Shown: positions 1 through 64,000 of the stretch, in pieces
Numbering within the stretch: position 1 is the stretch's first letter
Layout: each line of letters starts with the position of its first letter
From: an uncultured Bacilli bacterium
GTDB taxonomy: Bacteria > Bacillota_I > Bacilli_A > RF39 > UBA660
Reading direction: 5' to 3'
Length of the DNA: 64,000 nucleotides
Assembly: GCA_934096295.1 (NCBI GenBank)
Contig: CAKOLL010000001.1
Location: forward strand, 180,229-244,228
Made by a program: the position numbers and the translations under genes
Notes under the pieces: generated by a model
The model's database searches: none
What the model was told of the DNA's origin: nothing
Seen by the model: the letters and a program-made list of their open reading frames with translations, nothing else

Positions 1-570
1 TTCATTTCTATATTCTACTACATCAAATGTTTTTAATGATTCATCATATAATTTCTTTTGTTCATTATAAAATTCTTCTGCTTCTTTTGCAGCATTTTTA
101 GCATGATTTAATGCAATAGATAATTTAACTGTTTCGCTTGTTCTAGTTACATCATCTATTGAAGAGTTCATTTCTAATTCTTTAACTCTTTTATTTACAC
201 TCTTTAAATTTTCTTTTCTGTCATTTAAAATTTCTAAAGCTTTTGAACAATTTTTTGATAGAGTAAATTTTTCTCTCATGTTTGTAACTAAATTTTGAAA
301 ATCATTTGCACTGATACTGCTTCTAAAATAAGGATCGTTATTAGTTAATTCCTCAATACTATTTAGTTTTTTTGTAATTTTGTTTACAAAATCACTAACA
401 TTTATCCCTTCACTTACACTAGCAGATAAAGCATTTAATCTATTAATTATGTCTTCTAATTTTGTATTATCTATGGCATGAATAAAACTATCTGTATTTT
501 TAATTACAAAACCGTTTTCTACAATTAAGTTTGTAGCTTGTTCAACATTTTTTAATTCTTCTTCTGTCAT
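1..570 (-). CDS. Hypothetical coiled-coil protein. The N-terminus is in the window and the C-terminus runs past the window start.
   Basis: Minus-strand ORF from the ATG at 568-570 (MTEEELKNVEQATNLIVENGF...), open to coordinate 1. Charged, helical composition and RBS-like GAGAAGGGAAG upstream. No recognisable family. Confidence 0.45.
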   Translation of the reverse strand, partial: MTEEELKNVEQATNLIVENGFVIKNTDSFIHAIDNTKLEDIINRLNALSASVSEGINVSDFVNKITKKLNSIEELTNNDPYFRSSISANDFQNLVTNMREKFTLSKNCSKALEILNDRKENLKSVNKRVKELEMNSSIDDVTRTSETVKLSIALNHAKNAAKEAEEFYNEQKKLYDESLKTFDVVEYRNE

Positions 571-628
571 AACATATCTTCCCTTCTCTATATTATCTAT
601 AATATCACGTATAATTCTAAAATGCAAG

Positions 629-657
629 AAAAAAACGCAATGAAAAACTACATTGCA
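629..657 (-). terminator. Rho-independent terminator downstream of rpmF
   Basis: Hairpin GCAATG-N9-CATTGC (636-656), followed on the minus strand by a T7 run. Confidence 0.6.
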
Positions 658-666
658 TTATTTTTC

Positions 667-855
667 TTATTCTTCTTCGTTTGCAACATTGATTACAGTT
701 TTTCCATTGTAATTTCCACATTTAGTACATGCTCTATGTGGTCTTAGTGTTGCACCACATTTTTCACATTTAGTTAATGCTCCAACTTCTTTCTTTAAAT
801 GAGTTCTACGCATTCTTTTTTTTGTTTTGCTTGTTCTTCTAAAAGGAACTGCCAT
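667..855 (-). CDS. rpmF: 50S ribosomal protein L32
   Basis: 62 aa, MAVPFRRTSKTKKRMRRTH... with CxxC...CxxC zinc ribbon. Canonical L32 N-terminus (MAVPKRRTSK). Confidence 0.92.
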   Translation of the reverse strand: MAVPFRRTSKTKKRMRRTHLKKEVGALTKCEKCGATLRPHRACTKCGNYNGKTVINVANEEE

Positions 856-857
856 CT

Positions 858-1361
858 TTATTCACCACCTTTAAATAATTCGTTTAATTTTTCGAATCTT
901 GGATCTACCCCATCATCTTTTTTTTCACTATTTAACTCCCATCCTTTGCCACTTAAATGTGTCCCGGATGAATTTGTAACCCGAATGGGAACTTCCAATA
1001 CAATATTTTCCCATAAAAATTCAATTATATCAAGTACATTTTGACTTTTTTCAAAACATTTTGCAATATTTTCGTCATTTTCTTCCAAAATATCATCAAT
1101 TTGAATAGAAAATGGGTATTCTATTAGCTCATTTGTAATGGCATCATTTAATTTCATTTTGCCAGATACATCCAAATTAATAGCTATTTCATCAGCTGCA
1201 TTATATTTGATTATACCATTTACTTTTACTTTGCTTAAATCTTTTATACCTGTATCTTTATAAAAATCTTCAGGTATTGTAAATTCTTCATTAATATTTA
1301 CGGGCAATAAATTTAAATTAATTTTCATTTGCCCTCCATAGATATAGATAATTGTTTTCAA
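858..1361 (-). CDS. yceD: YceD/DUF177 family protein (large-subunit rRNA accumulation protein)
   Basis: 167 aa acidic protein immediately upstream of rpmF. This is the conserved yceD-rpmF pairing. Confidence 0.75.
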   Translation of the reverse strand: MKTIIYIYGGQMKINLNLLPVNINEEFTIPEDFYKDTGIKDLSKVKVNGIIKYNAADEIAINLDVSGKMKLNDAITNELIEYPFSIQIDDILEENDENIAKCFEKSQNVLDIIEFLWENIVLEVPIRVTNSSGTHLSGKGWELNSEKKDDGVDPRFEKLNELFKGGE

Positions 1362-2325
1362 ACTCTTTAACTATTTCTTTTTTATCTTTATTTATTATGA
1401 CGCTTTTTATCTCATCATCTTTAGAAAGTATCATGTAATATAAACTATCTTGTAAATATTTACTACTTTTAATTTCATATCCAGCTAGCGGTATTGTTTT
1501 TTCTAAAACTTTATTCATAACGAATGTATATTCTTTTATCTCATCATCTTGTTTTATTAAAAAACCATTATCTGCAACATCTATAAAAGTATATTCTCCT
1601 TCAAGATAATTTTCGATATTCATATTTTTATTTGACTGGAATTTATAAGCAATTAGTTTATCATCTTTACTTATAAATATATAATCTGTTGTAACTCCGA
1701 TAAGGGTTATAGTTTCTTTTTTATCTTTGTTAACCACTACTCTATCGTTTAAAGATTCTAAATCAAATTGATGAACTCCATCACTTAATACATAATATAC
1801 TTTATTATTATTAATAAAAACTTCATCATTTATAGCTTTATTAGTAATATTTTTTTCTTCACTTTCATTTATTTTTCTATAATTTATAACTTTATCTTCT
1901 TTAGTAACTATATGATTTTCACTTAAATATACACTATATTTATTATTATAATTGCTATCAAGTTCATAGAAATAAAATTCATCTTTTTCTTTATCAAAAC
2001 GTAGTTCATTCATTGCATCAGAATATAACACTAATTTATTATCTTTAGTAATAATATCTTTTATATCATAAAATGTTCTAACATTTAAATATTTTTCTTC
2101 TTTTTCTTTAATTCCATATAGTTTATAGATATTATCTTTATCTTTTAACACTCCGATATAACTGTAGTCACTTGGATATTCATCATTATTTCTTTCTTCA
2201 ATAGTAGTATTATTATTTCTAGATCTTATATAACTAGATAACTTGTAAATAGCAAATACTGTAATAATAATTATAACAACTGATATTAATGCTATTATTA
2301 ATCTTTTCTTTTTTTCTGGTAACAT
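1318..2325 (-). CDS. Hypothetical membrane-anchored protein
   Basis: 335 aa with a single N-terminal TM helix (LIIALISVVIIIITVFAIY). No recognisable family. Confidence 0.5.
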   Translation of the reverse strand: MLPEKKKRLIIALISVVIIIITVFAIYKLSSYIRSRNNNTTIEERNNDEYPSDYSYIGVLKDKDNIYKLYGIKEKEEKYLNVRTFYDIKDIITKDNKLVLYSDAMNELRFDKEKDEFYFYELDSNYNNKYSVYLSENHIVTKEDKVINYRKINESEEKNITNKAINDEVFINNNKVYYVLSDGVHQFDLESLNDRVVVNKDKKETITLIGVTTDYIFISKDDKLIAYKFQSNKNMNIENYLEGEYTFIDVADNGFLIKQDDEIKEYTFVMNKVLEKTIPLAGYEIKSSKYLQDSLYYMILSKDDEIKSVIINKDKKEIVKEFENNYLYLWRANEN

Positions 2326-4079
2326 TATAACACTCTCCTAAACATTTTTTCTAATTCATAATTGGTAAATTTCATAATTGAGGGTCTTCCATGACAACAG
2401 TTATATGGGTTGTCACATTTTACTAAATCATCTAATAATTTTTCTATTTCTAACATGCTTAAATGCTCATTTGCTTTAACACTCATTTTGCAACTTACCA
2501 TTTTGGCTAAACTATCTAAAAATTTATCTTTATTGAAATTCTTACTTGAATCTATAACTAAATCTATTATATATTTTAAATTATCTCCTTCATAATTACT
2601 TTTTAACCATGTTGGATGTCCTTTTATTATTATTGTGTTTATACCGAATTCTTCTACTACAAAGCCTAAACTTTCTAAGACGTCTTTTCTATCCATAAAG
2701 GCTATGTAATCGCTCGTAGATAATTCAAATTTCATGGGAACAAGCATATCAATTACATTTACGCTTTCTTCTTGAAACATCTTAGTAATCATTTCATAAT
2801 TAACTCTTTCATGGGCAGCATGTTGATCTAAAATGAACATTCCATCTTCATTTTCAGCAATTATATAAGTACCATGAACTTGTCCAACTGGATAAAGCTT
2901 TAGACTTTTAAATTCTTCATTTTTTATTGGTTCTACATTAGTGCTTCCTATATCAAGGGTGGTTTGAATGATTGATGGATTAGTTGGTTCTACTTTTATT
3001 TCTTCTTTTGGTTCATTAAGTGTTAAGTCAATGAAATTATCTTTTATATTATTCTTTTCTTCATCCATTATGGCATCGGGAATAAGTAAATTATTATAAA
3101 GAACTTTTTTAATATTTTGATATATTAAATCTGTTAAAATATCCATCTTACTCATTTTAATATCTTGTTTAGTGGGATGAATATTTACATCTACAAGGGT
3201 TGGATCAGTTTCAATATTTATTACTATAATTGGATAGAATCCTTCATGCTTGTAGGTATTATATGCGTCGTTAATTGCTCGGTTTATTTCAATATTTTTA
3301 ACGATTCTACCATTAACAAAGGTATTAAAATGATTTCTATTTTTCTTTAAAATACTTGGTTTTGATACATATCCTGAAACTACAAAGTCATCTGATGAAC
3401 ATTTAAGTTCCAACATATTACTTGAAACATTTAAGCCATATATTTCATGGATTGTTTTAAGTAAATTATTGCTTCCACTTGATTTTACAATGACTTTATC
3501 ATTATTTATTAAAGTAAACGATATATTTGGTTTTGATAAAGCTAATTTTTCAATAAAGCTAGTACAATTATTTAATTCTGTGATTTCACTTTTTAAATAC
3601 TTTAATCTTGCTGGTGTATTATAAAAAAGATTTGTGACATGTATTTCTGTACCTATCCTAGCTGGAGCATCTTCTACACTTAGAGTTTGGCCTCCTTTTA
3701 TATGAACACGGGTTCCAATATCACTATTACAAGTTATTAGTTCAACCTCTGAAACACTGGCAATACTTGCTAGAGCTTCACCACGAAACCCTAAAGTTTC
3801 AATAAAGTATAAGTCATCATCTTTATATATTTTACTTGTGGCATGTCTATAAAATGCTAGTGTTGCATCTTCCCTATCCATACCTGTTCCATTATCTATT
3901 ACAGATATTTCCTTTAATCCACCATCTCGTAAGATAATTTTTATATTAGTGGCTTTGGCATCTATAGAGTTTTCAACGAGTTCTTTTAACACAGATGCAC
4001 ACTTTTCTACGACCTCACCTGCTGCAATTTTATTTGCTAAGTTTTCACTCATTACCCTTATTTTAGTCATTGCTATCAC
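2325..4079 (-). CDS. mutL: DNA mismatch repair protein MutL
   Basis: 584 aa. N-terminal GHKL ATPase signature (ENLANKIAAGEVVEKCASVLKELVENSIDA, DNGTGM, GFRGEALASI) plus C-terminal dimerisation domain. Confidence 0.92.
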   Translation of the reverse strand: MIAMTKIRVMSENLANKIAAGEVVEKCASVLKELVENSIDAKATNIKIILRDGGLKEISVIDNGTGMDREDATLAFYRHATSKIYKDDDLYFIETLGFRGEALASIASVSEVELITCNSDIGTRVHIKGGQTLSVEDAPARIGTEIHVTNLFYNTPARLKYLKSEITELNNCTSFIEKLALSKPNISFTLINNDKVIVKSSGSNNLLKTIHEIYGLNVSSNMLELKCSSDDFVVSGYVSKPSILKKNRNHFNTFVNGRIVKNIEINRAINDAYNTYKHEGFYPIIVINIETDPTLVDVNIHPTKQDIKMSKMDILTDLIYQNIKKVLYNNLLIPDAIMDEEKNNIKDNFIDLTLNEPKEEIKVEPTNPSIIQTTLDIGSTNVEPIKNEEFKSLKLYPVGQVHGTYIIAENEDGMFILDQHAAHERVNYEMITKMFQEESVNVIDMLVPMKFELSTSDYIAFMDRKDVLESLGFVVEEFGINTIIIKGHPTWLKSNYEGDNLKYIIDLVIDSSKNFNKDKFLDSLAKMVSCKMSVKANEHLSMLEIEKLLDDLVKCDNPYNCCHGRPSIMKFTNYELEKMFRRVL

Positions 4080-4989
4080 CTACTATTGATGGTCTTATTT
4101 CATAGTCATTAGTACTTAAAGCAATCATACAAGTCTTTTTAAAATTAATAAAACCTAAACCCTTTATTAAAACATCACTATTTTTAGAAACAATTATGTT
4201 ACAATTAACATCTTCGGTTTCTTTTCTTCTTTGTATTTTAATATCATTTCCTGCATATATTGTGAAATTAGTATCTTCAAGAATATTTAACTTAATATCA
4301 TTTATTAATAGATAATGTTTACTTGGAAATTGATAAGTTATAGGCCTAATACTGCTTTTAGGAATATTTTCTCTATTGATATTACTCATAAATCCTGGAG
4401 CATCATAAATAGTTATCCCCATTACATTAAGCTTAATAAAATCTTGCGTTGTATTAGATTTTTTACTTACAGTTATATCGCTACCCACTAAAGCATTTAT
4501 TAAACTACTTTTACCAGCATTTGTAAAGCCAGATAAACATATATTTTTTTCGTCTAAACAAAGATTAGTAATTGTTTTAATATTGAGTCTTGTTTTACTG
4601 CTTGTTAAAATAATATCTTCTTTGATATCATAAACATCTTTTATATTATTAATTAGTTTATGATATTTAATATTTTTAGGAATTATGTCAGCCTTTGTAA
4701 TAATTAATGTCTTTTTATTATGTATTTTTTTATAAGTATTTATAACCTCACTATCAAGATTAATAAAATCTACTAAAAATAAAACATGAGATTTTAGTTT
4801 GTTAATGCTATCTATTAAATTAGAGTTATCTATTGAAACACCTTCATTTGTTAAAACATTGTAATTTTTTAATTTAAAGCATCTTTCACAAAGTTTATTT
4901 TTAATATCAGGTGTATAACCTACCATCTTACTATCTTTATCTTGAAGAGTTATGCCGCATCCTACACATTTAGTCATAGTATTCACCAC
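4063..4989 (-). CDS. yqeH: Ribosome biogenesis GTPase YqeH (circularly permuted GTPase)
   Basis: N-terminal Zn ribbon CVGCGITLQ...CERCF, G-motifs (TKAD, GFTNAGKSSLINAL). Conserved yqeG-yqeH pairing. Confidence 0.85.
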   Translation of the reverse strand: MVNTMTKCVGCGITLQDKDSKMVGYTPDIKNKLCERCFKLKNYNVLTNEGVSIDNSNLIDSINKLKSHVLFLVDFINLDSEVINTYKKIHNKKTLIITKADIIPKNIKYHKLINNIKDVYDIKEDIILTSSKTRLNIKTITNLCLDEKNICLSGFTNAGKSSLINALVGSDITVSKKSNTTQDFIKLNVMGITIYDAPGFMSNINRENIPKSSIRPITYQFPSKHYLLINDIKLNILEDTNFTIYAGNDIKIQRRKETEDVNCNIIVSKNSDVLIKGLGFINFKKTCMIALSTNDYEIRPSIVGDSND

Positions 4990-5491
4990 TTTTCAAAATA
5001 TTCTTTTTAGCTAGTTTTTTAAAAACAAAACTTTCGAAAAAACGATTTATTTTAGTTGGAAATATTTCTGTTTTGGCAACTCTATTTACAAGGATACTAG
5101 TAAATCCCATGCGATTAGCACCGAGAATATCCGTAAATAATTGGTCTCCGATGCATGCTATTTCATCAATTTTAAATTTATATAATGTTAATATTTTTTT
5201 ATATTTCTTTTTAAATGGTTTTCTACTACTAAAAGCTACATCAACATTTAATTTTTCTTTAAATGGTCTAAGTCTATTTTTACCACTATTTGATACAATT
5301 ATTATTTTAAAATCTTCTTCTAGCCTTGCAAAAAGTTCTTTTACTTTTTGATCTGGTACATCAACTTTATATGGGGCAATTGTGTTATCTAAATCAAAAA
5401 GAAGACACTTTATACCATTTTTCTTTAGTTTTTTATAATTTATTGTGTAAATGCTTTGAGCATAAATATCTGGTATTAATAAATCAAGCAT
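4970..5491 (-). CDS. yqeG: YqeG family HAD-IIIA phosphatase
   Basis: 173 aa with DLDNT HAD motif I and GDQLFTDILGANRMG motif. Located directly upstream of yqeH. Confidence 0.8.
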   Translation of the reverse strand: MLDLLIPDIYAQSIYTINYKKLKKNGIKCLLFDLDNTIAPYKVDVPDQKVKELFARLEEDFKIIIVSNSGKNRLRPFKEKLNVDVAFSSRKPFKKKYKKILTLYKFKIDEIACIGDQLFTDILGANRMGFTSILVNRVAKTEIFPTKINRFFESFVFKKLAKKNILKSGEYYD

Positions 5492-5721
5492 ATTATCATT
5501 CCTTTTCTTTTAAAATTATATCATAATTTATTTGAAATTTTAACTAAAAATTAAAAGAAAAAGCAACAAGTATCAAAATGACTTTGGTAAGCGTGTACTT
5601 GTTGCCGTAATAATAATAACATATAAATTTAACTTATGCAAGCATTTGTTGCCAAAAACTAAATTTTTTTTAAATAATAAAGTTATTTTTTACTATTTTA
5701 TAAGTATTATCAATAAATTTA

Positions 5722-5750
5722 TTTACACGTTTTTATCAACATGTTATAAT
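5722..5750 (+). promoter_or_regulatory. Sigma-A-type promoter (TTTACA-17-TATAAT) driving a short plus-strand transcript
   Basis: TTTACA at 5722-5727 and TATAAT at 5745-5750. No plus-strand CDS follows. Confidence 0.5.
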
Positions 5751-5754
5751 TATT

Positions 5755-5885
5755 ATGACGGGAGTTGGTAGTCCCAGCTTAGCTTCGGCGCCCCAATGGG
5801 TTAAACACAAAATTGAAGGTTGCTTTGCCTAATACATATTAGGATTCTACCATTTGAACTTATCATTAGATAAGTTCTTTTTATT
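5755..5885 (+). ncRNA. Candidate small RNA of about 130 nt, family unknown, carrying a tRNA D-arm-like motif
   Basis: Bounded by the promoter above and an intrinsic terminator (GAACTTATC-ATTA-GATAAGTTC plus a T-run, 5856-5885). The GC-rich core GGGAGUUGGUAGUCCC...GCUUCGGC...CCCAAUGGG forms several short hairpins. Confidence 0.35.
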
Positions 5886-6003
5886 TTATGCAAATTCATT
5901 TGTTTACATACTAATAATAACATATACTCTTTATCTTGTCATTATTTAATTCTATTTAAGTTTCTGTAAGAGATATTGACTTTGGACCACAATACAAATA
6001 ATA

Positions 6004-6025
6004 AATCCCCGTAAGTACGGGGATT
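6004..6025 (-). terminator. Terminator downstream of tRNA-Arg
   Basis: AATCCCCGTA/TACGGGGATT hairpin followed by a T-rich tract on the minus strand. Confidence 0.55.
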
Positions 6026-6036
6026 AAAACACTTTA

Positions 6037-6113
6037 TGGTGTCCTCGATGAGAATTGAACTCATGACCCTATGCGTCGGAGGCATATGCTCTATCCAACT
6101 GAGCTACAAGGAC
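6037..6113 (-). tRNA. tRNA-Arg (anticodon CCG)
   Basis: Minus-strand sequence GTCCTTGTAGCTCAGTTGGATAGAGCATATGCCTCCGACGCATAGGGTCATGAGTTCAATTCTCATCGAGGACACCA folds as a cloverleaf. Acceptor is 7 bp, anticodon loop is CTCCGAC, T-loop is TTCAATT and CCA is encoded. Confidence 0.85.
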
Positions 6114-6130
6114 CCATAAACATTTTAGCA

Positions 6131-9100
6131 TTATTTTTTAGAAATAGCAATTAATACTCTTTCGTTGTCAATAAAGAACTCTTCATTAGCAGATTCATTA
6201 AATTCTATACTTGTTGCTAATGTTTCTTTTTTAATATAATCACTAAATTCTTCAATAGCAGTCTTAATTTTATCATTAGCATTGTAAGTAACATTTATTC
6301 TATCTGTTAGTTCATAATTATTATTTTTTCTCATTGTTTGAACTTTAGATATAATTTCACGAGCAATACCTTCATTGATTAAGTCATCTGTTAATGTAGC
6401 ATTTAAAATAACAAAGTTATTATTTTCCATTCCCACATCAAAGCCTTCTTTAGCATTTATTCTTATATCCACCATGTCACTATAGATGTCATATTCAGTA
6501 CCTGCTACTGACATTTTTATTGATTCATTATTTTGAAGCTTTTTAATATCACTTAGTGGTAATTCTAGTAATTTATCTTGGAATTCTTTTAAGCTGCTTC
6601 CAAATACTTTACCAACATTTCTAAAGTTTGGTTTAACAGTAAAGTTCATATATTCAGATGTATCTTTTACATATGTAACTTTCTTAACATTTAATTCTTC
6701 TTTAATAAGTTCAGTAAGTTCTCCGATAACCATACTATTTTTGCCATCGATTAAGATTTCACTTAGAGGTTGACGAACTCTTAGTTTTTGTTCTTCACGA
6801 ATATTTCTTCCAATACTTATTAGTTCACGAACTAAATCCATTTTTTCTTCTAATAATTCTTCAATTTTTGTTTCATCATATTTTGGAAAATCAGCTAGAT
6901 GAACAGATTCTTTTCCAGTTAGATTAGTATACATTTCTTCAGATAGGAATGGCACTATTGGAGCCATCATTTCTGATAAACCTACTAACACTTCATATGT
7001 AGTTATATATACTGATTTTTTAGAATCATCTAGTGTACTTCCCCAGAATCTGTTTCTATTTCTTCTGATATACCAATTTGATAAATCATCTGATACAAAG
7101 TCTGTTAGGGCTCTAACTACTTTATTTAAATCATATTCATCGTATGATTCTGTTACATATTTTAATAATTTATTATATTTACTTATTAACCATCTATCAA
7201 TATCTTCTCTTTTTTCTAGTGGAATATTGCAATTCTTTATATCAATATCATCAATATTAGCATACATTGAGAAGAAATTATATGTATTTTTAAGAGGATT
7301 AAAGAATTTAGAATGAACTTCTTTTAAACCATTAATATCAAATTTAAGAGGAACCCAAACTGGTGAAACATATGGTAAATAGAATCTAACTGTGTCAGCA
7401 CCATATTCTTTCATTGTTGTAAATGGTTCAACAATATTACCCATTGTTTTACTCATTTTCTTACCATGAGCATCCAATAATAGATCATTTACTAAAACAT
7501 TTTTAAATGGACTTACACCTTTTACAAATGTAGAAATAACTAATAATGTATAGAACCATCCACGAGTTTGGTCGATTCCTTCACAAATGTAATCTGCTGG
7601 GAATTGGGTTTCAAATAAATCATTGTTTTCAAATGGATAATGGTATTGTGCAAATGGCATGGCACCTGAATCAAACCAACAGTCAATTACATCTTTACAT
7701 CTAGTCATAGATTTGCCACATTCTGGACATTTTAAGTGGACATCATCAATAAATGGTCTATGTAATTCAATAGACTCATCAATATCTTCGATTGCTTTTT
7801 CAACTAACTCTTTACGAGAACCAATCATTTCAGTGTGTCCACATGAACAAATCCAATATGGAAGTGGTGTTCCCCAGTATCTTGAACGAGAAATTGCCCA
7901 ATCGTTTAAATTTTCAAGCCAATTACCAAAACGTTTTTCACCAACATATGATGGATACCAATTAACTGTTTTATTATTAGCAACAATCTTATCTTTAATT
8001 TTAGTTATTTCTAAGTAATAACTTGGTTTAGAATAATAAATTAATGGAGTATGACATCTCCAACAATGAGGATAGTTATGAACTATTCTTTGTTTTCTAA
8101 ATAATTTATCATTTTCTTTTAAATAACTTATTACTAATTCATCAGCAGCAAAGACATTTGTGCCTTTCCATGGTCCTTCTGTATATTTTCCGTCTTCACC
8201 AACTGGATTTAAGTATGGTAAATTATATTTTCTACCAACGCTCGCATCATCTGCTCCGAATGCTGGTGCTAAATGTACTACCCCAGTACCGTCTTCAGCA
8301 GTAACATAAGAATCACAACATACAAAGAAACCTTTTTTATTTACAGTTAACTCTGGTATTAATTGTTCATATTCTGTATATTCTAGAGTACTTCCTTTAA
8401 ATGTATCAAGGATTTCGACATCATCACCTAGAACTTTACTAACTAGGGATGTTGCTAATATAAACTTATTACCTTTACTTAAAACAAGTGAATAATCATA
8501 ATCTGGATTTACACATAATGCAACATTTGCAAGTAATGTCCATGGTGTAGTTGTCCAAACTAAGAAGTAAACATCTTCATCTTTTTTCTTCATTGGTACA
8601 ATTACTGTATCAACACTAGTTTCTTCATAACCTTGTGCTACCTCATGAGATGCAAGTCCCGTTCCACATCTTGGACAATACGGAAGAATTTTAACTCCTT
8701 CATAAAATAATCCTTCTTCAAAGAATTTTTTTAAAATCCACCATTCTGTTTCAATATAATTGTTATCATATGTAACATATGGATGTTTAATGTCTATGAA
8801 TTGTCCCATTTTTTCAGTAAGGTCTGTAAATGTACTTTCATTTTTCCATACACTTTCACGACATTTTTGATTGAATTCTTCGATACCATATTTTTCGATA
8901 TCTTTTTTACCTGAGAAACCTAATTCTTTTTCTACTTGTAATTCAACAGGTAATCCATGTGTATCCCAACCTACTTTACGTAATACTTTGTATCCTTGCA
9001 TTGTTTTATACTTACAAATTGTATCTTTTAAAAACTTTGCAACCATATGATGTAAGCCTGGATGTCCATTTGCTGTAGCTGGGCCATCATAGAATACGAA

Positions 9101-9241
9101 ATATGGATCATTTTCTCTATTTTCGATACATTTATTTAATATATCTTCTTTTTTCCATTTTTCAAGTATTCTACTTTCAGTTACGTCTACAGCATCTTTA
9201 CTTAAATTTTTAAATCTTTCCATTATTTTCCTTCCCTTCAA
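6131..9241 (-). CDS. ileS: Isoleucine--tRNA ligase, type 2 (eukaryote-like / MupA-like)
   Basis: 1036 aa. FVFYDGPATANG...GWDTHGLPVE aligns to the IleRS HIGH region. CP1 editing-domain motif GTGVVHLAPAFGADD is type-2 IleRS-like. KMSKTMGN is the KMSKS motif. Multiple Zn-knuckle Cys pairs. Confidence 0.85.
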   Translation of the reverse strand: MKGRKIMERFKNLSKDAVDVTESRILEKWKKEDILNKCIENRENDPYFVFYDGPATANGHPGLHHMVAKFLKDTICKYKTMQGYKVLRKVGWDTHGLPVELQVEKELGFSGKKDIEKYGIEEFNQKCRESVWKNESTFTDLTEKMGQFIDIKHPYVTYDNNYIETEWWILKKFFEEGLFYEGVKILPYCPRCGTGLASHEVAQGYEETSVDTVIVPMKKKDEDVYFLVWTTTPWTLLANVALCVNPDYDYSLVLSKGNKFILATSLVSKVLGDDVEILDTFKGSTLEYTEYEQLIPELTVNKKGFFVCCDSYVTAEDGTGVVHLAPAFGADDASVGRKYNLPYLNPVGEDGKYTEGPWKGTNVFAADELVISYLKENDKLFRKQRIVHNYPHCWRCHTPLIYYSKPSYYLEITKIKDKIVANNKTVNWYPSYVGEKRFGNWLENLNDWAISRSRYWGTPLPYWICSCGHTEMIGSRKELVEKAIEDIDESIELHRPFIDDVHLKCPECGKSMTRCKDVIDCWFDSGAMPFAQYHYPFENNDLFETQFPADYICEGIDQTRGWFYTLLVISTFVKGVSPFKNVLVNDLLLDAHGKKMSKTMGNIVEPFTTMKEYGADTVRFYLPYVSPVWVPLKFDINGLKEVHSKFFNPLKNTYNFFSMYANIDDIDIKNCNIPLEKREDIDRWLISKYNKLLKYVTESYDEYDLNKVVRALTDFVSDDLSNWYIRRNRNRFWGSTLDDSKKSVYITTYEVLVGLSEMMAPIVPFLSEEMYTNLTGKESVHLADFPKYDETKIEELLEEKMDLVRELISIGRNIREEQKLRVRQPLSEILIDGKNSMVIGELTELIKEELNVKKVTYVKDTSEYMNFTVKPNFRNVGKVFGSSLKEFQDKLLELPLSDIKKLQNNESIKMSVAGTEYDIYSDMVDIRINAKEGFDVGMENNNFVILNATLTDDLINEGIAREIISKVQTMRKNNNYELTDRINVTYNANDKIKTAIEEFSDYIKKETLATSIEFNESANEEFFIDNERVLIAISKK

Positions 9242-9462
9242 TTAAAAAAGGATGGCACCAAAAGGAGTCAACGAATTGACGGTACCATCCTTATTATTTA
9301 CTTAATTATCTTAACGCGATTAACGTAGTAATTTACTGGATTTCAATTACTCGACTCCTGGGTGATATATAAAAATCTGCAAATATTTTTCTCGCACCAT
9401 TGTGAAAAACTCTCTTTAAAATTCAATTTTTATACTTGTCCCATTCACGGTCTTTTCAAGTG
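9242..9462 (-). promoter_or_regulatory. T-box leader (tRNA-sensing riboswitch) of ileS
   Basis: On the minus strand, AGGATGGTACCGTC matches the T-box consensus AGGGUGGNACCGCG. A terminator hairpin GGATGGTACC...GGTGCCATCC plus T6 lies just before the ileS RBS. AGAGAG and CGTTA boxes are present upstream. Confidence 0.65.
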
Positions 9463-9467
9463 ACTTA

Positions 9468-9497
9468 ATTATAATACACTATATTTACTTAAGTCAA
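9468..9497 (-). promoter_or_regulatory. Sigma-A promoter of the ileS leader (TTGACT-17/18-TATAAT)
   Basis: Minus-strand TTGACT is the reverse complement of 9492-9497. TATAAT is the reverse complement of 9468-9473. Confidence 0.55.
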
Positions 9498-9515
9498 GCC
9501 TTATTTTAACAATTT

Positions 9516-9998
9516 TTATTTTTCTCTTGCTAACTTTATATTAGTTGTTTTTCTAAAGTTTTCTGTTTCTCTTTCTAATAGACTTTCAGGTATAATAGAT
9601 AAACCTAATTCATTACTTATTTTTTCACAGAAATAAGAATTGATTATAATATCTTCAGAAAGTTCTTTATATTTCTTGCTTTTATCTTCATCTTCTAAAA
9701 CTGGTAAACCTTTTGAAAACACATTGTGATGTTCTATTAGACAGTTTTTATTTAAAGTAATTCCACTTGGAAGAAGCATAATACTATCTTCATGAATAAT
9801 AATTCTAAATATTCTACCCGTTATGACATCAATGCTATTTCCAGATGTATTTTGAGACTTTAATTTTTCAATATATAATTCTTCCGGAGATGTTATCTTG
9901 GTTTTAACAAATACTATTTGACCATATTCATCAATGACTTTTCTCCAACAAACAACTCCTTGTACATTTAATACATAACCTTGCCATTTATTTAACAT
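9516..9998 (-). CDS. Hypothetical protein
   Basis: 160 aa ORF with no recognisable motifs. Sits between the MBOAT/SGNH pair and ileS. Confidence 0.45.
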   Translation of the reverse strand: MLNKWQGYVLNVQGVVCWRKVIDEYGQIVFVKTKITSPEELYIEKLKSQNTSGNSIDVITGRIFRIIIHEDSIMLLPSGITLNKNCLIEHHNVFSKGLPVLEDEDKSKKYKELSEDIIINSYFCEKISNELGLSIIPESLLERETENFRKTTNIKLAREK

Positions 9999-10013
9999 TT
10001 TTAACCCTCCTTG

Positions 10014-10940
10014 TTATTTTGCAATTTCTTCTTCGTACCTTTCTAAAGCTCTATCCCAAAGTTTGTAATTTTTGTCTTTGCGATGATCCGTTAAAAGGTT
10101 TGTATCTCGCAGTATATTTCCTACAAATTCTGATGCTTTTAAAGCTCCGTAGTAATTTAAATGTCCCCCTTTATCTTTGGTATCAGTTACCCAATCAATA
10201 TTTAAATCATAATTATTCAAATTAATATAGGTAAAATTATATTCTTCACTTAATTTTTTTATTGCTTGATCTTTTTGATAATTCCATGTATCTTGAGATG
10301 GAAAACCAATTACAATTAATTTTGTATTATAGGAATTTGCTAAATCTACAAACATTTTTAAATATTCTTTATTTGCATCTATTAGTTTGTATTCTTTATT
10401 ATTTTTTTCCATGTATTTTTTTGGTTTACTTGGAATTTGTGTCTTATTTAATTTATATCCTTTTTGAATACTCATTATGCCATAATCTGAAAACAAAATA
10501 TTTTTCCAGTTATTGTGATAGTTTAAAAGTGGCATAATATTTTTAAGCATCCTTTCATATTTTATGTACCAACGTCTTTTTCTTGTATCACGGAAAAACA
10601 TGTTAGCACCCACTAAAACAACTTTAGGACGTTGACTTTCTAAAGCAACTTTATAATAATCATATGCATCTGGAAGAATAAAGGCTGCTTCAGCACAATC
10701 AAATACTGTGTAGCCAAATTTTTTATAAATTTCCATTGGTATTACTGATGAATATACTAAAGAGTCCCCTACTACGATGGCATCAATCGAATTCTTTTTT
10801 TCTCCTAAAATTTCATATTGTGCAGTTTTAATTAAACCGAAATCTTTAATATTTTCTTTGGGAAGCAAAGCGTATGAAAATCCGTAATAAAGAAAAATAA
10901 ATATCGCTATAAATAATATACTTTTTAATAAATTTTTCAT
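10014..10940 (-). CDS. SGNH/GDSL-like hydrolase or acyltransferase partner of MBOAT (DltD/PatB-like), membrane-anchored
   Basis: 308 aa with N-terminal TM. GDS motif AIVVGDSLVYSS near the N-terminus. Immediately downstream of the MBOAT gene. Confidence 0.6.
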   Translation of the reverse strand: MKNLLKSILFIAIFIFLYYGFSYALLPKENIKDFGLIKTAQYEILGEKKNSIDAIVVGDSLVYSSVIPMEIYKKFGYTVFDCAEAAFILPDAYDYYKVALESQRPKVVLVGANMFFRDTRKRRWYIKYERMLKNIMPLLNYHNNWKNILFSDYGIMSIQKGYKLNKTQIPSKPKKYMEKNNKEYKLIDANKEYLKMFVDLANSYNTKLIVIGFPSQDTWNYQKDQAIKKLSEEYNFTYINLNNYDLNIDWVTDTKDKGGHLNYYGALKASEFVGNILRDTNLLTDHRKDKNYKLWDRALERYEEEIAK

Positions 10941-10949
10941 ATGTCCTCC

Positions 10950-12527
10950 CTAAAAATCTGCATACATTGGATCAACTGGTTCATATCCTGGTCCAAATGC
11001 TCCGAAAATAAGAATTGAAAATATTAAAACATAAAATATTATCCATCTTATGACAATGGGCTTTTTAGAAATATTTTCTCTTATATTAATATCTTTTTCA
11101 CGTTTTATACCTATTATAAATACTGCAAGTAATGATATAACTAGGATGAAACAATCTGGTATATCTAAACCTAGAGATGATAATTCAAACGAACTTACTT
11201 TAAAACTTGTAAATATTTTTTTAATCATAATGAAAGCATCTTTAACTGTATTTGAATTGAAAATTAATTCCCCAATAATTACTAAAAATGTGGTTTTTAG
11301 TATTTGCATTACATGAAGAATTTTGGATTTTGAAATATTTAATTTTATATATAATTTGTTAAAATAAGGTCTTGTAATATTACCTATCGAAATCATGATA
11401 AAATGATATAGTCCAAATAATATATAAGTCCAACCAGCACCATGCCATAAGCCATTAAGTAACCAAACCACTAAAAGAGCAATTGTGCCACTTAATAAAG
11501 GCCCATAATGATTTCCAAGAGATTTTCTTAATTTTAAAGTTAAATTTTTCATTGGTTTTGATAAAGAAATTGGATAATATATATAATCTTTAAACCAGGC
11601 CCCTAGACTAATATGCCATCTTGTCCAAAATTCTGAAATGTTTTTACTGAAAAACGGTTGTTTAAAGTTTTCTGGAACACGTACTTTAAAAATATCCCCG
11701 ATACCTAAGACAACATCCATAGCCCCTGAAAAATCCATATATAACATTATGGTATAACATATGGCACCTAAAAATATGATTGGTCCTGAGAAATTTTCAT
11801 ATCCGTTAAAGACTGTTTTTACTAAGATATTAAGACGATCAGCAATAATTATTTTTTTAAATAGGCCCCAAAGGATTCTTTGTAAACCATAACACAAACT
11901 ATCATATGTTATTTTTTCACCTTTAAATAAATCTTCTGCTGTATCACTATATCTTGTGATTGGTCCTTCCATAATGCTTGGAAAAAAAGACATAAACAAG
12001 GCTACTCTAAAATAATTTTTATCTGCATCTTGTTTATTATTATAAACATCAAATAAATATGATAAAGCTTGTAAAGTGTAGAATGATATACCTATCGGTG
12101 CTATTAGTTTTATAATACTAAATTCATAACTCATATTAAATAAGTTTAATATGTAGTTTAGGTTTAAGGTAAAGAATTTTAAATATTTAAAAATAAATAA
12201 GAAAGAAATATTAAATAATAAGCATAGTATTAAAATTATTCTTTTTTTCTTTTGAAATTTATGTTTTATTATCTTTTTATCTTCTTCTTTAATCTCTTTT
12301 AAAGTTTCTTTTTTCTCTTTTTCTATTCTAGACATTATAATCGTAGATATATAAATAGATGTTATAGTTAATAATAAAAACACAATTAACCATTTACTCA
12401 TTAAAGAAAAAAATAGCCAACTAAAGATTAACAAATAAAAAGGGCGAATCTTTTTGGGAAATAAATTATAAAAAATAATAACTATTAAAAACAATAAATT
12501 GTAATATCTATTTAATAAATCATGCAT
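10950..12527 (-). CDS. MBOAT family membrane-bound O-acyltransferase (DltB/AlgI/PatA-like)
   Basis: 525 aa polytopic protein. Conserved MBOAT His motif WTRWHISLGAWFKDYIYYPIS. N-terminal extra TM and lysine-rich segment. Confidence 0.85.
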   Translation of the reverse strand: MHDLLNRYYNLLFLIVIIFYNLFPKKIRPFYLLIFSWLFFSLMSKWLIVFLLLTITSIYISTIIMSRIEKEKKETLKEIKEEDKKIIKHKFQKKKRIILILCLLFNISFLFIFKYLKFFTLNLNYILNLFNMSYEFSIIKLIAPIGISFYTLQALSYLFDVYNNKQDADKNYFRVALFMSFFPSIMEGPITRYSDTAEDLFKGEKITYDSLCYGLQRILWGLFKKIIIADRLNILVKTVFNGYENFSGPIIFLGAICYTIMLYMDFSGAMDVVLGIGDIFKVRVPENFKQPFFSKNISEFWTRWHISLGAWFKDYIYYPISLSKPMKNLTLKLRKSLGNHYGPLLSGTIALLVVWLLNGLWHGAGWTYILFGLYHFIMISIGNITRPYFNKLYIKLNISKSKILHVMQILKTTFLVIIGELIFNSNTVKDAFIMIKKIFTSFKVSSFELSSLGLDIPDCFILVISLLAVFIIGIKREKDINIRENISKKPIVIRWIIFYVLIFSILIFGAFGPGYEPVDPMYADF

Positions 12528-12596
12528 AATACGTACTCCTTTACATGTTTTTTTTAGTAAATTTATTATATCATGAAATAGTTTATAATACTAGAA

Positions 12597-12622
12597 AAAA
12601 GATAATGCCTTGGCATTATCCT
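12597..12622 (-). terminator. Terminator after the serpin gene
   Basis: GATAATGCC-AAG-GCATTATC hairpin followed by T6 on the minus strand. Confidence 0.55.
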
Positions 12623-12624
12623 CA

Positions 12625-14181
12625 TTAATTACTTTCTGTATATTCTGTAGGTTCGTATACAGTACCAGCAAACCAAACGTCTTTTGTGTTTTTATCACGA
12701 ATTAAGAACATAAATGGTTTATCAAATGTTATATCTATTTCTTTAACTGGTACTTTGTAAATATAGTCAAATCCACAAGATGTATCTCCGGCTCCTCCCC
12801 CTTCGGTAGCAGCAGCAGCTTTTATTCCTTCATTCGAAAATTCAATATTTGCTTTATGTTTTATTTCACTTATGTATGCGCTTTTGTCACTTGTTAAATT
12901 TAGTAAAGAGGCATGAGCTGGTTCAAAAACATTTTTTATACCTAAATCTTTTAAATTATTTTTTAAGTCTAGGGCATATTCAAACTTATAAAGAGGTATT
13001 AAACCACGAATACTTGTAATTACACCTTTTTCAAAATTATTTAGTTCAATAGCTTTTAATTTAGAGATATAATCATTTAATTTATCTTTATCTGTGTTTT
13101 TTATAAAACTATCTAAAGATTCAGTTCTAGGCATAAATGCTATATATTCTAATGATAGTTCATTATAATCTTTTAATTCTTTTTGAAAAACTTTAATATT
13201 ATCATCAATATAGAATGTGTAGTCTGTTGATGTTGCAACATCTTTATAGTTCTTATATATTTCTTTTATATAATTATCTAAGAATGTTTTAGTATCTTCA
13301 TACGTACTTTGGTCACAATAGTCATGACTAACCCATTCTTCATATTTTTCACCGACGAAATCTCTGATATTTTGTTCTCCGAGTTCACCAACAATATCAT
13401 AATTGTTAATTGCTGAACCTATTTCTACGGCATTTACTTCTTTATCATTAAATTTCAACTTACTGTAAACATCATCCATTATTGGCCCAATATACATAGC
13501 ATATTCTTCATGGGCATAACTTACTCCGAAATCCATTCCAGTATATGAGTGCTTTTCATCAAAGAATTCTTTGCCATTTATAGGTTGAATTGGATTTTTC
13601 CATTCCATATCAATAGCTAGAGCATTAATTAGTAAGAAATTTAGGTCTGAGACATCTTCGAGTAAATTTGGAATCAAACCAAAAGTCTTATTTTTAACCC
13701 ATTTATTAACGTTATCTGGAGTTTTAAAGGCATCATATATAATTTCGGCATTACAATTATCTTTTAATAATTTAATGTAGGAATCTTTAACACTCTTTTT
13801 ATATGAATCTTTAATAAACATGGAATTAGCAAGAGATGCATTCATAGTATTTGTATATTTTTTAGCTTGGAAATTACCTAAAACATTTTCTATTTCCGTG
13901 TGGGCATTATCTGTTGTGGCATCACTAAGCATACTTAAAGCATATTTTATGGAAAGCGGACTATAAACGATATTTTTATTTTTTCCACCAGTTTTCATAA
14001 AGTATAAATCAAATGCACTTAAAGCATTATCATTTATTTTATATGCTGAGTTATTATTAACAACTGATGTATCAAATTTATCATTTTTATTTTTAGTTAG
14101 TAATAAATATATAACTAAAGCAATTAATAAACTTAGCACAATACTTGATATAATTATTATTTTCTTTTTATTCTTTTTCAT
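12625..14181 (-). CDS. Serpin family serine protease inhibitor with N-terminal membrane anchor or signal
   Basis: 518 aa. N-terminal TM (IIIISSIVLSLLIALVIYLLL). Serpin N-terminal signature IVYSPLSIKYALSMLSDATTDN and breach region FLLINALAIDMEWKNP. Reactive-centre loop and hinge EGIKAAAATEGGGAG, then C-terminal FDKPFMFLIRDKNTKDVWFAGTVYEP. Confidence 0.8.
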   Translation of the reverse strand: MKKNKKKIIIISSIVLSLLIALVIYLLLTKNKNDKFDTSVVNNNSAYKINDNALSAFDLYFMKTGGKNKNIVYSPLSIKYALSMLSDATTDNAHTEIENVLGNFQAKKYTNTMNASLANSMFIKDSYKKSVKDSYIKLLKDNCNAEIIYDAFKTPDNVNKWVKNKTFGLIPNLLEDVSDLNFLLINALAIDMEWKNPIQPINGKEFFDEKHSYTGMDFGVSYAHEEYAMYIGPIMDDVYSKLKFNDKEVNAVEIGSAINNYDIVGELGEQNIRDFVGEKYEEWVSHDYCDQSTYEDTKTFLDNYIKEIYKNYKDVATSTDYTFYIDDNIKVFQKELKDYNELSLEYIAFMPRTESLDSFIKNTDKDKLNDYISKLKAIELNNFEKGVITSIRGLIPLYKFEYALDLKNNLKDLGIKNVFEPAHASLLNLTSDKSAYISEIKHKANIEFSNEGIKAAAATEGGGAGDTSCGFDYIYKVPVKEIDITFDKPFMFLIRDKNTKDVWFAGTVYEPTEYTESN

Positions 14182-14190
14182 TTATTCTCC

Positions 14191-15009
14191 TTATTTTTGG
14201 CATTTTGGACAGAAATATGTACTTCTTCCACCGATTTTTATATTTTCAATTAACGTATGACATTTTTTACAAGGCTCCCCTTCTTTTTTATGAACCATTA
14301 AGTGACTTTGAAATCTACCTGTTACCCCGAGGGATGATGTATAACTTTTAATAGTGGTTCCTCCATTTTTGATAGCTTCATTTATTATTTTTATGGATGA
14401 TGCTACAATATTTTTACATTCATCTAATGTGATATCGCAACCTAGTCTTGTAGGATTTATACCGGATGCAAATAATACTTCGTTTGCATAAATGTTACCT
14501 AAGCCACTTATGATGGTTTGGTCTAACAATAGTGTTTTTATAGGTATTTTTTTATTGTGAATATGTTCATATAAATAAAGTTCGTTTAGATCTTTGCTAT
14601 TAGCTTCGATACCTTGTTTTTTTATTGCTTCAACTTTATCAAGTTCACTTTTTTTAACAAGATTCATTCTTCCAAATTTTCTAGTATCATGGTATCTTAA
14701 ATCACTTGAATCTTCAAAAGTTATTATTATGTGTTCATGTTTTACGATTTTTTCACTACTTTTTTTAACAAAATACTTTCCTTCCATTCTTAGATGACTA
14801 AGTAAATAATAGTCACCAAGATCAAACATTAACCACTTACCTATTCTATCTATATCTATAAATTTTCTTCCAACAAGTATTTTTTTAAAATCATTTATAT
14901 CACTTTCAATTATCTTTGGATATATAATTTTTACATCCACAATTTTTTTATTTAAAATCATATGTTTTAATGTATTTCTTACTGTTTCTACTTCTGCTAT
15001 TTCTGGCAT
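14191..15009 (-). CDS. mutM: Formamidopyrimidine-DNA glycosylase
   Basis: MPEIAEVETVRNTL has the catalytic Pro2 and Glu3. C-terminal zinc finger CKKCHTLIENIKIGGRSTYFCPKCQK. Confidence 0.92.
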   Translation of the reverse strand: MPEIAEVETVRNTLKHMILNKKIVDVKIIYPKIIESDINDFKKILVGRKFIDIDRIGKWLMFDLGDYYLLSHLRMEGKYFVKKSSEKIVKHEHIIITFEDSSDLRYHDTRKFGRMNLVKKSELDKVEAIKKQGIEANSKDLNELYLYEHIHNKKIPIKTLLLDQTIISGLGNIYANEVLFASGINPTRLGCDITLDECKNIVASSIKIINEAIKNGGTTIKSYTSSLGVTGRFQSHLMVHKKEGEPCKKCHTLIENIKIGGRSTYFCPKCQK

Positions 15010-15019
15010 ACTTTTTACC

Positions 15020-15712
15020 TCACTTTACTAACCAAGAGAATAATTCGTTATCTTCAAGAATTTCCGGATGAAATTGAACTCCTAGAATAAAATCATCATA
15101 TTCAATTTCTTCGATAATCTCATTACATGCAGCATTTATTTTAATACTTTTTGAAGTTCTAGATACAATACTAGAATGAAGACTCACAACATCCAAAGTA
15201 TCACATTTATAAATTTTATATAACAAACTATCTTTTTTAATATTAATTTTATGTTTAGCATTATTAACTGTATTTATATCTTTAGTAACGTGCCTACGAT
15301 GAAAAGTATCATCATCTAGTCTTTTTAAATATGGATTACAAACTTTATAGTGTTCATATATTTTTGCATAATCTTGTTCATTTAGATTTTTACTATCTTC
15401 AAGAATGTTAAAATATGTATTAATTGATTGCATTCCTAGACATATGCCTAGAACTTTTTTATGATTCTTAATAGCATCATCTAATAAGTAATAAAATTCA
15501 TGACGGATTTTTGTTCCTCCGGGCCATAGATAAGCATCACAAATATCAGCATATTCTTTGATGTCTTTATCAAGCAAACCAATGGGTATTCCTCCACATG
15601 ACTTTATTTTATTAATATACATTGTAACAAAACTTGCTCTATCTTGATAAGGATCATTATCTATATCATGCAAATTAAATGTAGGAATAATTCCAATTAC
15701 TTTTTTCTTCAT
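15020..15712 (-). CDS. Class I glutamine amidotransferase-like / peptidase C26 (gamma-glutamyl hydrolase family)
   Basis: 230 aa with GICLGMQ nucleophile-elbow motif and C-terminal GVQFHPE. Confidence 0.75.
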   Translation of the reverse strand: MKKKVIGIIPTFNLHDIDNDPYQDRASFVTMYINKIKSCGGIPIGLLDKDIKEYADICDAYLWPGGTKIRHEFYYLLDDAIKNHKKVLGICLGMQSINTYFNILEDSKNLNEQDYAKIYEHYKVCNPYLKRLDDDTFHRRHVTKDINTVNNAKHKINIKKDSLLYKIYKCDTLDVVSLHSSIVSRTSKSIKINAACNEIIEEIEYDDFILGVQFHPEILEDNELFSWLVK

Positions 15713-18267
15713 TATTTTGCCTCATACCAGTTTATGCCTGTATCTATTTCAACTTTTAGGGGAGCCTCTAGTTTGTATACGCCTTCCATTTCTTCTTTGA
15801 CAATTTGTTTTATTTTTTCTAGTTCACTATTTTTACAATCTACGATTATTTCATCATGAACTTGAAGAAGAATTTTACTAGTAATACCTTCTTTAATGAA
15901 TCTGTTATAAACATTTATCATGGCAAGTTTCATAATATCAGCGCTGGTTCCTTGAATTGGTGTATTCATGGCCATACGTTCTCCCATTTGACGAATTAAA
16001 TAGTTGGGATTATTTATTTCTTCAATTATTCTTGTTCTACCAAATAAAGTTGTAACACTTCCTGTTTCTTTAGCTTCAGCGATTTTTTTATCAGTATAAG
16101 CTTTAACCTCTGGATAAAGAATATGAAATTTATTAATAAACTCATCTGCATCTTTTTTTGAAATATGAAGATTTTCTCCAAGACCAAAGCCACTTATACC
16201 ATAAATGATACCAAAAATTACTGCTTTAGCACAGCGACGCATTGTTTTTGTTACAGCTTCTTCAGGTACTCCGAATACTTCACTTGCTACATGAGTATGA
16301 ATATCTTCATCATTTTTAAAAGCTTCGATTAGGCTTGGACAATTAGATAATGATGCCATAACTCGTAATTCAACTTGACTATAATCTGCACTTAAAAGAA
16401 CGTCATTACTTGGTAAAAAGGCTTTTCTTATTTTTCTTCCTAATTCTTCACGAACAGGTATATTTTGTAAATTGGGTTCTGTTGATGATAATCTTCCTGT
16501 TCTTGTTAGGGTTTGCTTATATATTGTATGAATTTTACCATCACTTAAAATATAGTTTCCTAATCCTTCGATATATGTACTTTTTAACTTAGCAAGGTTA
16601 CGATACTCAAGAATTTTTTCAATGATTGGGTGTTTATCTATCAATTTTTCTAAAACTTTAACATCTGTTTTATATCCAGTTTTATTTTTCTTCCCCTTCG
16701 CTATCTCTAATTTTTCAAATAATATTTCTCCGAGTTGTTTTGGGCTGCCAATATTAAATGTTTGACCTGCCAAATTATAAATCTCATTTGTTAATAATTC
16801 TAATTTTACTTCAAGTTCTAAAGACATTTCTTTTAAAACATCATTATTACATACAATACCAGTTATTTCCATATCTGCTAGAACGTATAATAACGGCATC
16901 TCGATTTTTTCATATAGATTATAAGCATTTGAATCTTTTAGTTTTTTTGTATAATCATTTTTTGAATTAAATATAAATCTACATCTTTTAACAACCTCGG
17001 ATGCTATATTTGCAAATTTTTCTTTTTTCATATTATCATAGTATTTATAATCTTCATTATTTTGGTTTGCTAAATATGCTAAATCATCTTTGATATTTAA
17101 GTTTAGTAAATAAGCCATAATCATAATATCGTCTTGGCAATTAATCTTTATTTTGGTATTACATATTATTTTTTTAGCATCGTAACAAATTATCTTTTTA
17201 TCTTTAATTTTATTTAATATATTTAAAACCTTTTCTTTTTCTATATGATAATTTTTATTGGCATCACAAATAGACATGGCAACAATATTTGCAGTGTGAT
17301 AGTTTTCATTATCAAGTATTAATTCAATAGCAAGTTCATTTCCTAGGGAAGATGGATCAATATCTTTAATAGTTTCAAATTCTAGTGTTTCTTCTTTTTT
17401 TACTGTTGTCATGTTTTTTAGAAATGAGAAAAATTCTAAATCTTTAAAAAGATTTATTAAATCATCAGTTATTATATTTTCATATTTTAAATCTTCAAGA
17501 ACAATATTTAAGGGAACATCTCTATAAATAGTTGCTATTTTTTTACTTATAAAAGCCATTTCTTTGTCTGCCACTAACTTTTCTTTTGTTTTTCCTGTGA
17601 CAGAATCAATATTATCGTATAAATTTTCTAGAGATTTATATTCTTGTAAAAGTTTTAAAGCAGTTTTTTCCCCGATTCCTTTAACTCCGGGAATATTGTC
17701 TGATGAATCTCCCATTAAAGCTTTTAGGTCAATCATTCTTATTGGTTCGATGCCATAATCATTAACAAATGTTTCATGATTATATCTAATAAATCCAGTT
17801 TGTTTTAATAATTTAACTTCTGTTTCATCACTAATTAATTGAAGTAAATCCTTATCACTAGATACAATTAGGGATGCAAAATCTTTATCACTTTCAGTCA
17901 TTTTTACTATTGTACCTACGATATCATCAGCTTCATATGGAGCAAGTTCAAAATGTTTAATTCCCATTTTATCTAAAATATCACGTGCTATAGGCATTTG
18001 CATTTTTAATTCTTCTGGAGTATCTATTCTTCCTTCTTTATAAAAATCATACTCTTCTTTACGAAAGTTTTTTCCTATATCAAAAGCCACAGCCATATAT
18101 GATGGTTTTTCTTCAGCAATTATTTTATTAATCATTGAAACAAAGCCAAATAAGGCGTTTGTGGGAACGCCTTTTGAATTTTTCATCATATTTCCTGTAT
18201 ATGCTGTAGCATAATAACTTCTAAACATTAAATTATTACCATCTACTAATATTAATTTTTTAACCAT
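15712..18267 (-). CDS. polA: DNA polymerase I
   Basis: 851 aa. N-terminal 5'-3' exonuclease (LILVDGNNLMFRSYYA). Pol A family motifs (KRCRFIFN..., QVHDEIIVDC motif C). Confidence 0.92.
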   Translation of the reverse strand: MVKKLILVDGNNLMFRSYYATAYTGNMMKNSKGVPTNALFGFVSMINKIIAEEKPSYMAVAFDIGKNFRKEEYDFYKEGRIDTPEELKMQMPIARDILDKMGIKHFELAPYEADDIVGTIVKMTESDKDFASLIVSSDKDLLQLISDETEVKLLKQTGFIRYNHETFVNDYGIEPIRMIDLKALMGDSSDNIPGVKGIGEKTALKLLQEYKSLENLYDNIDSVTGKTKEKLVADKEMAFISKKIATIYRDVPLNIVLEDLKYENIITDDLINLFKDLEFFSFLKNMTTVKKEETLEFETIKDIDPSSLGNELAIELILDNENYHTANIVAMSICDANKNYHIEKEKVLNILNKIKDKKIICYDAKKIICNTKIKINCQDDIMIMAYLLNLNIKDDLAYLANQNNEDYKYYDNMKKEKFANIASEVVKRCRFIFNSKNDYTKKLKDSNAYNLYEKIEMPLLYVLADMEITGIVCNNDVLKEMSLELEVKLELLTNEIYNLAGQTFNIGSPKQLGEILFEKLEIAKGKKNKTGYKTDVKVLEKLIDKHPIIEKILEYRNLAKLKSTYIEGLGNYILSDGKIHTIYKQTLTRTGRLSSTEPNLQNIPVREELGRKIRKAFLPSNDVLLSADYSQVELRVMASLSNCPSLIEAFKNDEDIHTHVASEVFGVPEEAVTKTMRRCAKAVIFGIIYGISGFGLGENLHISKKDADEFINKFHILYPEVKAYTDKKIAEAKETGSVTTLFGRTRIIEEINNPNYLIRQMGERMAMNTPIQGTSADIMKLAMINVYNRFIKEGITSKILLQVHDEIIVDCKNSELEKIKQIVKEEMEGVYKLEAPLKVEIDTGINWYEAK

Positions 18268-18335
18268 TATAATTCACCCTTACATATAGTTTATCAAAAT
18301 TATTAAGAAAAGTCATTATAATGTGTTAAAATACT

Positions 18336-19517
18336 TTATTTATTTTGGGGTATTCTTTTTAAAGTTATATCTTTTTCGCTACTTAATTGTTCTTCTATTT
18401 TCTCACTGTAAATTTTTAATATTTCAATTTCATCAGAGAAAAATAAATTTAGACCATGGATAATATTGATAAGATCTGTTGCATTCTTTTTTCCTAAACC
18501 AGTGATTAATGGTAGATCTTTTCTTTTAAATTTTATAATATCACCGATAGTTGTTAAATAGTGATGATTTTCACTTAAGGGGTTTACTAATCTTTTTTTA
18601 AATCCTAAACTGTATAGTTTTATAGTTAATAAAGCATCAAGTGGTAATTGTAATTCTAATAGTTTTTGAGTTTTGATATCAATTGAATCAAAATTTGCTA
18701 AGTATGTATCCACCTTTTTGTATAGTGGAACAAAAATCCCTAAGCTTTCTAAATCATACAATAACTCTTTAGAAATTGTTTCATTTGTTGATGTAATAAA
18801 TTTTAAAACATCTCCGGTTGTTTCCAATCTTGTATGGTATTTATATAAATTTCTATAAGGTTCTAACTCGTTATTATGAATTAAAAAACTTGCTCTTAAA
18901 TTTTGTTTATTTGGATATGAAATTGTTAATTTTAAACGTTCTTCTTCAGTTAAATCATCAATAAATTTTAAATTCATATCTGCAATAGGTTTTGAAACTT
19001 CTTTTATTAAAGTTTCAGAAATTTCTAAAGATAATAAATCACTTTTGGCATATGACAATAATTCACTTAAATAACCTATTCCAACCTTTGCAAAAGTCAT
19101 TAAAGTTCTATTGGTTAGTCCTAGCTCACCTAAAGGCATATTTTCTAGACTTTGTTGTTTTTCAGATAGTTCTATAGTACTTGGATTTTTATATTCGCTA
19201 ATACTCTTTGTTTTTATATACATTGAAATAGTTTCTTTTCCTCGAGTTATTATTTGTCTTACTCTTTCTGGAGTTTTAGATATTTTTCTGCTAATTGATC
19301 TTAATGACTCACAATTACCTGTAAGTATTCCAAAATGCAATCTTAAAACATAGGTACCGGTTTCATTTAAAGGTGCTACACAATTCATATTTAAATCAAA
19401 TAGTTTTGTTGTAATATCTTTAATTATTTCTGCTCTTCTTTGAAAGCTTGCTAAATATTCATAATCTTTACCAAAAGTATCTATGGCAATATATTCATAT
19501 AGTTCATTAAAATTCAT
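18336..19517 (-). CDS. Hypothetical protein carrying a sigma-70 region-4-like HTH module
   Basis: 393 aa. Residues around 55-100 (LRLHFGILTGNCESLRSISRKISKTPERVRQIITRG) resemble sigma-70 region 4.1/4.2. HhH-like segments follow (LGELGLTNRTLMTFAKVGIGYLSELL; ITGLGKKNATDLINIIHGL). Confidence 0.5.
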   Translation of the reverse strand: MNFNELYEYIAIDTFGKDYEYLASFQRRAEIIKDITTKLFDLNMNCVAPLNETGTYVLRLHFGILTGNCESLRSISRKISKTPERVRQIITRGKETISMYIKTKSISEYKNPSTIELSEKQQSLENMPLGELGLTNRTLMTFAKVGIGYLSELLSYAKSDLLSLEISETLIKEVSKPIADMNLKFIDDLTEEERLKLTISYPNKQNLRASFLIHNNELEPYRNLYKYHTRLETTGDVLKFITSTNETISKELLYDLESLGIFVPLYKKVDTYLANFDSIDIKTQKLLELQLPLDALLTIKLYSLGFKKRLVNPLSENHHYLTTIGDIIKFKRKDLPLITGLGKKNATDLINIIHGLNLFFSDEIEILKIYSEKIEEQLSSEKDITLKRIPQNK

Positions 19518-19583
19518 ATTTTATCCCCCTTAGTTATAGCTATATTCTATCACAAATACATAATTTTGTCAAAAACTGTAAAG

Positions 19584-21989
19584 TTATTTAAGACGTTTAA
19601 GAATACTTTCATCTAAAATAATTGTTTTTCCGAATGTTGTTTGATATGTATCTAGGCATTTTTTTATAAAAGTTATACCTCTTTGGATACGTGTTGATGC
19701 AGCACTTAAATTTATATTCAAGCTTAATGCAATATCTTCGGTAGAATATTTTGTCCCATCAACCAGCCCAAAATATAACATGAATGGTTTGCGTATTTCA
19801 TCAGGCATAACATTAACCAAATCATAATAAACTTGGCTTACTTCTTCTTTTGTTTTAGTATTATTACTCTTAGTAATGTCTTTATTAATATCTTGCATCC
19901 TTTTTTCATCCAATCTTTTTTGCAAACCTTTTATTAATAACATTAAGTTCTTACTTTCATGTACATTTAATTGATTTAGATAAGGTTGATCTAAATTTTC
20001 TCCGAAAGCTTTTTTTAGCAATAAGTTTTCTTGTATCTCTGGGATTGATTCAATCTCACATTCTAAAATTTCATTTAATTTTTTTCGTAAGAACGGAGTC
20101 GGTTCATTAACTTTTCGACGAAGTGATGTGATATTATTATAAAAGTATGTTTTATCTTTTTCATCCATATTTGTTAAATCAGCATCTAAGTCAAAGTTTG
20201 AGCCATAATATTTAATAAGCATTTGATAAAATTTTGTATCCTTGTTTAAAGAATTTATAATAATACTTAATTCTTCGATAGTTACATTTAATAACTCCCA
20301 CAAGGCTTTTCTTTTACTTTTTTTCTTTGCCTCAGCTTTTTCAAGCGGAGTATTATTTTGACTTGGCCAAAAATTCACTCTTTTCATTCGATATTTCCAT
20401 CTAGTTAATTTATCATGAAATAATGTTTTTTCATATTTTGAAAGTAAATTATAGTTACATTTATCTGTTCCTTCTTTTCCAAAAGCTTTTACCATTATTT
20501 GATAAATTATAGTACTTTTATCTTGAGTTTCCCAGAGAAATTTAATTCTTTTACACATTTCTTCATATTCTAAAGTTTCTTTATTATAATCATTTAAAAA
20601 TTCTATTAGTGTTTTACAATATTTTTGGTCTTCTTGTTCTTTAATACACTTATAATATTTTGCTAACATCTTATCAATAACAAGTTTAATGTCTTTTTGA
20701 TTAAATTTACTTGGAACTACTTTCAAAGTCAAATTATTTCCAAAATTTTTGTATAGTATATTTTGAGCAGATGATTCTTGCTGTAAAACTAAGGCATATA
20801 TATCTTCTTCTTTTAAAGGTAAATACTCTAACAAAGATATTTTTATTACTTTTGAACAAGCACGCATTTTTTCCAAAGCTTTTTTCTCTTTTTGACGAAT
20901 TGTTTCTCTGGTTACATTATATATTTTGCTAACTTCTTCTAGAGTTTTATTTTCAATAAATCTTAATGTTATTATTTTTCTTTCTTCATCATTTAAACAT
21001 GATAGTAATTGATTTAATGTTAATATATTTATTGAGTCATCTTCAAATTCTCCGGATTTTAGAAATTGATACATACTAGAATTTTCATGTTCTTCGGGAT
21101 TTAAAGGAGCATCTAGAGATATATTTTCTGAAAAAGTCATTAACAACTTAGATAAGGCATCAGTTTCCATATGTAAAAAAGATGCAATTTCTTCTAGAGA
21201 TGGTTCTTTATCTAACTTATAAGATAAAATTTTTAATGCTTCAAGGTATTTATTATAAATTATATGTTGATTAATTGGGATTCTTATTGTTCTTCCTTTA
21301 TTTAAAATAGCTCTATTTATATATTGTCTTACCCAATATGTGGCATATGTACTAAATAAAAATCCTAAAGATGCGTTATATTTTTCCATTGCTTTAATCA
21401 TACCTATGGTTCCTTCATTTATTAAATCTAATTTTTCTAAGCCACAATTTAAATGTTTATTTGCAATAGATACAATTAATCTTAAATTCCCTTCGATAAC
21501 TTGATTTTGATAAAAAATATACTTTTTTTGATAATACTCTTTTTCTTCTTTTGAGATAGCTTTTTCATATAGTTCTTTATATTCTTGAAACTTAATTACA
21601 TATGCTATAGATGTTTCTCTTTTCATCGTGGGAATGTCACTTAGTTCTTTGAAAAACAAATTATCAGCACTTAAGTTTGCTGTTTCTTCAAATGTGTAAT
21701 TTAAATTGTCTTCTAAAAGTATATTTTTAATACTGGCATAAACATAGATGATTCCTCCGTTTATATCTCCGAATCTTTTATAGATTTCATCTTCCGTATA
21801 TTTATTTTTTCCTCGTAAGAGTTGGGCAAAATAGTTATCAATTATTGAACTTTTTTCTAACGCTTTAAGCATAAATGTAAAAATATCTTCAACCTTATTT
21901 TCAGTTAAGATGGAATTTATATAACTTAATTTTATATTACTTGTTTCTATTTTAGATTCAATATCTTTTATAATATTATCAAAATCCAT
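19584..21989 (-). CDS. Giant sigma-70 family protein: a sigma-A-like core with about 430 aa of C-terminal repeat modules and a second terminal HTH
   Basis: 801 aa. Region 1.2-like segment (DNLFFKELSDIPTMKRETSIAYVIKF). Region 2 (EGNLRLIVSIANKH...DLINEGTIGMIKAMEKY...FSTYATYWVRQYINRAI...RTIRIP). Region 3. Region 4 (ITLRFIENKTLEEVSKIYNVTRETIRQKEKKALEKMR). Then repeated KNFGNNL, KAFGKEG, KYYGSNFD, KAFGENLD modules. Terminal LYFGLVDGTKYSTEDIALSLNINLSAASTRIQRG is region-4-like. Confidence 0.75.
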   Translation of the reverse strand: MDFDNIIKDIESKIETSNIKLSYINSILTENKVEDIFTFMLKALEKSSIIDNYFAQLLRGKNKYTEDEIYKRFGDINGGIIYVYASIKNILLEDNLNYTFEETANLSADNLFFKELSDIPTMKRETSIAYVIKFQEYKELYEKAISKEEKEYYQKKYIFYQNQVIEGNLRLIVSIANKHLNCGLEKLDLINEGTIGMIKAMEKYNASLGFLFSTYATYWVRQYINRAILNKGRTIRIPINQHIIYNKYLEALKILSYKLDKEPSLEEIASFLHMETDALSKLLMTFSENISLDAPLNPEEHENSSMYQFLKSGEFEDDSINILTLNQLLSCLNDEERKIITLRFIENKTLEEVSKIYNVTRETIRQKEKKALEKMRACSKVIKISLLEYLPLKEEDIYALVLQQESSAQNILYKNFGNNLTLKVVPSKFNQKDIKLVIDKMLAKYYKCIKEQEDQKYCKTLIEFLNDYNKETLEYEEMCKRIKFLWETQDKSTIIYQIMVKAFGKEGTDKCNYNLLSKYEKTLFHDKLTRWKYRMKRVNFWPSQNNTPLEKAEAKKKSKRKALWELLNVTIEELSIIINSLNKDTKFYQMLIKYYGSNFDLDADLTNMDEKDKTYFYNNITSLRRKVNEPTPFLRKKLNEILECEIESIPEIQENLLLKKAFGENLDQPYLNQLNVHESKNLMLLIKGLQKRLDEKRMQDINKDITKSNNTKTKEEVSQVYYDLVNVMPDEIRKPFMLYFGLVDGTKYSTEDIALSLNINLSAASTRIQRGITFIKKCLDTYQTTFGKTIILDESILKRLK

Positions 21990-22068
21990 ATGTATCCCCC
22001 CGGTTGCGATTTATTATAACATAAAACCTAAGAGTTTTGTATATAATTTTTATAAAGAAGGAGTTATT

Positions 22069-22764
22069 ATGTTTTTAAATTTTTTAAATATTATCAAAGA
22101 AATGTTATTTTTCACGGGATCTTACTCAAATAATGTTTTTCCAGAGCCTTTATCAAGCGAGGAAGAAGAAAAATGTATCAAAGAAATGTTGGAAGGATTT
22201 ACGGATGCTAGGAACAAATTAATTGAACATAATTTAAGATTAGTTGCTCACATTGTAAAGAGGTTTGATGTTAAAGATGTCGATACGGATGATTTAATAA
22301 GTATTGGTACAATTGGGTTAATTAAAGGGATAGACACTTATAAAAATAATAAGAAAACGAAGATTACTACTTATGCTGCAAGATGTATTCAAAATGAAAT
22401 TTTAATGCATTTTAGGAGTCAAAAAAAGATTGGTCCTACAGTTTCTTTAAATGATGCTATTGGTCATGATAAAGAAGGAAATGAAATTAATTTAATAGAT
22501 GTTATTAAAGATAAAGATGTTGATTTATTTGAAGAATTAGACTTAAAGAATAACATAACGTTGTTAGAAAAATATTTAAAACTACTTAATAAAAGAGAAA
22601 AAGAAATTATTATTAAAAGATATGGTCTTAATAATACTAAAGATATGACTCAAAAAGAAATTGCGGATGATCTTAAGATTTCAAGAAGTTATGTTTCAAG
22701 AATAGAAAAAAGAGCACTTACTAAAATGCTCACTGAATTTATTAAAAATAAAAATATAGATTAA
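22069..22764 (+). CDS. sigK: Sporulation sigma factor pro-sigma-K (sigma-27), uninterrupted
   Basis: 231 aa. Pro-sequence ...YSNNVFPEPLSSEEEE. KLIEHNLRLVAHIVKRF, ISIGTIGLIKGIDTY, TTYAARCIQNEILMHFR and ISRSYVSRIEKRAL match Bacillus SigK nearly residue for residue. Confidence 0.85.
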   Translation: MFLNFLNIIKEMLFFTGSYSNNVFPEPLSSEEEEKCIKEMLEGFTDARNKLIEHNLRLVAHIVKRFDVKDVDTDDLISIGTIGLIKGIDTYKNNKKTKITTYAARCIQNEILMHFRSQKKIGPTVSLNDAIGHDKEGNEINLIDVIKDKDVDLFEELDLKNNITLLEKYLKLLNKREKEIIIKRYGLNNTKDMTQKEIADDLKISRSYVSRIEKRALTKMLTEFIKNKNID

Positions 22765-23375
22765 TTATCTTTAATAACTAAATTACACAATGGTATTATA
22801 AAACTACCTATAGAATTACCTAGGACCATTATTCCAGTGTATCCTAGAGTTTTAAGTGACCAGATGTCCGCAACAGAAAAATAATACATATTAGCAATAC
22901 AGTGTTCAAATCCACAAAGTATGAATACTGCAACACCTAAATAAACAACTAAATACTTGCCAAAATCTGTTTGTTTTTTAAAACCATTTACAGCATAGTA
23001 CATTAATAATCCACAAAAAATAGATAATATAAATATACTTAAAATATTATCATTTAATTTAGCATTTGCTAATATTAAAGATTTTTCATAAATTTTATCA
23101 TAAATTCTTGTATATCTTAAAATAAAACCAACACTACAAGCACCAATAAAGTTACCTATTAATGTAATTATCAATTCTTTTATATATTTTAAATTTAAAT
23201 TAGTTATTAAATAACCTATTTTTCCAGTATAAAGATTTAAATTATAAATAAGTACTCCGAATAAACCAATAGAAAATAATGATGCACCAATAACTTTATT
23301 TTCTATTGATAAAAATACTGTACCACCTATAGCAATCATTATTCCAGCTAAAAAACTTTTAAATAATACTTTCAT
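22761..23375 (-). CDS. Small polytopic membrane protein (possibly formate/nitrite-transporter-like)
   Basis: 204 aa with about 6 TM helices. FLAGIMIAIGGTVFL resembles the FNT-family N-terminal motif. Assignment is weak. Confidence 0.45.
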   Translation of the reverse strand: MKVLFKSFLAGIMIAIGGTVFLSIENKVIGASLFSIGLFGVLIYNLNLYTGKIGYLITNLNLKYIKELIITLIGNFIGACSVGFILRYTRIYDKIYEKSLILANAKLNDNILSIFILSIFCGLLMYYAVNGFKKQTDFGKYLVVYLGVAVFILCGFEHCIANMYYFSVADIWSLKTLGYTGIMVLGNSIGSFIIPLCNLVIKDN

Positions 23376-23376
23376 T

Positions 23377-23712
23377 TTATCTACCTCTTCTTATTAAATT
23401 TGTGTAACAAATAAATACTGGAACTTCTTCCCCTTTTTCATTATTTCCAAATACTTGTTTAATCATACCAACATCATATCCTGCATATCTTAAAGAAAGT
23501 TGTAATAAACTCATGTAATCTAAAAGTTTTATTTCTCTTAATCTTTTAAAGCTTTTACCCTGATAATCAAGAGTATCAGTTATAGTGTATCCGTTCATAT
23601 TAGAATTTAATTTCGCATCAACTATGTTTGAAATTGCCCTTAAATATTTTGCAATTATTTCATTTGCTTCATTTTCACGTAGTTTAATTGCATTAACCAT
23701 TTGACCCTCCAT
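23377..23712 (-). CDS. Hypothetical protein
   Basis: 111 aa ORF downstream of khpA in the rpsP operon position. No recognisable motifs. Confidence 0.45.
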   Translation of the reverse strand: MEGQMVNAIKLRENEANEIIAKYLRAISNIVDAKLNSNMNGYTITDTLDYQGKSFKRLREIKLLDYMSLLQLSLRYAGYDVGMIKQVFGNNEKGEEVPVFICYTNLIRRGR

Positions 23713-23745
23713 TTTGTAGAAAAAAACTAAGTATTTCTACTTAAT

Positions 23746-23988
23746 TTAAAATGCCTCAATATTTAATTTAATTTTATGCATTTTATGAATGTAAGCATAG
23801 GCATAAACCAAAGTTCTTAAGGCATGTGCATTTTTACCGCCCTTACCTATTACATATTTCATTTGATCTTCTGGAACCATTACTTCGATTATTTTAGTTT
23901 CATCTTCCATAAATTCTTCAACTTTAATCATTTCAGGATCTTCCACAAGACTTTTAACTAAAAATTCAGTATATTCTACGATATTCAT
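23746..23988 (-). CDS. khpA: KH-domain RNA-binding protein (UPF0109 / KhpA, YlqC-like)
   Basis: 80 aa with VIGKGGKNAHALRTLV KH GXXG motif. Immediately downstream of rpsP, as in Bacilli. Confidence 0.8.
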   Translation of the reverse strand: MNIVEYTEFLVKSLVEDPEMIKVEEFMEDETKIIEVMVPEDQMKYVIGKGGKNAHALRTLVYAYAYIHKMHKIKLNIEAF

Positions 23989-23990
23989 AA

Positions 23991-24263
23991 TTATTTACCT
24001 TTTTTTGCATCATTAAATGCTTTTAATATTCCTTCATTTTTGAAGATTGCTTTTACTGTATCTGTTGGTTGTGCTCCATTTGCTAACCATTTTAATGCTA
24101 CTTCTTTATTAATAGAAATTTCAGCTGGATTTGCAATTGGATTGTAAGTACCTACTGTTTCAATAAATCTTCCATCTCTTGGAAATCTTGCATCAGCAGC
24201 AACAATACGATAGAATGGTCTTTGTTTTGAACCCATTCTTTTAAGTCTTAATTTAACAGCCAT
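23991..24263 (-). CDS. rpsP: 30S ribosomal protein S16
   Basis: [42 protein letters not shown] is the canonical S16 sequence. Confidence 0.92.
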
Positions 24264-24293
24264 TTTTCTTTCCTCCTTTAAATAACTAAAACT

Positions 24294-24322
24294 ATATTAC
24301 CATATAAAAATATATGTGTCAA
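24294..24322 (-). promoter_or_regulatory. rpsP promoter (TTGACA-17-TAATAT), its -35 embedded in an upstream hairpin
   Basis: Minus-strand TTGACA is the reverse complement of 24317-24322. TAATAT is the reverse complement of 24294-24299. RBS GGAGG lies about 30 nt downstream. Confidence 0.55.
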
Positions 24323-24344
24323 CTCTTTTTTGTTGACACATATA

Positions 24345-24560
24345 ATGTTTTGATTGCGCACTAGATGGAGGATTTTAACTCCCACCAGCCACGCTAACCA
24401 ATGCTTATCTTGCTACCAAAGCTATGAGTAAATCTTTAGTTCCTACCACTCCAGTAAAGTTTTGCACGGCTTGCCTAGCACGCGGACGCGCTGAGGCCAG
24501 CGTTGTAGTTGTACACGTAACCATAGGTAGACACATTAATTACAATGTACGAAAAGTAAA
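24345..24560 (-). ncRNA. GC-rich structured island (about 50% GC against a background of about 27%). Candidate ncRNA of unknown family.
   Basis: Sharp compositional spike with several stable hairpins (CGCUG-AGGC-CAGCG; CGCG-GA-CGCG; GGAG-N8-CUCC). Followed on the minus strand by hairpin ATATGTGTCAAC-N8-GTTGACACATAT plus a T-run (24312-24343). No convincing ORF. Strand is uncertain. Confidence 0.3.
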
Positions 24561-24672
24561 ATCTATGTGAACAAACTATCAAAAATTTCAAATTTACTAT
24601 TGAATTTTAATAGTTAGTCGCCTAATTACAATATCACGTGCAGATATTTTACCTTATATTAATATAAAAACC

Positions 24673-24712
24673 AAAAAAAGCGTCACAGCACATACGCAAT
24701 TTGACGCTTTTT
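24673..24712 (-). terminator. Bidirectional-type terminator after clpB
   Basis: AAAAAAGCGTCA...TGACGCTTTTT hairpin flanked by A and T runs. Confidence 0.6.
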
Positions 24713-24715
24713 AAT

Positions 24716-26833
24716 TTATTTATTAGTTATGATAAATTTATTATCTTTTATATCTACTATTAGAGTTGTACCAACTTTCATATTTTCATCAATTAATTTA
24801 TGAGCTATTAAGTTTTCAATATTTTTAGTAATATATCTTTTTATTGGACGAGCTCCATATCTTGGGTCGTATGCTTCTTCAATAATTTTTTCTCTAACAG
24901 TATTTGTTATTTCTACACGAATGTAATTTTGTTGTAATCTATCATTTAATTCTTTAATAACTTTATCAACTATTTCCCCAATTACATTTTGTTTTAGAGA
25001 ATTAAAGACAATTATTTCATCAATTCTGTTAATTAATTCTGGTCTAAATGTATTTTTAAGTTCATTCATAACAAGTTCATTAGCATTAGTTTCATTATCT
25101 AAAATATATTCACTACCTAGATTACTTGTCATGATTATAATTGTATTTTTAAAATCAACTAAACGTCCTTGACTATCTGTAAGTCTTCCATCATCTAGTA
25201 TTTGAAGCAAAATATTAAAGACATCTTTGTGAGCTTTTTCTATTTCATCAAATAAGACAATACTATATGGATTTCTTCTTACAGCTTCGGTAAGTTCTCC
25301 GCCTTCGTCATATCCAACGTATCCTGGAGGAGCTCCGATTAAACGTGAAACATTAAAGCTTTCCATATATTCAGAACAGTCAATTCTTATCATGTGTCTT
25401 TCATCATCGAATAATTCATAAGCTAATGATTTAGCAACCTCAGTTTTACCTACCCCGGTTGGGCCCAAGAATATGAATGAACCAATTGGTTTATTTGGAT
25501 CTTTAATTCCACTTCTTGCTCTGATAATTGCTTCACTAACAAGTTTTAATGCATTATCTTGACCTATAACACGAGCTTTTAATCTATCAAATAGATGTAA
25601 TAATTTATCTTTTTCACTACTTACTAGTTTTGATACTGGAATATGTGTCCATCTAGAAATAATGCCAGCGATAGATTCTTCATCTACAACATCTGATAAA
25701 ATATTACTCTTGTTTTCTTCTTGAAGTTTCTTTAATTCTTGTTCCAAAGCTGGAATTTTACCATGACGAAGCATTGCACTTTTTTCAAGGTCATAGTTGT
25801 TTTCAGCTTGTGCTAAAGCAAATTTAGCTTGTTCAAGTTCTTCCTTTTTCTTATTTATTTCGGTTTTTGCTTCTTTTTCGCTTTCCCACTTGCTTCTTAA
25901 ATCAGCTTCTTTTTCTTTCATCGTAACAAGACTTTCATCGATTTCATCAATTCTTTTCTTACTTATTTCATCTTTTTCTTTCTTTAATGCTTGTCTTTCT
26001 ATTTCTAGACTCATTATTTTTCTAGTAAGTTCATCAAGTTCAACAGGCATTGATTCAAGTTGCATTTTGATTGTTGCACAAGCTTCATCCACTAAATCTA
26101 TTGCTTTATCTGGTAAAAATCTATCTGTTATATATCTATCAGATAAAGTTGCTGCAGAAACTAAGGCACTATCTTTTATTGTAACTCCATGAAATATTTC
26201 AAATCTTTCTTTTAGTCCACGAAGAATAGTTATTGTATCTGTAACATTTGGTTCACTTACTAAAACTTTTTGAAATCTTCTTTCTAGAGCTCCATCTTTT
26301 TCAATATACTTACGATATTCATTTAGGGTTGTTGCTCCGATTACATGAATTTCTCCACGTGCTAGCATAGGTTTTAACATATTTGAGACATCCATGGCAC
26401 CATCTGTACCAGAACCTACGATCATGTGTATTTCATCAATAAACATTATGATGTTACCATCTGAATCTTTAATTTCTTTTAAGACTGCTTTTAATCTTTC
26501 TTCAAATTCACCACGATATTTAGCACCCGCTACTAAGGCACCTAAGTCAAGTTCCCAAATTGTCTTATTTTTTAAAGAGCTTGGGATGTCTCCTTTTATA
26601 ATTCTTTGAGCAAGGCCTTCCACTATGGCAGTTTTACCTACCCCAGGTTCCCCGATTAAAACGGGATTATTTTTACTTTTACGAGATAATATTCTAACAA
26701 CATTTCTGATTTCTTCATCTCTACCTATAACTGGGTCAACTTTGTTATCTAAAACATTTTTAGTTATATCTCGCCCATATTTATTTAAAACATCTTTTAA
26801 TTCATCATTGTTTTCAAAGTTCATATTAATCAC
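24716..26833 (-). CDS. clpB: ClpB-type AAA+ disaggregase lacking the N-terminal domain
   Basis: 705 aa starting directly at NBD1 ([39 protein letters not shown]). Coiled-coil middle domain, then NBD2 (GPTGVGKTE, sensor/arginine motifs). About 150 aa shorter than canonical ClpB. Confidence 0.85.
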
Positions 26834-26856
26834 CCTTTCTTAACTTGAACAAATAT

Positions 26857-26885
26857 ATTATAAACCTAAAATTAGCACTTGTCAA
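26857..26885 (-). promoter_or_regulatory. clpB sigma-A promoter (TTGACA-17-TATAAT) overlapping CIRCE
   Basis: Minus-strand TTGACA is the reverse complement of 26880-26885 and lies inside the CIRCE spacer and right arm. TATAAT is the reverse complement of 26857-26862. Confidence 0.6.
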
Positions 26886-26898
26886 GTATAAGTGCTAA
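26872..26898. promoter_or_regulatory. CIRCE element (HrcA operator)
   Basis: TTAGCACTT-GTCAAGTAT-AAGTGCTAA fits the consensus TTAGCACTC-N9-GAGTGCTAA with one mismatch per arm. Located 35 bp upstream of clpB. Confidence 0.75.
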
Positions 26899-26902
26899 TT
26901 AA

Positions 26903-28711
26903 TTATATTTTATATAAAAATATTCTTAAACTATTTAAAATAGATAGTAATGTCACTCCGACATCAGCAAAAACAGCAAGCCAAATCGGAGTTATGCCAA
27001 ATATTGCAAGTATTAACATTATAACTTTAAAGGAAATTGCAAATGTAATATTAGTAATTACTGTTTTTCTAGTTATCTTACTTATTTTCAAGACTTTACT
27101 TATGCATTCTAAATTGTCTTCCATTAAAACTATATCACTGGCTTCAATTGTGGCATCACTACCTAGACCCCCCATTGCAATACCAACATTGGCAAGTCTT
27201 ATTACTGGAACATCGTTGATACCATCACCTACAAAAGCAACATTATTATTCTTCTTATATTCTTCTAGTATTTTTACTTTATCTTCTGGTAGTAAATTTC
27301 CAAAACTTTGATCAATTTTAAGATTTTTAGATATTTCACTCACTACACTTGCATCATCACCAGATAACATGACTATATTTTTTATACCATTTTCTTTTAG
27401 TTCTTGTAGTGATTTTTTAGCATTATCTTTAATTTTGTCACTAATTACAATATAACCTAAATACTCTTTATTTTTAGCAACATGAATTATTGTACCTAAT
27501 TCATTTGTTTCTTCTGGCGTTATTTTATTATCCTCTAATAATAATTTAGAGCCCACTAGAATTTTATCTTTTTTTATTTTACATTCTATTCCTTTGCCAC
27601 TTATTTCTTTATAATTTGTTACTTTAGCAAGGGTTTTATTATAGGAACTTTTTATTGATTTAGCTATCGGGTGATTAGAATGGGTTTCTGATGATGCTGC
27701 TAGATATAATAATTCATCTTTAGAACAATTTATATTTTTTATCTTAACAACTTCAAATACCCCTTCTGTAATCGTACCTGTTTTATCAAATATTATTGTA
27801 TCAATCTTATTTAAGTTATCCATTACATCACTACCCTTTACAAGTATTTTTTCTTTACTGGATTTACCAATTGATGTAAAGTAACTAAGGGGTACCGAAA
27901 TAACTAAAGCACATGGGCATGATATTACAAGCATTTCCAAAGCTCTATATACCCAAGTGGTGAAACTTTTTCCTAAAGCTACAGGTATTACTACGACAAG
28001 AATGGCAAGAATAACCACAATCGGAGTATAAATTTTTGAAAACTTTGTAATAAACTTTTCTGTTTTTGTTTTCTTTTCTTCACTATTTTCAATGATTTCA
28101 ATTATTTTACTTGCTGTACTTGTTTCAAATGTTTTAGTAGCTTTTATTTCTAAAACACTATCTAAATTAATTGTTCCACTTAAGACAGTATCATTTAAAT
28201 TAACTTTTCGTGGTACTGATTCTCCGGTTAAACTTTTTGTATCAATATGACTTGTGCCATTAATTATAATCCCATCTAAAGGTATTTTTTCTCCAGGTGC
28301 AACAATAAAAATGTCACCAACTTTAGATTCTTTTACATCTATATAACCTTTATCTTTTATATTTACTTTATCGCTTCTTAAATCCATTAATTCAACGATA
28401 GCTTTTTTAGAATTATCTACCGCTAAATCTGATAAATATTCTCCGATAGAAAATAATAACATTACTAAAACTGCTTCGGGATACTCTTTAATGTAGAATG
28501 CTCCGAGTGTTGCAATAATCATTAAGAAATTTTCATCAAATATTTTACCATTTTTAATGTTTTTAAGAGCATTAAAATATACTTCTTTAGACACAAAAAC
28601 ATAACTAATCACTAAAAGATAAATGTTTTCATTAAAAATCATTCCTAATACAAGAAAAACAATACTAATTATTATTCTTATTAAATCTTCATTAAATTTT
28701 ATCTTTTTCAT
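26903..28711 (-). CDS. cadA: P1B-type heavy-metal (Cd/Zn-type) translocating ATPase without N-terminal HMA domain
   Basis: 602 aa. CPC transmembrane metal site (VISCPCALVISVP), DKTGTIT phosphorylation motif and VAFVGDGINDVPV hinge. Confidence 0.85.
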   Translation of the reverse strand: MKKIKFNEDLIRIIISIVFLVLGMIFNENIYLLVISYVFVSKEVYFNALKNIKNGKIFDENFLMIIATLGAFYIKEYPEAVLVMLLFSIGEYLSDLAVDNSKKAIVELMDLRSDKVNIKDKGYIDVKESKVGDIFIVAPGEKIPLDGIIINGTSHIDTKSLTGESVPRKVNLNDTVLSGTINLDSVLEIKATKTFETSTASKIIEIIENSEEKKTKTEKFITKFSKIYTPIVVILAILVVVIPVALGKSFTTWVYRALEMLVISCPCALVISVPLSYFTSIGKSSKEKILVKGSDVMDNLNKIDTIIFDKTGTITEGVFEVVKIKNINCSKDELLYLAASSETHSNHPIAKSIKSSYNKTLAKVTNYKEISGKGIECKIKKDKILVGSKLLLEDNKITPEETNELGTIIHVAKNKEYLGYIVISDKIKDNAKKSLQELKENGIKNIVMLSGDDASVVSEISKNLKIDQSFGNLLPEDKVKILEEYKKNNNVAFVGDGINDVPVIRLANVGIAMGGLGSDATIEASDIVLMEDNLECISKVLKISKITRKTVITNITFAISFKVIMLILAIFGITPIWLAVFADVGVTLLSILNSLRIFLYKI

Positions 28712-29004
28712 AACTTTATTCCTTCTTTAATATGTTCAAGCCCATATTCAATTATCACTTTAATATGATTATCTGCAATACTATAATAAATTATTTGTCC
28801 TTCTTTTCTTGTTTTAACTAAGTTTGTACTTCTTAAATAACTTAGTTGATGTGACACTGCTGAATTACTCACATTTATTTTATTTGCTATAACACCAACG
28901 GATGTTTCTTCATTTAATAATACTTCAAGTATTCTAAGTCTTGTGGTATCACTAAATACTTTAAAAAATTCACTTAGTTCATTTATTATTTCTACTTTTT
29001 CCAT
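28708..29004 (-). CDS. cadC: ArsR/SmtB family metalloregulator (CadC-like)
   Basis: 98 aa with winged-HTH TTRLRILEVLLNEETSVGVIANKINVSNSAVSHQLSYLR. Translationally coupled to the ATPase. Confidence 0.8.
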   Translation of the reverse strand: MEKVEIINELSEFFKVFSDTTRLRILEVLLNEETSVGVIANKINVSNSAVSHQLSYLRSTNLVKTRKEGQIIYYSIADNHIKVIIEYGLEHIKEGIKL

Positions 29005-29014
29005 TTTATCTCCT

Positions 29015-29040
29015 TATTTGAATATCTGTTCATATATTCA
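29015..29040. promoter_or_regulatory. Candidate CadC/ArsR operator (imperfect inverted repeat)
   Basis: TGAATAT-ctgttcat-ATATTCA immediately upstream of the cadC RBS. Confidence 0.4.
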
Positions 29041-29109
29041 TTATACTATTATTAAATTATGAATGCAATTAAAAAAAATCTCATGTCAATGAAATCTTTA
29101 CTTTTTTAA

Positions 29110-29370
29110 TTAACCTGGATATGATAAGTGATTTTTATCAAACCACAATAAATTGAGATTATCACTTTCTCTCCACCCAATTATCCTAAATTTTTGATTA
29201 GCTCTAAATGATACTAAAGTTGCATCTTTAGGAAATATATCTGGAATCGAAACATTAAAGTATCTAGGAGTTTCATAGTTCAATCCTTGATCTATTTTAA
29301 TATCCTTCCATGACATTATTTCTATTTTTTTACAAAAGTTTATAAATGCCTTTAATTCTTTTGGCCCCAA
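29110..29370 (-). CDS. Small hypothetical ORF (86 aa, TTG start, no RBS). Possible toxin partner of the Panacea protein, or a gene remnant.
   Basis: ORF opens with TTG right after an in-frame TGA. C-terminal ...RIIGWRESDNLNLLWFDKNH is loosely RelE/HigB-like. The call is weak. Confidence 0.25.
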   Translation of the reverse strand: MGPKELKAFINFCKKIEIMSWKDIKIDQGLNYETPRYFNVSIPDIFPKDATLVSFRANQKFRIIGWRESDNLNLLWFDKNHLSYPG

Positions 29371-29477
29371 TTTTTCAAGGGGAAATTTATCATGACAATA
29401 TGCAAATTTGATTTTGCATATTTCATCATCTCTAGTTTTAGATAAATTTAAATTTTTAGTTTTTGAATTTACTTTTT

Positions 29478-29942
29478 TTAATTTTCATAATCAATTTTTG
29501 TCTTAAAGAATAATCTCATACTTTCTTTGGAAATAATATTATTGCATGGTTCTCCGTCTTTATGATTACCTCTGGCATCTATCCACGGTTTTTCCATATG
29601 CGTCAAATATTCTAAATATTTTCCGTCATAAATGCCATATGTATTCCAAACGTCATACAAAAAATTGACTAGTTTTTTATCTAAAACTGGTACTTTTCCT
29701 TTAGGCCTATCTATTGCTTGAAAGCCATATTCCTTATATTCAAAATAAATACCTACGTTTGCTGGTCCATGTGCCCATGCTTCAAAATCTTCACTAAAAA
29801 GTTCTTTATCATACATCGCTAAATGATACCCTTGTGCATAATATAATATCTTTTGCAATTTTAATGGTGTAATTGTACTTCCTGCATCTCTATCTACAAT
29901 TTGCAAGAAAAAGTTTGCTATGTCAAATATAGTTAACTTCAT
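29478..29942 (-). CDS. Panacea domain (DUF4065) antitoxin-like, SocA-like phage-associated protein
   Basis: 154 aa. MKLTIFDIANFFL...ITPLKLQKILYYAQGYHLAMYDKELFSEDFEAWAHGP matches the Panacea/DUF4065 signature. Confidence 0.75.
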   Translation of the reverse strand: MKLTIFDIANFFLQIVDRDAGSTITPLKLQKILYYAQGYHLAMYDKELFSEDFEAWAHGPANVGIYFEYKEYGFQAIDRPKGKVPVLDKKLVNFLYDVWNTYGIYDGKYLEYLTHMEKPWIDARGNHKDGEPCNNIISKESMRLFFKTKIDYEN

Positions 29943-30065
29943 AATTCCTCCTTATATTTGAGAGAGTATTTTAATTAAATTCCACCCATTATGTAAATCA
30001 CTAAAGACATTTTATCTCTCAGTATTAATTCTACTACATATTTTATGATTGTCAAGCATTGTTGC

Positions 30066-30102
30066 TAAAAAAGCAAATGAAATTTCAGACATGAAATTTC
30101 AT
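30066..30102 (-). terminator. Terminator overlapping the stop codon of the DUF4097 gene
   Basis: ATGAAATTTC-agacat-GAAATTTCAT hairpin with a downstream T6 on the minus strand. Confidence 0.55.
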
Positions 30103-30881
30103 TTATTTGTATTAATATTTATGCTTCCTACGCCACCGTCTATATCAATTATATTTTGTCCTTCCCCTAATTCGATGTCATTTTTGTAGCTAATACCATT
30201 AATGGAGATACTGCCTAGACCTTTGGATGCTTCAAATTTATAATCATCATTTTGCAAATCTAATGTTACCTCTCCGACCCCTTGATCTATTTTATTTTTA
30301 CCTAAAAGCATTCCATTAAAATAGAATTTACCAGTTCCTAAATCTAGAGATAAATCTTGTAATTTGGAATTTGTAATATTTAGTTCTCCGGCTCCTCCAT
30401 TAACTTTTGTTTTATTGGATAGCAAATTTGTAATATCAACTTTACCAGCACCTTGATCTAAAGAAAATTTATCAGTTGTTATATCAGAAATTTCAAGTTT
30501 GCCAGCACCAATATTAATATTTAAATCATCTAATGTATCTGGTATAGTAATTATGGTATGAGAACTTTTTTTATTTCCGAATATTGTTATCTTTTTTTCT
30601 TTTATTAATAAAGTATTTCCATCTTCTTTTATTTTAAATTCTTTACTAACATTATCAGCATTAATACTTAATATATCTCCTTTTTTAATTATCATATTAG
30701 TTGAACCAACATCTATATTTATATTTTTTATATTACTTGAGTAGGTTTTGCTAACATTAACATCATTATTAAAATTAATTGTTGATGTCGCTAAAAATAC
30801 GATTCCATTAATAATACTTAGTATTATTAAAACTGCAAGACAGATAGCAAATCCTTTTATTACTTTTTGCGTGGTATTCAT
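30099..30881 (-). CDS. DUF4097 'toastrack' beta-repeat protein (YvlB-like putative adhesin / stress-response partner)
   Basis: 260 aa with N-terminal TM. Repeated G-A-G-K/E-[LV]-[DN]-I beta-strand units (GAGKLEISD, GAGKVDITN, GAGELNITN, GVGEVTLD, GVGSININ). Confidence 0.6.
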   Translation of the reverse strand: MNTTQKVIKGFAICLAVLIILSIINGIVFLATSTINFNNDVNVSKTYSSNIKNINIDVGSTNMIIKKGDILSINADNVSKEFKIKEDGNTLLIKEKKITIFGNKKSSHTIITIPDTLDDLNINIGAGKLEISDITTDKFSLDQGAGKVDITNLLSNKTKVNGGAGELNITNSKLQDLSLDLGTGKFYFNGMLLGKNKIDQGVGEVTLDLQNDDYKFEASKGLGSISINGISYKNDIELGEGQNIIDIDGGVGSININTNK

Positions 30882-31555
30882 TTAATTTCAATTCCTCCGA
30901 ATACGGCATATCCTTCGATATAAATTGTCTTTTTAGCATCTTCATTATTTTTTCTTTCGTTAGAAATTCCACCGAATATTGGAGTACCTTTTACTTTAAC
31001 TATGCAATCTTTTGGAACTAATATTTCTATACCACCAAATATCGCCCATGCTCCGATGACTGTTTCTTTTTCTAATTTTGCTTCTCTTAAGTCTAGTTTT
31101 ACAGCCCCAAAAATAGCATTTAAATTTGCTTTTTCAAATTTTTCTCCAGATTTAGTTACATTTTGTTCTCCGAATGCTGCAAAAATATTTTCAGTGTCTT
31201 CACTATCTAAACATTTTGTTTTTTCTTTAACATTAAAATCTACCTTATTACCAAATATTAAAGATAACCCAATTAATACGACGATTGCTGGTAATAAAAT
31301 TTCCCAAAGAATTTCAAATTCAAATAACCCTTGAGCTGCTAAAAGGAGTAAAACCCCAATAATTAAAAATATTAAAGAAGATACTTTATTGCTACCTTTT
31401 TCAAAAAATGATATAGCACTTGGCACAATAATAAATAGTGTCCACCATCCATCAAAAAAAATATTTATGTCTGCTACTCCAGTTCTATTAAGTCCCCAGA
31501 TAACACCAACAAATATTAATACTATGCCCCATAATACTCTGCTTAAATTTTTCAT
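30878..31555 (-). CDS. LiaF-like membrane protein (DUF2154, cell-wall-stress toastrack domain)
   Basis: 225 aa. Multi-TM N-terminus plus C-terminal repeated FGG/FGA strands (AAFGEQN, AIFGAVKLD, AIFGGIEILV, TPIFGGIS, AVFGGIEIK). Overlaps the DUF4097 gene by 4 nt. Confidence 0.6.
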   Translation of the reverse strand: MKNLSRVLWGIVLIFVGVIWGLNRTGVADINIFFDGWWTLFIIVPSAISFFEKGSNKVSSLIFLIIGVLLLLAAQGLFEFEILWEILLPAIVVLIGLSLIFGNKVDFNVKEKTKCLDSEDTENIFAAFGEQNVTKSGEKFEKANLNAIFGAVKLDLREAKLEKETVIGAWAIFGGIEILVPKDCIVKVKGTPIFGGISNERKNNEDAKKTIYIEGYAVFGGIEIK

Positions 31556-31607
31556 ATAATCAATCCTTTCTTTTCTTAAGTATAATACAATTTTTTTATA
31601 ATATCAA

Positions 31608-33791
31608 TTAAATATTTATAGGATTAAAATCTATTTCTATTCTAACTTCTTTATTCATAATAAATAAATTATCTAATTCTTTTAAAACTGTTTTTAAATT
31701 ATCACACTTTTTATATTTTATTATAATTTGCATTCGATATTCATTATTAAATTTAAATACTTGAGCTGTTGTTGGACCTAAAACGATAGCTTCTTCTAGG
31801 CTTTTATCTAAAAATGTTTTTACTTTCTTACTAGCTTCAATTGTTTTATTATAATCTTTACCTATTACTTTTAAACTAACCAAATAGTAATAAGGTGGAT
31901 ATTTCAATTTTTTTCTAAAATTCATTTCATATAAATAAAATTTATCATAACTATTTTCTTTAATGCAATTTATTACATAATTATCAGGATTAAATGTTTG
32001 AATGATTACTTCTCCGGGATATGTACTTCTTCCACTTCGCCCAGCAACTTGATGAAGTAAGGCAAATGTATTTTCACTAGCTTTAAAATTAGGAATATTT
32101 AAAGTGGTATCAGCATTTATTACTCCGACTAAAGTAACTTTTGGAAAGTCTAGTCCTTTACTAATCATTTGAGTTCCAAGTAATATATTATATTTTTCAT
32201 TTTTAAAATCATCGATTATTTTTTCATGTGCACCTTTTCTTCTCGTAGTATCTTGATCCATTCTAACTATTTTAGCTTCTGGTAATAATTCTTTTAACTT
32301 TTCTTCTAATTTTTCAGTTCCGAGGCCATAATAATTCAAAGATTTTTCTTTACACTCTGGACATAATTCTTCACATCTTTGTTGAAAACCACAATAATGA
32401 CATATCAAATTATTTGTTGATTTATGATAAGTTAAGGTTATGTCACAACTTGGACATTTATATGTAAATCCACAATTACTACATGTTATAAAAGTTGAAA
32501 AGCCTCGACGATTTAAAAGTAAAATAACTTGTTCATTTTTAGCAATTTTCTCTTTTATTTTACTAATTAAAAGATCACTAAATATCATGTTTCTTTTTTT
32601 CATTTCTGGTTCCATATCCACCACAGTTATTGTTGGAAGAATAGCTGTTCCTACTCTATTTTTTAAAGTTAGTAATGTAAAGACTCCTTTATCAGCTCTC
32701 GCTTTACTTTCTAAAGATGGTGTTGCACTAGCTAAAACAACGGGAATATTATTATACTTTCCCCGATGCATTGCGATATCTTTAGCATTATATCTAGGAT
32801 TATTATCTTGCTTGTAACTACTGGAATCTTCTTCATCAATTATAATTATACCTAGATTTTTAACCGGAGCAAAAATTGCACTACGAGTACCTACCACAAC
32901 ATGAACCTCACCGCGATAAATTTTTAAATATTCATCATACTTTTCTCCTTCAGATAATGAACTATGTAAAATTGCTACATCACTACCAAAAGTCTCATAA
33001 AATCTCTTAGCAATTTGATGCGTTAAGCTTATTTCGGGAACCAATACTATGCCAGTTTTTCCTTCTTTTATGATACTTTCTATTAATTTTATATATACCT
33101 CAGTTTTTCCTGATCCAGTTATTCCATATAATAAGAATGGTTCAAAGTGATTAAATGATGATTTTACTTTTTCATATACTATCTCTTGATCACTAGTTAA
33201 CGTTTTATTTATATTACTTGTATTTTTATTAATACGATATTTTTGAACCTTTTTTATATCTATTAATTCAAGCTCTATTAAAGTTTTAATGATACTTGAA
33301 CTATAATTTTTCTTTAGTAATTCATTATTATCTAAAACTTGTTTTAAAACTTTTACTTGGGCTTTTCTTTTATTTTCATAGATATTAATATAATCTATTA
33401 CTTTTTTTCTATCTTTTATAATTATATATTCATCATATAAATCATAATTTGATGTATTCTTTTTTACTTTTAGACTTGATGGAAGCATTGTTTGATATGC
33501 AGTTATCATCGTACATAAAGTAGATTCTGATAAATATTTTCCAAGTTCCATTAATTCTTTATTTAAAACTAACTTTTCATCTACGATACTTGAAATATAC
33601 TTAAGTTCGTAAGATGTATCATCACATATATCTATTATTTCCATAATAAAACCTACCACTTGTTGAAATCCAAAAGGTACTAAAACTTTCATTCCGACTT
33701 GAATTTTATCTTGTAAATATTCCGGTATCATATATATAAATTCTTTATCTAATTTTTTTATACTATATTCAATTATTACTTTTGCGTACAT
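31608..33791 (-). CDS. priA: Primosomal protein N' (replication restart helicase PriA)
   Basis: 727 aa. Walker A GITGSGKTEVY, DExx, Cys-rich zinc-binding insert (CSNCGFTYKCPSCD...CHYCGF...CPECK), C-terminal domain. Confidence 0.9.
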   Translation of the reverse strand: MYAKVIIEYSIKKLDKEFIYMIPEYLQDKIQVGMKVLVPFGFQQVVGFIMEIIDICDDTSYELKYISSIVDEKLVLNKELMELGKYLSESTLCTMITAYQTMLPSSLKVKKNTSNYDLYDEYIIIKDRKKVIDYINIYENKRKAQVKVLKQVLDNNELLKKNYSSSIIKTLIELELIDIKKVQKYRINKNTSNINKTLTSDQEIVYEKVKSSFNHFEPFLLYGITGSGKTEVYIKLIESIIKEGKTGIVLVPEISLTHQIAKRFYETFGSDVAILHSSLSEGEKYDEYLKIYRGEVHVVVGTRSAIFAPVKNLGIIIIDEEDSSSYKQDNNPRYNAKDIAMHRGKYNNIPVVLASATPSLESKARADKGVFTLLTLKNRVGTAILPTITVVDMEPEMKKRNMIFSDLLISKIKEKIAKNEQVILLLNRRGFSTFITCSNCGFTYKCPSCDITLTYHKSTNNLICHYCGFQQRCEELCPECKEKSLNYYGLGTEKLEEKLKELLPEAKIVRMDQDTTRRKGAHEKIIDDFKNEKYNILLGTQMISKGLDFPKVTLVGVINADTTLNIPNFKASENTFALLHQVAGRSGRSTYPGEVIIQTFNPDNYVINCIKENSYDKFYLYEMNFRKKLKYPPYYYLVSLKVIGKDYNKTIEASKKVKTFLDKSLEEAIVLGPTTAQVFKFNNEYRMQIIIKYKKCDNLKTVLKELDNLFIMNKEVRIEIDFNPINI

Positions 33792-33821
33792 CTAAGCCTC
33801 CGTATAAAATTCATTTTAACA

Positions 33822-33850
33822 CGAGCAACATAAAAACTCAATAAATTTTA
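33822..33850 (-). terminator. Terminator after rpe
   Basis: ACTCAATAAA-att-TTATTGAGT hairpin plus a T-run on the minus strand. Confidence 0.5.
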
Positions 33851-33856
33851 TTGAGT

Positions 33857-34486
33857 CTATTGTTTTTTTAAACTATTTATTCTACTTTCAAAATCTTTAC
33901 TCATGCATATATATGAGCCTGATATTACGCCATCAGCATTTATAACATCTTTAATAGTTTCATTATTTATACCACCATCAATATATATTTCAAAACCATT
34001 TTCTTTTTTGTATTTTATTAATTCTTGCAATCTGTCTTTAGTGCTATCTAAAAATTTTTGACCACCTTTACCTGGTACTACACTCATTAAAAGAACTCTA
34101 TCTATATAAGGAAAATAATGACTAAATGATTATATTTCTTCATTTGGATTAATAACTAATCCTCTTTTAATTCCATAATTATTAAGTTCATTTAATAGCC
34201 CAAATGCACTTGGTTCAGTGGATGGATGAATGTAGATACAACTAGGTTTTAGTTTTAATAAATCATTTAAATAACCACTTGGTTTACTCACCATCATATG
34301 AATTTCTAAAGGTTTAATATTTTCTTTAAAAAGTATTGGTAAATGATTAATATCAAAATTTTTTGTTCCAGCATATATACCATCCATTAAATCTACATGT
34401 ATAGCATCTGCGCTGGTTTCATTTATTAAATCAATAGTTTTCTTTTGATCATATAAACTATTTATATAACTTACGGTTATTTTCAT
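33857..34486 (-). pseudogene. rpe: Ribulose-phosphate 3-epimerase interrupted by a single in-frame TAA
   Basis: ORF 34130..34486 is Rpe residues 1-118 (AIHVDLMDG..., GLVINPNEEI). ORF 33857..34087 is the Rpe C-terminus (LLMSVVPGKGGQ...YIDGGINNETI...). Both lie in the same frame, separated only by TAA at 34130-34132 (...NPNEEI*SFSHYFPYIDRVLLMSVVPG). Alignment places the stop at a variable position, with no residues missing. Confidence 0.7.
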
Positions 34487-35312
34487 GGCACTCCTTTATA
34501 AATCTAGTATAATTAATATACCTTGAAGGAAGAATTATTCCTTTAGACATTGCTTCGATTACTTTGCAACCTCTTTCTTTTATGTGCATGCAATCTTTAA
34601 AATCACACTCATATTTTTGAAATTCTAAAAACGTTTCTTTTAACTTATCTTTATCAATATTATTTAAGTCTAGCGCTGAAAATCCTGGAGTGTCCACAAA
34701 AAATATTTTACCTATTTTGTATATTTCTGTATGTCTTGTTGTATGAACTCCACGATTTAAAGCCTCACTAATTGGCTTTGTTTCAAGATTTAATCTTTTA
34801 TCTAATTTATTTAATAAACTTGATTTACCTGCCCCAGTTTGACCTGTTAAAACTACAAGTTTATTTTTTAAGATACTTTTTATTTTTCCTAAATGTTTAT
34901 TATCCACAACTTTAATTCCTATACTTTTATAATATTTTATTAGTGGTTTTAAGTTTTTAAACTCATCTTTTGATAACAGATCTAGTTTTGTTAAACAAAT
35001 AACGGGTTCAATGTTATTAGCAAGAATTACACTTAGTTCTTTATCAAGTAGGCTTAATGATAAATCTGGCTTTTTAACACTTGTTACAATTAAAGCCATA
35101 TCAACATTAGCTACAACTGGTCTTTCAAGTTCATTTACTCTAGGTAATATTTCTTCGATTGTTAAAGTAGATTCATCAATTCTTACTATATCACCCACCA
35201 AAGGGGAAAGTCCTAAATTTCTAAACTTTCCCCTAGCACTACAAATATAATCAACCCCATTTACTGTAACTTTATATTGATTACTTATTTGTTTTGTGAT
35301 TCTACCTTCCAT
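34458..35312 (-). CDS. rsgA: Ribosome small-subunit-dependent GTPase A (circularly permuted GTPase, YloQ/CpgA)
   Basis: 284 aa. G4-G1 order (TKLD...GQTGAGKSSLLNKL). C-terminal Zn cluster CDFKDCMHIKERGC. Confidence 0.85.
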   Translation of the reverse strand: MEGRITKQISNQYKVTVNGVDYICSARGKFRNLGLSPLVGDIVRIDESTLTIEEILPRVNELERPVVANVDMALIVTSVKKPDLSLSLLDKELSVILANNIEPVICLTKLDLLSKDEFKNLKPLIKYYKSIGIKVVDNKHLGKIKSILKNKLVVLTGQTGAGKSSLLNKLDKRLNLETKPISEALNRGVHTTRHTEIYKIGKIFFVDTPGFSALDLNNIDKDKLKETFLEFQKYECDFKDCMHIKERGCKVIEAMSKGIILPSRYINYTRFIKECHENNRKLYK

Positions 35313-37057
35313 TAGTTTAATTCTCCATTATCATCTGGTTCTTCTTCAGTTGGAGCCACAGCTATATTAATTGTTAATTTTGCTCCGCTTACCACTGTTG
35401 TTCCTGCTGCTCTACTTTGATAAAATATTGATCCAGCTGGATGTTCTGTAGTTGCTACTTCTTTCTTAGTTAAAATTACACCATATTCACTACAGAAATT
35501 TTCTACTTCTTCAACACTGTAATTTTCATTTACAAAATCTGGATATTTATTGTCTAGTTTGGGAACATAAAGTGTAATTGAATCTCCTTCACTTATTTTT
35601 GTTCCAGCTTCAATAGATTGATCTATTATAATATTTTCTTTATAAGTTTCTCCATCTGTTAAATCTACTTCTTTTTTATCAATTATTACTTGAACTTTTA
35701 ACGCTTCAAGTTTTCCCTTTATTTCTGATGCATTTTTACCTTTATAATCTTCGATAGTTATTTTTACATCTCCGAGTGAACGATAAATTATTACCTCAGT
35801 TCCAGCTTTTCTAATACTTCCAATTGCTGGTGATGTTCTAGAAACTTTTCCTTCATCTATAAGTTCATTGGCTTCTTCTCTTTGTTCATCGGATACTATA
35901 AACCCAGCATCTTGTAGTGCTTTTATGGCATCAGTTATTGAATAACCTGATACATCTGGAATAGCGGTTTGTTTTGATGATGTAATTTTAGGAATTAAAA
36001 CAAATATAGTTGTAATTATTACTACAAGTCCAACAAAAACGCTTGCTAAGGTTATTAGTAACTTATTATCTGATGTTGTTTCAGTATTTTTTGTTTTCTT
36101 TGCCACTTCTTTATCACCACTCTTTTCATTTTTATTTACTTTTGTCTTTTGTTCTTTAACTGTTTTTATTAGTTTTGTATCATCATAATCATTTTCAGGA
36201 TACTTAAATGTAATCTTTAATTCATTTGCTCTGGATTCATCAAGACATGTTTTTAAATCTTCATGCATTTCTCTGGCATCACTATATCTATTTTTAGGAT
36301 TTTTTGCTGTAGCCCTTAGTATTATGTTTTCAACACTTTGGGGAATATCTGGTAGCTCATCTCTAATACTTGGCATTGGTTCTTTTAAATGTTTTAAAGC
36401 TATTTCTACGGCATTGTCTCCGCGGAATGGGAGTTTACCTGTTAGAAGCTCATACATTAAAATACCAATTGAATATATATCACTTTGAAGAGTTGCACCT
36501 TTGCCACTAGCTTGTTCTGGTGGTAAATAATGAACACTTCCCATGACGGAATTTGTTTGAGTAAGCTGAGTTGCATTCATAGCAACAGCTATACCAAAGT
36601 CTGTAATTTTTATAAGTCCATTTTCTAAAATTAGAATATTTTGAGGCTTGATATCACGGTGGATTATATAAGAATCGTGGGCAACACTTAAACCGTTTGT
36701 TATTTGAAGAGCTATATCAATTACCTCTGGTACAGTTAATTTACCACGTTTTTTAAGTAAAGCCTTTAAATGTTTGCCTTCAACATATTCCATCACTATA
36801 TAATATTCACCATTATCTTCACCAACATCATAAACCTCAACAATATTGGGATTGGAGAGACTACTGGCAGATAAGGCTTCTCTTTGGAAACGACGGACAA
36901 ATTTTTCATCATTTGCTAGGTCGCCACGCAAAACTTTTACTGCAACATTTCTATCTAAAATGGTATCATATGCTAAATAAACATTAGCCATACCACCTTC
37001 ACCAATAGATTTTATTATTTGGTATCTATCACTAATTTTTTGCCCCTTCATTATCAT
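35312..37057 (-). CDS. prkC: Ser/Thr protein kinase with extracellular PASTA-type repeats
   Basis: 581 aa. Hanks kinase motifs (IGEGGMANVY, VAVK, HRDIKPQNIL, DFG, PE), TM segment, C-terminal repeated sensor domains. Confidence 0.85.
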   Translation of the reverse strand: MIMKGQKISDRYQIIKSIGEGGMANVYLAYDTILDRNVAVKVLRGDLANDEKFVRRFQREALSASSLSNPNIVEVYDVGEDNGEYYIVMEYVEGKHLKALLKKRGKLTVPEVIDIALQITNGLSVAHDSYIIHRDIKPQNILILENGLIKITDFGIAVAMNATQLTQTNSVMGSVHYLPPEQASGKGATLQSDIYSIGILMYELLTGKLPFRGDNAVEIALKHLKEPMPSIRDELPDIPQSVENIILRATAKNPKNRYSDAREMHEDLKTCLDESRANELKITFKYPENDYDDTKLIKTVKEQKTKVNKNEKSGDKEVAKKTKNTETTSDNKLLITLASVFVGLVVIITTIFVLIPKITSSKQTAIPDVSGYSITDAIKALQDAGFIVSDEQREEANELIDEGKVSRTSPAIGSIRKAGTEVIIYRSLGDVKITIEDYKGKNASEIKGKLEALKVQVIIDKKEVDLTDGETYKENIIIDQSIEAGTKISEGDSITLYVPKLDNKYPDFVNENYSVEEVENFCSEYGVILTKKEVATTEHPAGSIFYQSRAAGTTVVSGAKLTINIAVAPTEEEPDDNGELN

Positions 37058-37809
37058 GCTATTTCACCACTTTCTCTAACTAAATACGCAACAGATATAT
37101 TGTCATTTCCCCCTCTAGCGTTACATTTTTTAATTAATTTTACGACTTTTTCTTCAACTGTTAAGTCATTTTCTAATAATACTTTTTCAATTTGTTCATC
37201 ACTAAGCATTCCCGTTAGGCCATCACTGCATAGAAATACCGCATTAGATTCATTATCAACATCAAAAATATCTGGTTCACATTTTTCAGCTGCCCCCAAA
37301 GCTTTCATTAACACATTTTTCTTTGGATGATTTGCAGCTTGTTCCGGGGTTAAGTCTCCGGCATCAACGAGTAAATTTACTAAAGTATGTGGTTTAGTTA
37401 CTTTGTGTAATTTATTATTCTTAATAACATAACCTGATGAGTCTCCGATATTAGCAAATATCAAAAAGTCTTTAGTAACTATAGCTGCTACTACAGTTGT
37501 TCCTAATCCTTTAGAATTTTCATTTTCTTCACCATAATTTAAAATTTCTTTATTTATTTCATTAATGTTATCGGATAACCAATTTACAGCATCTATCTTT
37601 GTACCAATTGATGCGCTTTCGGTAAATCTTTTTCCTAAATGAGCTACCGTTAAGGCACTGGCAACTTCACCTTTTCGGTGTCCTCCCATACCATCAGCTA
37701 CAACACATAAATATTCACCGCTTATGTTTTTTAAAATTGTCACACTATCTTCATTATGTTCTCTTACTCTTCCAGTATCTGTTAAATAAAATGACTTCAC
37801 TTTAATCAC
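37054..37809 (-). CDS. prpC: PP2C-family Ser/Thr phosphatase
   Basis: 251 aa with VADGMGGHRKGEVAS and DGLTGM motifs. Overlaps prkC as in Bacilli. Confidence 0.85.
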   Translation of the reverse strand: MIKVKSFYLTDTGRVREHNEDSVTILKNISGEYLCVVADGMGGHRKGEVASALTVAHLGKRFTESASIGTKIDAVNWLSDNINEINKEILNYGEENENSKGLGTTVVAAIVTKDFLIFANIGDSSGYVIKNNKLHKVTKPHTLVNLLVDAGDLTPEQAANHPKKNVLMKALGAAEKCEPDIFDVDNESNAVFLCSDGLTGMLSDEQIEKVLLENDLTVEEKVVKLIKKCNARGGNDNISVAYLVRESGEIA

Positions 37810-38818
37810 TCTCGCTTCTTAATTGTCCACAGGCTGCTTTAATATTGCCTCCGAATTCTCTTCTTACTGTTACATTTATTCCATTTTCTTTTAATGTGTT
37901 ATAAAATTTATCAATTCTTTTTTTATCACTTTTACTAAAATCTATGTTATTTGTTTCATTATATGGTATTAAATTAACATATACATTCATACCACGTAAT
38001 AATTTAACTAAAGCTAATGCTGAATCTATGTCATCATTAACCATATTAAGCATAACATATTCTATGGTTACTCGTCTATTAGTTTTTGCAATATATTCTT
38101 TAATTGCTTGTATAACAGTGTCAATATCATAGGCTTTATTAATAGGCATAATCTTATTTCTTATCTCATTTGTTGGAGCATGCAAGGATAATGCCAAGTT
38201 TACTTGTAAATCAAGATTACTAAATTCTTTAATCTTTGGAACTAATCCACAAGTTGAAACTGTAATATGTCTAGCCCCGATAGCAAGACCTTTGGCATCA
38301 TTAATAATTTTTATGAAATCTATTATATTATCATAGTTATCAAATGGTTCACCAATTCCCATCATAACTACTGAATCAATTCTTTTACCAATATATTTTT
38401 CTATTAATAGAATTTGTTCTACGATTTCATAAGTTTCTAAGTTTCTGACCTTTTTAAGTCTTCCAGATTCACAAAACCGACAGCCCATGTTACATCCGAC
38501 TTGACTAGATACACAAACCGAAAGCCCATAATCATGTTCCATCAGCACTGCCTCAATTTTTTCTCCATCCAGGAGTCTAAATAAAAATTTCTTTACTAAA
38601 GGGCCTTCTTCTACAATTTCTATTTTGATAAAATCTGTACTAAAATCTTTCATTAATTTTTCTTGAATTTCTTTTTTTATATTTGAAAACTTAGTTATAT
38701 CCCAAATTTTATGAATATATAACCATTCAAAAACTTGAGTAGCTTTAAACTTTTTTTCACCGATACTCTCAAAATAACTTTCTAATTTTTTTCTTGTAAC
38801 TCCAAAAATATTATTCAT
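37802..38818 (-). CDS. rlmN: 23S rRNA (adenine2503-C2)-methyltransferase, radical SAM
   Basis: 338 aa. CVSSQVGCNMGCRFCESG radical-SAM cluster and C-terminal catalytic Cys. Confidence 0.9.
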   Translation of the reverse strand: MNNIFGVTRKKLESYFESIGEKKFKATQVFEWLYIHKIWDITKFSNIKKEIQEKLMKDFSTDFIKIEIVEEGPLVKKFLFRLLDGEKIEAVLMEHDYGLSVCVSSQVGCNMGCRFCESGRLKKVRNLETYEIVEQILLIEKYIGKRIDSVVMMGIGEPFDNYDNIIDFIKIINDAKGLAIGARHITVSTCGLVPKIKEFSNLDLQVNLALSLHAPTNEIRNKIMPINKAYDIDTVIQAIKEYIAKTNRRVTIEYVMLNMVNDDIDSALALVKLLRGMNVYVNLIPYNETNNIDFSKSDKKRIDKFYNTLKENGINVTVRREFGGNIKAACGQLRSESD

Positions 38819-38822
38819 ATTA

Positions 38823-39545
38823 TCACGCTTTCTTTTTTGTTAATGACTTTAATAATTTTAAATTACCATAATCCTTATACTTTTCATAGTAATTGTGGTC
38901 AAACATTAAATCTTTAAATGATACATTTTTAATTTCTTGATACAATCTTTCTTCTTCTTTTTTTCTTTTAGTAATAATCTTTTTATCTAATTTATTTTTA
39001 TCACTAAAATATTCTATTATATAACTTATGATTGTTATGATTTCTATTATAAATAAGGGAAGCAATAAAATAAAAATTTTTTTATTACTGATATCTTTTA
39101 AATTTAAATAATGAATAAATCTATTATCTGTTAAAAGATAAATAAATGATATAACTAATCCTGCAACCCACATTTTTATTTTACCAAATATGTTAGATTT
39201 TATATTCATACCTATATTATATTTTACGCTTTGGATTAAAGCTATAGTAAGCTCAAATATTATTAATATTATTGCATATGGGGATATACTCATTAAAAGA
39301 AGCAAATTTATTACTAAAAATGCTTTGTCACTTAAGGCATCAAAAAGACTTCCAAAAAATGTTGATGCGTTTAGATTTCTAGCTAAAAAGCCATCAATAA
39401 AATCGGTGAAGAAACATAATGCCGATAATATGAATGTTGTAAGGCCCCCATATTTTTTATAAACTGGAATTAAAGCAAAAATCCCCACTACTCTAAGTAG
39501 GGTTATAAAATTAGTTATAATAAAATTTAACCATTTTTTATCCAT
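38823..39545 (-). CDS. CDP-alcohol phosphatidyltransferase family protein (PgsA-like) with C-terminal extension
   Basis: 240 aa with DFIDGFLARNLNASTFFGSLFDALSDK, fitting the D-x2-DG-x2-AR...G-x3-D-x3-D motif. Confidence 0.7.
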   Translation of the reverse strand: MDKKWLNFIITNFITLLRVVGIFALIPVYKKYGGLTTFILSALCFFTDFIDGFLARNLNASTFFGSLFDALSDKAFLVINLLLLMSISPYAIILIIFELTIALIQSVKYNIGMNIKSNIFGKIKMWVAGLVISFIYLLTDNRFIHYLNLKDISNKKIFILLLPLFIIEIITIISYIIEYFSDKNKLDKKIITKRKKEEERLYQEIKNVSFKDLMFDHNYYEKYKDYGNLKLLKSLTKKKA

Positions 39546-39565
39546 TCTTTAATCCTCACTAAAAT

Positions 39566-40195
39566 TTATTTATTAGTTATATTATCACACTTTCCAACAT
39601 TTGTAAATTGTAATTCGTATGTCTTATTTTCATTAGTAATTGTAATATTTGTTATATTTTCTAAGTCAGTTTTAACTACCACTTTATATCCTTCTTTATT
39701 ATAATTTATTTCTCTTGTACTTTCGTTTTTAGTAATATTATATAAATATTCTTTTAAGTTAGTAAATAATATTTTTATATCTAAAAATGCTGTATCTGCT
39801 TCATCATAAAGATCAGACATTTCTTCTTTTTGATCTAATAATACTTTATATATTATTCCAGCCTCTTTAGAATATTTTATAATTCCTTCATTATTTTCTT
39901 TATAACCTATATCACCGGTAGCTGATAATATTCCAGAATATATTATAATATTTTCTCCATTAATAACTCTAAAATTATATGAGTAACAACCATTTAAAAG
40001 GTCACTTTGCATTTCTTCATAGTTTTTAAATGTTAATGTTTCTTCTTTATTAGTATTATTATTTTTATTTTCATTAGGATTATTATCTCCGTTTATAGCA
40101 AATACCACGATTAAAACAATAATGAATACCATCCATGCTGCAAATTTAATAGTAGCTTTTCCTTGTGTAGTTGACCAAAAACTATTATTTTCCAC
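39566..40195 (-). CDS. Hypothetical membrane-anchored protein
   Basis: 209 aa with N-terminal TM and an Asn/Lys-rich linker. No family recognised. Occupies the position usually held by rsmB. Confidence 0.45.
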   Translation of the reverse strand: MENNSFWSTTQGKATIKFAAWMVFIIVLIVVFAINGDNNPNENKNNNTNKEETLTFKNYEEMQSDLLNGCYSYNFRVINGENIIIYSGILSATGDIGYKENNEGIIKYSKEAGIIYKVLLDQKEEMSDLYDEADTAFLDIKILFTNLKEYLYNITKNESTREINYNKEGYKVVVKTDLENITNITITNENKTYELQFTNVGKCDNITNK

Positions 40196-41132
40196 TATTT
40201 ACCTCCATATTTAAATAATTATCTTTATCTATTCCATTTAAGAAACTATTTATTTCCATTACTTTTTTACCACTTGGTTTTATTTTCTTTAAATATATTA
40301 TACCATTTTTACATGTTATACCTAATTTTTTCTTATCTATTTCTTTTATAATACCAACATTTTTGATTTCTTTTTCGATAAATTCTGCTTCTAAAACTTT
40401 TATCTCTTGATTATTAATTATTATATTTGCTAGTGGCCATGGATTTAAGCCTTTGATTTTTCCAATTATTTTTTTGCCTTCTTCATTAAAATTTAATCTT
40501 TCATCTTCTCTTTTTATCATCGGCGCCATTGTATAATTGTCCCCTTGCTTAATTCTAGCATTGGTCTTATCAAATATTGTTGGTAAAACATCAAACAATA
40601 AATCTCGTCCCACAACTGAAAGCTTATCATGAAGAGTTCCAACATTATCACTAACTAAAATGGGTATTTCTTTTATTTTAATGATATCTCCAGTATCCAT
40701 TCCTTCATCCATATACATGATTGTTACACCAGTTACATCATCATTATTAAATAAACACCATTGTATCGGAGCAGATCCACGATATTTTGGTAATATTGAT
40801 GCATGAACATTAATACATCCATACTTTGGCATGTCTAAGATTTCTTTAGGAATTATTTGTCCATAGGCACAAGTAACAATTAAGTCAATATCTAAGTTTT
40901 TTAGTTCTTCAAAATCTTTTCTGATTCTTATTGGTTGAAATACAGGAATGTTTTCTTCGATAGCTAGCTTTTTTACTGGACTAAAACTAACTGTTTTATC
41001 TTTACCTACGATTTTATCAGGTTGAGTTACCACCATTATAACATTTGTATTTTCAATTAACATTTTTAAGACAGGTACTGAAAAGTCAGGGGTCCCCATA
41101 AAAACTATATTTTTGTTTTTCATATTCATCAT
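40185..41132 (-). CDS. fmt: Methionyl-tRNA formyltransferase
   Basis: 315 aa. IVFMGTPDFSVPVL N-terminus and the formyltransferase core motifs (HASILPKYRGSAPIQW). Confidence 0.9.
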   Translation of the reverse strand: MMNMKNKNIVFMGTPDFSVPVLKMLIENTNVIMVVTQPDKIVGKDKTVSFSPVKKLAIEENIPVFQPIRIRKDFEELKNLDIDLIVTCAYGQIIPKEILDMPKYGCINVHASILPKYRGSAPIQWCLFNNDDVTGVTIMYMDEGMDTGDIIKIKEIPILVSDNVGTLHDKLSVVGRDLLFDVLPTIFDKTNARIKQGDNYTMAPMIKREDERLNFNEEGKKIIGKIKGLNPWPLANIIINNQEIKVLEAEFIEKEIKNVGIIKEIDKKKLGITCKNGIIYLKKIKPSGKKVMEINSFLNGIDKDNYLNMEVNSGK

Positions 41133-41174
41133 CTCTCTTACATTATATAATAAATTAGAAAAGAAGACAAGTTT

Positions 41175-43229
41175 TTACTTATCTTCTTCGCAATTTACAC
41201 AAATGTTTTCTCCATTTTTATCAACGATTAATTCTCCACATTTCGGGCAAATTTCACCAGTTGGTTTGTACCATAACGCATATTTACATTTCGGATAATT
41301 ATTACATCCATAGAAAATTTTACCCTTTTTTGTTTTTCTTTCTACAATCATGCCTTTGTCGCATTTAGGACATTTACAAACTTCTACGACCTCTTTTTTC
41401 TCTTTTTTAATATACTTACAAGTTGGATAATTGCTGCATGCAACGAATTCACCAAATTTACCCTTGCGGATTACTAATGGGCTTCCACATTCAGGACAAT
41501 TTTCGCCAGTTTCTTCAGGGCCTTTCTTTTCCATTTCATGAAAAGCTTTTTCCACTAATGGTTCAAATTCATCATAAAATTCATGTAACACTTTTTTATA
41601 ATCCATTTTATCTTCCGCAATTTCATCTAAATCATGTTCCATGTTAGCAGTATATTCAACATTTACTATACCACTAAAGAACTCTTGTAATTTATCAGTT
41701 GTTTCAATACCAATTTCTGTTGGCTCAAACTTTTTATCTTTTAATACTACATATCCACGCTCTTTAATCGTTCCAACGATGGTTGCATAAGTTGATGGAC
41801 GACCTATTCCTAGACTTTCCATTTCTTTAATTAAACTACTTTCCGTATATCTTGGAGCTGGCTTAGTAAAATGTTGAGTTTTTGTAATATCATCTGCTGT
41901 TATACAACCTGATTTATAATTTTTTAAATCGGGAAGTATTACATCTTCACTATCTTCATATTCACTATAGACTTTTAAATAACCATCAAATGTTAAAACA
42001 CTACCTGTTGCTTTAAATGTATAGCCATTGTTTTCTAAAATAACTGTTGTTGCAAGTGTTTTAGCATCCGCCATTAAAGATGCAAGAGCTCTAGCATATA
42101 TTAATTTATATAATTTATATTCATCATTTGATAAATATGGTTTTACACTTTCTGGTGTTCTATTAATACTTGTTGGTCTAATACCTTCATGAGCATCTTG
42201 AATATTTTCGTTTTTCTTTCCTTTTTTTACATATCCAATATAATTTTCTCCGAACTTTCCTTTGATGTATCCAAAAGTTTCTTTAACAAATGAATCACTT
42301 ACTCGGATACTATCAGTACGCATGTAAGTAATTAACCCAACTGTTTCATTACTTAAGGTTTTACCTTCATATAAGTCTTGAGCTAATTTCATGGTTTTTG
42401 ATGGAGCAAAGCCTAATTTATTTGATGCTGCTTGTTGCAAAGTACTTGTTTTAAATACTTCACGTGCACTCTTGTTTTTTTCTTTTTCTGTGACACTTTC
42501 AATTTTAAATGATTTAGAAAGCTTAGATAATATTCCATCTGCTTCAACTTCATTTGGTATTTCTACTTCTTTACCGTGGTACTTATCCAAGGTTGCTTTA
42601 AATTCTTTAAAGTCTGCTTCGATTGTCCAATACTCACGAGGCACAAAGGCTTGAATTTCTCTTTCACGATCTACGATTAGTTTTAAGGCAACACTTTGAA
42701 CACGTCCCGCTGACTTGCCTCCGGTTTTTCTTTGCATTAATTTACTTAGTCTAAAACCTATAATTCTATCTAAGAATCTTCTTGTTTCTCCAGATCTAAC
42801 CAAATTCATATCTATTTTACCTGGATTATTAATAGCATTTATAACTACATCTTTTGTTATTTCATTAAATACTACCCTTTTATATTTTTCATCAGGTATT
42901 TTTATTTCATCATAAATATGCCAAGAAATTGTTTCCCCTTCACGGTCTGGGTCGGTTGCAAGATAAATTGTATTTGCATCCTTTACATCTTTTTTTAAGG
43001 CCGTGACCTCTTTATTTTTTCCTTTAATTATTTGGTAATTGGGCTCGAAATCATGTTCAACATCTATTCCTAAACCAAATTTACCTGTTGTAGCTAAATC
43101 TCTGATATGTCCTTTACTAGAAACTACTTTATAGTCGCTACCTAGATATTTTTCAATGGTTTTACATTTTGCTGGAGATTCCACTATAACTAAATTTTTC
43201 ATCCTATTCCTCCTTTTGCTCATTTGCAT
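41175..43229 (-). CDS. topA: DNA topoisomerase I
   Basis: 684 aa. TOPRIM (LVIVESPAKCKTIEKYLG), active-site region, three C-terminal Zn ribbons (CPECGSPLV...CSNYPTCKY etc.). Confidence 0.9.
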   Translation of the reverse strand: MQMSKRRNRMKNLVIVESPAKCKTIEKYLGSDYKVVSSKGHIRDLATTGKFGLGIDVEHDFEPNYQIIKGKNKEVTALKKDVKDANTIYLATDPDREGETISWHIYDEIKIPDEKYKRVVFNEITKDVVINAINNPGKIDMNLVRSGETRRFLDRIIGFRLSKLMQRKTGGKSAGRVQSVALKLIVDREREIQAFVPREYWTIEADFKEFKATLDKYHGKEVEIPNEVEADGILSKLSKSFKIESVTEKEKNKSAREVFKTSTLQQAASNKLGFAPSKTMKLAQDLYEGKTLSNETVGLITYMRTDSIRVSDSFVKETFGYIKGKFGENYIGYVKKGKKNENIQDAHEGIRPTSINRTPESVKPYLSNDEYKLYKLIYARALASLMADAKTLATTVILENNGYTFKATGSVLTFDGYLKVYSEYEDSEDVILPDLKNYKSGCITADDITKTQHFTKPAPRYTESSLIKEMESLGIGRPSTYATIVGTIKERGYVVLKDKKFEPTEIGIETTDKLQEFFSGIVNVEYTANMEHDLDEIAEDKMDYKKVLHEFYDEFEPLVEKAFHEMEKKGPEETGENCPECGSPLVIRKGKFGEFVACSNYPTCKYIKKEKKEVVEVCKCPKCDKGMIVERKTKKGKIFYGCNNYPKCKYALWYKPTGEICPKCGELIVDKNGENICVNCEEDK

Positions 43230-45240
43230 TCTTGTAAGAGTTTATTTTATTTTCTAAATAAGTGAAATAATTATTTCTTATTATTGTTTCACTCATTTGC
43301 ATTCTGCTAGTAACAGTATTATTTATTCTAATTAATTCTTCAGTATCATATTCTTTATCCGTATAATATTTTACTGTGCCACTACCGGCATTATAATAAA
43401 CTTCATTATTTTTCCAAGAACCATCTGCAAATGTTACAACATTTAAATATTCATCACTAAAGACATCAGTTCCCATGTAGTACCTAGGATCATAATCTAA
43501 ATTAAATAGATTAGCAATCGTTGGTGTTAAATTTATATAAGAACTGTATTTTTCTACGATCTCACTTTTGATTTTCGTATTATATATAACCATCGGGGTT
43601 CTTTCAACTTCATAATCATTTAAATCATATGTTAGAACCTCAGATATATCTCTATTTTTTAAACCATATGGATAATGATCTCCATATAAAACTATAACTG
43701 TATCATCTAATGTACCAGATGTCTTTAGTCTATCAAGTAAAATACCTAAACTATTGTCAAAAGTTTTTAGCTTAGACATGTATCTTCGAAGTTCCATGGA
43801 ATAGTCAGTATCTTCGGTAATACTTAAATACTTATCTCCTTCCACACTTGATTGATTGTATGGTTGATGCGGAGATACCGTGGTAAGCCATAACATGTAT
43901 GGAATACTTGTATCACTTAAAGTAATATCCATCGCAGCATTCATGAAATCTTCATCGCTTGCCCAGTTTTTATATTCATTATAATAAGGAATATTTAAAT
44001 CATTAACATTGTAATAGGCATCACTACCTAAATTTTTATGAATAACACGTCTTACATAATATTGTTCAGTATAATCATGCATACTACTTGTTTTATATCC
44101 AGCATTCTTAAATAAATTAAATATTGATGTAAAATATTGATTATTACTATAAACATTTGCTGTACAATTATTTTGAATTGTATATAGACTTGTCATACCA
44201 CTAAATTCATTATTTCCTGTTGCACAACTATTTCTAGGACTATAATTATTTTTAAAACTAATTCCTTCACTATATAATTTATAAAAGTTTGGATATAAAT
44301 CTTTATTAATAATTATTTCTCCGACACTTTCCATCATTATTACTATAACATTTTTCCCTTCAAACATACCAGTGTGGTCATTATAACTTGTTATAGTTCT
44401 ATTTTTTATGTACTCATTAATATTATTTTTAGTCACATTATTTTCATTCTTAATAATATCATCTAATATAGTATCATCAATTTCTCTTCTTTTATCTTCA
44501 TCTGTTGTAGTATTATTACTTTCACTTATAGCGAATGTATCTTTTGTTGGTGCTTCGACCATCGTTGATTTAATATCAAGAAATCCAAAACCTAATACTC
44601 CGAATTGATTTATGGTTATACTTGGTACACTAGGATAAGCAAACAAATCTTTATTACTTACAGTTTGAAGCTTATTTTGCATGAAGGCTACATCTAATGT
44701 TTCATAATATAGAAATCCACTAAAAACTAATAATAATATACTTGTAATTGTTCTAATACCTGGTTCAAAAACAATATTAGTTTTTAAAGGAAACTTTTTA
44801 TCTATTTTCTTTTCAGTGAACTTATCTAAGAAAATATAATAAAGAATTAATATTATAAATGGGATAAATGCTAAATAATAAGTTAGCCTAAAGGATGAGA
44901 AAAAGTCAATAATATAATCTTTTACTGCTCCAAGTTGACTTTTGGTATTAACTGATGCATAAACCCCAATAAAATTATTAAAGCCAATTTGAAAATACGT
45001 ATAAACACTTATCGCAAATGCAAAAATAATTATTAATGCTTTACTTACTTTTTTGTTAAACCAAGAGAGGATATAGCTTAATAAAATACTTACAAAATTT
45101 ATACCTATAAATATCCTTAGTAAGGCAATATTTTTTAAACTTATTCCACTTATTAATCGAAAAGATATTTCAAGTAACATAAAAAATATTAATAAAACTA
45201 TATAATTTTTAATTAGATTATTCTTTAACAAGTTCTTCAT
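43204..45240 (-). CDS. ltaS: LTA synthase family protein (polytopic N-terminus plus extracellular sulfatase-like domain)
   Basis: 678 aa. Five N-terminal TMs. NVIVIMMESVGE, the catalytic-Thr region and WLTTVSPHQPY are LtaS/sulfatase-like. Confidence 0.7.
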   Translation of the reverse strand: MKNLLKNNLIKNYIVLLIFFMLLEISFRLISGISLKNIALLRIFIGINFVSILLSYILSWFNKKVSKALIIIFAFAISVYTYFQIGFNNFIGVYASVNTKSQLGAVKDYIIDFFSSFRLTYYLAFIPFIILILYYIFLDKFTEKKIDKKFPLKTNIVFEPGIRTITSILLLVFSGFLYYETLDVAFMQNKLQTVSNKDLFAYPSVPSITINQFGVLGFGFLDIKSTMVEAPTKDTFAISESNNTTTDEDKRREIDDTILDDIIKNENNVTKNNINEYIKNRTITSYNDHTGMFEGKNVIVIMMESVGEIIINKDLYPNFYKLYSEGISFKNNYSPRNSCATGNNEFSGMTSLYTIQNNCTANVYSNNQYFTSIFNLFKNAGYKTSSMHDYTEQYYVRRVIHKNLGSDAYYNVNDLNIPYYNEYKNWASDEDFMNAAMDITLSDTSIPYMLWLTTVSPHQPYNQSSVEGDKYLSITEDTDYSMELRRYMSKLKTFDNSLGILLDRLKTSGTLDDTVIVLYGDHYPYGLKNRDISEVLTYDLNDYEVERTPMVIYNTKIKSEIVEKYSSYINLTPTIANLFNLDYDPRYYMGTDVFSDEYLNVVTFADGSWKNNEVYYNAGSGTVKYYTDKEYDTEELIRINNTVTSRMQMSETIIRNNYFTYLENKINSYKNANEQKEE

Positions 45241-45853
45241 TTTTTTCCTCCATCAACGTTTTTACTGGTTTATATGTCATCCTATAATTATCTAAAATAC
45301 CATATTTTTTAATATTTTCAAGATGTTTTTTTGTTGGGTAACCTTTATGATCTTTAAAGCCATATTCTGGATGTTCTTTATCGAGTTCATACATCATTTC
45401 ATCACGAGTTACTTTAGCTAAAACACTCGCAGCGGCGATACTAAGGGATAGTGCATCACCATGGATTATAGCCTCGGAATTTTCAAGGGGAAGCGGCATA
45501 GCATCTGTTAATATAAATTCTGGCTTAACATTTAAATTATCTATAGCCATTAACATGGCTTTTCTACTTGCCTCGTAAATATTTATTTCATCAATAGTTT
45601 TGGCATCTACTATCCCTATTCCATAACTTATTGCATCTTTTTTTATTATCTCAAAAAATTTATCTCTTTTTTTTTCACTTAATTGTTTGGAATCATTCAA
45701 GCCTTCAAGTTTATAATTTTTAGGCAAAATTACTGCAGCTGCTACAACAGGCCCACATAATGGTCCACGCCCTGCTTCATCTGTGCCAGCTATTAAATTA
45801 ATTCCTTTTTCATATAATTCTTTTTCATATTTTAATAAATCTACTTCTTCCAT
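45218..45853 (-). CDS. rnhB: Ribonuclease HII
   Basis: 211 aa with LIAGTDEAGRGPLCGPVVAAAVIL, the DEAGRG active site. Confidence 0.9.
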   Translation of the reverse strand: MEEVDLLKYEKELYEKGINLIAGTDEAGRGPLCGPVVAAAVILPKNYKLEGLNDSKQLSEKKRDKFFEIIKKDAISYGIGIVDAKTIDEINIYEASRKAMLMAIDNLNVKPEFILTDAMPLPLENSEAIIHGDALSLSIAAASVLAKVTRDEMMYELDKEHPEYGFKDHKGYPTKKHLENIKKYGILDNYRMTYKPVKTLMEEKNEELVKE

Positions 45854-46761
45854 CTATCAAATGTTACTCCTTTTAGTGCACCACTCACTAAATCATTATA
45901 CACCTTATTTGATATTTTTTCATAGTCTATTTCACCATCTTTTTCAAAATAATTAAATTTTTGCGCTAAAGATGTAAATATTTCGTTTGGATCATCACTA
46001 ATTTCGATATTATATTTTTCTTCTAATTGTTCTTTATAGTAATTTTTAAAGAAGGTAATTATGTAGCCACCTATATCGGTCATATTTAAAATTTCCATCT
46101 TTATTGTGGCAGTTGATGCTAAGCTTAAAGCTTCCGTATTGTCTTCAATTTTAGGCCAAAGTATTCCCGGAGTATCTAACAATAAGAAGCCCGAGTTTGT
46201 TTTAAGCCAATTTACTTGCTTAGTTATCCCTGGTTTATTTCCCGTATTGGCTACTTTTTTGCCAGCCAATTTATTTATAAGGGTACTTTTTCCAACATTA
46301 GGTATTCCAACTACTCCAATTTTAATTTCTTTACTTTTAAGGCCTTTATCATTTCTTTTTTCTTGTATAGGTTTTACAACCTCATTTGTTAACTTTATTA
46401 ATTTTTTATAGTCGTCATTATTTGTTAAATCTAATAATATTACTTTATAACCTTTTTCTTCATAATACTTAGCCCATTTATTTGTTTCTTCTAGATCACA
46501 TAAATCTTTTTTAGTCATAACTAAAATTCGAGGTTTAGCCTCAAGGATGTCGTCCATGCCTTTTAATTTTGAAGATGATGGCATTCTTGCATCTACACAT
46601 TCGTAGATTACATCTATTAGTTTAATTCTTTCTTTAATTTCTCTTTTTGCTTTTACCATATGTCCCGGATACCAATTTATACCCGTAGACGGTATGACTT
46701 TTTCTTCACTATTATTTTCTCTTTTTTCTTTTCTTTCTTTTCTTTTTTGATACATGTTCAT
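45841..46761 (-). CDS. rbgA: Ribosome biogenesis GTPase A (YlqF)
   Basis: 306 aa. INWYPGHMVKAKREI, circularly permuted G-motifs (TKKD...GIPNVGKSTLINKL), lysine-rich N-terminal tail. Confidence 0.85.
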   Translation of the reverse strand: MNMYQKRKERKEKRENNSEEKVIPSTGINWYPGHMVKAKREIKERIKLIDVIYECVDARMPSSSKLKGMDDILEAKPRILVMTKKDLCDLEETNKWAKYYEEKGYKVILLDLTNNDDYKKLIKLTNEVVKPIQEKRNDKGLKSKEIKIGVVGIPNVGKSTLINKLAGKKVANTGNKPGITKQVNWLKTNSGFLLLDTPGILWPKIEDNTEALSLASTATIKMEILNMTDIGGYIITFFKNYYKEQLEEKYNIEISDDPNEIFTSLAQKFNYFEKDGEIDYEKISNKVYNDLVSGALKGVTFDRWKK

Positions 46762-46773
46762 TTTTTCACTTCC

Positions 46774-47817
46774 TTATTCATTATCGCTATTATTTTCATT
46801 TAAATATTTATTATAAAATTCATCCATTGAAGAAATGTATTTTTGATCTTGTATAACTCTAAATTTTTCATATTCTTTTTCAGCTTTTTCTACTACTTCT
46901 TTATGTGATATACTGCCACTATTATTTAATACTTCTTTTCTTCTAAACTTTAATAAATCATCAGTTGCATCTATCCATTCTTTCATTGTCATAACATGTC
47001 TTTGTTTTGCTTCATCTTCGGCAAATACTAAAAACATATTTGTTAAATCTTTTAAATTGTTCATTTCTTCTTCGTTTAAATAATTTTTTGCAATAATCAC
47101 ATCATATTTATATATTAAACCATCAGGAGAATTTTTCCAAGTTGTTAATCCCATATGCTCTTCTTTTGAATTAGCCCTTTTAAAAATAAGTTCCGCAGCA
47201 GTATGTCCACTTATAGCATAGTGCAGCTTATTTTGAACTATTTTAAAGAAAGTATAAGCGTCTTCTGATTTTGGATTGTAATCTGCTGCTGTTGCAATAA
47301 ATAAATCAGTGATTTTTTGATATGCCATTCTTTCACTTACTCTGATTGTTTTGATACGTTCTAATAATTCATCAAAATATTTTGCATCATATTTATTTCC
47401 ATTTATAAAACGTTCATCATTTAATGCAAAACCCTTTGTCATATATTCTTTTAATATTTTTGTTGCCCATATTCTAAATTCTGTTGCTTTTTTAGAATTA
47501 ATTCTATAACCCACAGCAATTATAGCATCAAGACTATAAACTTCAGTATTATAGTTTTTTCCGTCAGGTGCAGTTATTTCCATTTTGGAAACAACTGAAT
47601 TTTTATCTAATTCGTTTTCTTCAAATATATTTTTTAAATGTTTTGATATTGCTGGTACACCAACCTCGAAAACTTTTGACATACCTTTTTGTGATAACCA
47701 TAAAGTTTCATCTTTATAAATAGCATCTACTATAATATTACCTTCACTATTTTTATATATAATTAATTTATTATCTTCCATCAATACTCTCCTTTCCTTT
47801 AGTTTTTCATAAGTCAT
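46774..47817 (-). CDS. RhuM family virulence/defence-island protein
   Basis: 347 aa. IIYKNSEGNIIVDAIYKDETLWLSQKGMSKVFEV...YNTEVYSLDAIIAVGYRINSKKATEFRIWATKILKEYMTKGFALNDERF matches the RhuM N-terminal signature. Confidence 0.75.
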   Translation of the reverse strand: MTYEKLKERRVLMEDNKLIIYKNSEGNIIVDAIYKDETLWLSQKGMSKVFEVGVPAISKHLKNIFEENELDKNSVVSKMEITAPDGKNYNTEVYSLDAIIAVGYRINSKKATEFRIWATKILKEYMTKGFALNDERFINGNKYDAKYFDELLERIKTIRVSERMAYQKITDLFIATAADYNPKSEDAYTFFKIVQNKLHYAISGHTAAELIFKRANSKEEHMGLTTWKNSPDGLIYKYDVIIAKNYLNEEEMNNLKDLTNMFLVFAEDEAKQRHVMTMKEWIDATDDLLKFRRKEVLNNSGSISHKEVVEKAEKEYEKFRVIQDQKYISSMDEFYNKYLNENNSDNE

Positions 47818-47912
47818 ACACTTATCAATTTAAATTAAAATTTTATTAAAAAAATGTCCCAAAATGTACAAAGCATTTAGTAAAAATTTCTTTTATTTTC
47901 AAGTATTCAAGT

Positions 47913-48021
47913 GTGTTTTTTCATGACTCCCCACTTACCACGAAACGGAAACCTTTGAAAAACTTTCTTGGCTACCATTATTTTCTTTTCTTGTCTCATT
48001 TTTCTTTTTTGATACATATCC
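47913..48021 (-). pseudogene. Diverged duplicate of the rbgA 5' end (first ~36 codons, a gene remnant)
   Basis: Minus-strand ATGGATATGTATCAAAAAAGAAAA... (MDMYQKRKMRQEKK...GKWGVMKKHT*) parallels the rbgA start ATGAACATGTATCAAAAAAGAAAAG (MNMYQKRKERKEK...INWYPGHMVKAK). 22 of 24 nt are identical at the start, then roughly 65% identity over about 110 bp. Confidence 0.4.
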
Positions 48022-48028
48022 ATTTAAA

Positions 48029-48625
48029 TCACTTTCTTTTTTCAAAATCTAAATCAGTTACACTATATCCAAGTTCTTTTAATTTATTATATATTATACT
48101 AGGAGAAATACCTAATAAAGTATTATAATCACCTTCAATTTTATCTATAAACAGAGATGCTTTACCTAATGGTACAAATCCACAACATTTAAAAATTTTT
48201 TCTTCATTATTTACATACCATTCTATTTCTTCTTCTTTTATTTCATTAAAATACACATCTGCTTTAGAACTTGAACATATAATTTTTTCTTTATATAAAT
48301 CAATTAATGTTATTCCCGTATATGCTGTACATTTATTATTTGACAATTCTTTTAAATTTAAATATGCTTCTTCTTTACTTTTTGGTTTCTCATATATTTT
48401 ATTATTACAATATATAATGGTATCTGCAGAAATAATTATCGCTTTGCTATCAATTTGTTTCTTAACAGATTTAGCTTTATTTAACGAAAGCTCTTCAACA
48501 TATTTATTAGGACTAGTTTTATTACTTTCTTCAGGTTCATTGCTAGTAATAACATCATATTTTAGTCCTATCATATTAAAAATATCTTGTCTTTGTTTTG
48601 AAGACGAAGCTAATATTATTCTCAT
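48029..48625 (-). CDS. maf: Maf-like nucleoside triphosphate pyrophosphatase / septum formation protein
   Basis: 198 aa with the MRIILASSSKQRQDIF N-terminus typical of Maf. Confidence 0.85.
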   Translation of the reverse strand: MRIILASSSKQRQDIFNMIGLKYDVITSNEPEESNKTSPNKYVEELSLNKAKSVKKQIDSKAIIISADTIIYCNNKIYEKPKSKEEAYLNLKELSNNKCTAYTGITLIDLYKEKIICSSSKADVYFNEIKEEEIEWYVNNEEKIFKCCGFVPLGKASLFIDKIEGDYNTLLGISPSIIYNKLKELGYSVTDLDFEKRK

Positions 48626-48730
48626 TTTATACCACCTTTACTTTATTCCTTCAAGTTTCTTATTTTCTTTATTTTCTAATTGTTTCTTTTCTCTTTCTAA
48701 TTCTTTTAAGCTCTTTTTAGATGTTGGCAT

Positions 48731-49026
48731 TTATTCAGGCATCATTCCACCAATATCTGCAATTGCCTTTCTAACTTTTTTTCCTTCACCAGTTCTTATT
48801 GGCTTGTTGATTTCAACACCCCAATCTTCTTCGATTGAAACTCTATTATTTGCAGCTAAAACTGCTTTAGCTATTACTTTTTTGAAAATTTCTCCAATCT
48901 TTGTATTCTAAAACTTTAAAAAGTTCTCTAGCGAACCAATACTCGTTTTTATATTCATCAAAATGTTTTATATTCTCAAAAATATTATTTGTGTATTCTG
49001 TTTCAATTATATCCATTATTACCTCC
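48731..49026 (-). pseudogene. DinD / Bro-N-like small gene with a +1 frameshift in an A6 tract
   Basis: Frame A gives MDIIETEYTNNIFENIKHFDEYKNEYWFARELFKVLEYKDWRNFQKSNS*. Frame B continues ...KKVIAKAVLAANNRVSIEEDWGVEINKPIRTGEGKKVRKAIADIGGMMPE*. The frames join at the T6/A6 homopolymer (48878-48883). Strong RBS GGAGG before the ATG. No ORF-track entry exists because of the frameshift. Confidence 0.4.
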
Positions 49027-49056
49027 ATTTCTGTCACTCGTATTTCTTGTAATTTT

Positions 49057-49545
49057 TTATTTAATTAATCCACCATTACATTTTAATTCATATATTTTTT
49101 TATTATTTTTGTATATAGTTTCAATTCCACTAAAACAGTTAATATCCCCGATTACTTCAAATGAATATTTATATTCACCATTTATCAATTCTTTTGGGCC
49201 TCTTACGGGAATTATATCTTTATCTTTTCCGACATTCATTAATGCCGGACGTAATGCTTTATCCATTGCTTCTTCTCCTAGAGTTTCATCTAGAGTTACA
49301 CCATAATAATTCATAGCCCAATAAGTTTTTCCATCTACATAAACTACCTCTTCTCCGATAAAATTAGTACCCCCAAAATATGTATCATGATATAGCATTT
49401 TATCTTTTTTATATTCATAATCCTTAGAATTTTGCCTTGTATTTGATACTTTTTCTACATTTTCATTTGCATATGTTTGTTTTTTTGCTTCAATTAAGAA
49501 TTCTTCTAAATTAATCATTTTTTTACCTTCTTTCTTTTTTACCAT
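49057..49545 (-). CDS. Hypothetical protein
   Basis: 162 aa soluble protein. Family not recognised. Confidence 0.45.
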   Translation of the reverse strand: MVKKKEGKKMINLEEFLIEAKKQTYANENVEKVSNTRQNSKDYEYKKDKMLYHDTYFGGTNFIGEEVVYVDGKTYWAMNYYGVTLDETLGEEAMDKALRPALMNVGKDKDIIPVRGPKELINGEYKYSFEVIGDINCFSGIETIYKNNKKIYELKCNGGLIK

Positions 49546-49846
49546 TCTTTATGATAATATTTACAATTAAAATTTTCTTCTTTTTACAAAAATTTATTAT
49601 ACCATTTATTTATATTATCTCATAGTTTTTTTATTTAATTTTATCTTTTCTTTACATTATTATTTATTATCTATTAATTATTTAACTAATTTTTTGGTAT
49701 TAATTTAATTTCTTGTTAGACAATAATTTTTCAATGTAATTATCATAACATGTGTTCGGCTACTAATCAAGACGTAATTTGTATTTTTTACAAATTTTTT
49801 TTAGAAACAACAACATGAAATTAAAACTAAAAAAATTCCCAAATAT

Positions 49847-52800
49847 TTATTGAGAATTTTTTACTCTATGCAATGTGGAATCATAATGTATAGATTCTTT
49901 TGAATTAGTAAATGTTTTATTATAAGCGTTAATAACAGTTTTTATAAAAGTCATACCAGTATCAACTTTTAAAGATACTTCTTCTTCACTTATTCTTAAG
50001 AATTTTGCTATTTGTTTAATAGAATATTTTTCATTAAATATTCCTAGAAATAAATATAATATCAGTTTATAATCTTCTGGCATAAAATCTATTATGACTT
50101 TATAATATTTTTTTAAGTTTTCTGCATCGTTATTAAGGTTCGTTGTTTCTTCTTTTGAGGTTCTGCTTTTTATTTTTTCTTTTAAATTATTTATTTTAAT
50201 TCGAAGAATATTTTTTTCATTTTTGGTAAGATAAGAAGTATCATAAGTTTTAGTAAAATCACTACCAAAAACTTTAACAAATAATGAATATATTTTAGTA
50301 TTTTTACGTTCACTATTAAATATATTTAAAACTTCTTCATAAGTTATACCCAAAATAATATTAAGTGTCTTGCCATCATTTCTGCTTTTTCTGTTTCTTG
50401 TTATATTTTGTCTACTTTTATTGTTTATTCTATTTTTTATTTTTTCTAAGGTTTTAGCTAATACCGCTAAAGAAACATTATTTATAAACTTTAAATCGAG
50501 ATTTTCTCCGAAAGCCTTAGTAAGCACTTCCAAATTTGTAGGGGTTGCTACCAATTTTATATCGCTTAGGCTTTCATTAATTAATTCTTCTAGAGTTTTA
50601 CCTTTATAAATATTATCCTCTTGAGCTATTTTACTTAATATATCAAGCCTTCTTAATAAAAGGGCATAATCGTTTTCAGAGAATTTACTTTTATCAAGGA
50701 ACTCATTTAAATCATTACCAAAAGCTTTATAAAGATCTTCATTTTTATCTAAGGCATTCATAAATCTTTCTGTGTCTTCATATGATAGTCCCAATATTTC
50801 ATTTAATTTTTTAGAATTGAATATATCAGTTTCTTGTTGTTTTTTATCCATAAGTTTACTTATTTTGCTTACTACTTTGCTTTTTTTATCTATTCTTTTT
50901 TTTATTTTTTCTAAGGTTTTAGCTAATATTGCTAAAGAAACATTATTTATAAACTTTAAATCGAGGTTTTCTCCGAAAGCCTTGGTAAGTACTTCCAAAT
51001 TTGTAGGGGTTGCTACCATTTTTATATCGCTTAGGCTTTCATTAATTATCTCTTCTAGAGTTTTACCTTTATAAATATTATCTTCTTTGGCTATTTTACT
51101 TAACATACCAAGTCTTCTTAATAAAACGGCATAATCTTTTTCAGAGAATTTACTTTTATCAAGGAACTCATTTAATTCATTGCCAAAAGCTTTATAAAGC
51201 TCTTCATTTTTATCTAAAGCATTTACAAATCTTATTGTGTCTTCATAGGATAATCTCAACATTTCATTTAATTTTTTAGGACTGAATGTATCTGCTCCTT
51301 GTTCTTTTTTACTCATAAGTTTACTTATCTTGCTTACTACTTTGCTTTTTTCATAATAACTTAAATTATCTAAATTACAAATTCCTTTTCCATCTGGGCC
51401 AAAAGCTTTTATAAATATATTTGATATTGTGTTGTCTTTTCTTGTTAATTCTTTCCATAGTAAATCTATATTATCTAAAGCAAATATTTCATTTAAAGTT
51501 TTGCCACTATACTCTTTACCATAACTTTTGTAATCATTATTAATTATGTTTTTTACTGCTTGTTTTAGATATGTTGCCTCTTTAGAATTCAAATTATCTT
51601 TATAAACTTCATCTAAATTTGGACCAAATGCTTTGTAAAATAAAGTTCTAATATAAGTTGAAACTTTTGCACAATAATCAAAATCATTAACCTTTTCTTT
51701 TCCAATTAAATCTATTAAGGTTTTACCATTTAAAATGATTCTTTCATTTTTTTCACTTTGAATGCTTTTTGTGTTATTTTTCAAGAAATTTTGCATTTTT
51801 CCTAAAGCTTTTTCTTCAATTTGTCTTACTCGTTCTCTAGTCATTTTGTACATTTTGCCAATTTCTTCAAGAGTATAATCTTCTCCATATCTTTTGGTAA
51901 TTATGTCTTTTTCTCGTTCAGTTAAACATTCTAAAAATGTTAATACCGCTGTTTTATTTACAATGGCTTCTTCTAAATTAATTTTATCTGGTACAAAATT
52001 ATAACGATTTGTTTCTGTATCATCTTTTACCTCGGCATCTAAAGATGTTAAAAAGCCAATATTATTTACTAGTTCTTCAATATTAGCACAATCTTCATTC
52101 ATTTCATCTGCTATTTCTTTAATTGATACTTCTCTTCCTAAAGTATTAGTTAATTTTTCCTCAACTTTCATAACTTTTCGGTATTTTTCTTGAACACGGA
52201 CGGGAATTCTTATATTTCTTTCTTTGTTATGAATGCTACGCGTAATCAAAGATTTAATCCAGTAATATGCATAACTTGAAAATGAGGAACCATAACTAAA
52301 ATCATAATAATCAATTGCTTTAGACATACCAAAGAATCCTTCATTAACTAAATCAAGTAATGTCATATCCGTAGATGCTATTTTTTTTGCAATATATACA
52401 ATTAAACGAATATTTCCCTCGATAATTAAATTACGGTATTTATCGCAAATATCTACTTTACCAAGTGATTTAGCTTCTTGATAAATTTTAATATATTTTA
52501 AAGTATCTTCTTTTGATAATATGGGTAAATCCGACATGTCTTTAAAAAACAAATCAACTGAATCTAAAGAATTTATATTTATTTCTTTATAATCAATTAT
52601 TTCTTCTTTAATTAAATTTTTTATTATTCCGTAACTCGTAAGGATATTTCCATTTAGTTCTCCGTACCTTCTAATAAGTTCTTCCTCTGTATATTTTTTA
52701 TTAGAAAAAAAGCTAGATAAATAACTATCTATAGTAGGATTTTCACATAATAATGCCATGAATTTAATACCATTTTCTATATTTTTATCTATTAAAATAT

Positions 52801-52906
52801 TGCTAAAATCTTGTAGGGATATAGTTTTATTATTTATTTTTTCCACTAAAACTTTTATAATTTCTTGCATAACAAACCTCCTGATGAATTTATTATAACA
52901 CGGCAA
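49847..52906 (-). CDS. Giant sigma-70 family protein, paralogue of the 801-aa one. A sigma-A-like core is followed by about 640 aa of C-terminal repeat modules and a terminal HTH.
   Basis: 1019 aa. N-terminal segment is paralogous to the 801-aa protein (IDSYLSSFFSNKKYTEEELIRRYGELNG... against IDNYFAQLLRGKNKYTEDEIYKRFGDING...). Region 2 is EGNIRLIVYIAKK...DLVNEGFFGMSKAIDYY...FSSYAYYWIKSLITRSI...RNIRIPV. Region 4 is TLEEIGKMYKMTRERVRQIEEKALGKM. Many [KY]AFG-x-[ND]L modules follow. Terminal KYSIKQIAKFLRISEEEVSLKVDTGMTF is HTH-like. Confidence 0.75.
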   Translation of the reverse strand: MPCYNKFIRRFVMQEIIKVLVEKINNKTISLQDFSNILIDKNIENGIKFMALLCENPTIDSYLSSFFSNKKYTEEELIRRYGELNGNILTSYGIIKNLIKEEIIDYKEININSLDSVDLFFKDMSDLPILSKEDTLKYIKIYQEAKSLGKVDICDKYRNLIIEGNIRLIVYIAKKIASTDMTLLDLVNEGFFGMSKAIDYYDFSYGSSFSSYAYYWIKSLITRSIHNKERNIRIPVRVQEKYRKVMKVEEKLTNTLGREVSIKEIADEMNEDCANIEELVNNIGFLTSLDAEVKDDTETNRYNFVPDKINLEEAIVNKTAVLTFLECLTEREKDIITKRYGEDYTLEEIGKMYKMTRERVRQIEEKALGKMQNFLKNNTKSIQSEKNERIILNGKTLIDLIGKEKVNDFDYCAKVSTYIRTLFYKAFGPNLDEVYKDNLNSKEATYLKQAVKNIINNDYKSYGKEYSGKTLNEIFALDNIDLLWKELTRKDNTISNIFIKAFGPDGKGICNLDNLSYYEKSKVVSKISKLMSKKEQGADTFSPKKLNEMLRLSYEDTIRFVNALDKNEELYKAFGNELNEFLDKSKFSEKDYAVLLRRLGMLSKIAKEDNIYKGKTLEEIINESLSDIKMVATPTNLEVLTKAFGENLDLKFINNVSLAILAKTLEKIKKRIDKKSKVVSKISKLMDKKQQETDIFNSKKLNEILGLSYEDTERFMNALDKNEDLYKAFGNDLNEFLDKSKFSENDYALLLRRLDILSKIAQEDNIYKGKTLEELINESLSDIKLVATPTNLEVLTKAFGENLDLKFINNVSLAVLAKTLEKIKNRINNKSRQNITRNRKSRNDGKTLNIILGITYEEVLNIFNSERKNTKIYSLFVKVFGSDFTKTYDTSYLTKNEKNILRIKINNLKEKIKSRTSKEETTNLNNDAENLKKYYKVIIDFMPEDYKLILYLFLGIFNEKYSIKQIAKFLRISEEEVSLKVDTGMTFIKTVINAYNKTFTNSKESIHYDSTLHRVKNSQ
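50390..51350. repeat. Near-perfect tandem duplication (2 copies of about 465 bp) inside the 1019-aa sigma gene
   Basis: Two protein repeats of about 155 aa (SKVVSKISKLM[SD]KK...YKAFGN[ED]LNEFLDKSKFSE...TKAFGENLDLKFINNVSLA[IV]LAKTLEKIK) with about 90% identity. Matching DNA strings, e.g. TTTTTCTAAGGTTTTAGCTAATA at about 50441 and about 50906. Antisense ORFs 50370-50609 and 50772-51074 are near-identical. Confidence 0.75.
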
Positions 52907-52924
52907 TATGTTTATTAAAAGTTT

Positions 52925-52947
52925 TTTTCAGATAAAAAGTTCTAGAA
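52925..52947 (-). promoter_or_regulatory. Candidate extended -10 promoter (TGTTATAAT) for the 1019-aa sigma gene, preceded by the GT2 terminator
   Basis: Minus strand reads ...TTGCCGTGTTATAATAAATTCATCAGGAGGTTTGTT-ATG. Upstream hairpin GTTCT...AGAAC plus T-run. Confidence 0.4.
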
Positions 52948-52954
52948 ACTAATT

Positions 52955-53890
52955 TCAAGAACCTTGGTTTAATCCGTAATTTTTTAAATTATCTATCTTT
53001 TTTATTATCTCAACATTTTGTAAAAAGTATTTTTTTACATATTTATTTTCTGGCCATAATGGAAAATTATCATTAATGTATTTTGTACATTTTTTTATAT
53101 CTTCACTATTAAAATTGGATGTTCTCATTAATCTGTTTGTAGTTCCAAATAGTACATGACTTATCGCTGCAAATTCAATTTTTTCTTTAAATTCATCAAA
53201 AATTTCTCTTTTTTTAGCAAAATCAATTATAGAATCCATCGCTATTAATGTATCAAGTTGATTTTGAGTATTAGATTGTAGGGATGAATCACTATGAACT
53301 ACATAAGTATATAAAGCTTCATCAACATATGAAACTGAATTATTTATCAATATGACTTTAAAAATAAATTCTAAGTCTTCTGCAATTTTTAAGTTTGAAA
53401 AAGAAATATTGTTATCTACAATTACTGATTTATTAAATAGTCTAATATCGACGGATGGACTTTGTAACAAATCTAATTCTTCTTTTGTTCTTTGTGTATT
53501 ATTTCTAATCCCATTTACTTCTTTAAATCCTTTTAACATGCATGAAAAACTATTATCTTCATTAATATTACTATGTAAGACTTCAAGACAATTTTTTTCT
53601 ATGTAATCATCACTATCTAGAAAGTATAGGTATTTACCTTGGGATTTAGATATACCTAAATTTCTAGTATAACCGACTCCTTCATTTTTAGTATTTTTGT
53701 AATATTTAATTCTTTTATCTAACTCTTTATATTTTAAAATAATACTTTCAACATTATCTATAGAATAATCATTTATAATTATTATTTCTATGTTATTATA
53801 AGTTTGCTCTATAACCGACTTTATGCATCTTTCAAAATAATTTTCATTATTATATACAGGTATTATTACACTAATTAAATCTTTTTCCAT
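52955..53890 (-). CDS. Family 2 glycosyltransferase
   Basis: 311 aa. ISVIIPVYNNENYFERCIKSVIEQTY...IIINDYSID is the GT-A N-terminal signature. DSDD motif. Confidence 0.8.
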   Translation of the reverse strand: MEKDLISVIIPVYNNENYFERCIKSVIEQTYNNIEIIIINDYSIDNVESIILKYKELDKRIKYYKNTKNEGVGYTRNLGISKSQGKYLYFLDSDDYIEKNCLEVLHSNINEDNSFSCMLKGFKEVNGIRNNTQRTKEELDLLQSPSVDIRLFNKSVIVDNNISFSNLKIAEDLEFIFKVILINNSVSYVDEALYTYVVHSDSSLQSNTQNQLDTLIAMDSIIDFAKKREIFDEFKEKIEFAAISHVLFGTTNRLMRTSNFNSEDIKKCTKYINDNFPLWPENKYVKKYFLQNVEIIKKIDNLKNYGLNQGS

Positions 53891-53904
53891 ATACCCTCCT
53901 TAAA

Positions 53905-54330
53905 CTAATTAAAAATTTTTAAGAATTCTTCTAGATCATTTTGATTATTAAATATTTCTTCAAAAATATTGTATAAAGAGTCTGTTGCATCAAATTCTCC
54001 GATAGCATAACATTTTTTGTTCATTCCATATGCTACACCAGCTTCTATGTGGCCTGACTTTCCAGCAGGTAGAACAAGTAAGAAATTTTCAGAATTTTTT
54101 TCTGCTTCCATATCGCTTTTAAAAACATTTAAAACTGTTTTACTTTTTAAGCCTAAACTTTCAAACTCTTGTTGTTTATCTAAAGCGTTCATATTTGTTC
54201 CATATGAGCTATAAGAATCTTCCTTTAAGAAACAATAATATGTAATTTTATACTTATCAAACAAATCACAAATCTTTAATATATTATCTTTATTTCTAGC
54301 TCTACCCGCAATAAAAAATTTATATTTCAT
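53905..54330 (-). CDS. Nucleoside 2-deoxyribosyltransferase-like small protein
   Basis: 141 aa. KFFIAGRAR (the Rossmann-like start of NDT proteins) and the C-terminal LLVLPAGKSGHIEAGVAYGMNK, which resembles the catalytic E-x-G-x-A-x-G-K region. Confidence 0.45.
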   Translation of the reverse strand: MKYKFFIAGRARNKDNILKICDLFDKYKITYYCFLKEDSYSSYGTNMNALDKQQEFESLGLKSKTVLNVFKSDMEAEKNSENFLLVLPAGKSGHIEAGVAYGMNKKCYAIGEFDATDSLYNIFEEIFNNQNDLEEFLKIFN

Positions 54331-55156
54331 CTATATTGATACCTCTTTCTTTGAAACTATTATTAATCTTTTCCATATCTCGATATTTACCCGTAGTTAT
54401 TTCTGTTTTGTAATCATCAAACTCAATGTTATCTATATTACTTTTTATTTCTTTATCATTATCATATGGTATACTTACAAGTTCAAAAGAAATTGGATTT
54501 TTTTCATTCATGGAGTTTAGGTTACCATTTATAATTAAATAATTTGCTAATGTCGTAAAGTTATTATTACCATCTTTTTCATCATTTCTAATAACATCAA
54601 TAGCATTTCCTACTGAACCGGTATTTATAATTGTTCTATTATATATTCTTTGTAAGTATGCTGTATGAATATGACCATAAACTACTACATCTGCTTTATT
54701 TTGAGATTCAGTATTTTGACTAGGTAAAAATAAAGAATATGATTTTTCAATTTTATCTATATTACCTACGAAACCATTTATTTTTTCTGGAGTAGCATGA
54801 AAAAATCTTACTAGTCTTCCACTTATATACATTTCATGAGAAAATGGTAGATTCGATAAATAATTTCTGTCTTCATCTGTAATTTTACCTTTATTCCAAA
54901 TAATTCTTTTTTGTTCTGTTTCATTAAATTTATTAATGTCTACATCTAATGAAAAAAACTCATCACAGTTTCCTCGTAAAACCATTTGACAATTTTCTTT
55001 AATTAATTCTAAACATTCTTTTTGATTAGAACCTTTGGCAATTATATCTCCGAGACAAATTATTTTTTCTATGTTTCTTTTTTTGATATCTTCTAAAACA
55101 CTTTTTAAGGCTTCTAGATTACCATGGATATCTGATATTACTGCAATACTTGACAT
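54320..55156 (-). CDS. Calcineurin-like metallophosphoesterase
   Basis: 278 aa. IAVISDIHGN...LGDIIAKG (GDxHG/GDxxDRG motifs), GHIH. Confidence 0.75.
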   Translation of the reverse strand: MSSIAVISDIHGNLEALKSVLEDIKKRNIEKIICLGDIIAKGSNQKECLELIKENCQMVLRGNCDEFFSLDVDINKFNETEQKRIIWNKGKITDEDRNYLSNLPFSHEMYISGRLVRFFHATPEKINGFVGNIDKIEKSYSLFLPSQNTESQNKADVVVYGHIHTAYLQRIYNRTIINTGSVGNAIDVIRNDEKDGNNNFTTLANYLIINGNLNSMNEKNPISFELVSIPYDNDKEIKSNIDNIEFDDYKTEITTGKYRDMEKINNSFKERGINIDEI

Positions 55157-55208
55157 ATTATTACCTCACTTATATTAAGTATAACATGTTATTACGATTA
55201 ATAAAAGA

Positions 55209-57044
55209 TTATTTTTTTCTTATTAAACTAGCTTCTTTAGGACAACCATCGTAAAAACTATCTCTTTGAGAATCCTTAACACAATATTCTAAATTATGAT
55301 AATTCCTTTCTAATAAAGTTTTAATTTGTTCACGTTCTAATAATGGAGCGTATAATTTCCTTAATGAAGTATTTTCTTCTAGAAAACTTTTCATGACTAT
55401 TTTTAATCTAGGAAAACAGGCTATAGAGATTTTGTTATTTTTTAGCAAAAATCCATATTTAGCTAACTCTAGACTTGGCAATATTATTTCTGGTAATTCT
55501 TCGTTTTTCAACAAGAAATAATCTCCGACTTCTGCTAAAGATGGAGCATATAAAATTCTACATTTTTCATTATCAGAAAGAAAACTATGTCCTACTTTTT
55601 CTAATTTAGGTAAATAAACCTCTTGTGCTTGGCATACTTTTAGAGAAAAATGTCCTACTGTTTTTAAGGATGGAAAAAACAATTTATTTATTGACTCATT
55701 TAATTCTAAAAACTCAGAACCAACTATTTCTAGTTTAGGCATATTTACCCTTTTTAGAATAACGTTATTAGTCATAAAACAATCGCCAATTTCAACTATA
55801 TTTGGTAAATCAATTTCTTTTAGTCCAAAGTTTTTATATAAAAAATATGAACCTATACTTTGACAATTATTAATTGATAAAATTTCAAGAAATGTTGCAT
55901 TTTTTAAAACGTAATCTCCGATAACTTTTGTAGATGGTGATCTAAATTCAATTATTTCTAAATCTTTTGTTGATAAAAATCCTTTGGGGAGTTCATTTAC
56001 ATTTTCTAAAAACATTTTTTTGATTCTATTAAAATGGTTTACAATTAATTTTGCATATTTGCCATCAGCATTAAAGATTTCAACAATTTTATTTTCTTTA
56101 TCTTTTGTAATTGTAATTTTTTCAATATGATTAAAAACTCTAGGAAATGTTTCTATATAAACCTCATAATCGTTAATATATTCAATATATGATGCATAAG
56201 TATCTATGTATTTTGATTCTAATTCTATTATGAAATTATCAATTACTAAATATTTATTTTTATCAAAATGTTCTACCTTAAAATTTTTAATTATAATATT
56301 ATCTGGGCAATAATAAGTATTATTTCTTTCAAAATTGTATTTATAGTATTTCCCATCATTAGCTAACACATAATTTTCAAGTTCAAATTTAGAAGATTGA
56401 TGATTTTGTTTTAATCCATACGTTTTTTCAAAACTTTCAGTTAAACCTTCAACTATTCTATCTAAATCATTTCCAAAGGTTGCATCGGGATTGTCTACAC
56501 TATGATTATATCGGTTCTTTATTGATAATATATGTGATTTATCTTTAGTAAACTGAATACTTATTACAGATGTACCATAAGCATCTTCACGTTTTGGATT
56601 TTTATAGTCTTCTCTTTTTATTTCAGCAACATTATCTTTAACTGCAAAAAACACTCTGCACTCGGATAATCTTTCTTGCCTAAATGTACATAGTTTTTCA
56701 CCTTTAGCATAATACTTTTTAAAAGCCTGTACTTCTTCTTCTGTATGACACTCTACTAAAGTATACCCAACTGATTTCATCAACTCCTCTGGAGTTTTAT
56801 TACATTTATTTTGTTTTATATCCAAATTTTTTGAAACATATATAAATTCAATAAATTGTGACTGTTTATGATTTTTCTTTATATCATTTAATAAATTATG
56901 ATTTTCGTGAAATTTACTTAACAATCTACTTGATAAAAATCCGGGTGTTTCTAAAAGCGATGCAAAATTAGCTCTACAAAAGTGCATCATATCTTCCCCA
57001 AATTTCTTTTTTATTATTTTTAAATCATCCATCTTTACCCCCAA
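55209..57044 (-). CDS. Cytoplasmic protein with an unknown N-terminal 330-aa domain and C-terminal BspA-type leucine-rich repeats (LRR_5)
   Basis: 611 aa. No signal peptide. C-terminal half has about 8 reiterated units of about 23 aa ending in [IV]G-x-x-F[LS], e.g. IVEIGDCFMTNN, LEIVGSEFLELN, LKTVGHFSLKVC, LEKVGHSFLSDN, LAEVGDYFLLKN. Confidence 0.6.
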   Translation of the reverse strand: MGVKMDDLKIIKKKFGEDMMHFCRANFASLLETPGFLSSRLLSKFHENHNLLNDIKKNHKQSQFIEFIYVSKNLDIKQNKCNKTPEELMKSVGYTLVECHTEEEVQAFKKYYAKGEKLCTFRQERLSECRVFFAVKDNVAEIKREDYKNPKREDAYGTSVISIQFTKDKSHILSIKNRYNHSVDNPDATFGNDLDRIVEGLTESFEKTYGLKQNHQSSKFELENYVLANDGKYYKYNFERNNTYYCPDNIIIKNFKVEHFDKNKYLVIDNFIIELESKYIDTYASYIEYINDYEVYIETFPRVFNHIEKITITKDKENKIVEIFNADGKYAKLIVNHFNRIKKMFLENVNELPKGFLSTKDLEIIEFRSPSTKVIGDYVLKNATFLEILSINNCQSIGSYFLYKNFGLKEIDLPNIVEIGDCFMTNNVILKRVNMPKLEIVGSEFLELNESINKLFFPSLKTVGHFSLKVCQAQEVYLPKLEKVGHSFLSDNEKCRILYAPSLAEVGDYFLLKNEELPEIILPSLELAKYGFLLKNNKISIACFPRLKIVMKSFLEENTSLRKLYAPLLEREQIKTLLERNYHNLEYCVKDSQRDSFYDGCPKEASLIRKK

Positions 57045-57091
57045 AAAGCAAATTTATTATATCTTAAATTTATTAGTAAGTAAATGAAATA

Positions 57092-57616
57092 TTATTTCAA
57101 ATCATAAATTTTCATTTCACAATTTTTTAATCCTCGATTTAAAAACTTACCATTTTTTATGCCTTCAAAATAGGCACTAAACGCTTTAGAAACACCACTA
57201 TGAGCTACTATTAAAACATTTTTATAGTTTTTTTCTTTTAAATTATTCAAAAATGTGAATATTCGAGAAAAAAATTCTTTTATATTTTCACTCGTTCCAT
57301 ATTGGATAGTAGTATAATAATTCCAATATTCTTCCCTATCTGTACTTTCTAAAGGCTGTTCATTTAAACTGCCACAATCTCTTTCTTTTAATAATTTATC
57401 AACTACAATATCTTTATTATTTGTTATAATTTTTGCAGTGTGTTTTGCTCTTTGATATGGAGATGAGAAAATTACATCAAATTCTATATCTTTTATACTT
57501 TCTTTAAGTGCTTCAGCTTCTTTTATACCATTTAGAGTTAAATCTTCATCAACTGAACTATATTTTTTCATTACATTATGAGGTACTTCACCATGTCTTA
57601 CTAAATAAACTTTCAT
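57092..57616 (-). CDS. Histidine phosphatase family protein (phosphoglycerate-mutase-like)
   Basis: 174 aa. VYLVRHGEV, the RHG catalytic motif, and a later H in AHSGV. Confidence 0.8.
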   Translation of the reverse strand: MKVYLVRHGEVPHNVMKKYSSVDEDLTLNGIKEAEALKESIKDIEFDVIFSSPYQRAKHTAKIITNNKDIVVDKLLKERDCGSLNEQPLESTDREEYWNYYTTIQYGTSENIKEFFSRIFTFLNNLKEKNYKNVLIVAHSGVSKAFSAYFEGIKNGKFLNRGLKNCEMKIYDLK

Positions 57617-57618
57617 TT

Positions 57619-58137
57619 TTAATTCTCCATCTTTAAATAATAATTATTTTCTAATAAATAGTCTTCTAAGGTTTTACCTTTGTCTAATTCAATTTTAAAA
57701 TGTTTATTATTTTTAAATTGTTCATATCTTTTGTCATAACTATTATATATCTTTTCTATATAATCCATGTTATTGCCTCTTTTAATAAATCGGTTTTTAT
57801 ATTCTTTTAACGCTTCTTTACTTGGAAAACACAAATAATAGTCAATACCATATTTTTCATAAATTGGTAAAATTTCATCAGGATGTATCCAAACTAAAAC
57901 AATATCATAATTTTTAATAGCAGATTTTATTGCCTTAATGTAATTTTCAGGAAACTCTTTATTTTTTATCCTATTTTTAGTACCTTTTAATTTTTCTAAA
58001 TCAGTTTTATCAACATTACTATAATCCCATTTATAAATACTACTTTCTATATCAATAACATTTTTATATTTTCTGGCTAATGTAGTTTTTCCCACTCCAG
58101 CAAAGCCAGCGATTACTAAACCTTTTTTATTTTCCAT
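57619..58137 (-). CDS. P-loop NTPase (small kinase-like ATP-binding protein)
   Basis: 172 aa with Walker A GLVIAGFAGVGKTTLARKY. Size and layout resemble nucleoside/nucleotide kinases. Confidence 0.55.
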   Translation of the reverse strand: MENKKGLVIAGFAGVGKTTLARKYKNVIDIESSIYKWDYSNVDKTDLEKLKGTKNRIKNKEFPENYIKAIKSAIKNYDIVLVWIHPDEILPIYEKYGIDYYLCFPSKEALKEYKNRFIKRGNNMDYIEKIYNSYDKRYEQFKNNKHFKIELDKGKTLEDYLLENNYYLKMEN

Positions 58138-58186
58138 GATACCTCCACTTAAAATAAGTATATCACAAATCGAATTCTAATTCATT

Positions 58187-59911
58187 TTAAATTTTATTAA
58201 AAAATAATTGTCTGTAGTATTCATTATTTTTTAACAAATTTTCATGAGTATTTACATCTTCGATTATTCCATTTCTTAACAAAATAATTGAGTCAGCAAA
58301 TGTAACTGTATAAACCTTATGGGTTACAATAATTATTGTCATTTTTTCTGATAGTTTTTTTATTATTTTCATTATTTCATTTTGGGCATTATTATCTAAA
58401 GAACTAGTTGATTCATCTAATATCAATACATTTGTTTTTTTACATAAAGCTCTCGCAATACTTAATCTTTGTTTTTGTCCTCCGGATAATTTACATCCGC
58501 CTTCACCGACTACAGTGTTAATACCATCTGGTAAACTTAATATATATTGTTTTAAGTATACCTCATTACATAATTCTATTATTTCATTATCCATTATGTT
58601 TGGATTAATTAATTTGAAATTTTCTTTAATAGACAAATTAAACAAATATGGGAATTGATTTATTATAGTTATATTATCCCGTATAAATTTTTCACTTAAT
58701 CGTTCTATTTCTATACCTTTAAATTTGATTATCCCACTATCTTTATAGTATAAATGACTAATTAAATTTATAAGCGTAGTTTTTCCACTACCACTTTCTC
58801 CTACTACAGCAATAGTTTTTTTACTACCAATTTTAAAAGATATATTTTTTAATGCTTTTTTTTTGGCATTATATGAAAAATTAACATTTTCGAATTGAAT
58901 ACTGCCATCATAATTTATTATAGTATCTTTACCCCAAACATCTTTTATATTCTCATTTTCTTCTAAAAATATAAGAAGCCTATCGGCATTTATTTTATAT
59001 CCTGCTAATTCATATCTTAAATCTCCTAATTCTTTTGCAAAAGAATATGTATGTTCTTTATATAAATAGCAAGTATAAAATATTGTTGGAAAAATATATC
59101 CATTTTTTAGTTGGAAACACCCTATTAATATAAAAATGAAATCAATTAAAGCTATTAAAAAATCTGTTAATTTATATAATGCTATACCGACATAATATTC
59201 TTGGTTATCAGTTTTTATATACTGTTTTTGGTATTTTTCGATTAACTTTAATATAGATTTATCACAATTTAATGTTTTAATATCTTTTACAGCTTTAATA
59301 ATTTCCATTATTTTCGAGTTTACTATTTCTCTTTTACTTTTAACAATTGGCTTTAACTTTGCCAAAAAGTATATTCTAATAGAATAAATTATAGAAATTA
59401 TAAATATAGATGTTAAAACAAATACCCCTAAATAAATGTTTAAGAAAAAAATAAAAATAATATAAGCGATTCTTCTGATAATATTAACTGCTAACTCACT
59501 TATTTCTTTAAAAGATTCGGAGATACTATTAATGTCAGAAATTATTCTAGTCATAATTTCACCACTAGCGATATTTTCATAATAAGCAAATTTCATATTT
59601 AAAATGCTATTTACCACTTTTTGCTCTATATCAAATCTTACTTTATTTTCTATATTTTTATATAAAAATGTATTAATGTAAGATAAGAAACAACTAAAAC
59701 TAAGAATACTAAAATTTATTAAACTTGATTGAATAACTTTGTCTATTTCAACATTTATAATACTTGTAATTAGTCTAGCCGTTAAAATAGCACTATAAAA
59801 TGAAATTGATGCTTTTAATAATAATATTGTTATAAATAATATATATAAGAAAAGATATTTTTTGTAAAATTCTAATATTATTTTTGTACTAACTCGTTTT
59901 ATTTTAGCCAT
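58187..59911 (-). CDS. ABC transporter, fused permease plus ATP-binding exporter
   Basis: 574 aa. Six N-terminal TMs, then GESGSGKTTL (Walker A), LSGGQKQRLSIARAL (signature), ILDESTSSLD (Walker B). Confidence 0.85.
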   Translation of the reverse strand: MAKIKRVSTKIILEFYKKYLFLYILFITILLLKASISFYSAILTARLITSIINVEIDKVIQSSLINFSILSFSCFLSYINTFLYKNIENKVRFDIEQKVVNSILNMKFAYYENIASGEIMTRIISDINSISESFKEISELAVNIIRRIAYIIFIFFLNIYLGVFVLTSIFIISIIYSIRIYFLAKLKPIVKSKREIVNSKIMEIIKAVKDIKTLNCDKSILKLIEKYQKQYIKTDNQEYYVGIALYKLTDFLIALIDFIFILIGCFQLKNGYIFPTIFYTCYLYKEHTYSFAKELGDLRYELAGYKINADRLLIFLEENENIKDVWGKDTIINYDGSIQFENVNFSYNAKKKALKNISFKIGSKKTIAVVGESGSGKTTLINLISHLYYKDSGIIKFKGIEIERLSEKFIRDNITIINQFPYLFNLSIKENFKLINPNIMDNEIIELCNEVYLKQYILSLPDGINTVVGEGGCKLSGGQKQRLSIARALCKKTNVLILDESTSSLDNNAQNEIMKIIKKLSEKMTIIIVTHKVYTVTFADSIILLRNGIIEDVNTHENLLKNNEYYRQLFFNKI

Positions 59912-60829
59912 TCAATACTCCTTAGTAATATTCTTTATTACCTTTGAAATTAGTATCTTATTATTTTTTTTATAGTTATCATTTATAAAATTTATTTTGT
60001 TATATAACCTTTTTATTTCTTTATTTTCTAAATATTCTATAAATATATTTATCATATTAAACATGTAATTATAGTTCATGCTAAAAAAAATATTGGTAGG
60101 AATATCAAATAAAAATAAACCATCTAAATATCCTTTTGCAAAACTAAAGTTTTTTTTATCAAGTTCATGATCACTTCGAGCATATGACCACATTAAACTT
60201 CTTGATACTTCAATGTAATTTGTATCCTCTATATCAATAGCATAAATTAAACCATTTGATATTAAAAAATTACTCGGCTTAATATCTGTATGTCCATATA
60301 CCATTAAACTATTTTTTATAAAATGAAAATTTTTTTGTAAATAACAAATAGTAAAAGTTATAAACTCTTGGGCAGTTTTTTCTAACTTTATATCTTTTAT
60401 CAATTTTTCTAGTTTTTTTATCTTTTCTAAAATCTCATTTTTATATGTAGTTATTGCATTTCTATCAACTTTTTTATCTATGTATTTATTTCTTAAATGA
60501 CTATATTTTTCACCTATTTTAAATCCTTGTTCATAAATAAATTTAGAATCGTACTTATTAATATTTTCTTTTAAATTGTTAGCTTCTATATATTCTTCGA
60601 TGATATAATAAAATTCATCAAAATTACCAATTTCTATAATATGAGGATGAGGAATATTACCTTCATTTAATATATTTTCTAAATCACTATTAATTTTTTG
60701 TTTTGTGATTTTCAAAAAATATTTTTTATTGTTTTTAATAAACAAATATTTTTCATCTCCAGAATAACCTTTTGTTACTATACTTATACTATGAACTTTA
60801 TTTAAAAATTTTATTTTATTATATTGCAT
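59912..60829 (-). CDS. Phosphotransferase enzyme family protein (APH / choline-kinase-like kinase fold)
   Basis: 305 aa with catalytic-loop-like GHTDIKPSNFLI and a following IDIED. Start abuts the ABC exporter stop. Confidence 0.55.
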   Translation of the reverse strand: MQYNKIKFLNKVHSISIVTKGYSGDEKYLFIKNNKKYFLKITKQKINSDLENILNEGNIPHPHIIEIGNFDEFYYIIEEYIEANNLKENINKYDSKFIYEQGFKIGEKYSHLRNKYIDKKVDRNAITTYKNEILEKIKKLEKLIKDIKLEKTAQEFITFTICYLQKNFHFIKNSLMVYGHTDIKPSNFLISNGLIYAIDIEDTNYIEVSRSLMWSYARSDHELDKKNFSFAKGYLDGLFLFDIPTNIFFSMNYNYMFNMINIFIEYLENKEIKRLYNKINFINDNYKKNNKILISKVIKNITKEY

Positions 60830-60915
60830 AACTTTGACTCCTCGAAGTAATTATAACATGCTTTAATTAAGGGATTGATATAAAATTAAGAATATTGTTA
60901 TTGGAAAAACTTATA

Positions 60916-61794
60916 TCAAATATTATTAAGATTTTTTACAATTTCATTTATCATATCTTTGGCTAAAAAATTTGTTTCAAGATAAAATGCCATGATTGTC
61001 CTTTTAATCGGTTTATAATTTTTCAACTCTATTTTTTTCAAATTATATTTTTTTAATAATTGTTCAGGGTATAGCCCTATTCCAACTCCATTTTTAATAA
61101 GATCTAAAACAGAGTCATCATGATGACACACAATTATTTTATTAAAATATGTTTTGAATGGAAAACTGTCATTTTTACCATCTCGTTCCTTAATTATAAC
61201 TGGGACATTTTTTAGATTGTTTAATTCTACGTAACTTTGAAAGTTAAAATACTCTGGATTATATAAAAAAGAATATGTATTTTCCACTATTACAGAAGAA
61301 GAAATTTCTTTTATGCAAAAATCAGAATCAACTTTCAAAAAAATTATATCAGCATCTTTATTTTGTAATTTTTTAACAATATCTTTTTCAGGAATATTTG
61401 GGATAAAATCAAAATTAATGTTATCACATTTTTTCACGAAATTATTCATAATAGGAAAAATATAATTTTTTTTAATAAAATGAGAGGCTGATATCTTAAA
61501 ATATTTTAGAATATTTTGATTTTTAATACGTACAGTGTTTGTTATAGCTTCTTTGAAATAAAAATTACCAACTTTAGCATATTCATAAAGAATCTTTCCT
61601 TCGTTAGTTAAAATGATACCTCTGGTATTTCTAAAAAATAATTTTACATTCAAACTATCTTCAAGATTTTTCATTGACTGACTTAAAGCAGATTGTGAAA
61701 TTTCTAAATGCTGTGATGCTCTTAAAATGCTCCCGTGTTCTGCTACACTACAAAAATATTTAATCGAATCATAGTTGATATCATTAATATTCAT
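60916..61794 (-). CDS. LysR family transcriptional regulator
   Basis: 292 aa with N-terminal HTH IKYFCSVAEHGSILRASQHLEISQSALSQSMKNLEDSLNVKLF. Confidence 0.8.
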   Translation of the reverse strand: MNINDINYDSIKYFCSVAEHGSILRASQHLEISQSALSQSMKNLEDSLNVKLFFRNTRGIILTNEGKILYEYAKVGNFYFKEAITNTVRIKNQNILKYFKISASHFIKKNYIFPIMNNFVKKCDNINFDFIPNIPEKDIVKKLQNKDADIIFLKVDSDFCIKEISSSVIVENTYSFLYNPEYFNFQSYVELNNLKNVPVIIKERDGKNDSFPFKTYFNKIIVCHHDDSVLDLIKNGVGIGLYPEQLLKKYNLKKIELKNYKPIKRTIMAFYLETNFLAKDMINEIVKNLNNI

Positions 61795-61862
61795 TTATTA
61801 CACCTCTTTATTAAAAAGCGATTTTATTATATACTAAAAAAAGGCAAAAGTAAACAATCGCC

Positions 61863-63041
61863 TTAAATATAATCCTTAAAAACTTTTTTATTTATTTTGT
61901 TTGCTATTACAAAAGTTATTAATAATAAAACAATTAATGATACTGCCAAATACTTAAATGATGTAATACCACGTATAACACATTTTCTACATATTAACCA
62001 TGTAAATACTTGAAAAATACCTCTTTCAATAAAATATACTTTATTTACTAAAATCCATTTTGATCTATCACCACAAGAATATGCACTCATGATTGATCCC
62101 CAGATAGGGTCTCCGAGTGTTGAGGTAACCGCAGACAAAAGGTACGCCACTAAAAGACCTTGCCAAGATAATGTTATTGATGCGATTAAAAGTGCTATGA
62201 TATCTACCAAAGCAACAATTGTCTCAGATAACAACAATTTCTTTTTACGTTTTAATTTTTCTAATAATTTTCCTGATATTACAAATAAAAGAATTGATTC
62301 AAGGATTGTATAACTTGCTTCAATATAACCTACTTTCTTTGTAATTAAAGGAGTTATTTCTGTTAAGGCTCCAAGTCCGATACACCATAATCCTGCGAGT
62401 ATGGCAAATAAAGATGTCGCTAAAATAATATTATTTTTTTCTTTTTTGGGTATTTCTTTATTCTTATCAATTGCTTCCATTATATCTTCATTTGGAATTT
62501 CTTTTAAACTAAAACAGAAAACAGTTTCTATTATTATCAAAATAAAAAAACTAAAAAAGTATATGCGAGGACTTAAATCATAAACAAATTGACTTATAAT
62601 TAAACCTAGTGTTCCCCCGATTACTGATGATCTTTCTTCTTCTATAAAACAAAATGGCTCATATTCTTTGTTTTGAGTATTTAGTTTTGTTAAGGAAGAA
62701 TTTTTAATACCTTTTATTAATCCTAAAAGAATCGTAAATAAATATATTGTATAAATATTTCTACAGCTAGCTATTATTAAGCCTAAACATATAAACATTA
62801 CGGTATAAAAAATATGATATACTTTATAATTAACTTTTATAGCATATTCAGTAACTTTGGTAAAACTCCTTGATGTTAATGTAGCAAATTCTAAAACTAT
62901 TGGCACTGATACAGCTACCCATGGGGTTACATTTTTAGCAAGAAGAAAAAGTACAATAACTCTGATAAAATAGTAATAATTAAATGATGAGGTTAGGGTA
63001 CTATACCTAATCATCTTAATATAATCCTTTTTAGTAGACAT
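61863..63041 (-). CDS. Polytopic membrane transporter (MFS-like)
   Basis: 392 aa with about 10-12 predicted TM helices and no soluble domain. The family call comes from topology only. Confidence 0.45.
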   Translation of the reverse strand: MSTKKDYIKMIRYSTLTSSFNYYYFIRVIVLFLLAKNVTPWVAVSVPIVLEFATLTSRSFTKVTEYAIKVNYKVYHIFYTVMFICLGLIIASCRNIYTIYLFTILLGLIKGIKNSSLTKLNTQNKEYEPFCFIEEERSSVIGGTLGLIISQFVYDLSPRIYFFSFFILIIIETVFCFSLKEIPNEDIMEAIDKNKEIPKKEKNNIILATSLFAILAGLWCIGLGALTEITPLITKKVGYIEASYTILESILLFVISGKLLEKLKRKKKLLLSETIVALVDIIALLIASITLSWQGLLVAYLLSAVTSTLGDPIWGSIMSAYSCGDRSKWILVNKVYFIERGIFQVFTWLICRKCVIRGITSFKYLAVSLIVLLLITFVIANKINKKVFKDYI

Positions 63042-63530
63042 TTATAACTCCTTTTTAAATATTACACTTGTACATTTACATGGTTTATTTTGACAGACAT
63101 TACAATAATCATCTGGATGTTTAAATCCCCAGTAATCTTTTATTCTCAAAATTTCTTCAAAATTATATTTTTTCATTAATGGTGCAATATTCATTCTTTC
63201 ATTTGATAATACTCCTTCACAAACAAGGTTTGCAAGATTTAACTTTCTTGCATAGTTAATAAAATAATTTAATAACATTGATCCAATAGATTTATTTCTA
63301 AATTCTTTTTTTATAACTATTGAATCGATATAAAAAGCATCCCCGATTATTTTTCCTGAACCAAAGCCAACTACTAAATCATTTTGTTTTGCCACTTTTA
63401 TATGTGAATTTTTGGTAATTTTTTTCCTTATATCAATTGCACAATCCCTACCCCATTCATCAATTCTAATTTCATTTATCGCATCAGCATATTTTTCTTC
63501 ATAGTCAACTAAATTTATAACGTATTTCAT
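63042..63530 (-). CDS. GNAT family N-acetyltransferase with Cys-rich C-terminus
   Basis: 162 aa. GNAT motif A region (IVIKKEFRNKSIGSMLLNYFINYAR). C-terminal CNVCQNKPCKC. Confidence 0.7.
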   Translation of the reverse strand: MKYVINLVDYEEKYADAINEIRIDEWGRDCAIDIRKKITKNSHIKVAKQNDLVVGFGSGKIIGDAFYIDSIVIKKEFRNKSIGSMLLNYFINYARKLNLANLVCEGVLSNERMNIAPLMKKYNFEEILRIKDYWGFKHPDDYCNVCQNKPCKCTSVIFKKEL

Positions 63531-63533
63531 TTT

Positions 63534-63869
63534 TTACCTCTTTATTAATTCAATTAATTTATCATATAATTCTTCTTTTAATAATTTACTAGCTAAATCG
63601 TAAGTATCTTTAACATTCATTTCATGTCCAACTTTTTCTTCATCTAAAGCCTTTTCTTTTATTATATCCCAGTTGATATGAGAGTATTTATTTTTAGTTT
63701 CATCACTTACTTTTGATAAACATTCACCGATTTTTATAACTCTATTTATAATTTTATTAAATTCGGATGTATTATCAAAGAAAAAAGTTTTATCTTTATC
63801 TTTGGTTATTAAATCTAACTCGTTAATATACTTAATTATATTTTTTATTATTAATTCGTCTTTATTCAT
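63534..63869 (-). CDS. Small helical protein, possibly a HepT/DUF86-like nucleotidyltransferase-substrate-binding protein
   Basis: 111 aa, all-helical composition. INWDIIKEKALDEEKVGHEM is only loosely like the R-x(4-6)-H-x-Y motif. Weak. Confidence 0.3.
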   Translation of the reverse strand: MNKDELIIKNIIKYINELDLITKDKDKTFFFDNTSEFNKIINRVIKIGECLSKVSDETKNKYSHINWDIIKEKALDEEKVGHEMNVKDTYDLASKLLKEELYDKLIELIKR

Positions 63870-63991
63870 TTTTTTACTCTCCTTAGTTCAAATTATATCA
63901 AAATTATTTTATATAAACAATGATTTTAAAATAGCATTAAAAATTAGTAACATTTTATTTATTTGTATGATAAAATAAACTTACTAGGGAG

Positions 63992-64000
63992 ATGGTTGTT
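63992..64000 (+). CDS. Possible start of a plus-strand gene running out of the window
   Basis: AGGGAG RBS (63986-63991) followed by ATG at 63992. Only 3 codons are visible. Confidence 0.2.

Follow-up and report, generated by a model that had tools for sequence, protein, structure and literature searches.

A stretch of 64,000 nucleotides (hereafter the window) from the very AT-rich genome of an uncultured gut member of the Bacilli ('Tenericutes'/RF39-like) raises the question of what a short promoter-to-terminator unit is doing on its own between yqeG (4970-5491, minus strand) and a tRNA-Arg(CCG) gene (6037-6113, minus strand). A sequence-only reading had described this unit as a near-consensus promoter, a GC-rich segment and an intrinsic terminator with no gene behind them, and had proposed a small regulatory RNA or a tRNA-derived element as its product. 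All the elements named in that reading were found where it had placed them.

The promoter (5722-5750, plus strand) is of the sigma-70 type, TTTACA-17-TATAAT with an extended -10 TG, and with 11 of 12 matches it was the best promoter-like site within 5000-6500, in full agreement with its description as near-consensus. Transcription would likely start at about 5757 on the plus strand, where the GC-rich segment begins with GACGGGAGTTGGTAGTCCCAGC; the GC content rises to 0.52 in 5760-5819 against a background of ~0.2, thus equalling the level of the neighbouring tRNA. The structured core of the RNA (5756-5854, plus strand) is a full-length match to a covariance model, R1, and is followed by the intrinsic terminator (5856-5885, plus strand), made of a 9-bp stem, an ATTA loop and a T-run. 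Its hairpin at 5856-5877, GAACTTATC-ATTA-GATAAGTTC followed by TTTTTATTTT, is one of two terminator-like sites in the region, where 0.2 would be expected by chance; the terminator is as clean as it had been called. There is no plus-strand gene 3' of it, and the next element past the unit is the terminator of tRNA-Arg(CCG) on the minus strand (6025-6004). The window thus holds a complete promoter-to-terminator unit for a structured RNA of ~100-130 nt, which is probably still transcribed.

The comparison with Rfam that had been suggested as a check gave no family at the gathering threshold for the window unit; with Rfam 15 the same was true of 10 homologous loci, and the abiF model in particular matched neither the window nor those 10 loci. 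When E values up to 10 were accepted, the sole match on the unit was AbsR28, essentially aligned to the terminator hairpin, and the Rfam tRNA model gave none. ARAGORN called only tRNA-Arg in the window and not the unit. As copies of the RNA in phages were likewise not called as tRNAs by either method, the proposal of a tRNA-derived element or D-arm mimic found no backing. BLAST searches of phage and plasmid collections returned chance matches only, as did, for the most part, scans with the short viral patterns GGGAGTTGGTAGTCCC and AGCTTCGGCG..GTTAAACAC. The RNA family is new, being absent from Rfam 15 and from any describing paper in the literature searched.

About 40 homologues of the RNA were collected through metagenome, viral and protein-anchored searches by means of pattern scans and the covariance model. 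Exact-pattern scans yielded a copy in an 89.8-kb viral contig (L080) plus five metagenome copies (L094-L098), and these early homologues had long identical blocks in common, with compensatory differences in two hairpins. Pairing was counted on a covariance-model-derived alignment (A7) of 28 distinct sequences, in which 96.1% of the cells were paired, compared to 27-49% with slid partners. Changes on both sides of a pair were seen in 9 pairs and 33 cells, values reached by none of 500 shuffles, and RNAalifold independently predicted the helices H1, P2 and P5.

H1 is the closing helix, in which UGGUAGU (5766-5772, plus strand) pairs with UCUACCA (5846-5852, plus strand). It has 6-7 bp and compensatory changes in four of the seven pairs across the 28 sequences, the variants of UGGUAG/CUACCA including UAGCAGC/GCUGCUA, UGAUAG/CUAUCA, UGACAGC/GCUGUCA and UGUGGC/GCCACA. 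Its 5' strand had been read as the D-loop of a 'GGGA-GUUGGUAG-UCCC D-arm', a hairpin that could not be established. Within H1, P2 (5777-5789, plus strand) has a GCU/GGC stem and a nearly invariant 7-nt loop, UAGCUUC; it was paired in 100% of the cells and is almost invariant (consensus GCC/GGC), so that covariation is uninformative about it either way. The P3 hairpin (CCC-AAU-GGG; 5791-5801, plus strand) varies in length and sequence, with 3-8 bp, at least eight different stem sequences and loops of UUCG, GCAA or GUAA among 13 sequences; as it fell out of register in both the MAFFT and the covariance-model alignments, its covariation rests on per-sequence folds. A conserved single-stranded junction, UAAACACAAAAUUGAAGG (5802-5819, plus strand), in which CAAAAU-N-GAAG is nearly invariant in the 28 sequences, leads to the covarying P5 hairpin (GCCUAAU-ACAU-AUUAGG(A); 5827-5844, plus strand), with compensatory changes in five of six pairs and 97.6% pairing. 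These patterns indicate that the RNA is a multi-branch fold in which H1 closes P2, P3, the conserved A-rich junction and P5. A possible P1 (GGG/CCC) remains, like P2, unproven because both are invariant; P1, if formed, would be a pseudoknot with H1. Two further candidates were discarded: a P4 helix of GAAG with CUUC, the 3' partner of which changes to CUGC, CAGC or CCGC without compensation, and a mini-hairpin with a UUCG tetraloop in place of P2, which was not favoured and is broken in L094.

The unit also contains an ORF of 25 codons (5755-5832, plus strand) without a ribosome-binding site, which the sequence-only reading had judged unlikely to be coding. A leaderless small-protein gene could be argued for from the fact that the ORF is open in the window and that several homologues can be translated into a similar peptide (TGVGSPSLASA..VKHKIE), and a decaying tRNA or another functionless pseudogene from the position of the unit beside a tRNA gene. 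Nevertheless, many homologues lack the start codon or have it at a shifted position, and in-frame stops break the frame in seven homologues (L097, L099, L100, L102, L115, L121 and L137). The substitutions are compensatory at the RNA level, as in the change of CCCC..GGG to ACCU..AGGU, and the stop codon comes before the conserved 3' element UCUACCA. A pseudogene is further opposed by the lack of similarity to tRNA models and by conservation over dozens of distinct phage and bacterial contigs, which excludes neutral decay. With covarying helices and an ORF that is conserved neither in its start nor in its frame, the ORF was judged not to be a gene and the claim of a structured non-coding small RNA was upheld; we regard a small-protein gene or a pseudogene as very improbable.

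What accompanies the RNA elsewhere was a protein gene. In L096, L097 and L098 a ribosome-binding site lies directly past the terminator, followed by a gene start, MIERLIETFEELKKY or similar. The L097 protein matched a single family, Pfam PBECR4 ('phage-Barnase-EndoU-ColicinE5/D-RelE-like nuclease 4'), with an E value of 3.9e-8, above the cut-off. A protein search gave 176 PBECR4 homologues of about 190 aa, and the contigs for eleven of them (50-79% identity) and one viral locus were inspected. In all 28 PBECR4 loci, the RNA was found directly upstream of the ~190-aa PBECR4 gene, with 42-54 nt from the end of the RNA core to the start codon. As this distance holds just the terminator hairpin, its U-tract and the ribosome-binding site, there is no room for a promoter.

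The order of the module is two tandem sigma-70 promoters, a leader hairpin (P0), the ~95-nt core, the terminator, the ribosome-binding site and PBECR4. P0 is a hairpin of 30-40 nt present in all PBECR4-linked copies except L122, and it covaries, for example as AAUAAUA/UAUUAUU versus AAUAGUA/UACUAUU. The terminator, located 0-4 nt past the closing helix, is homologous and shows compensatory changes in every chromosomal or prophage copy tabulated, whereas the phage copy L080 has none. P0, P3 and the terminator are thus kept as structures despite their differing sequences. Most modules lie at prophage ends beside the integrase, for example in the order HTH repressor and ImmA, RNA-PBECR4, serine or tyrosine integrase; some are downstream of lysis genes, and others are isolated between host genes (L099, L103 and L118). 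Chromosomal modules repeatedly converge on a tRNA or tmRNA gene from its 3' side, namely tRNA-Cys (L103), tRNA-Gln (L118) and tmRNA (L097). No candidate for a protein antitoxin was consistently found beside the module.

PBECR domains are predicted metal-independent RNases, and several BECR RNases act on tRNA (PMC5512222). An AlphaFold model of PBECR4 was confident, with a pLDDT of 90.6. Fold searches with this model gave no significant match in the PDB, only marginal ones to colicin D, a RelE/ParE-like toxin, RegB, BrnT and CdiA-CT, and no PADLOC or NCBIfam model matched the protein. Its invariant residues include His38, His43-Lys44, Arg90, Ser118 and Ser156, a set compatible with a putative metal-independent RNase.

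The window copy belongs to this family. Its core at 5756-5854 scored 96.5 bits against R1 (E 2e-21, model positions 1-102), as the only significant match in the 64 kb, compared to 83-107 bits for PBECR4-linked copies and 100-107 bits for the linked copies of group 1. The best local alignment with L096 covers window positions 5671-5887. Within it, the promoter at 5722-5750 corresponds by homology to the proximal one of L096, L097 and L099, and 5671-5721 (plus strand) to the distal-promoter region of PBECR4-linked copies; the latter segment is degenerate in the window, without a clear TTGACA, whereas L096 and L097 have TTGACA-17-TATAAT at the equivalent place. The P0 leader of ~35 nt is missing. 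In the window, 5 nt separate the -10 box from the start of the core match (5756), and this box seems to have been joined to the 3' portion of P0, apparently when sequence between TATAATT repeats was deleted. Standard pairing is departed from only twice in the counted helices: P2 has a U-G where the consensus has a C-G, and P5 is closed by a G-A mismatch. P3 is shortened to 3 bp. The window copy could therefore be decaying, having neither the P0 leader nor full strength in two pairs. As for PBECR4 itself, a tblastn search of the 64-kb window found none, and with no gene 3' of the unit either, the description of the unit as an orphan was borne out.

The distribution of the unit was followed at two levels. 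Among metagenome contigs of the same species, recognized by an identical YqeG, nine of nine carried the RNA; the whole 640-nt spacer was identical in seven, and the other two differed by one SNP in the P5 loop (5834). In contrast, none of 79 related genomes had the RNA near yqeG (blastn, nhmmer and covariance model). Of the conservation and covariation that had been suggested as checks, covariation was found among the 28 sequences, and conservation at the same site in the 79 relatives was not. The spacer between tRNA-Arg and yqeG is hypervariable, with cargo differing between species, and the absence of the unit from this spacer in the 79 relatives marks it as a lineage-specific insertion. It is flanked by imperfect direct repeats at 5599-5635 and 5900-5937, for which the local score was 42 compared to a mean of 22.8 and a maximum of 36 for shuffled sequences (none of 500 shuffles reached 42). 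The left repeat overlaps the 3' arm of a native conserved hairpin and is itself native sequence, present also in relatives without the RNA (L002), and the pair looks like an att-type duplication. Because chromosomal modules repeatedly adjoin tRNA or tmRNA genes, the adjacency to tRNA-Arg, which had been taken to hint at a tRNA-derived element, is better explained as the remnant of an integration site of a prophage.

Copies of the RNA without PBECR4 were also found. When IMG/VR was searched with the 18-mer of highest conservation, 13 further true copies came to light (42-100 bits with the covariance model), among which only L142, on the same contig as L134, was linked to PBECR4. Conversely, a scan of viral contigs with a single PBECR4 protein gave nothing, and an alignment-based scan gave one locus. 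Altogether, 13 of 14 RNA-bearing viral contigs have the RNA without PBECR4, as do the window and L094, whereas PBECR4 was never seen without the RNA (28 of 28 loci). Six phage copies lie inside tRNA arrays, on the strand of the tRNAs (L141, L148, L145, L143, L146 and L080): that of L141 is 3 nt upstream of a tRNA-Gly, that of L148 between tRNA-Gly and tRNA-Glu, and that of L145 within a cluster of 16 tRNAs. The L080 copy is also 5' of a 57-aa ORF. In seven other phage loci, which represent four distinct sequences (L138, L139, L140, L144, L149, L150 and L152), the RNA precedes a phrog_3314 gene of the packaging region by about 15 nt; a terminator-like hairpin comes before the RNA, which has no terminator of its own. 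In L144 the phrog_3314 gene adjoins that of the large terminase. Finally, L094 and L103 represent one chromosomal locus from two strains, with identical sequence through the T-run of the terminator, past which L103 has PBECR4 and L094 a MazF/PemK-like gene. The two sequences are homologous again from about 100 nt beyond the stop codon of PBECR4 in L103, a point equivalent to the base directly after the gene in L094.

These data led us to favour, on balance, the reading of the window copy as an orphan RNA antidote or attenuator of PBECR4, left over from a decayed prophage element beside tRNA-Arg. In such a scheme, the RNA and PBECR4 would form a type III-like toxin-antitoxin or abortive-infection module, in which an abundant terminated RNA would bind and neutralise the predicted RNase while the terminator would hold transcription of the toxin low. 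Phages would carry toxin-less copies of the RNA, often within tRNA arrays, as an anti-defence antidote, and the window copy would either protect against incoming PBECR4 toxins or be a mere relic. We infer this mechanism from the gene order, the spacing, the terminator, the one-way dependence and the orphan copies in phages. A toxin never found without the RNA and an RNA often found without the toxin is the asymmetry expected of an antidote. There is a precedent for the phage side, as phage phiTE reportedly escapes ToxIN by means of pseudo-ToxI, an antitoxin-like RNA; by analogy with it, the copies in tRNA arrays fit a trans-acting anti-defence RNA. Against an antidote counts that the RNA is single-copy, not a tandem-repeat array like the canonical type III antitoxins, and that the phrog_3314 and MazF-like contexts would also fit a portable cis-regulatory leader.

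Such a leader is the main rival. It would act like a riboswitch or as a protein- or tRNA-responsive attenuator, controlling read-through of the terminator or translation of the next gene, and on this view the window copy would be a leader whose gene has been lost. The position of the RNA directly 5' of PBECR4 (28 loci), of the MazF-like gene (L094), of phrog_3314 (L138, L144 and L150) and of the 57-aa ORF (L080) agrees with this, and so do the very high conservation of the junction nucleotides around a variable hairpin, reminiscent of an aptamer, and the terminator within 0-4 nt of the closing helix. Moreover, RCd22, the RNA partner of the AbiF toxin discussed below, acts in cis too, by premature termination. 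In contrast, the copies that lie among phage tRNA genes have no ORF after them and so cannot regulate one in cis, the next tRNA being 3 nt away in L141 and tRNAs lying on both sides in L148. Inspection of the sequences revealed no conserved antiterminator pairing with the arms of the terminator, and the dedicated strong promoters in tandem suggest an abundant RNA product. In addition, the unit in the window runs from a promoter to a terminator of its own, is followed by no gene and is fixed in this species. Regarding a riboswitch regulon, the genes 3' of the RNA differ between loci and some copies have none. Taken together, we consider a cis-acting leader rather unlikely.

The same tRNA arrays can be read in another way, in which the RNA is an independent small RNA of phages (a tRNA-like decoy, a substrate of a host enzyme or a base-pairing regulator) that PBECR4 would process or use without being inhibited by it. 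Most viral copies are indeed without PBECR4, and the position of six of them in arrays on the tRNA strand suggests co-transcription and tRNA-type processing. The multi-branch fold with its 7-bp closing helix and three hairpins points the same way, as do the action of several BECR RNases on tRNA (PMC5512222) and the presence of colicin D among the weak fold matches of PBECR4. On the other hand, neither ARAGORN nor the Rfam tRNA model recognises the RNA, no target complementarity was identified, and the linkage to PBECR4 in 28 of 28 loci at a fixed spacing argues for a dedicated partnership. An independent phage RNA seems distinctly unlikely to us. The RNA nonetheless resembles tRNAs in its size (~95 nt), 7-bp closing helix and three hairpins, and lies on the tRNA strand inside phage clusters, as close as 3 nt to the next tRNA in L141. 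It differs from tRNAs in its long A-rich junction, its invariant 5' GGGAG extension and the lack of signatures of a T-loop or an anticodon loop. Given the copies inside phage tRNA arrays, there may thus be a connection to tRNA biology, different from the one that the sequence-only reading had in mind.

Returning to the antidote reading, the candidate module was compared with known RNA-neutralised toxins. With the type III systems ToxIN, CptIN and TenpIN it has in common an RNA gene and a terminator directly upstream of the gene for an endoRNase toxin, here a predicted one, as well as, putatively, the role in abortive infection. The broad type III layout (RNA, terminator, toxin gene and no protein antitoxin) was found in the homologous loci and not in the window. 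The antitoxins of these systems are tandem direct repeats, whereas the new RNA is a single large fold with a long-range closing helix: TRF found no repeats in window positions 5550-6040 and, in L097, just a 10-nt AT-rich repeat in the promoter region. The toxins differ too, those of type III being ToxN/AbiQ, CptN and TenpN, while the partner protein matched only Pfam PBECR4.

A closer parallel is the AbiF/RCd22 system of the phi027 prophage of Clostridioides difficile (abiF RNA motif, Rfam RF03085), which was studied experimentally and in which RCd22 neutralises the toxin in two ways, through termination in cis and through binding in trans (bioRxiv 10.1101/2025.04.15.648962). Compared here from sequence alone, the two have a similar layout of sigma-A promoter, structured non-coding RNA, Rho-independent terminator and toxin coding sequence. 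In AbiF/RCd22 the toxin mRNA arises through read-through only, which we count as a likeness to RNA-PBECR4, and that system is also prophage-borne, near the lysis or integration end. Neither RNA is a long tandem array. They differ in that the new RNA has one multi-branch fold of ~95 nt and RCd22 two 36-nt motifs, and in that the toxin is PBECR4, with a predicted BECR fold, instead of the HEPN protein Abi_2. A non-repetitive RNA has a further parallel in AvcID, where the AvcI sRNA beside AvcD is classed as a type III antitoxin and serves phage defence (PMC10511110). The likeness to RNA-PBECR4 is that of a non-repetitive small RNA encoded beside the toxin; the AvcID toxin is a deoxycytidylate deaminase, not an RNase, and its RNA is unrelated. 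By these comparisons RNA-PBECR4 would count as a type III-like module in which both the RNA, a non-repetitive one, and the toxin fold are new; the copy in the window is an orphan.

A more far-reaching version can be put forward tentatively, as something possible rather than probable. RNA-PBECR4 would be a new type III-like family of prophages of gut Bacilli, in which the ~95-nt tRNA-sized RNA would act as a pseudo-substrate or inhibitor of a BECR-fold and possibly tRNA-cleaving RNase. Lytic phages would have captured the RNA into tRNA arrays or before packaging genes for anti-defence, and the window copy would provide standing immunity. If the antidote reading holds, the few RNA-neutralised toxin systems would gain a new toxin fold (BECR/PBECR4) together with a new RNA family, and antidote RNAs would not need to be repeat arrays. 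It would also offer a testable case of a phage RNA antidote among tRNA genes, bearing on why phages keep tRNA arrays, and a first functional context for the solo PBECR4 proteins common in uncultured gut Bacilli (RF39-like lineages). The literature searched contained no paper linking PBECR or BECR proteins to an RNA antitoxin or RNA partner.

As a practical matter, gene callers sometimes fused the RNA into the PBECR4 ORF (P0079 and P0105), an annotation that a covariance model of the RNA would improve.

The spacer between tRNA-Arg(CCG) and yqeG in which the small RNA is located (window 5492-6036) proved to be hypervariable across related species when compared with six of their yqeG neighbourhoods (L002, L006, L007, L012, L019 and L020), in which the tRNA and the yqeG promoter were conserved and the spacer was occupied by unrelated inserts and small ORFs. 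The spacer looks like an integration hot spot.

A hairpin was also detected in this spacer at 5556-5610 (GCAACAAGTA ... TACTTGTTGC), with a conserved loop of 23 nt (CTTACCAAAGTCATTTT), and one of its arms is repeated close by (GCAAGCATTTGTTGCC, 5635-5653). The hairpin is kept in the relatives L002 and L006, both of which lack the small RNA, and on the minus strand, where it lies directly upstream of the yqeG promoter, it takes the form of a stem plus a T-run. The hairpin may act as an insulating terminator or represent a small RNA in its own right.

On the opposite side of the RNA unit, a promoter-like site was found on the minus strand (ATGACA-17-TATTAT with TG, 5942-5914; 10 of 12 matches), directed into the unit. 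As the hairpin at 5877-5856 has no T-run on the minus strand, an antisense transcript starting from this site could span the RNA gene as far as the 5610-5556 hairpin.

Regarding the genes associated with homologous copies of the RNA, a precise cassette swap was found at a single chromosomal site (L094 4930-5545 vs. L103 2960-3675). What follows the RNA and its terminator, which both strains share, is PBECR4, a predicted BECR-fold RNase, in one strain and a MazF/PemK-like gene of 170 aa in the other, with identical homology on either side of the cassette. Separately, in a prophage (L121), a MazF/PemK-like gene of 207 aa (1861-2484) lies directly upstream of the RNA-PBECR4 module, so that two RNase-toxin-like genes are adjacent between ImmA and the integrase.

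In two PBECR4 proteins, P0079 and P0105 (L135 955-1706), the N-terminus as called is about 40 residues too long (MEGYLPNTKLGFYRKG...), the gene callers having read through the RNA core and terminator; this extension is an annotation artefact that conceals the RNA.

In the phages L138, L144 and L150, in which the RNA lies ahead of the phrog_3314 and large-terminase genes, a terminator-like hairpin is conserved directly before the RNA (L138 10870-10913, GTAGAACTC..GGGTTCT-T7, with equivalents in the other two), at the position where the P0 leader hairpin would be. Large phage contigs also carry big tRNA arrays (L145 150-5552; L080 5817-5885), that of L145 comprising 16 tRNAs in 7 kb. Among the tRNAs of these arrays are one called as SeC(tca), with the look of a suppressor, and, in L080 and L095, an odd one with an "anticodon" call of 2 nt.

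Follow-up and report, generated by a model that had tools for sequence, protein, structure and literature searches.

Surface-anchored bacterial serpins are already known, miropin of Tannerella forsythia (PDB 5NCS) being the example, and membrane-anchored prokaryotic serpins form a category in Spence et al. 2021 (PMC8233489). Miropin is inhibitory, offers several usable reactive-site bonds in its loop (register flexibility), carries a stabilising disulfide and has been proposed to shield surface proteins against host and bacterial proteases. The protein analysed here is likewise a serpin of a host-associated anaerobe with a cell-surface tether, but miropin is an outer-membrane lipoprotein of a diderm, whereas our protein has a putative uncleaved TM helix and belongs to a monoderm-type Bacilli lineage. 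Also, miropin (~374-400 aa) has neither the gate expansion nor the extended P′ motif described below, and the two proteins share 23% identity over the aligned core. Tengpin (Thermoanaerobacter tengcongensis; PDB 2PEE/2PEF/2VH4) keeps its metastable native state stable with the help of an accessory element that lies outside the core (PMC8233489). That stabiliser is an N-terminal extension packed on the body, whereas the candidate in our protein is an internal gate hairpin with a P′ clamp; tengpin has no gate expansion. The siropins of Eubacterium siraeum and the Bifidobacterium longum serpin come from human gut commensals, the same ecological setting as we infer for the present serpin, and also have small-residue hinges; experimentally, they inhibit host neutrophil elastase, proteinase 3 and faecal proteases. 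They are of canonical length and from other lineages, and are set apart by their descriptions, in which no gate expansion or extended P′ motif is given. In the literature searched there was no characterised member of the long-form clade to which our protein belongs and no description of a long-form serpin, or of serpins in RF39/'Tenericutes'; the long-form sub-family is uncharacterised. The initial annotation of this locus had proposed a membrane-anchored, probably inhibitory bacterial serpin in a housekeeping block, and on every point that could be tested our results agree with it.

Gene layout and serpin fold

The serpin gene lies on the minus strand of a 64-kb window, by which we mean the whole stretch of DNA analysed, and its parts are as follows.

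12625..14181, minus strand: complete serpin CDS of 518 aa plus stop, an uninterrupted ORF with an ATG start
14187..14192, minus strand: RBS AAGGAG, 5 nt upstream of the serpin ATG and overlapping the mutM stop codon (14191-14193), read directly
14161..14181, minus strand: predicted cytoplasmic tail MKKNKKK (aa 1-7), a positive-inside cluster, from K/R counts in homologues
14095..14160, minus strand: putative transmembrane signal-anchor helix, aa 8-29 (IIIISSIVLSLLIALVIYLLLT), from hydropathy, the AF2 helix and homologues
14029..14094, minus strand: predicted extracellular linker, low-complexity and K/N/D-rich, aa 30-51, from pLDDT and entropy
13564..14028, minus strand: N-terminal part of the serpin core, hA to s3A plus breach, aa 52-206, the first Pfam/PDB stretch, containing shutter S74/S77 as well as N186 and W194
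13222..13563, minus strand: clade-specific gate-region expansion, aa ~207-320, the gap between the two Pfam stretches
13228..13410, minus strand: predicted helical hairpin between s3C and s1B, aa 258-318, from DSSP of the model, alignment with short forms and covariation
13315-13317, minus strand: Cys289, within the hairpin, from the sequence
12835..13221, minus strand: C-terminal part of the serpin core, s1B to s5A, aa 321-449, with shutter His442 (second Pfam stretch, aa 338-511)
12805..12834, minus strand: hinge N450-E-G452(P15)-I(P14)-K-A-A-A-A-T459(P8), from alignment to the conserpin hinge
12778..12804, minus strand: exposed variable part of the reactive-centre loop (RCL), aa 460-468 (E-G-G-G-A-G-D-T-S), from pLDDT, composition and entropy
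12727..12777, minus strand: conserved P′ motif C469-G-F-D-Y-I-Y-K-V-P-V-K-E-I-D-I-T, aa 469-485, running into s1C, from conservation
12775-12777, minus strand: Cys469, from the sequence
12649..12726, minus strand: C-terminal strands (end of s1C, s4B, s5B), FDKPFMFLIRD...VWFAGTVYEP, aa 486-511, from alignment and model
12598..12623, minus strand: intrinsic terminator-like hairpin GAGGATAATGCC-AAGG-CATTATCTTT with a T-run, directly after the serpin stop, from the sequence

No second serpin copy was found within the 64-kb window. A code in which TGA is read as Trp, as Mycoplasmatales have it, is not indicated: the table 11 ORFs are intact and one ORF stops with TGA.

Sequence and predicted fold together confirm that the protein is a serpin. 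The alignment to Pfam PF00079 suggested in the initial annotation gives 158.7 bits (E 3.2e-46; gathering threshold 27), the match being interrupted by the expansion and so divided into two stretches, and all four of the motifs quoted there were located: SPLSIKYALSML at aa 74-85, NALAIDMEWK at 186-195, EGIKAAAATEGGGAG at 451-465 and FDKPFMFLIRD...VWFAGTVYEP at 486-511. Among PDB sequences 175 serpins are matched at E<=1e-3 (phmmer best E 3.6e-25), and a Foldseek search with the predicted model returns serpins at E ~1e-22, with Hsp47 among the top ones. The model (AF2 mean pLDDT 86.5, low confidence being confined to the linker, <50 at 31-39, and to aa 455-468, <50) represents the native, loop-exposed state and has the three beta-sheets, 8-9 helices and exposed RCL between s5A and s1C that define the serpin fold. 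In an alignment of 81 sequences S74, S77, N186, W194 and H442 are invariant, as in the shutter and breach of inhibitory serpins. From motif alignment and the alpha1-antitrypsin sequence, we take these to be its S53, S56, N186, W194 and H334. The protein was earlier said to be about 100 aa longer than typical serpins, which is correct as to the excess, except that the extra length is not at the N-terminus only: the anchor and linker contribute ~50 aa and most of the rest is an internal expansion of ~85-90 aa and an RCL 13 residues longer than that of conserpin.

Putative membrane anchor and gene neighbourhood

The N-terminal hydrophobic segment noted earlier is real, spanning aa 8-29 with a Kyte-Doolittle value of 3.0, and AF2 gives one continuous helix across residues 5-30. 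This layout is kept in 119/120 homologues, many with cytoplasmic extensions of 20-60 aa, and among 121 homologues the eight residues preceding the hydrophobic run have a median of 4 K/R. It may be noted that Gram-positive signal peptides likewise begin with a Lys-rich n-region and continue into a hydrophobic core; by this reading a cleavable Sec signal would release the serpin in soluble form, without membrane anchor, as with the siropins and the serpin of B. longum. Yet the run is 22 residues long, both here and as the median of the homologues, is at least 18 residues in 108/121 and begins beyond residue 30 in 36/121, while only 13/121 have an AXA-like site and 5/121 a lipobox-like motif. The present protein has no cleavage motif or lipobox, the residues after the run being K/N-rich without a small-x-small motif. 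Taken with the continuous helix, these observations make the secreted form highly improbable and support an uncleaved type II (N-in, C-out) signal anchor, a heuristic assignment. By the same heuristics the protein has the N-terminal retention signal and the serpin domain outside the cytoplasm that characterise membrane-anchored prokaryotic serpins; it lacks the lipobox Cys of a miropin-like lipoprotein, and anchoring would instead be by the putative TM helix. The linker (aa 30-51, entropy 2.39 bits) is flexible and provides ~20 residues between membrane and serpin core. A peptidoglycan wall is probable for this organism, given the PASTA kinase, LiaF and LtaS-like genes in the window; in RF39, the GTDB order of the lineage, a wall is predicted for most members (PMC10868615). 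Given so short a linker and a probable wall, the access of large external proteases to the membrane-proximal serpin is therefore uncertain.

Only 9 nt separate the serpin from mutM, which implies co-transcription, and from the gene order the serpin closes, as last cistron, a polA-mutM unit that is conserved in 'CAG:460'-like uncultured gut Bacilli. Co-transcription with the housekeeping genes polA and mutM suggests that the serpin is expressed constitutively. Of the flanking genes named in the initial annotation, MBOAT (PF03062) and MutM hold, but the SGNH label of the 308-aa neighbour (10014-10940) is unproven: it has no Pfam or NCBIfam match at E<0.01, and its Lipase_GDSL_2 match is sub-threshold (16 bits, E 0.017; cutoff 32.9). 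A functional coupling of the serpin to this MBOAT/'SGNH' pair is not supported, as the terminator lies between the serpin and the MBOAT gene and a related locus (L025) has polA-mutM-serpin-ileS without an MBOAT gene. Recent horizontal acquisition, or an island, was also rejected: the GC and GC3 of the serpin equal those of neighbouring genes, no mobile-element genes are adjacent, and the order polA-mutM-serpin-MBOAT-...-ileS is retained down to 47-50% serpin identity. Truncation in close relatives, named beforehand as an observation that would speak against the serpin reading, was not seen; the gene is full length in L001 ('Firmicutes bacterium CAG:460', 520 aa), L002 and L003, and an identical protein is present on 19 metagenomic contigs.

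This vertical inheritance with synteny over a family-level clade, together with the co-transcription with polA and mutM, would also suit an inhibitor whose target is the bacterium's own membrane-associated or secreted serine protease, e.g. in envelope quality control, sporulation signalling or autolysis, and the membrane position with a short linker, probably beneath the wall, favours membrane-acting targets. But a dedicated partner protease was sought and set aside, there being no linked protease gene in the window and no recurrent neighbour in 24 related loci. Also, the serpin has diverged far more rapidly than the genes beside it (74% vs 85-96%, and 49% vs 76-82%), and its bait positions are hypervariable between species, the pattern expected of an interface with external, changing targets. 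The characterised commensal serpins act on host proteases. On these grounds together we consider a target within the bacterium itself to be improbable.

Hinge, bait loop and gate expansion

The initial annotation had stated that a hinge without the small-residue pattern would count against it. We found the pattern to be present, with P15 Gly, P12-P9 A-A-A-A and P8 Thr. The run G452-I-K-A-A-A-A, then T459, corresponds to the small, uncharged P15-P9 of inhibitory serpins, and P7 is polar and P6 hydrophobic, as expected of an inserting strand. P15-P8 is the most conserved stretch of the whole protein (mean entropy 0.42 bits; G452, I453, K454, A455 and A457 near-invariant), and across 199 sequences we find G at P15 in 199/199, I at P14 in 197/199, A at P12 in 198/199, A at P10 in 187/199 and T at P8 in 172/199. 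Relative to the inhibitory consensus ExGTEAAAA for P17-P9 (PMC8233489), the hinge deviates in having an invariant Asn at P17 in place of the usual Glu and Ile at P14 in place of Thr/Ser. Beyond the hinge, variability is focused at aa 460-461, 464 and 466-468 (entropy of the exposed RCL part 1.84 bits), in a bait that is unusually Gly-rich, with G462, G463 and G465 invariant.

The P17 and P14 deviations can be taken to mean that the protein is a non-inhibitory serpin, serving at the membrane as a binding, chaperone or sensor module, and so can the invariance of three glycines and the high conservation of the P′ side, both unusual in a bait loop. The clamped, Gly-rich loop would then bind a ligand or act as a conformational switch. 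Hsp47, maspin and PEDF are non-inhibitory eukaryotic serpins, and the position of Hsp47 in the Foldseek results is in line with such a reading. Also, in one homologue (P0191) a long-form serpin is the ectodomain of a transmembrane Ser/Thr kinase, the usual place of a sensor domain; but this fusion was seen once, on 1 contig, and the kinases of its family exchange their ectodomains freely; no further PF00069+PF00079 protein was found among the best 120 matches, and as a singleton we set it aside as evidence of a sensor role. Non-inhibitory serpins typically lose the inhibitory hinge pattern, whereas here the hinge is the most conserved segment and fits it, the shutter and breach residues are invariant and the variability sits exactly at the positions of the specificity residues. 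On these grounds a non-inhibitory role seems unlikely to us.

The initial annotation further expected the target class to follow from P1-P1′, which did not work out, as the loop is atypical and P1 cannot simply be read from it. Across the family the spacing between P15 and G465 is constant and only the part beyond G465 differs in length, which indicates a P side of canonical length. By canonical count P1 would be D466 (family composition A83 G37 S34 D32), although Asp would be odd for digestive or neutrophil serine protease targets, and among the hypervariable residues 464 (A/L/K/G/M/R/Y/F), which precedes it by two positions and lies between invariant Gly, is the most P1-like; P1 is thus ambiguous between D466 and A464. 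The small candidate residues (A/S/D/G at P1 and A/G/T at P1′) weakly suggest elastase-like or subtilisin-like targets.

The gate expansion consists of s4C/s3C with ~20 extra residues between the strands, followed by the helical hairpin (helices 263-267, 269-286 and 297-311 by DSSP of the predicted model). It is missing from the aligned short-form relatives L028-L030, L032 and L033. A search with the expansion only gave 142 matches among 1.84 billion protein representatives; 9 of the 10 checked were serpins and the tenth was spurious. No structural match of the expansion was found outside serpins, and by these searches it is confined to the long-form serpin clade. Three TM-anchored short forms from gut Clostridia MAGs (L028, L029 and L030, 433-437 aa), the closest expansion-free relatives, share with our protein the signal-anchor layout, SPLSIKYAL, NALAIDMEWKN, the G-[VI]-K-A-A-A hinge and the C-terminal FxxLIRDKxTxExWFxGTVYEP. 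None of them has the ~85-90-aa expansion, the Cys pair, the GG-x-G bait or the F-D-Y-x-Y-x-V-P motif; the loop in these short forms is ~6 residues shorter and their P17 is Glu instead of Asn.

The offset from P15 to FDKPF is 34 in 150/199 sequences as against 21 in conserpin, so the RCL is about 12-13 residues longer, all of the extra being on the P′ side, where the motif C-G-F-D-Y-x-Y-x-V-P-V is conserved (pLDDT 92 for aa 471-480). Expansion and P′ motif co-occur, short-form relatives being without both, and they co-vary: by MI-APC the pair C289-C469 ranks 4 of ~108,000 pairs, K279-F471 40, Y304-Y473 125 and F275-Y475 248. Both cysteines are present in 110, neither in 8 and one in 3 homologues, and the counts are 26 both, 55 neither and 14 one in the diverse set (Fisher p 5e-11), where the pair is carried by only about a third of the long-form clusters. 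This strong covariation points to a putative disulfide between Cys289 (hairpin loop) and Cys469 (P3′) in the sub-clade that includes our protein, the basis for the hairpin-P′ contact and the disulfide being covariation and pLDDT. In an obligate anaerobe extracytoplasmic disulfide formation may be inefficient. Overall, the extra helices appear to act as a clamp on the far side of this unusually long loop. Tentatively, and with considerable doubt, we propose a latch undescribed in serpins, in which the gate hairpin would grip the aromatic P′ motif, pinned by Cys289-Cys469 in the sub-clade, block the latency transition and present the Gly-flanked bait.

Proposed function and its significance

From the sequence evidence we think it likely that the protein is an inhibitory-type serpin on the outer face of the cytoplasmic membrane of low-GC gut Bacilli ('CAG:460'-like), with the gate hairpin holding the P′ side of the RCL, and its function would most likely be surface-displayed suicide inhibition of extracellular serine proteases. 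A target protease would attack the exposed Gly-rich bait around A464-T467 and form an acyl-enzyme, after which the P15-P1 segment would insert into sheet A and trap the protease covalently at the cell surface, and envelope proteins would thereby be shielded in the gut from proteases of the host or of competitors. The hairpin at the gate, with a disulfide in the Cys-pair sub-clade, would hold the P′ side, a clamp that probably guards the metastable native state against the transition to latency and places the bait in position beforehand. In another member of the long-form clade (P0209) the serpin module is joined to BspA-LRR and dockerin, a surface/cellulosome-type targeting in place of the TM anchor; it has dockerin-cohesin attachment, a cleavable-looking signal peptide and a bait that is not Gly-rich (VTVIEIVPTAPALPDF). 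This architecture supports a cell-surface role for the long-form module.

The metastable native state is stabilised by an N-terminal extension in tengpin, by a C-terminal tail in thermopin and by disulfides in aeropin and miropin. A gate hairpin with a clamped, elongated P′ loop would add a new natural solution to these, and the long-form clade is a useful comparison for studies of latency and polymerisation. If the latch is true, a disulfide on the surface of an anaerobe might tie inhibition to local redox, e.g. in the lumen as against the oxygenated or inflamed mucosa. The reduced-genome, uncultured 'Tenericutes-like' Bacilli are common in human and animal guts and their interaction with the host is almost uncharted. 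A conserved, constitutively placed and surface-anchored serpin is a concrete candidate for their survival in a protease-rich lumen. As with the siropins and the serpin of Bifidobacterium, it is also a candidate for modulating host proteases of the elastase type that have a bearing on gut inflammation.

Serpin identity and the N-terminal anchor

The GC content of the window is uniformly low (22-32%), with coding nearly all on the minus strand, and the ORF at 12625-14181 (-) is intact, with an ATG start and a product of 518 aa. Each of the serpin motifs quoted by the initial annotation, which was made from the sequence without database searches, is present in this ORF, and its assignment as a serpin is borne out by PF00079 (158.7 bits, E 3.2e-46, cutoff 27). 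A phmmer search against the PDB returned 175 distinct serpin sequences, the best being conserpin (E 3.6e-25), with tengpin as the best characterised bacterial serpin (7e-19). The AlphaFold2 model (81 homologues, mean pLDDT 86.5, pTM 0.82) falls below a pLDDT of 50 only at the post-anchor linker (31-39) and at residues 455-468, and Foldseek matched it to native serpins at E ~1e-22. The product is a serpin beyond reasonable doubt.

Residues 1-7 read MKKNKKK and are followed by an unbroken hydrophobic run at residues 8-29 (Kyte-Doolittle 3.0 over 19 residues), a single helix spanning residues 5-30 in the model. A comparable run was found in 119 of 120 homologues. With the query included, its median length is 22 residues (at least 18 in 108 of 121), a median of four Lys/Arg lie within the eight residues ahead of it, and its median start is residue 20. 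As the start lies past residue 30 in 36 of the 121, many relatives have cytoplasmic extensions of 20-60 residues. By a heuristic call, these features mark a type II signal anchor and neither a cleaved signal peptide nor a lipoprotein: an AXA-like motif follows the run in only 13 of the 121, and a lipobox-like motif occurs in 5. Secretion following signal-peptide cleavage is very improbable.

The linker from the anchor to helix A is about 20 residues in this serpin (family median 30, measured from the run end to the FDLxF motif). This linker is short and probably lies beneath a cell wall, a caveat to inhibition at the surface. Three genes or gene groups of the window touch on the envelope:
30878-31555, minus strand: LiaF-like protein
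35312-37057, minus strand: PASTA-domain Ser/Thr kinase, with a PP2C phosphatase upstream
43204-45240, minus strand: LtaS-like protein of the sulfatase family
These genes suggest an envelope that still contains peptidoglycan and lipoteichoic acid, which bears on the accessibility of a membrane-proximal serpin.

Hinge and bait of the reactive-centre loop

The hinge can be aligned without gaps to that of conserpin: N450 (P17), E451, G452 (P15), I453 (P14), K454, A455-A458 (P12-P9) and T459 (P8). No other segment of the protein is as conserved (mean entropy 0.42 bits vs 1.2-1.3 for the core), and among 199 family members we found Gly at P15 in 199, Ile at P14 in 197, Ala at P12 in 198, Ala at P10 in 187 and Thr at P8 in 172. 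P7 is polar and P6 hydrophobic (V/L/M/I), which fits the alternating outward and inward positions of an inserting strand. The shutter and breach residues S74, S77, N186, W194 and H442 are invariant. By these features the loop has what the initial annotation had required for insertion, the small-residue pattern of the hinge included. There are two departures from the inhibitory hinge consensus ExGTEAAAA (PMC8233489), an invariant Asn at P17 and Ile at P14.

After T459 the loop continues as x-x-G462-G463-x464-G465-x466-x467-x468, with the three glycines nearly invariant and the x positions the most variable of the C-terminal half (1.9-3.1 bits). The canonical count (P15 plus 14) puts P1 at residue 466, which is Asp in this serpin and its closest relatives and mostly Ala, Gly, Ser or Asp (83, 37, 34 and 32) across the 199 members; P1' is then 467, a Thr in this serpin and A/G/T/D/I among the family members. 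Position 464, P3 by the same count and occupied by Ala in this serpin, has the repertoire that most resembles a P1 (A, L, K, G, M, R, Y, F). Family members differ in loop length only past G465, which fits a scissile bond within 464-467, with 466 or 464 as candidate P1 residues. Both candidates are small residues, a weak pointer to elastase- or subtilisin-like target enzymes. The bait is atypical in having Asp at the canonical P1, a caveat to the inhibitory reading. A non-inhibitory role, in favour of which the two hinge departures may be cited, appears unlikely to us given the conserved hinge.

Gate expansion and P' motif

The PF00079 and PDB matches are split in two (about aa 52-206 and 338-511), and between them lie ~130 residues vs about 20 profile positions in canonical serpins. 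Alignment to the nearest relatives without the expansion (loci L028, L029 and L030, of 433-437 aa, and also L032 and L033) resolved it into two pieces, about 20 additional residues in the s4C-s3C interval and about 60 in the s3C-s1B interval, the latter modelled as a helical hairpin (helices 263-267, 269-286, 297-311). The distance from the P15 glycine to F-D-K-P-F of s1C/s4B is 34 residues in 150 of the 199 family members vs 21 in conserpin. This excess lies wholly beyond the canonical P1 and forms a conserved P' motif, C469-G-F-[DE]-Y-x-[YF]-[DEK]-V-P-[VI]-x-x-I-D-L-T, which is modelled confidently (pLDDT 92 for 471-480). Over a ~380-aa serpin, the extra length thus comes to about 50 aa of anchor and linker, about 85-90 at the gate and 12-13 in the loop.

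All members of the clade, here called the long form, have the expansion together with the P' motif, and its short-form relatives have neither. When the expansion alone (aa 205-340) was searched against 1.84 billion representatives, only 142 proteins matched at E<=1e-3, with the matches at the expected position in proteins mostly of 500-800 aa. Of ten inspected, nine were serpins and one was a spurious ankyrin match; the module is thus exclusive to long-form serpins.

Cys289 lies in the loop of the hairpin and Cys469 at P3'. In the set formed by the query and its 120 closest homologues, both are present in 110 sequences, neither in 8 and one alone in 3, and exactly two Cys occur past residue 60 in 95 of the 121. 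The association holds in a diverse set of 95 usable sequences (50%-identity representatives and the query), where 26 have both, 55 neither and 14 one (Fisher p 5e-11, odds ratio 30). An MI-APC scan (221 sequences, Neff 186, about 108,000 pairs) placed C289-C469 at rank 4, and the hairpin-motif pairs K279-F471, Y304-Y473 and F275-Y475 at 40, 125 and 248. From covariation and model confidence only, we infer that the P' motif may be packed on the hairpin and that a Cys289-Cys469 disulfide would pin it in the sub-clade that includes this serpin. The s3C/s4C gate is the region that the loop must pass in the latency transition (e.g. PAI-1), so that the simplest reading of a clamp there, acting on the P' side, is a lock on the native state; it could equally well serve as an exosite. 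Such a lock would have a purpose like that of the accessory elements in tengpin and thermopin or of the disulfides in aeropin and miropin (PMC8233489).

Genomic context, distribution and proposed role

The serpin ATG is preceded by AAGGAG at a distance of 5 nt and lies 9 nt past the stop codon of mutM. A hairpin and T-run directly follow the serpin stop, and the MBOAT gene, 97 nt downstream, has its own RBS. The serpin is therefore the final gene of the unit polA-(GATase/C26)-mutM-serpin, whose transcript does not extend to the MBOAT pair. As to the MBOAT/SGNH pair proposed beside it, the MBOAT half stands (DltB-like, under the equivalog cutoff at 151 vs 375 bits), and the SGNH half is unproven: the 308-aa gene has no Pfam or NCBIfam match at E<0.01 and no PDB relative, the best being Lipase_GDSL_2 at E 0.017. 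The rest of the window is of housekeeping character (mutL, ileS, clpB-like, priA, rsgA, the PASTA kinase with PP2C, rlmN, fmt, topA, LtaS-like, rnhB and others). Other genes observed in the window are:
9516-9998, minus strand: 160-aa protein after the 308-aa gene, with no match at all
10014-10940, minus strand: 308-aa membrane protein with a GDS motif, downstream of the MBOAT gene
15020-15712, minus strand: 230-aa class-I glutamine amidotransferase / Peptidase_C26, between polA and mutM
18336-19517, minus strand: 393-aa protein with only weak RNA-polymerase alpha-CTD and sigma region-4-like matches
19584-21989 and 49847-52906, minus strand: two sigma-70-family proteins of great length (801 and 1019 aa), regions 2-4 only in the first ~380 residues, then 400-640 residues without Pfam match
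29478-29942, 46774-47817 and 49057-49545, minus strand: SocA/Panacea antitoxin-domain, RhuM-family 'virulence' and DUF5680 proteins, scattered in the block
The long sigma proteins and their 393-aa neighbour are unusual sigma architectures, and the last three genes may be small accessory or defence-related insertions.

The order polA-mutM-serpin-MBOAT-308aa-(160aa)-ileS is kept in four loci, L002 ('uncultured Tenericutes bacterium UMGS686') and L003, L005 and L006 (Hadza gut Bacilli MAGs); the 308-aa and 160-aa genes are both syntenic in L002 and L003, and the former also in L005 and L006. L001 ('Firmicutes bacterium CAG:460') keeps polA-mutM-serpin as far as the contig end, and L025 keeps polA-mutM-serpin-ileS without the MBOAT gene. 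In L002, L003, L005 and L006 polA and mutM are adjacent; the amidotransferase gene, found also on contigs with the identical serpin, is a lineage-specific insertion in the operon. The serpin diverges faster than its neighbours: at 74% serpin identity PolA is at 85% and IleRS at 96-97%, and at 48-49% they are at 76% and up to 82%. Its GC and GC3 are those of the neighbours, the identical protein occurs on 19 contigs from several samples, and across 24 loci long-form serpins have no recurrent neighbour family beyond this synteny. The gene is thus native, vertically inherited, fast-evolving and stand-alone. Neither a serine protease nor a second serpin was found in the remainder of the window. 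An endogenous target would change only the enzyme inhibited, all else in the preferred reading being kept, and we hold it to be improbable.

The family comprises at least 120 90%-identity clusters (470-576 aa), all with the full architecture. Most genome matches are MAGs from gut or rumen with the label Bacilli, Tenericutes or Mollicutes, and some bear the label Clostridia, Lachnospiraceae, Ruminococcaceae or Saccharibacteria (binning as given). Two Saccharibacteria-binned contigs, L021 (polA- and mutM-like genes nearby, in opposite orientation) and L032, carry long-form or related TM-anchored serpins (42% and 35% identity), which could be mis-binning or a true spread of the family beyond Bacillota. 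The long-form module is also joined to other devices, so that its cell-surface targeting device is interchangeable: BspA-type LRR repeats and a dockerin (P0209, 1001 aa), a ~230-aa C-terminal extension (P0195, 787 aa), a ~340-aa N-terminal extra region (P0217, 807 aa), and, in the L019 ORF (773 aa), a lipoprotein-like signal together with a long region at the N-terminus. P0191 (L039:1589-4261, 890 aa), one uninterrupted ORF on a 4.4-kb contig, has an N-terminal kinase of the Hanks Ser/Thr type (aa 57-292) and, after a TM helix (~362-384), an ectodomain that is a long-form serpin. It resembles a receptor kinase in which a serpin takes the position of the usual sensor domain; it was seen on one contig, with no further such fusion among the top 120 matches.

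Bacterial serpins are sparsely distributed, most have N-terminal transport signals, and 'membrane anchored' is a recognised category (PMC8233489). Miropin, a lipoprotein serpin on the surface of T. forsythia, protects this organism and has multiple reactive sites, a precedent for the use of several bonds of one loop. Among gut commensals, siropins and the B. longum serpin inhibit neutrophil elastase and proteinase 3. Tethering of a commensal serpin to the surface is thus not new in kind. Our literature search found no description of the long form (gate hairpin, extended clamped P' loop, Cys pair, P17 Asn) or of serpins in RF39/'Tenericutes-like' gut Bacilli, and no experimental study of a TM-helix-anchored serpin.

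The membrane-anchored serpin first proposed is upheld by these results. We consider it probable, on sequence and model, that the protein acts from its anchor at the cell surface as a suicide inhibitor of extracellular serine proteases and that its loop has a clade-specific latch, in which the hairpin would clamp the P' motif. This is no surprise in principle; the serpin offers a tidy, testable entry point to the host interaction of an uncultured gut lineage and to serpin metastability.

Follow-up and report, generated by a model that had tools for sequence, protein, structure and literature searches.

The group 1 and group 2 members of the sigma-70 family (SigA/RpoD, RpoS) are the described proteins closest to p1, a giant sigma factor encoded in a 64-kb stretch of DNA, the whole of which is referred to here as the window. 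The region 2-3-4 core of p1 is collinear with theirs and about 35-40% identical, and p1 shares the canonical region-4.2 recognition helix and the motifs of regions 2.1-2.4. However, it is about twice as long, with about 420 extra C-terminal residues of apparently sigma-4-derived repeats and a second sigma-4-like domain, and it differs further in its N-terminal domain, in substitutions in region 2.3-2.4, and in lacking the dnaG context. The ECF41, ECF42 and ECF56 types of sigma factor also combine a core with a fused C-terminal extension, but have no region 3, and their extensions are of unrelated folds (SnoaL, TPR and others) (PMC7826278, PMC7730460). The fused extension of p1, probably likewise modulating the sigma factor in cis, resembles this arrangement, whereas in the p1 family it is built from copies of domain 4 of the sigma factor itself, up to ~20 in a row.

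Three other systems invite comparison. MzaA of the MZA anti-phage system is likewise a large sigma-70-family protein (about 700 aa) whose model matches the p1 core, but it does so at profile positions 463-708 of 726 only (185 vs 800 bits; the PADLOC match is likewise confined to the core). The extra mass of MzaA is N-terminal and unrelated, and no MZA partner genes are found at p1; as no full-length match above the cutoff was obtained, an identification of p1 as MzaA was rejected. Stand-alone sigma-4-like proteins (UPF0122/YlxM, phage minimal sigma, gp33-like HTH) are single domains with an HTH, whereas in the p1 module the first HTH helix is absent and a helix is added at the N-terminus, and the modules follow one another in long tandem arrays. 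The RNAP alpha CTD, finally, is the counterpart of at least two HhH domains in the neighbouring protein p2, which match RNA_pol_A_CTD and solved alpha-CTD sequences; unlike alpha, p2 lacks the alpha N-terminal domain and has its alpha-CTD-like domains fused to sigma-4.

Results

The p1 gene and its sigma core

The host is an uncultured human-gut Bacillota lineage of ~25% GC, kin of 'Firmicutes bacterium CAG:460' and apparently spore-forming. The ORFs of p1, p2 and the divergent SigK-like protein are intact (Table 1). An 801-aa protein 99% identical to p1, with unchanged neighbours, occurs in 18 contigs from different samples, the gene was seen again in four independent assemblies, and the full-length protein is conserved across many independent gut metagenome assemblies. 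About 40 homologues of 871-877 aa align with it from end to end, at 46-51% identity in a MAFFT alignment and 40-50% by BLASTP, and the layout is shared by remoter members of 823-1090 aa. p1 is a real gene, neither a chance ORF nor a frameshift fusion.

Table 1. Coordinates of the features in the window (coding sequence of p1 including the stop codon)
Feature	Position	Strand	Basis
p2, 393 aa, sigma-4 + alpha-CTD-like domains	18336..19517	-	ORF; Pfam, HHalign, PDB matches
p2 residues 279-368, second alpha-CTD-like domain	18414..18683	-	PDB 8dkc_A; Pfam fragment E 0.003
p2 residues 119-180, first RNAP alpha-CTD-like (HhH) domain	18978..19163	-	Pfam RNA_pol_A_CTD, best stretch 119-164
p2 residues 37-112, complete sigma-4 (region 4.1-4.2)	19182..19409	-	region-4 HMM E 1.9e-11
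p2 putative promoter: TTGACA, 17-nt spacer, TG-n-TAGAAT (11/12), then RBS AAGGGGGA	19544..19572	-	sequence
p1, giant sigma-70-family factor, 801 aa	19584..21989	-	ORF; Pfam r2/r3/r4; full-length homologues
p1 terminal sigma-4-like domain, residues 723-801, four helices with HTH	19587..19823	-	HHalign, AF2
p1 module M5, residues 637-700, more degenerate	19890..20081	-	module HMM E 3e-8 over 654-699; AF2 helices
p1 module M4, residues 561-636	20082..20309	-	
p1 M2/M3-subtype module, residues 459-540	20370..20615	-	weak module-HMM match E 0.019-0.03; AF2 helices
p1 module M1, residues 385-454, sigma-4-derived	20628..20837	-	module HMM domain E 9.4e-11; P0052 module 96% HHalign
p1 sigma core, residues 121-384	20838..21629	-	Pfam r2 165-233, r3 246-302, r4 328-377; 1.2-like motif by eye
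p1 N-terminal domain, residues 1-120, acidic (pI 4.5)	21630..21989	-	conserved in homologue alignment
p1 extended -10 element TGTTATAAT, 24 nt upstream of ATG	22013..22021	-	sequence; GGGGGGA RBS between
divergent pro-sigma-K-like gene, 231 aa	22069..22764	+	NCBIfam NF004471 SigK subfamily, 307 bits vs cutoff 252
p3, 1007 aa from ATG, second giant sigma paralogue	49847..52870	-	module + region-4 HMM matches; Pfam r2/r3/r4

From its N-terminus, p1 comprises an acidic domain, sigma-70 regions 2-3-4, four modules of ~70-85 aa and a terminal four-helix sigma-4-like domain. Membership in the sigma-70 family is clear from the Pfam matches to r2 (49.4 bits, cutoff 24), r3 (30.2, cutoff 25.3) and r4 (78, cutoff 24.1), which occur in order. 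The core retains the motifs of regions 2, 3 and 4, including a recognition helix, TRETIRQKE, with the canonical -35-reading pattern R-E-x-x-R-Q. For regions 1.1 and 1.2, Pfam gave no PF03979 or PF00140 match at E <= 1, and a 1.2-like motif, FFKELSDIPTMKRETS, was recognised by eye only. For the acidic N-terminal domain, Pfam gave no family match, and HHalign comparisons with region 4 and with the module were not significant; a region-1.1-like role is possible.

Which kind of sigma factor is p1? Its core finds its best matches among PDB sequences in SigA and RpoS (E 1e-45 to 1e-42; FSTYATYWVRQYINRA aligned with FSTYATWWIRQAITRA), yet p1 misses every SigA/RpoD equivalog cutoff in NCBIfam, among them RpoD_Cterm TIGR02393 (193 bits vs cutoff 354) and the Bacillota-type SigA model PRK09210 (175 vs 572). 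In the p1 family, the region 2.3 Trp, invariant in all SigA/RpoD sequences of the PDB alignment, is replaced by Tyr or Cys, and the -12-reading Thr by Asn. The missed cutoffs, together with these substitutions at -10-reading positions, speak against p1 being a SigA equivalog, and the presence of region 3 (Pfam) sets it apart from the ECF (group 4) sigmas with a C-terminal extension. The first-pass annotation had reported a complete sigma-A-like 1.2-2-3-4 core; its regions 2, 3 and 4 are recovered by Pfam, whereas 1.2 rests on inspection by eye, and 'sigma-A-like' has to be read as group-1/2-like rather than SigA. Judged by these comparisons, p1 has an RpoD/RpoS-like core and is most likely an alternative sigma factor. 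A canonical sigA gene was not found in the window, which says little, since the window covers only ~5% of a genome of roughly 1.2 Mb. The dnaG-sigA operon is typical of Bacillota; p1, as noted in the first reading of the sequence, lies outside such a context, its neighbours being sigK (divergent), p2 and polA.

Repeat modules and terminal domain

The same reading had described a C-terminal array of reiterated region-4-like modules in an 801-aa sigma-like protein, which HMM searches, profile-profile comparison and structure prediction all bear out. The FG motifs, counted as at least five copies, are present, although they represent four modules plus the terminal sigma-4-like domain. Their resemblance to the region 4.1 segment extends to profile homology: a profile of 450 module instances aligns with one of 68 genuine region-4 sequences at 94.2% in HHalign (1.1e-7, 64 columns), as against 0.1-0.8% for region 2, region 3 and reversed sequences as controls. 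Conversely, the module HMM picks up the genuine region 4 in p1, P0064 and o548. Single modules stay below the Pfam threshold for region 4; in proteins with 18-21 modules, many partial matches to the region-4.1 half sum to significant whole-protein region-4 scores (Pfam, NCBIfam). Among each other, family slices score 99.8% (M2 vs M3) and 91% (M3 vs M4) in HHalign, and M5 scores 52% against both M4 and the P0052 module. The M2/M3 subtype is distinguished by an FWP tail and a lengthened first half; it is present in two copies in the 871-877-aa relatives, and in the alignment p1 is one module shorter than 873-aa homologues.

AF2 predicts a module fold of three main helices and a short N-terminal one (in M1, a short helix, two helices ending in FG, and a long helix). 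To the question raised earlier, whether the modules form helix-turn-helix units, the answer is no, as the first HTH helix is missing: in the HHalign alignment, ~8 residues are deleted at this position, and the -35-reading R/E/R/Q positions are not conserved. The [RK][FY]G turn and a hydrophobic core like that of region 4.1 are kept, and each module has gained a short amphipathic helix at its N-terminus. With pI values of 5.1-9.2, the modules show no marked basicity. In the AF2 model of p1, each domain reaches a pLDDT of about 80-90, with a pTM of 0.34, depicting well-folded beads with no fixed mutual arrangement. Between P0017 and P0037, identity is 52-68% in the modules, 58% in r4 and 81% in the core; by this measure the modules are under purifying selection and, among orthologues, about as conserved as region 4. 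By profile comparison, the modules share ancestry with one another and with region 4, as truncated sigma-4 derivatives and not HTH units.

The very C-terminus had been read as a second region-4-like HTH, and here the agreement is good. The family slice of the terminal domain aligns with genuine region 4 at 93.7% in HHalign (E 1.8e-7, 64 columns), and AF2 places four helices (pLDDT 85-94). Taken alone, the domain scores E 0.07 with Pfam r4, below threshold, and E 1.6e-4 with NCBIfam SigZ; the nearest type of region 4 is that of ECF factors. Its recognition helix is poorly conserved in the alignment of orthologues.

An exhaustive profile search found the module in 521 protein clusters, in proteins of up to 1862 aa and 21 matched stretches, and many of the best matches also contain a sigma core. 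The order of core, modules and terminal sigma-4 recurs in this family. Copy number varies widely (2 to 21), paralogues occur in tandem, and many members end in a second complete sigma-4, sometimes in sigma-3 plus sigma-4. In some members the array is N-terminal to the core, and some others have a core of r2 and r4 only. The early impression that the architecture fits no described family holds: the extension and its module have no model in Pfam, NCBIfam, PHROGs or PADLOC, and our literature search found no paper on the module and no giant-sigma family named or described. From these sequence relationships, p1 is a member of a large family that has no name, and tandem duplication of region 4 behind the core appears to characterise it.

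The neighbouring protein p2 and the promoters

The HhH-like segments noted earlier in p2 proved to be alpha-CTD-like domains, whereas the unit at its start, taken for the same module as in p1, corresponds to a full sigma-4 domain, with an HHalign probability of 96.3% for the region-4 alignment and 0.3% for the module alignment. This domain matches region 4 of RpoS/SigA among PDB sequences and shares 33% identity with the region 4 located internally in a 747-aa paralogue in locus L093. PF03118 (RNA_pol_A_CTD) matches p2 in two stretches, with 33.9 bits for the whole protein vs 23.8, and residues 279-368 align with residues 238-326 of RNAP alpha in PDB 8dkc_A (E 8e-5); by eye, residues ~205-270 may form a third, degenerate domain of this kind. 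NCBIfam rpoA models also match, below the rpoA cutoffs, and as the N-terminal domain is lacking as well, p2 is not an RpoA orthologue. p2 combines two upstream-promoter-contact modules of RNAP, sigma-4 and alpha-CTD, in an architecture found in no library searched. A word-indexed search detected no homologues outside its own 90% cluster. Intact variants with 92-99% identity occur in many assemblies; p2 is missing from the corresponding slot in L081, and in related species the slot holds a second sigma paralogue. From this distribution, p2 is a species-specific, separate and recently acquired protein.

p2 has a putative promoter of its own. Since promoter-like matches in the region are in total no more numerous than in shuffled sequence, this site carries weight only through where it lies and how good a match it is. 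The extended -10 motif ahead of p1, TG-n-TATAAT, stands at equal distance upstream of orthologous or paralogous genes in L081, L090 and L028 and of p3. The divergently transcribed SigK-like protein has a pro-sequence-like N-terminus, and its pairing with the giant sigma, recorded earlier for this locus, is kept in six loci (the window, L081, L090, L092, L093 and L028). The p1 locus shows stable core-genome synteny with housekeeping genes, with a variable slot beside the gene.

Discussion

What can be said about the function of p1? Our preferred reading, to which we assign a probability of roughly 0.55, is that p1 would be a functional, chromosomally fixed alternative factor of the sigma-70 family, with a C-terminus that forms a flexible, sigma-4-derived arm directed upstream of the promoter. 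Within the holoenzyme, region 4 ends on the beta flap, where the promoter has its upstream edge, and therefore the array of p1 should project upstream of the -35 element, into space normally used by alpha-CTDs and activators. Tentatively, such an arm might provide extra upstream contacts, with the terminal sigma-4-like HTH touching a protein partner or DNA, module number determining how far away, and the modules serving as spacers or protein-docking units, not sequence readers. The poor conservation of the terminal recognition helix weakens a model of sequence-specific upstream DNA reading, and an arm extending upstream from region 4 fails to account for the layout of the members whose array is N-terminal to the core. 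A broader proposal, more doubtful again, is that giant sigmas with 4-21 tandem sigma-4-derived domains constitute an undescribed class of initiation factor in low-GC gut Bacillota, whose arm would take over the jobs of alpha-CTDs and activators with a reach set by module number, p2 being a free-standing accessory. If true, a sigma arm could reach distal upstream DNA, dock partner proteins, or bridge several polymerases.

It is unlikely, though conceivable, that the array is instead an auto-inhibitory extension acting in cis, in which the terminal domain or the modules would, unless released by a signal, mask the genuine region 4 or region 2 or compete with it. The C-terminal extensions of ECF41/ECF42-type sigmas work by such in-cis regulation, and the region-4.1 core is retained in the modules along with [RK][FY]G, a motif located at the beta-flap interface of region 4. 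The second complete sigma-4 at the end of many members and the absence of an anti-sigma gene adjoining p1 would fit as well, and a variable terminal recognition helix suits protein binding better than DNA reading. However, AF2 does not dock the extension on region 4 (at the low pTM given above), no sensory domain is present, and 4 to 21 copies are more than inhibition would require.

Quite unlikely is that p1 or p3 is the housekeeping (primary) sigma of a reduced-genome lineage, the extension being an addition peculiar to that lineage, much as E. coli sigma-70 has its non-conserved region. Such a role would agree with the closeness of the core to SigA/RpoD and RpoS (PDB, NCBIfam), the canonical -35-reading residues, an acidic N-terminal domain that could fill the role of region 1.1, the universal synteny of the p1 gene in the clade, and a window without canonical sigA. 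Against it stand the scores far under the SigA equivalog cutoffs, the failure of Pfam to detect region 1.1 or 1.2, the changed Trp and Thr of region 2.3-2.4, and the position away from dnaG. Moreover, genomes carry two to three divergent paralogues, two of them in this window, as is typical of alternative sigmas.

Very improbable is a defence sigma like MzaA, with the modules as decoys or sensors for region-4-targeting phage proteins (AsiA-like or ORF67-like). The wide range of copy numbers, the tandem paralogues, the variable slot beside p1 and the MzaA match could be read in this way, but that match covers the generic sigma core only. The modules have no PADLOC or PHROG family match, tblastn of p1 residues 383-801 and of p2 yielded no phage homologues, selection on orthologous modules is ordinary and purifying, and the locus sits in stable synteny with housekeeping genes. 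A fusion of a normal sigma gene with a downstream gene through misassembly or frameshift, a check called for by the first-pass annotation, is virtually out of the question, given the identical architecture in at least 18 contigs from different studies the conserved full-length orthologues, the end-to-end alignment of the 871-877-aa homologues and the like layout of remoter members of 823-1090 aa, and nothing in its support was found.

A second paralogue in the window, p3, was absent from the earlier annotation. Its start codon is fixed by comparison with P0069, a protein of 99.8% identity, and it scores 170 bits vs 354 with NCBIfam RpoD_Cterm; a 611-aa ORF near p3 gave no DnaG match. With an N-terminal domain as in p1, a core, about eight modules and a terminal sigma-4-like domain, p3 aligns collinearly with p1 (30% identity, E 2e-70).

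Results

The giant sigma gene and its neighbourhood

All three genes singled out by the first-pass annotation, that of the 801-residue sigma-70-family factor (p1), that of its 393-residue neighbour (p2) and that of the divergent 231-residue sigma factor, are intact and lie where they had been placed (see the table below). The divergent gene is indeed pro-sigK, and its arrangement with the giant-sigma gene is kept in six loci, even where the identity of the extension is only about 25-30%. An 801-residue protein 99% identical to p1 occurs on 18 contigs, and four independent assemblies share the gene order rpsP, KH, FNT, sigK (divergent), p1, p2, polA, fpg, serpin; the sister species keeps the synteny, with p2 absent. 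From its first to its last residue, p1 aligns with about 40 proteins of 871-877 residues (46-51% identity in a MAFFT alignment, 40-50% by BLASTP), the main difference being one repeat more in the latter. A fusion of two genes or a frameshift, raised at first as an artefact that could mimic such an architecture, is excluded by these full-length homologues and by the recurrence of the gene in independent assemblies. GC content is about 25% across the entire window, and the source samples are gut metagenomes throughout, human where the sample names tell (Hadza).

Features of the window, domains of p1 and p2, and two loci from other assemblies
Feature	Position	Strand	Remarks
tRNA	6040-6113	-	Sole Rfam match above gathering threshold in the 64-kb window; no riboswitch, rRNA or other known RNA family
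Serpin, 518 aa	12625-14181	-	N-terminal transmembrane or signal segment
Slot giant sigma-polA	18268-19583		Variable between species
p2, 393 aa	18336-19517	-	
p2, complete sigma-4 domain	residues 37-112		Region-4 HMM E 1.9e-11; HHalign 96.3% to region 4
p2, alpha C-terminal domain-like	residues 119-180, 279-368		Pfam 33.9 bits (cutoff 23.8); PDB 8dkc_A E 8e-5
p1, 801 aa	19584-21989	-	
p1, N-terminal domain	residues 1-120		Conserved, acidic, pI 4.5; no family match
p1, sigma core	residues 121-384		Pfam Sigma70_r2 165-233, r3 246-302, r4 328-377
p1, four repeats	residues ~385-454, 459-540, 561-636, 637-700		After region 4
p1, terminal domain	residues 723-801		Sigma-4-like
Extended -10, T[AT]TG[TC]TATAATA	22013-22021, ~52895	-	22-28 nt upstream of start codon; also in L081 (sister species), L090 and L028
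Divergent sigma, 231 aa	22069-22764	+	NCBIfam SigK subfamily 307 bits (cutoff 252); hydrophobic pro-sequence
ORF, 347 aa	46774-47817	-	No NCBIfam match at E <= 1e-3
p3, second giant sigma paralogue	49847-52870	-	1007 aa counted from ATG; TTG start in ORF list 12 codons earlier
ORF, 611 aa	55209-57044	-	Size suggestive of DnaG, but not DnaG; no NCBIfam match at E <= 1e-3
P0072/P0052 pair	L089, 5178-13273		Another uncultured lineage
Sigma-rich series	L034, 1779-5060		Candidatus Faecimonas gallistercoris

A sigma core outside the named subgroups

Regions 2, 3 and 4 of the complete 1.2-2-3-4 core ascribed to p1 are recovered by Pfam, while region 1.2 is not detected, the likeness of FFKELSDIPTMKRETS to it being seen by eye only. 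Pfam further returns a second, weak r4 stretch and nothing significant within residues 385-720. The closest solved sequences to the core are primary SigA proteins and RpoS (E 1e-45 to 1e-42). Its -35 recognition helix, TRETIRQKE (TRERIRQKE in relatives), has the canonical form, and in region 2.3-2.4 the SigA motif FSTYATWWIRQAITRA corresponds to FSTYATYWVRQYINRA in p1, with TCW and SINRA in relatives. All SigA/RpoD equivalog cutoffs are missed, RpoD_Cterm scoring 193 bits against 354, and the extension finds no named C-terminal domain, its module having no model in Pfam, NCBIfam, PHROG or PADLOC. p1 belongs to the sigma-70 family but to none of its named subgroups. An 'RFGD' motif at residue 72 of the N-terminal domain was tried as an additional module and is unsupported (HHalign 6.6%).

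The extension as a repeat family descended from region 4

Of the at least five module copies first counted in the extension, four stand as repeats, and the fifth belongs to the sigma-4-like terminal domain that closes the chain. Comparisons among the repeats used column slices of the p1 family, in which M2 and M3 are the two copies that the 871-877-residue relatives have of a subtype present once in p1, together with P0052, a distant homologue of 1090 residues with eight very clean repeats of about 73 residues C-terminal to its core. By HHalign, M1 and M4 match the P0052 repeat at 96% and 93%, M2 matches M3 at 99.8% and M3 matches M4 at 91%; M5 reaches 52% with either M4 or the P0052 repeat.

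With such narrow slices, region 4 and the modules pair at just 5-32%, and the link becomes clear only with a 450-instance module alignment: 450 non-redundant modules against 68 non-redundant genuine region-4 segments give 94.2% (P 1.1e-7, 64 columns), where controls with region 2, region 3 and reversed sequences give 0.1-0.8%. The pairing sets 'L...k.il..ryG.nL' of the module against 'L..rEk.Vi..RfGl' of region 4, with a deletion of about eight residues in the modules at the position of the first helix of the helix-turn-helix (HTH) and no conserved counterpart of the reading residues TrERIRQIE. The module profile has no significant match among PDB sequences, the link to region 4 existing at the profile-profile level only. 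Independent support for this descent comes from the module HMM, which also picks up authentic region-4 segments in a number of proteins, and from proteins with 18-21 modules, which score E 1e-10 to 1e-17 over the whole protein with Pfam r4/r4_2 and NCBIfam sigma models, as the sum of partial matches to the region-4.1 half only. Judged by these comparisons, the repeats of p1 form a single family that descends from region 4, and the extension represents a new repeat family of that descent, in keeping with the region-4-like array originally described. The second region-4-like HTH proposed for the C-terminus holds as well: the terminal domain pairs with genuine region 4 at 93.7% and with a SigZ-type sigma-4 at E 1.6e-4, and is predicted to have four helices.

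In an AF2 model of residues 310-801, pLDDT is about 80-90 for each domain at a pTM of 0.34, which argues for folded beads whose mutual arrangement is not fixed. Units of four helices are modelled for genuine region 4 and for the terminal domain. The modules run from a short helix (LxELL) through two helices to the FG turn; the loop that comes next pairs in a beta-bridge with the stretch before the first helix, and a long helix follows. A single module models at pLDDT 82.7 and pTM 0.64. Lacking the first HTH helix, the modules are not HTH units, a possibility for which the first-pass annotation had suggested AlphaFold as the check. The additional helix at their N-terminus might cap the groove with which genuine sigma-4 holds the tip of the beta flap. 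Foldseek returned weak whole-sigma matches only for the 492-residue model and zero matches for the single module.

Distribution of the module

When 1.84 billion cluster representatives were searched exhaustively with HMMER, a module profile built from 15 sequences gave 521 matches at E <= 1e-3, each a cluster at 50% identity, with 180 at E <= 1e-10 and 54 at E <= 1e-30. The longest protein has 1862 residues, and natural variants span 2-21 matched module stretches, 21 being the most found. In a local classification of the best 147 of the 521 matches, a full sigma core followed by modules is seen in 45, nearly half of which (21) end in a sigma-3/sigma-4-like unit; 14 have a short r2(+r4) N-terminus before the modules and six carry the modules N-terminal to the core. 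A further 27 combine modules with a terminal sigma-4-like piece and no visible r2, and 55 show modules only, two classes that probably include fragments and cores missed by the profile. Amino-acid composition is strongly AT-biased in all 147. None of ten members looked up bears a name in any source, current annotation resting on the sigma core alone, and we found no account of sigma factors with reiterated region 4 in the literature.

Between the orthologous giant sigma factors P0017 and P0037, identity is 81% in the core, 58% in region 4, 52-68% in the modules and 68% in the terminal domain; the modules are thus conserved much like region 4, and the arm is under ordinary purifying selection. 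A phage origin of the arm was considered and rejected, as the C-terminal region has no tblastn match in 50,697 phage records and PHROGs and PADLOC match the sigma core only. In L089, P0072 (1607 residues, 18 modules) adjoins the P0052 sigma with a stop/start overlap, between upstream Tad-pilus genes (TadE, CpaE-like, T2SSE, T2SSF) and downstream spoVE and spoIIP.

A second paralogue and the promoters

The window encodes a second giant sigma, p3, absent from the first-pass annotation. Aligned with p1, it proves collinear and 30% identical; it has about eight modules followed by a sigma-4-like terminal domain, and does not adjoin dnaG. Like p3 with its own TG-n-TATAAT promoter, every giant-sigma gene examined, across species and paralogues, is preceded by the extended -10 and a strong ribosome-binding site, with no clear -35 partner. 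Judged by consensus alone, this points to vegetative-type rather than sporulation-type transcription.

The neighbour p2

The N-terminal unit of p2, taken at first for the same module, is a complete sigma-4 domain; as a repeat-module carrier p2 was rejected, at HHalign 0.3% to the module profile. Its HhH-like segments proved to match the C-terminal domain of the RNA polymerase (RNAP) alpha subunit (alpha-CTD), and a third, degenerate copy, discerned by eye, likely lies between the two. The gene has a near-consensus promoter (TTGACA, 17 nt, TG-n-TAGAAT) with a ribosome-binding site and is intact in many assemblies at 92-99% identity. A word-indexed search of 5.8 billion sequences found its own cluster only, tblastn found no match in the 50,697 phage records, PHROGs and PADLOC were empty, and the literature yielded no sigma-4/alpha-CTD fusion. 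Thus, p2 is young and species-specific, and combines two domains with which RNAP contacts promoters. The slot it fills is empty in the sister species, and holds a second sigma paralogue of 747 residues in the related locus L093 and a pair of 548 and 832 residues in L028, so that p2 occupies the place of a second sigma paralogue in relatives. Its sigma-4 shares 33% identity with the L093 paralogue's internal region 4, and the likeness extends into the junction motif behind it, which suggests that p2 arose from the remnant of an L093-like paralogue.

Discussion

What can be said about the role of such an arm? Few bacterial proteins have been studied as thoroughly as sigma factors, whose four-region plan is regarded as all but fixed, the accepted exceptions being N-terminal or non-conserved inserts and the C-terminal sensor domains of ECF sigmas. 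The giant sigmas have repeatedly amplified their own promoter- and flap-binding domain into long arrays, an unexpected and, with 521 clusters, widespread design. The finding is real, and its first interpretation was essentially right. On the sequences, the anatomy of p1 is clear, and its function can be proposed only.

In the established geometry of the holoenzyme, the beta flap carries region 4 at the promoter's upstream edge, and the space upstream of it is used by alpha-CTDs and activators. A chain beginning there should leave the polymerase heading upstream, and the modules would project into this space, where a tethered arm could add upstream contacts to DNA or protein, with the modules as spacers or docking units. 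We give this proposal a probability of roughly 0.35. What the sequences and models show is a complete sigma core, a chain derived from sigma-4 that has lost the HTH and the reading residues, an intact terminal domain, flexible linkage and a conserved arm. The recognition helix of the terminal domain is variable and the charge of the modules unremarkable, which argues against a conserved sequence-specific reading of DNA by the arm and keeps protein-binding and regulatory readings alive. The main rival to the tethered arm is a C-terminal array acting in cis as an auto-inhibitor, which we consider less probable. A housekeeping role, on which both the nearness of the core to SigA and the missed equivalog cutoffs bear, is slightly less probable still. 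A decoy or defence role is unlikely.

In extremely AT-rich genomes, -10-like sequences are everywhere; should the arm contact upstream DNA or partners, it would offer such genomes a novel way of selecting promoters. The module itself, a compact domain of about 75 residues that AF2 models confidently, is a testable object for which a family model is warranted, and in one species a natural sigma-4/alpha-CTD fusion lies beside the giant sigma gene.

A related Bacilli lineage has what seems to be a distinct and smaller extension of the sigma C-terminus: L034 encodes in series a 306-residue sigma, a 218-residue protein and a 563-residue sigma whose C-terminal extension duplicates the 218-residue protein. 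Serpins are uncommon in bacteria; the one in the window is syntenic, following fpg in every related locus.

Follow-up and report, generated by a model that had tools for sequence, protein, structure and literature searches.

A protein with a Panacea domain (DUF4065), of the kind found in antitoxins, is encoded on the minus strand of the DNA studied here, a 64-kb stretch of a contig from an uncultured Bacilli bacterium (hereafter the window), and its presence raises the question of whether it has a toxin partner. The preliminary description of this locus pointed to a single candidate, an 86-aa ORF with a TTG start 107 nt downstream, and left two alternatives: either this ORF was a new Panacea-associated toxin, or the antitoxin was orphaned. 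We consider it likely that the locus is a chromosomal panAT operon of the T1 type, in which the toxin gene (panT) is frameshifted and the antitoxin gene (panA) is intact. It is a panAT of a catalogued type, that is, a Panacea antitoxin with a RelE-shaped toxin, and not a new system.

The 154-aa ORF with the N-terminus cited earlier exists at 29478..29942 on the minus strand, and the proposed profile check against PF13274 (SocA_Panacea) gave a clear match, with an E of 3.6e-16 and 60.5 bits compared with a gathering score of 25.7 (Pfam scan). The Panacea domain spans residues 29-120 of the protein, and an extra domain is absent; PanA is a stand-alone Panacea protein, as the preliminary description had it. 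PanA also matches phrog_1281 (E 1.5e-41, PHROG), and a public collection lists an identical protein in 50 blocks, while a comparison of PanA with PDB chains by sequence yielded nothing significant. Upstream of the gene, we found a Shine-Dalgarno sequence (AAGGAGG, 29947..29953, minus) 4 nt 5' of the ATG and, farther 5', a promoter-like site (TTGACA-16 nt-TAGAAT, 30028..30055, minus). The latter was recognized by a consensus scan with 11 of 12 matches and is a pattern only, from a scanned region that holds 14 such sites against 8.8 expected from shuffles.

The same Pfam domain occurs in the antitoxin of SocAB, the type VI toxin-antitoxin (TA) system of Caulobacter. We rejected SocAB as an identity for this locus: the NCBIfam SocA model reaches 62.9 bits against a cut-off of 190 and aligns with the N-terminal 80 residues of PanA only, and SocB is unrelated to the window toxin. 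SocA acts as a ClpXP adaptor, a role that is not implied for PanA.

Downstream of panA, the 86-aa ORF with the cited C-terminus is present at 29110..29370 (minus), 107 nt from panA, and its TTG lacks a Shine-Dalgarno sequence, as claimed. This ORF does not stand as a gene. It corresponds to codons 40-125, the 3' two-thirds, of a 125-codon gene, panT (29110..29488, minus), and its frame is open upstream to the panA stop. Taken together with the codons 5' of the TTG, and only then, the frame matched three models, each from at least 14 residues upstream of that codon: NCBIfam NF046006, the MAG6450 family (44.1 bits, E 2.4e-11, cut-off 40, profile positions 3-99 of 103); the PADLOC NsnC model, over its C-terminal 100 residues (positions 181-278 of 284, E 5e-13); and phrog_8366 (E 1.6e-13). 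The relatives of panT score 46.6-64.4 bits with NF046006. The Pfam profile check, by comparison, assigned no family to either the 86-aa or the extended ORF, even at E up to 10. Among 5.8 billion proteins, we recovered 18 relatives, the close ones of which are 125 aa long, open with MKIKKVNS and align over 99-100% of the extended frame; in homologues of 125 aa with identities of 97% and 88%, the start is the ATG that overlaps panA. In the window, this ATG occupies 29488..29486, 8 nt before the panA stop, such that the last 11 nt of panA are shared with panT (ATGAAAATTAA), and it has no Shine-Dalgarno sequence of its own.

We aligned the window panT as DNA with six intact loci and found one difference that matters, the length of an adenine run directly after codon 5. 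This run is A7 in the window (29473..29479, minus), with a 1-nt insertion, A6 in eight related loci (L007-L010 and L038-L041) and A5-T (AAAAAT) in alleles of the type found in 'Firmicutes bacterium CAG:460'. From its start codon, the window gene now encodes 10 codons, MKIKKSKFKN, followed by a stop (29456..29488, minus); removal of one A from the run restores the 125-codon panT. A SNP at 29461 (minus; AAT to AAA, N9K in the repaired frame), 12 nt downstream of the run, is linked to the A7 allele: it is found in the window and in one other locus (L011) only and is absent from A6 alleles. Apart from the indel, N9K and one other base, the window panT is the same as the closest intact allele, P0027 (loci L038-L041), and the window frame still encodes every nearly invariant residue of the family. 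Because the remainder of the gene is intact and P0027 is nearly identical, the loss of panT is taken to be recent. A7/T7 runs are commonplace in this DNA (103 in 64 kb, at 26% GC); a slip from A6 to A7 is an expected type of mutation. The first two A's of the run double as the last two bases of the panA stop codon (TAA), and panA is therefore unaffected. To judge from the sequence, panT is thus a recently inactivated toxin gene whose antitoxin gene is intact.

With panT frameshifted, the orphaned antitoxin comes closest, for this strain, of the two alternatives offered earlier: panA would now be functionally orphaned in the A7 strain, the gene itself untouched. The TTG start, the missing ribosome-binding site, the 107-bp gap and the boundaries of the 86-aa ORF are all by-products of the frameshift. 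The proposal that the downstream ORF is the partner of the Panacea protein holds in part: the pair is conserved in all related loci examined (see below), but the toxin is neither 86 aa long nor TTG-started. Within the 64-kb window, we found no second copy of panA or panT. The 3' side of panT has a weak, AT-rich hairpin followed by a U-run (29066..29112, minus; MFE -9.1 kcal/mol, z -1.77), a possible terminator. This hairpin is not significant, as 13 of 200 shuffles fold equally well, and a terminator scan for an intrinsic terminator after panT was negative.

To define the family, a profile of 17 relatives was compared with 1.84 billion representative proteins, which gave 523 members at E <= 0.001. 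Most are 120-150 aa long; one of the members listed (P0155), at 287 aa, is NsnC-like and also passes NF046006. Conserved residues comprise F25, W57, P79, R98, G101, R103, W112, D114 and H117 (numbering of the 122-aa frame), among which R98, R103, D114 and H117 are candidate catalytic residues. The AlphaFold2 model of the toxin frame (pLDDT 86.1, pTM 0.77) consists of a short strand, two helices and a three-stranded sheet, which is a RelE-type alpha/beta fold. PanT thereby resembles, in its predicted structure, the RelE, YafQ, HigB and YoeB toxins, with which it further shares conserved basic and His residues near the C-terminus and the position of a small toxin encoded after its antitoxin. It differs from them in that structural alignments show an identity of only 7-19%, in the presence of about 35 additional N-terminal residues, and in its partner, which is a Panacea protein rather than RelB, DinJ, HigA or YefM. 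The Pfam models for RelE, YafQ, HigB, YoeB and ParE_toxin did not match PanT at E up to 10, and the PanT profile found nothing significant among PDB chains (the best, a plant reductase at E 0.16, was taken as chance). Because neither the Pfam RelE-type models nor the PDB gave a match by sequence, the relationship to RelE lies at the level of the fold only. By analogy, PanT is most likely a RelE/YafQ-type (BECR) endoribonuclease that blocks translation.

The preliminary description had allowed for a new Panacea-associated toxin; the protein belongs instead to NF046006 and to cluster T1 of Kurata et al. 2022, who predicted 1,268 PanAT pairs with 88 toxin clusters (PMC8832971). Its placement in T1 is based on two points. 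One is an alignment by hhalign of the family profile with a T1 protein of Salmonella phage Emek (YP_006560566.1, pT1/T1; 99.0% probability, E 5.3e-18, 110 columns), this being the one T1 member with which the comparison was made. The other is the Mycoplasma-derived name of NF046006, which presumably refers to the T1 pair of Mycoplasma agalactiae. In the part of the Kurata et al. material available to us, T1 is the cluster with the most rows in Dataset S1, and includes Mycoplasma agalactiae, Spiroplasma, Helicobacter, clostridia, E. coli prophages and Salmonella phage Emek (PMC8832971). According to the same part of that source, a T1 member from Clostridium cadaveris was scored 'Toxic' only, meaning that it was toxic in E. 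coli and not rescued by PanA, and two phage-type members were scored 'not Toxic'; the rows of Dataset S1 available for T1 contain no validated TA pair. HHpred annotations of the RelE type appear there for clusters T14, T28, T59 and T76, and on none of the T1 rows (PMC8832971). Like the window locus, T1 has a stand-alone Panacea gene upstream and the toxin gene downstream, with a short overlap. The window copy is distinguished from other T1 pairs by its frameshifted toxin gene and by its host, an uncultured human-gut Bacilli bacterium related to 'Firmicutes bacterium CAG:460'.

In the hhalign alignment, the Emek T1 protein (vB_SemP_Emek, L033:1580-2062), which is scored 'not Toxic' in the available part of Dataset S1, lacks two residues that the family conserves, the Arg in RIIG and the C-terminal His: at those sites it reads LKAMVGYR and WLDREFNLYK. 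The missing Arg and His might explain why this protein is not toxic.

The NsnC match connects PanT with a second known system. The C-terminal part of NsnC (NsnC-C), from the Menshen system, is a YafQ-like BECR RNase domain for which an H-R-H triad has been proposed (Li et al. 2025, PMC12065111). By sequence, this effector domain, PB-BECR1, is the same domain as PanT. In panAT, the domain makes up a protein by itself and has Panacea as its partner, whereas NsnC has an N-terminal inPIN domain. We considered whether the locus could be a Menshen system and rejected this identification: the 125-aa PanT contains no inPIN domain, and neither NsnA (ParB-DUF262) nor NsnB (ABC ATPase/DUF3696) is encoded among the neighbours.

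The association between the two genes is constant across relatives. In a survey of GTDB species-representative genomes, which used a narrow alignment and covers close relatives and one Flavobacterium locus only, a Panacea-like ORF lies directly upstream of panT in 17 of 17 loci; 1 of these is from Flavobacterium, and the other 16 are from MAGs of uncultured gut Bacilli or other Firmicutes, one of them bearing the label Clostridium sp. PF13274 was confirmed in all 10 of the upstream ORFs that were scanned (8 from these loci and 2 from phages), and the pair was also found in Pseudomonas and Salmonella phages. We found panA and panT to be adjacent and co-oriented in the CAG:460-type contigs, in the contigs that carry the PanA of the window and in all 17 GTDB loci, and across loci they overlap mostly by 11 nt. 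Comparisons between species gave dN/dS values of 0.13-0.28 (panT) and 0.05-0.14 (panA), which indicate that the intact genes are under purifying selection.

The genes that surround the pair are less constant. In the window, the neighbours of panAT are priA, a liaF-like gene, a DUF4097 gene, arsR/cadA (cadA encoding a P-type ATPase) and clpB. The preliminary description had placed the Panacea gene next to cadCA, an adjacency that proved incidental, as other genes intervene or take its place in sister lineages: CAG:460-type contigs carry an HTH gene and a gene for a protein of 487-518 aa between panT and arsR-cadA, and one such contig has comEA/comEC in place of arsR-cadA. We rejected a functional link between panAT and cadCA, as the adjacency is not conserved across relatives. 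Upstream of panA (30099..31555), a LiaF-like membrane protein (PF22570 and PF09922) and a DUF4097 'toastrack' protein are encoded with overlapping stop and start codons, and this pair is syntenic with priA in all relatives that we examined. On the other side, the arsR-cadA region (26903..29004) has diverged by 2.0% (arsR) and 6.9% (cadA) from a CAG:460-type locus (L001), compared with 11-21% for priA, the liaF-like gene, DUF4097 and panAT; in another (L002), the arsR-cadA cassette is missing from that position. This suggests that the metal-resistance cassette is exchanged horizontally and that the position immediately 3' of panT is prone to variation. Among strains of this species (loci L010 and L038-L041; 29110..30098), panA has diverged by 0-0.8% and panT by 0.8-1.3%, and the flanks (26200..32900) by 2.6-4.7% (DUF4097), 2-7.7% (arsR) and 3-6.7% (cadA). 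Over panA and panT combined, the window departs from L010 by 4 non-synonymous and 0 synonymous changes. A recombination event or sweep that recently involved the module may account for the low divergence of panAT relative to its flanks.

For the operon in its intact form, we propose the following mechanism. A sigma-70-like promoter and the strong Shine-Dalgarno sequence would drive panA. As panT has no Shine-Dalgarno sequence of its own and starts 8 nt before the panA stop, its translation would be coupled to that of panA, an arrangement that would hold the toxin below the antitoxin. The 125-aa product would be the putative BECR endoribonuclease described above, likely blocking translation. 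In other pairs, the stand-alone Panacea domain neutralises the toxin directly (Ernits et al. 2023, PMC10440598), and PanA most likely acts on PanT in the same way, by direct binding. In the window, the extra A would shift the panT frame after codon 5, leaving the 10-residue peptide, and the toxin would not be made, although the A7 run may allow the frame to be restored at a low level.

This account depends on the A7 allele being both real and null. Homopolymer miscounts are a frequent type of error, and apart from the indel panT is intact, as might be seen if the extra A were a product of sequencing or assembly and the strain truly had an intact panAT. We found, however, the same A7 in a separate assembly: the 43-kb contig of L011 (ENA ERZ27286968) matches the window without a difference over 4.7 kb (100% identity), A7 included. 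In addition, the linked N9K SNP marks the A7 allele and is seen in no A6 allele. The 23 contigs that we read with an identical PanA fall into a group of 12 without a toxin gene call (L011 and 11 similar contigs, in which the gene after panT is displaced by one base) and a group of 11 with the intact allele, where the 125-aa gene is called (L010 and 10 similar contigs); with contigs grouped by their similarity to L011, we estimate the A7-type share at about half. Independent disruptions in sister lineages (described below) likewise show that toxin loss is a real trend. A scan of JGI metagenomes for the A6/A7 junction pattern gave 0 matches. A one-off sequencing error is an unlikely source of the extra A, and we regard it as very unlikely that this strain in truth carries an intact panAT. 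If the A7 allele is real, it could still be a hypomorph or a switch, with the frame restored by slippage or by a +1 slip of tRNA-Lys, or with the toxin toggled by phase variation between A6 and A7. A +1 shift on AAA AAA A|GTA permits perfect re-pairing, the length of the tract varies between alleles (A5, A6 and A7), and A6 and A7 are both common among contigs with the same PanA. Yet A7 occurs on a single haplotype, marked by its private SNP, and not across several, runs of this length are ordinary in such AT-rich DNA (see above), and the run is followed not by a stimulatory slow codon but by AGT as the next 0-frame codon. At 7 nt, the tract is also on the short side for a contingency locus or for slippage to be efficient. 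Furthermore, when the first 33 nt of panT are compared across 20 loci, their longest A-run ranges from 3 to 7 and shifts in position, and a programmed frameshift or phase-variable tract was rejected on these grounds. Overall, we consider a hypomorphic or switching role for A7 distinctly improbable. It is more doubtful still that the 86-aa ORF is a genuine small toxin translated independently from the TTG at 29370. The ORF does keep the two helices and three C-terminal strands of the RelE-like core, along with the conserved R/G/R/W/D/H residues, but it misses the first beta-strand (E22-24 in the model), the conserved F25 and C28 of the Cys-His motif. Every homologue is about 125 aa long, not 86 aa; no Shine-Dalgarno sequence precedes the TTG; in five of five A6 or A5-T alleles (L007-L009, L001 and L002) the leucine codon at this site is TTA, which is no start; and no gene is called at the site in L011. 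We judge such an independent toxin to be extremely unlikely.

A further alternative concerns the function of the pair rather than its structure. The Menshen defence system uses the same effector domain (PMC12065111), the pair occurs in the Pseudomonas and Salmonella phages noted above, both PanA and PanT match PHROG families, and Ernits et al. have proposed a sensory role for Panacea (PMC10440598). These observations would suit a pair that serves primarily in abortive infection or other phage defence, or in phage counter-defence, and not as an addiction-type TA, with Panacea as the sensor and the RelE-like protein as the effector. The window, however, bears no signs of a prophage or a defence island, the neighbours being those listed above, and a defence role is compatible with, not exclusive of, a T1-type panAT operon with a frameshifted toxin gene. 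As a primary function, defence or counter-defence seems to us quite unlikely.

The frameshifted T1-type operon of the window has counterparts in its relatives, in which the module carries several independent lesions. Four assemblies (L012-L015) have a nonsense mutation at panT codon 22 (GAA to TAA, E22 stop) and an intact panA, and panT is truncated beside an intact panA in two more loci (L030 and L031). In a Hadza MAG with the synteny of the window (L029), panA is split into pieces of 77 aa and 60 aa, and about 185 bp are missing from within panT. In three others (L035-L037), panA is almost wholly deleted (window positions 29889..29491 are missing), and a 78-aa panT remnant is left. This remnant is in frame and lies directly after the DUF4097 gene (L035:55-291, L036:1307-1543 and L037:601-837); the remnants were flagged automatically as not translating to the query. 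Knock-outs of the toxin only thus include at least two independent early-truncating mutations, the A7 frameshift and the E22 stop. Two otherwise intact alleles, P0001 and P0021 (L007-L009), carry R in place of the nearly invariant Gly in the RIIG motif and a G-to-C change at the C-terminal end, and P0001 additionally has H to Q in the C-H motif. These may be attenuated toxins that segregate in the same population.

Chromosomal TA modules are usually expected to decay toxin-first, and the pattern of lesions in the relatives, taken as a description and not as a test, fits such an order. One could go further and suppose that the lineage holds a decay series in which the toxin was lost first and the intact orphan PanA was retained as useful, either neutralising T1-type toxins that arrive with phages or mobile elements or serving as a sensor. 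We offer this extension tentatively and think it fairly unlikely.

Our results have consequences for both the locus and the toxin family. In annotation, the region should appear as panA followed by a panT pseudogene with a frameshift, in place of a Panacea gene and an 86-aa hypothetical protein. The gut metagenomes hold independently inactivated alleles beside intact ones and thus offer a comparison for the loss of toxin before antitoxin and for the persistence of orphan Panacea genes. In addition, T1 becomes assignable to a RelE/YafQ-like fold and shares its domain with the Menshen effector, which provides a concrete mechanism to test. If this assignment is true, T1, the largest 'unknown' PanT cluster in the available part of the Kurata et al. 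dataset, would be unified with the RelE-fold effector domain of Menshen, PB-BECR1.
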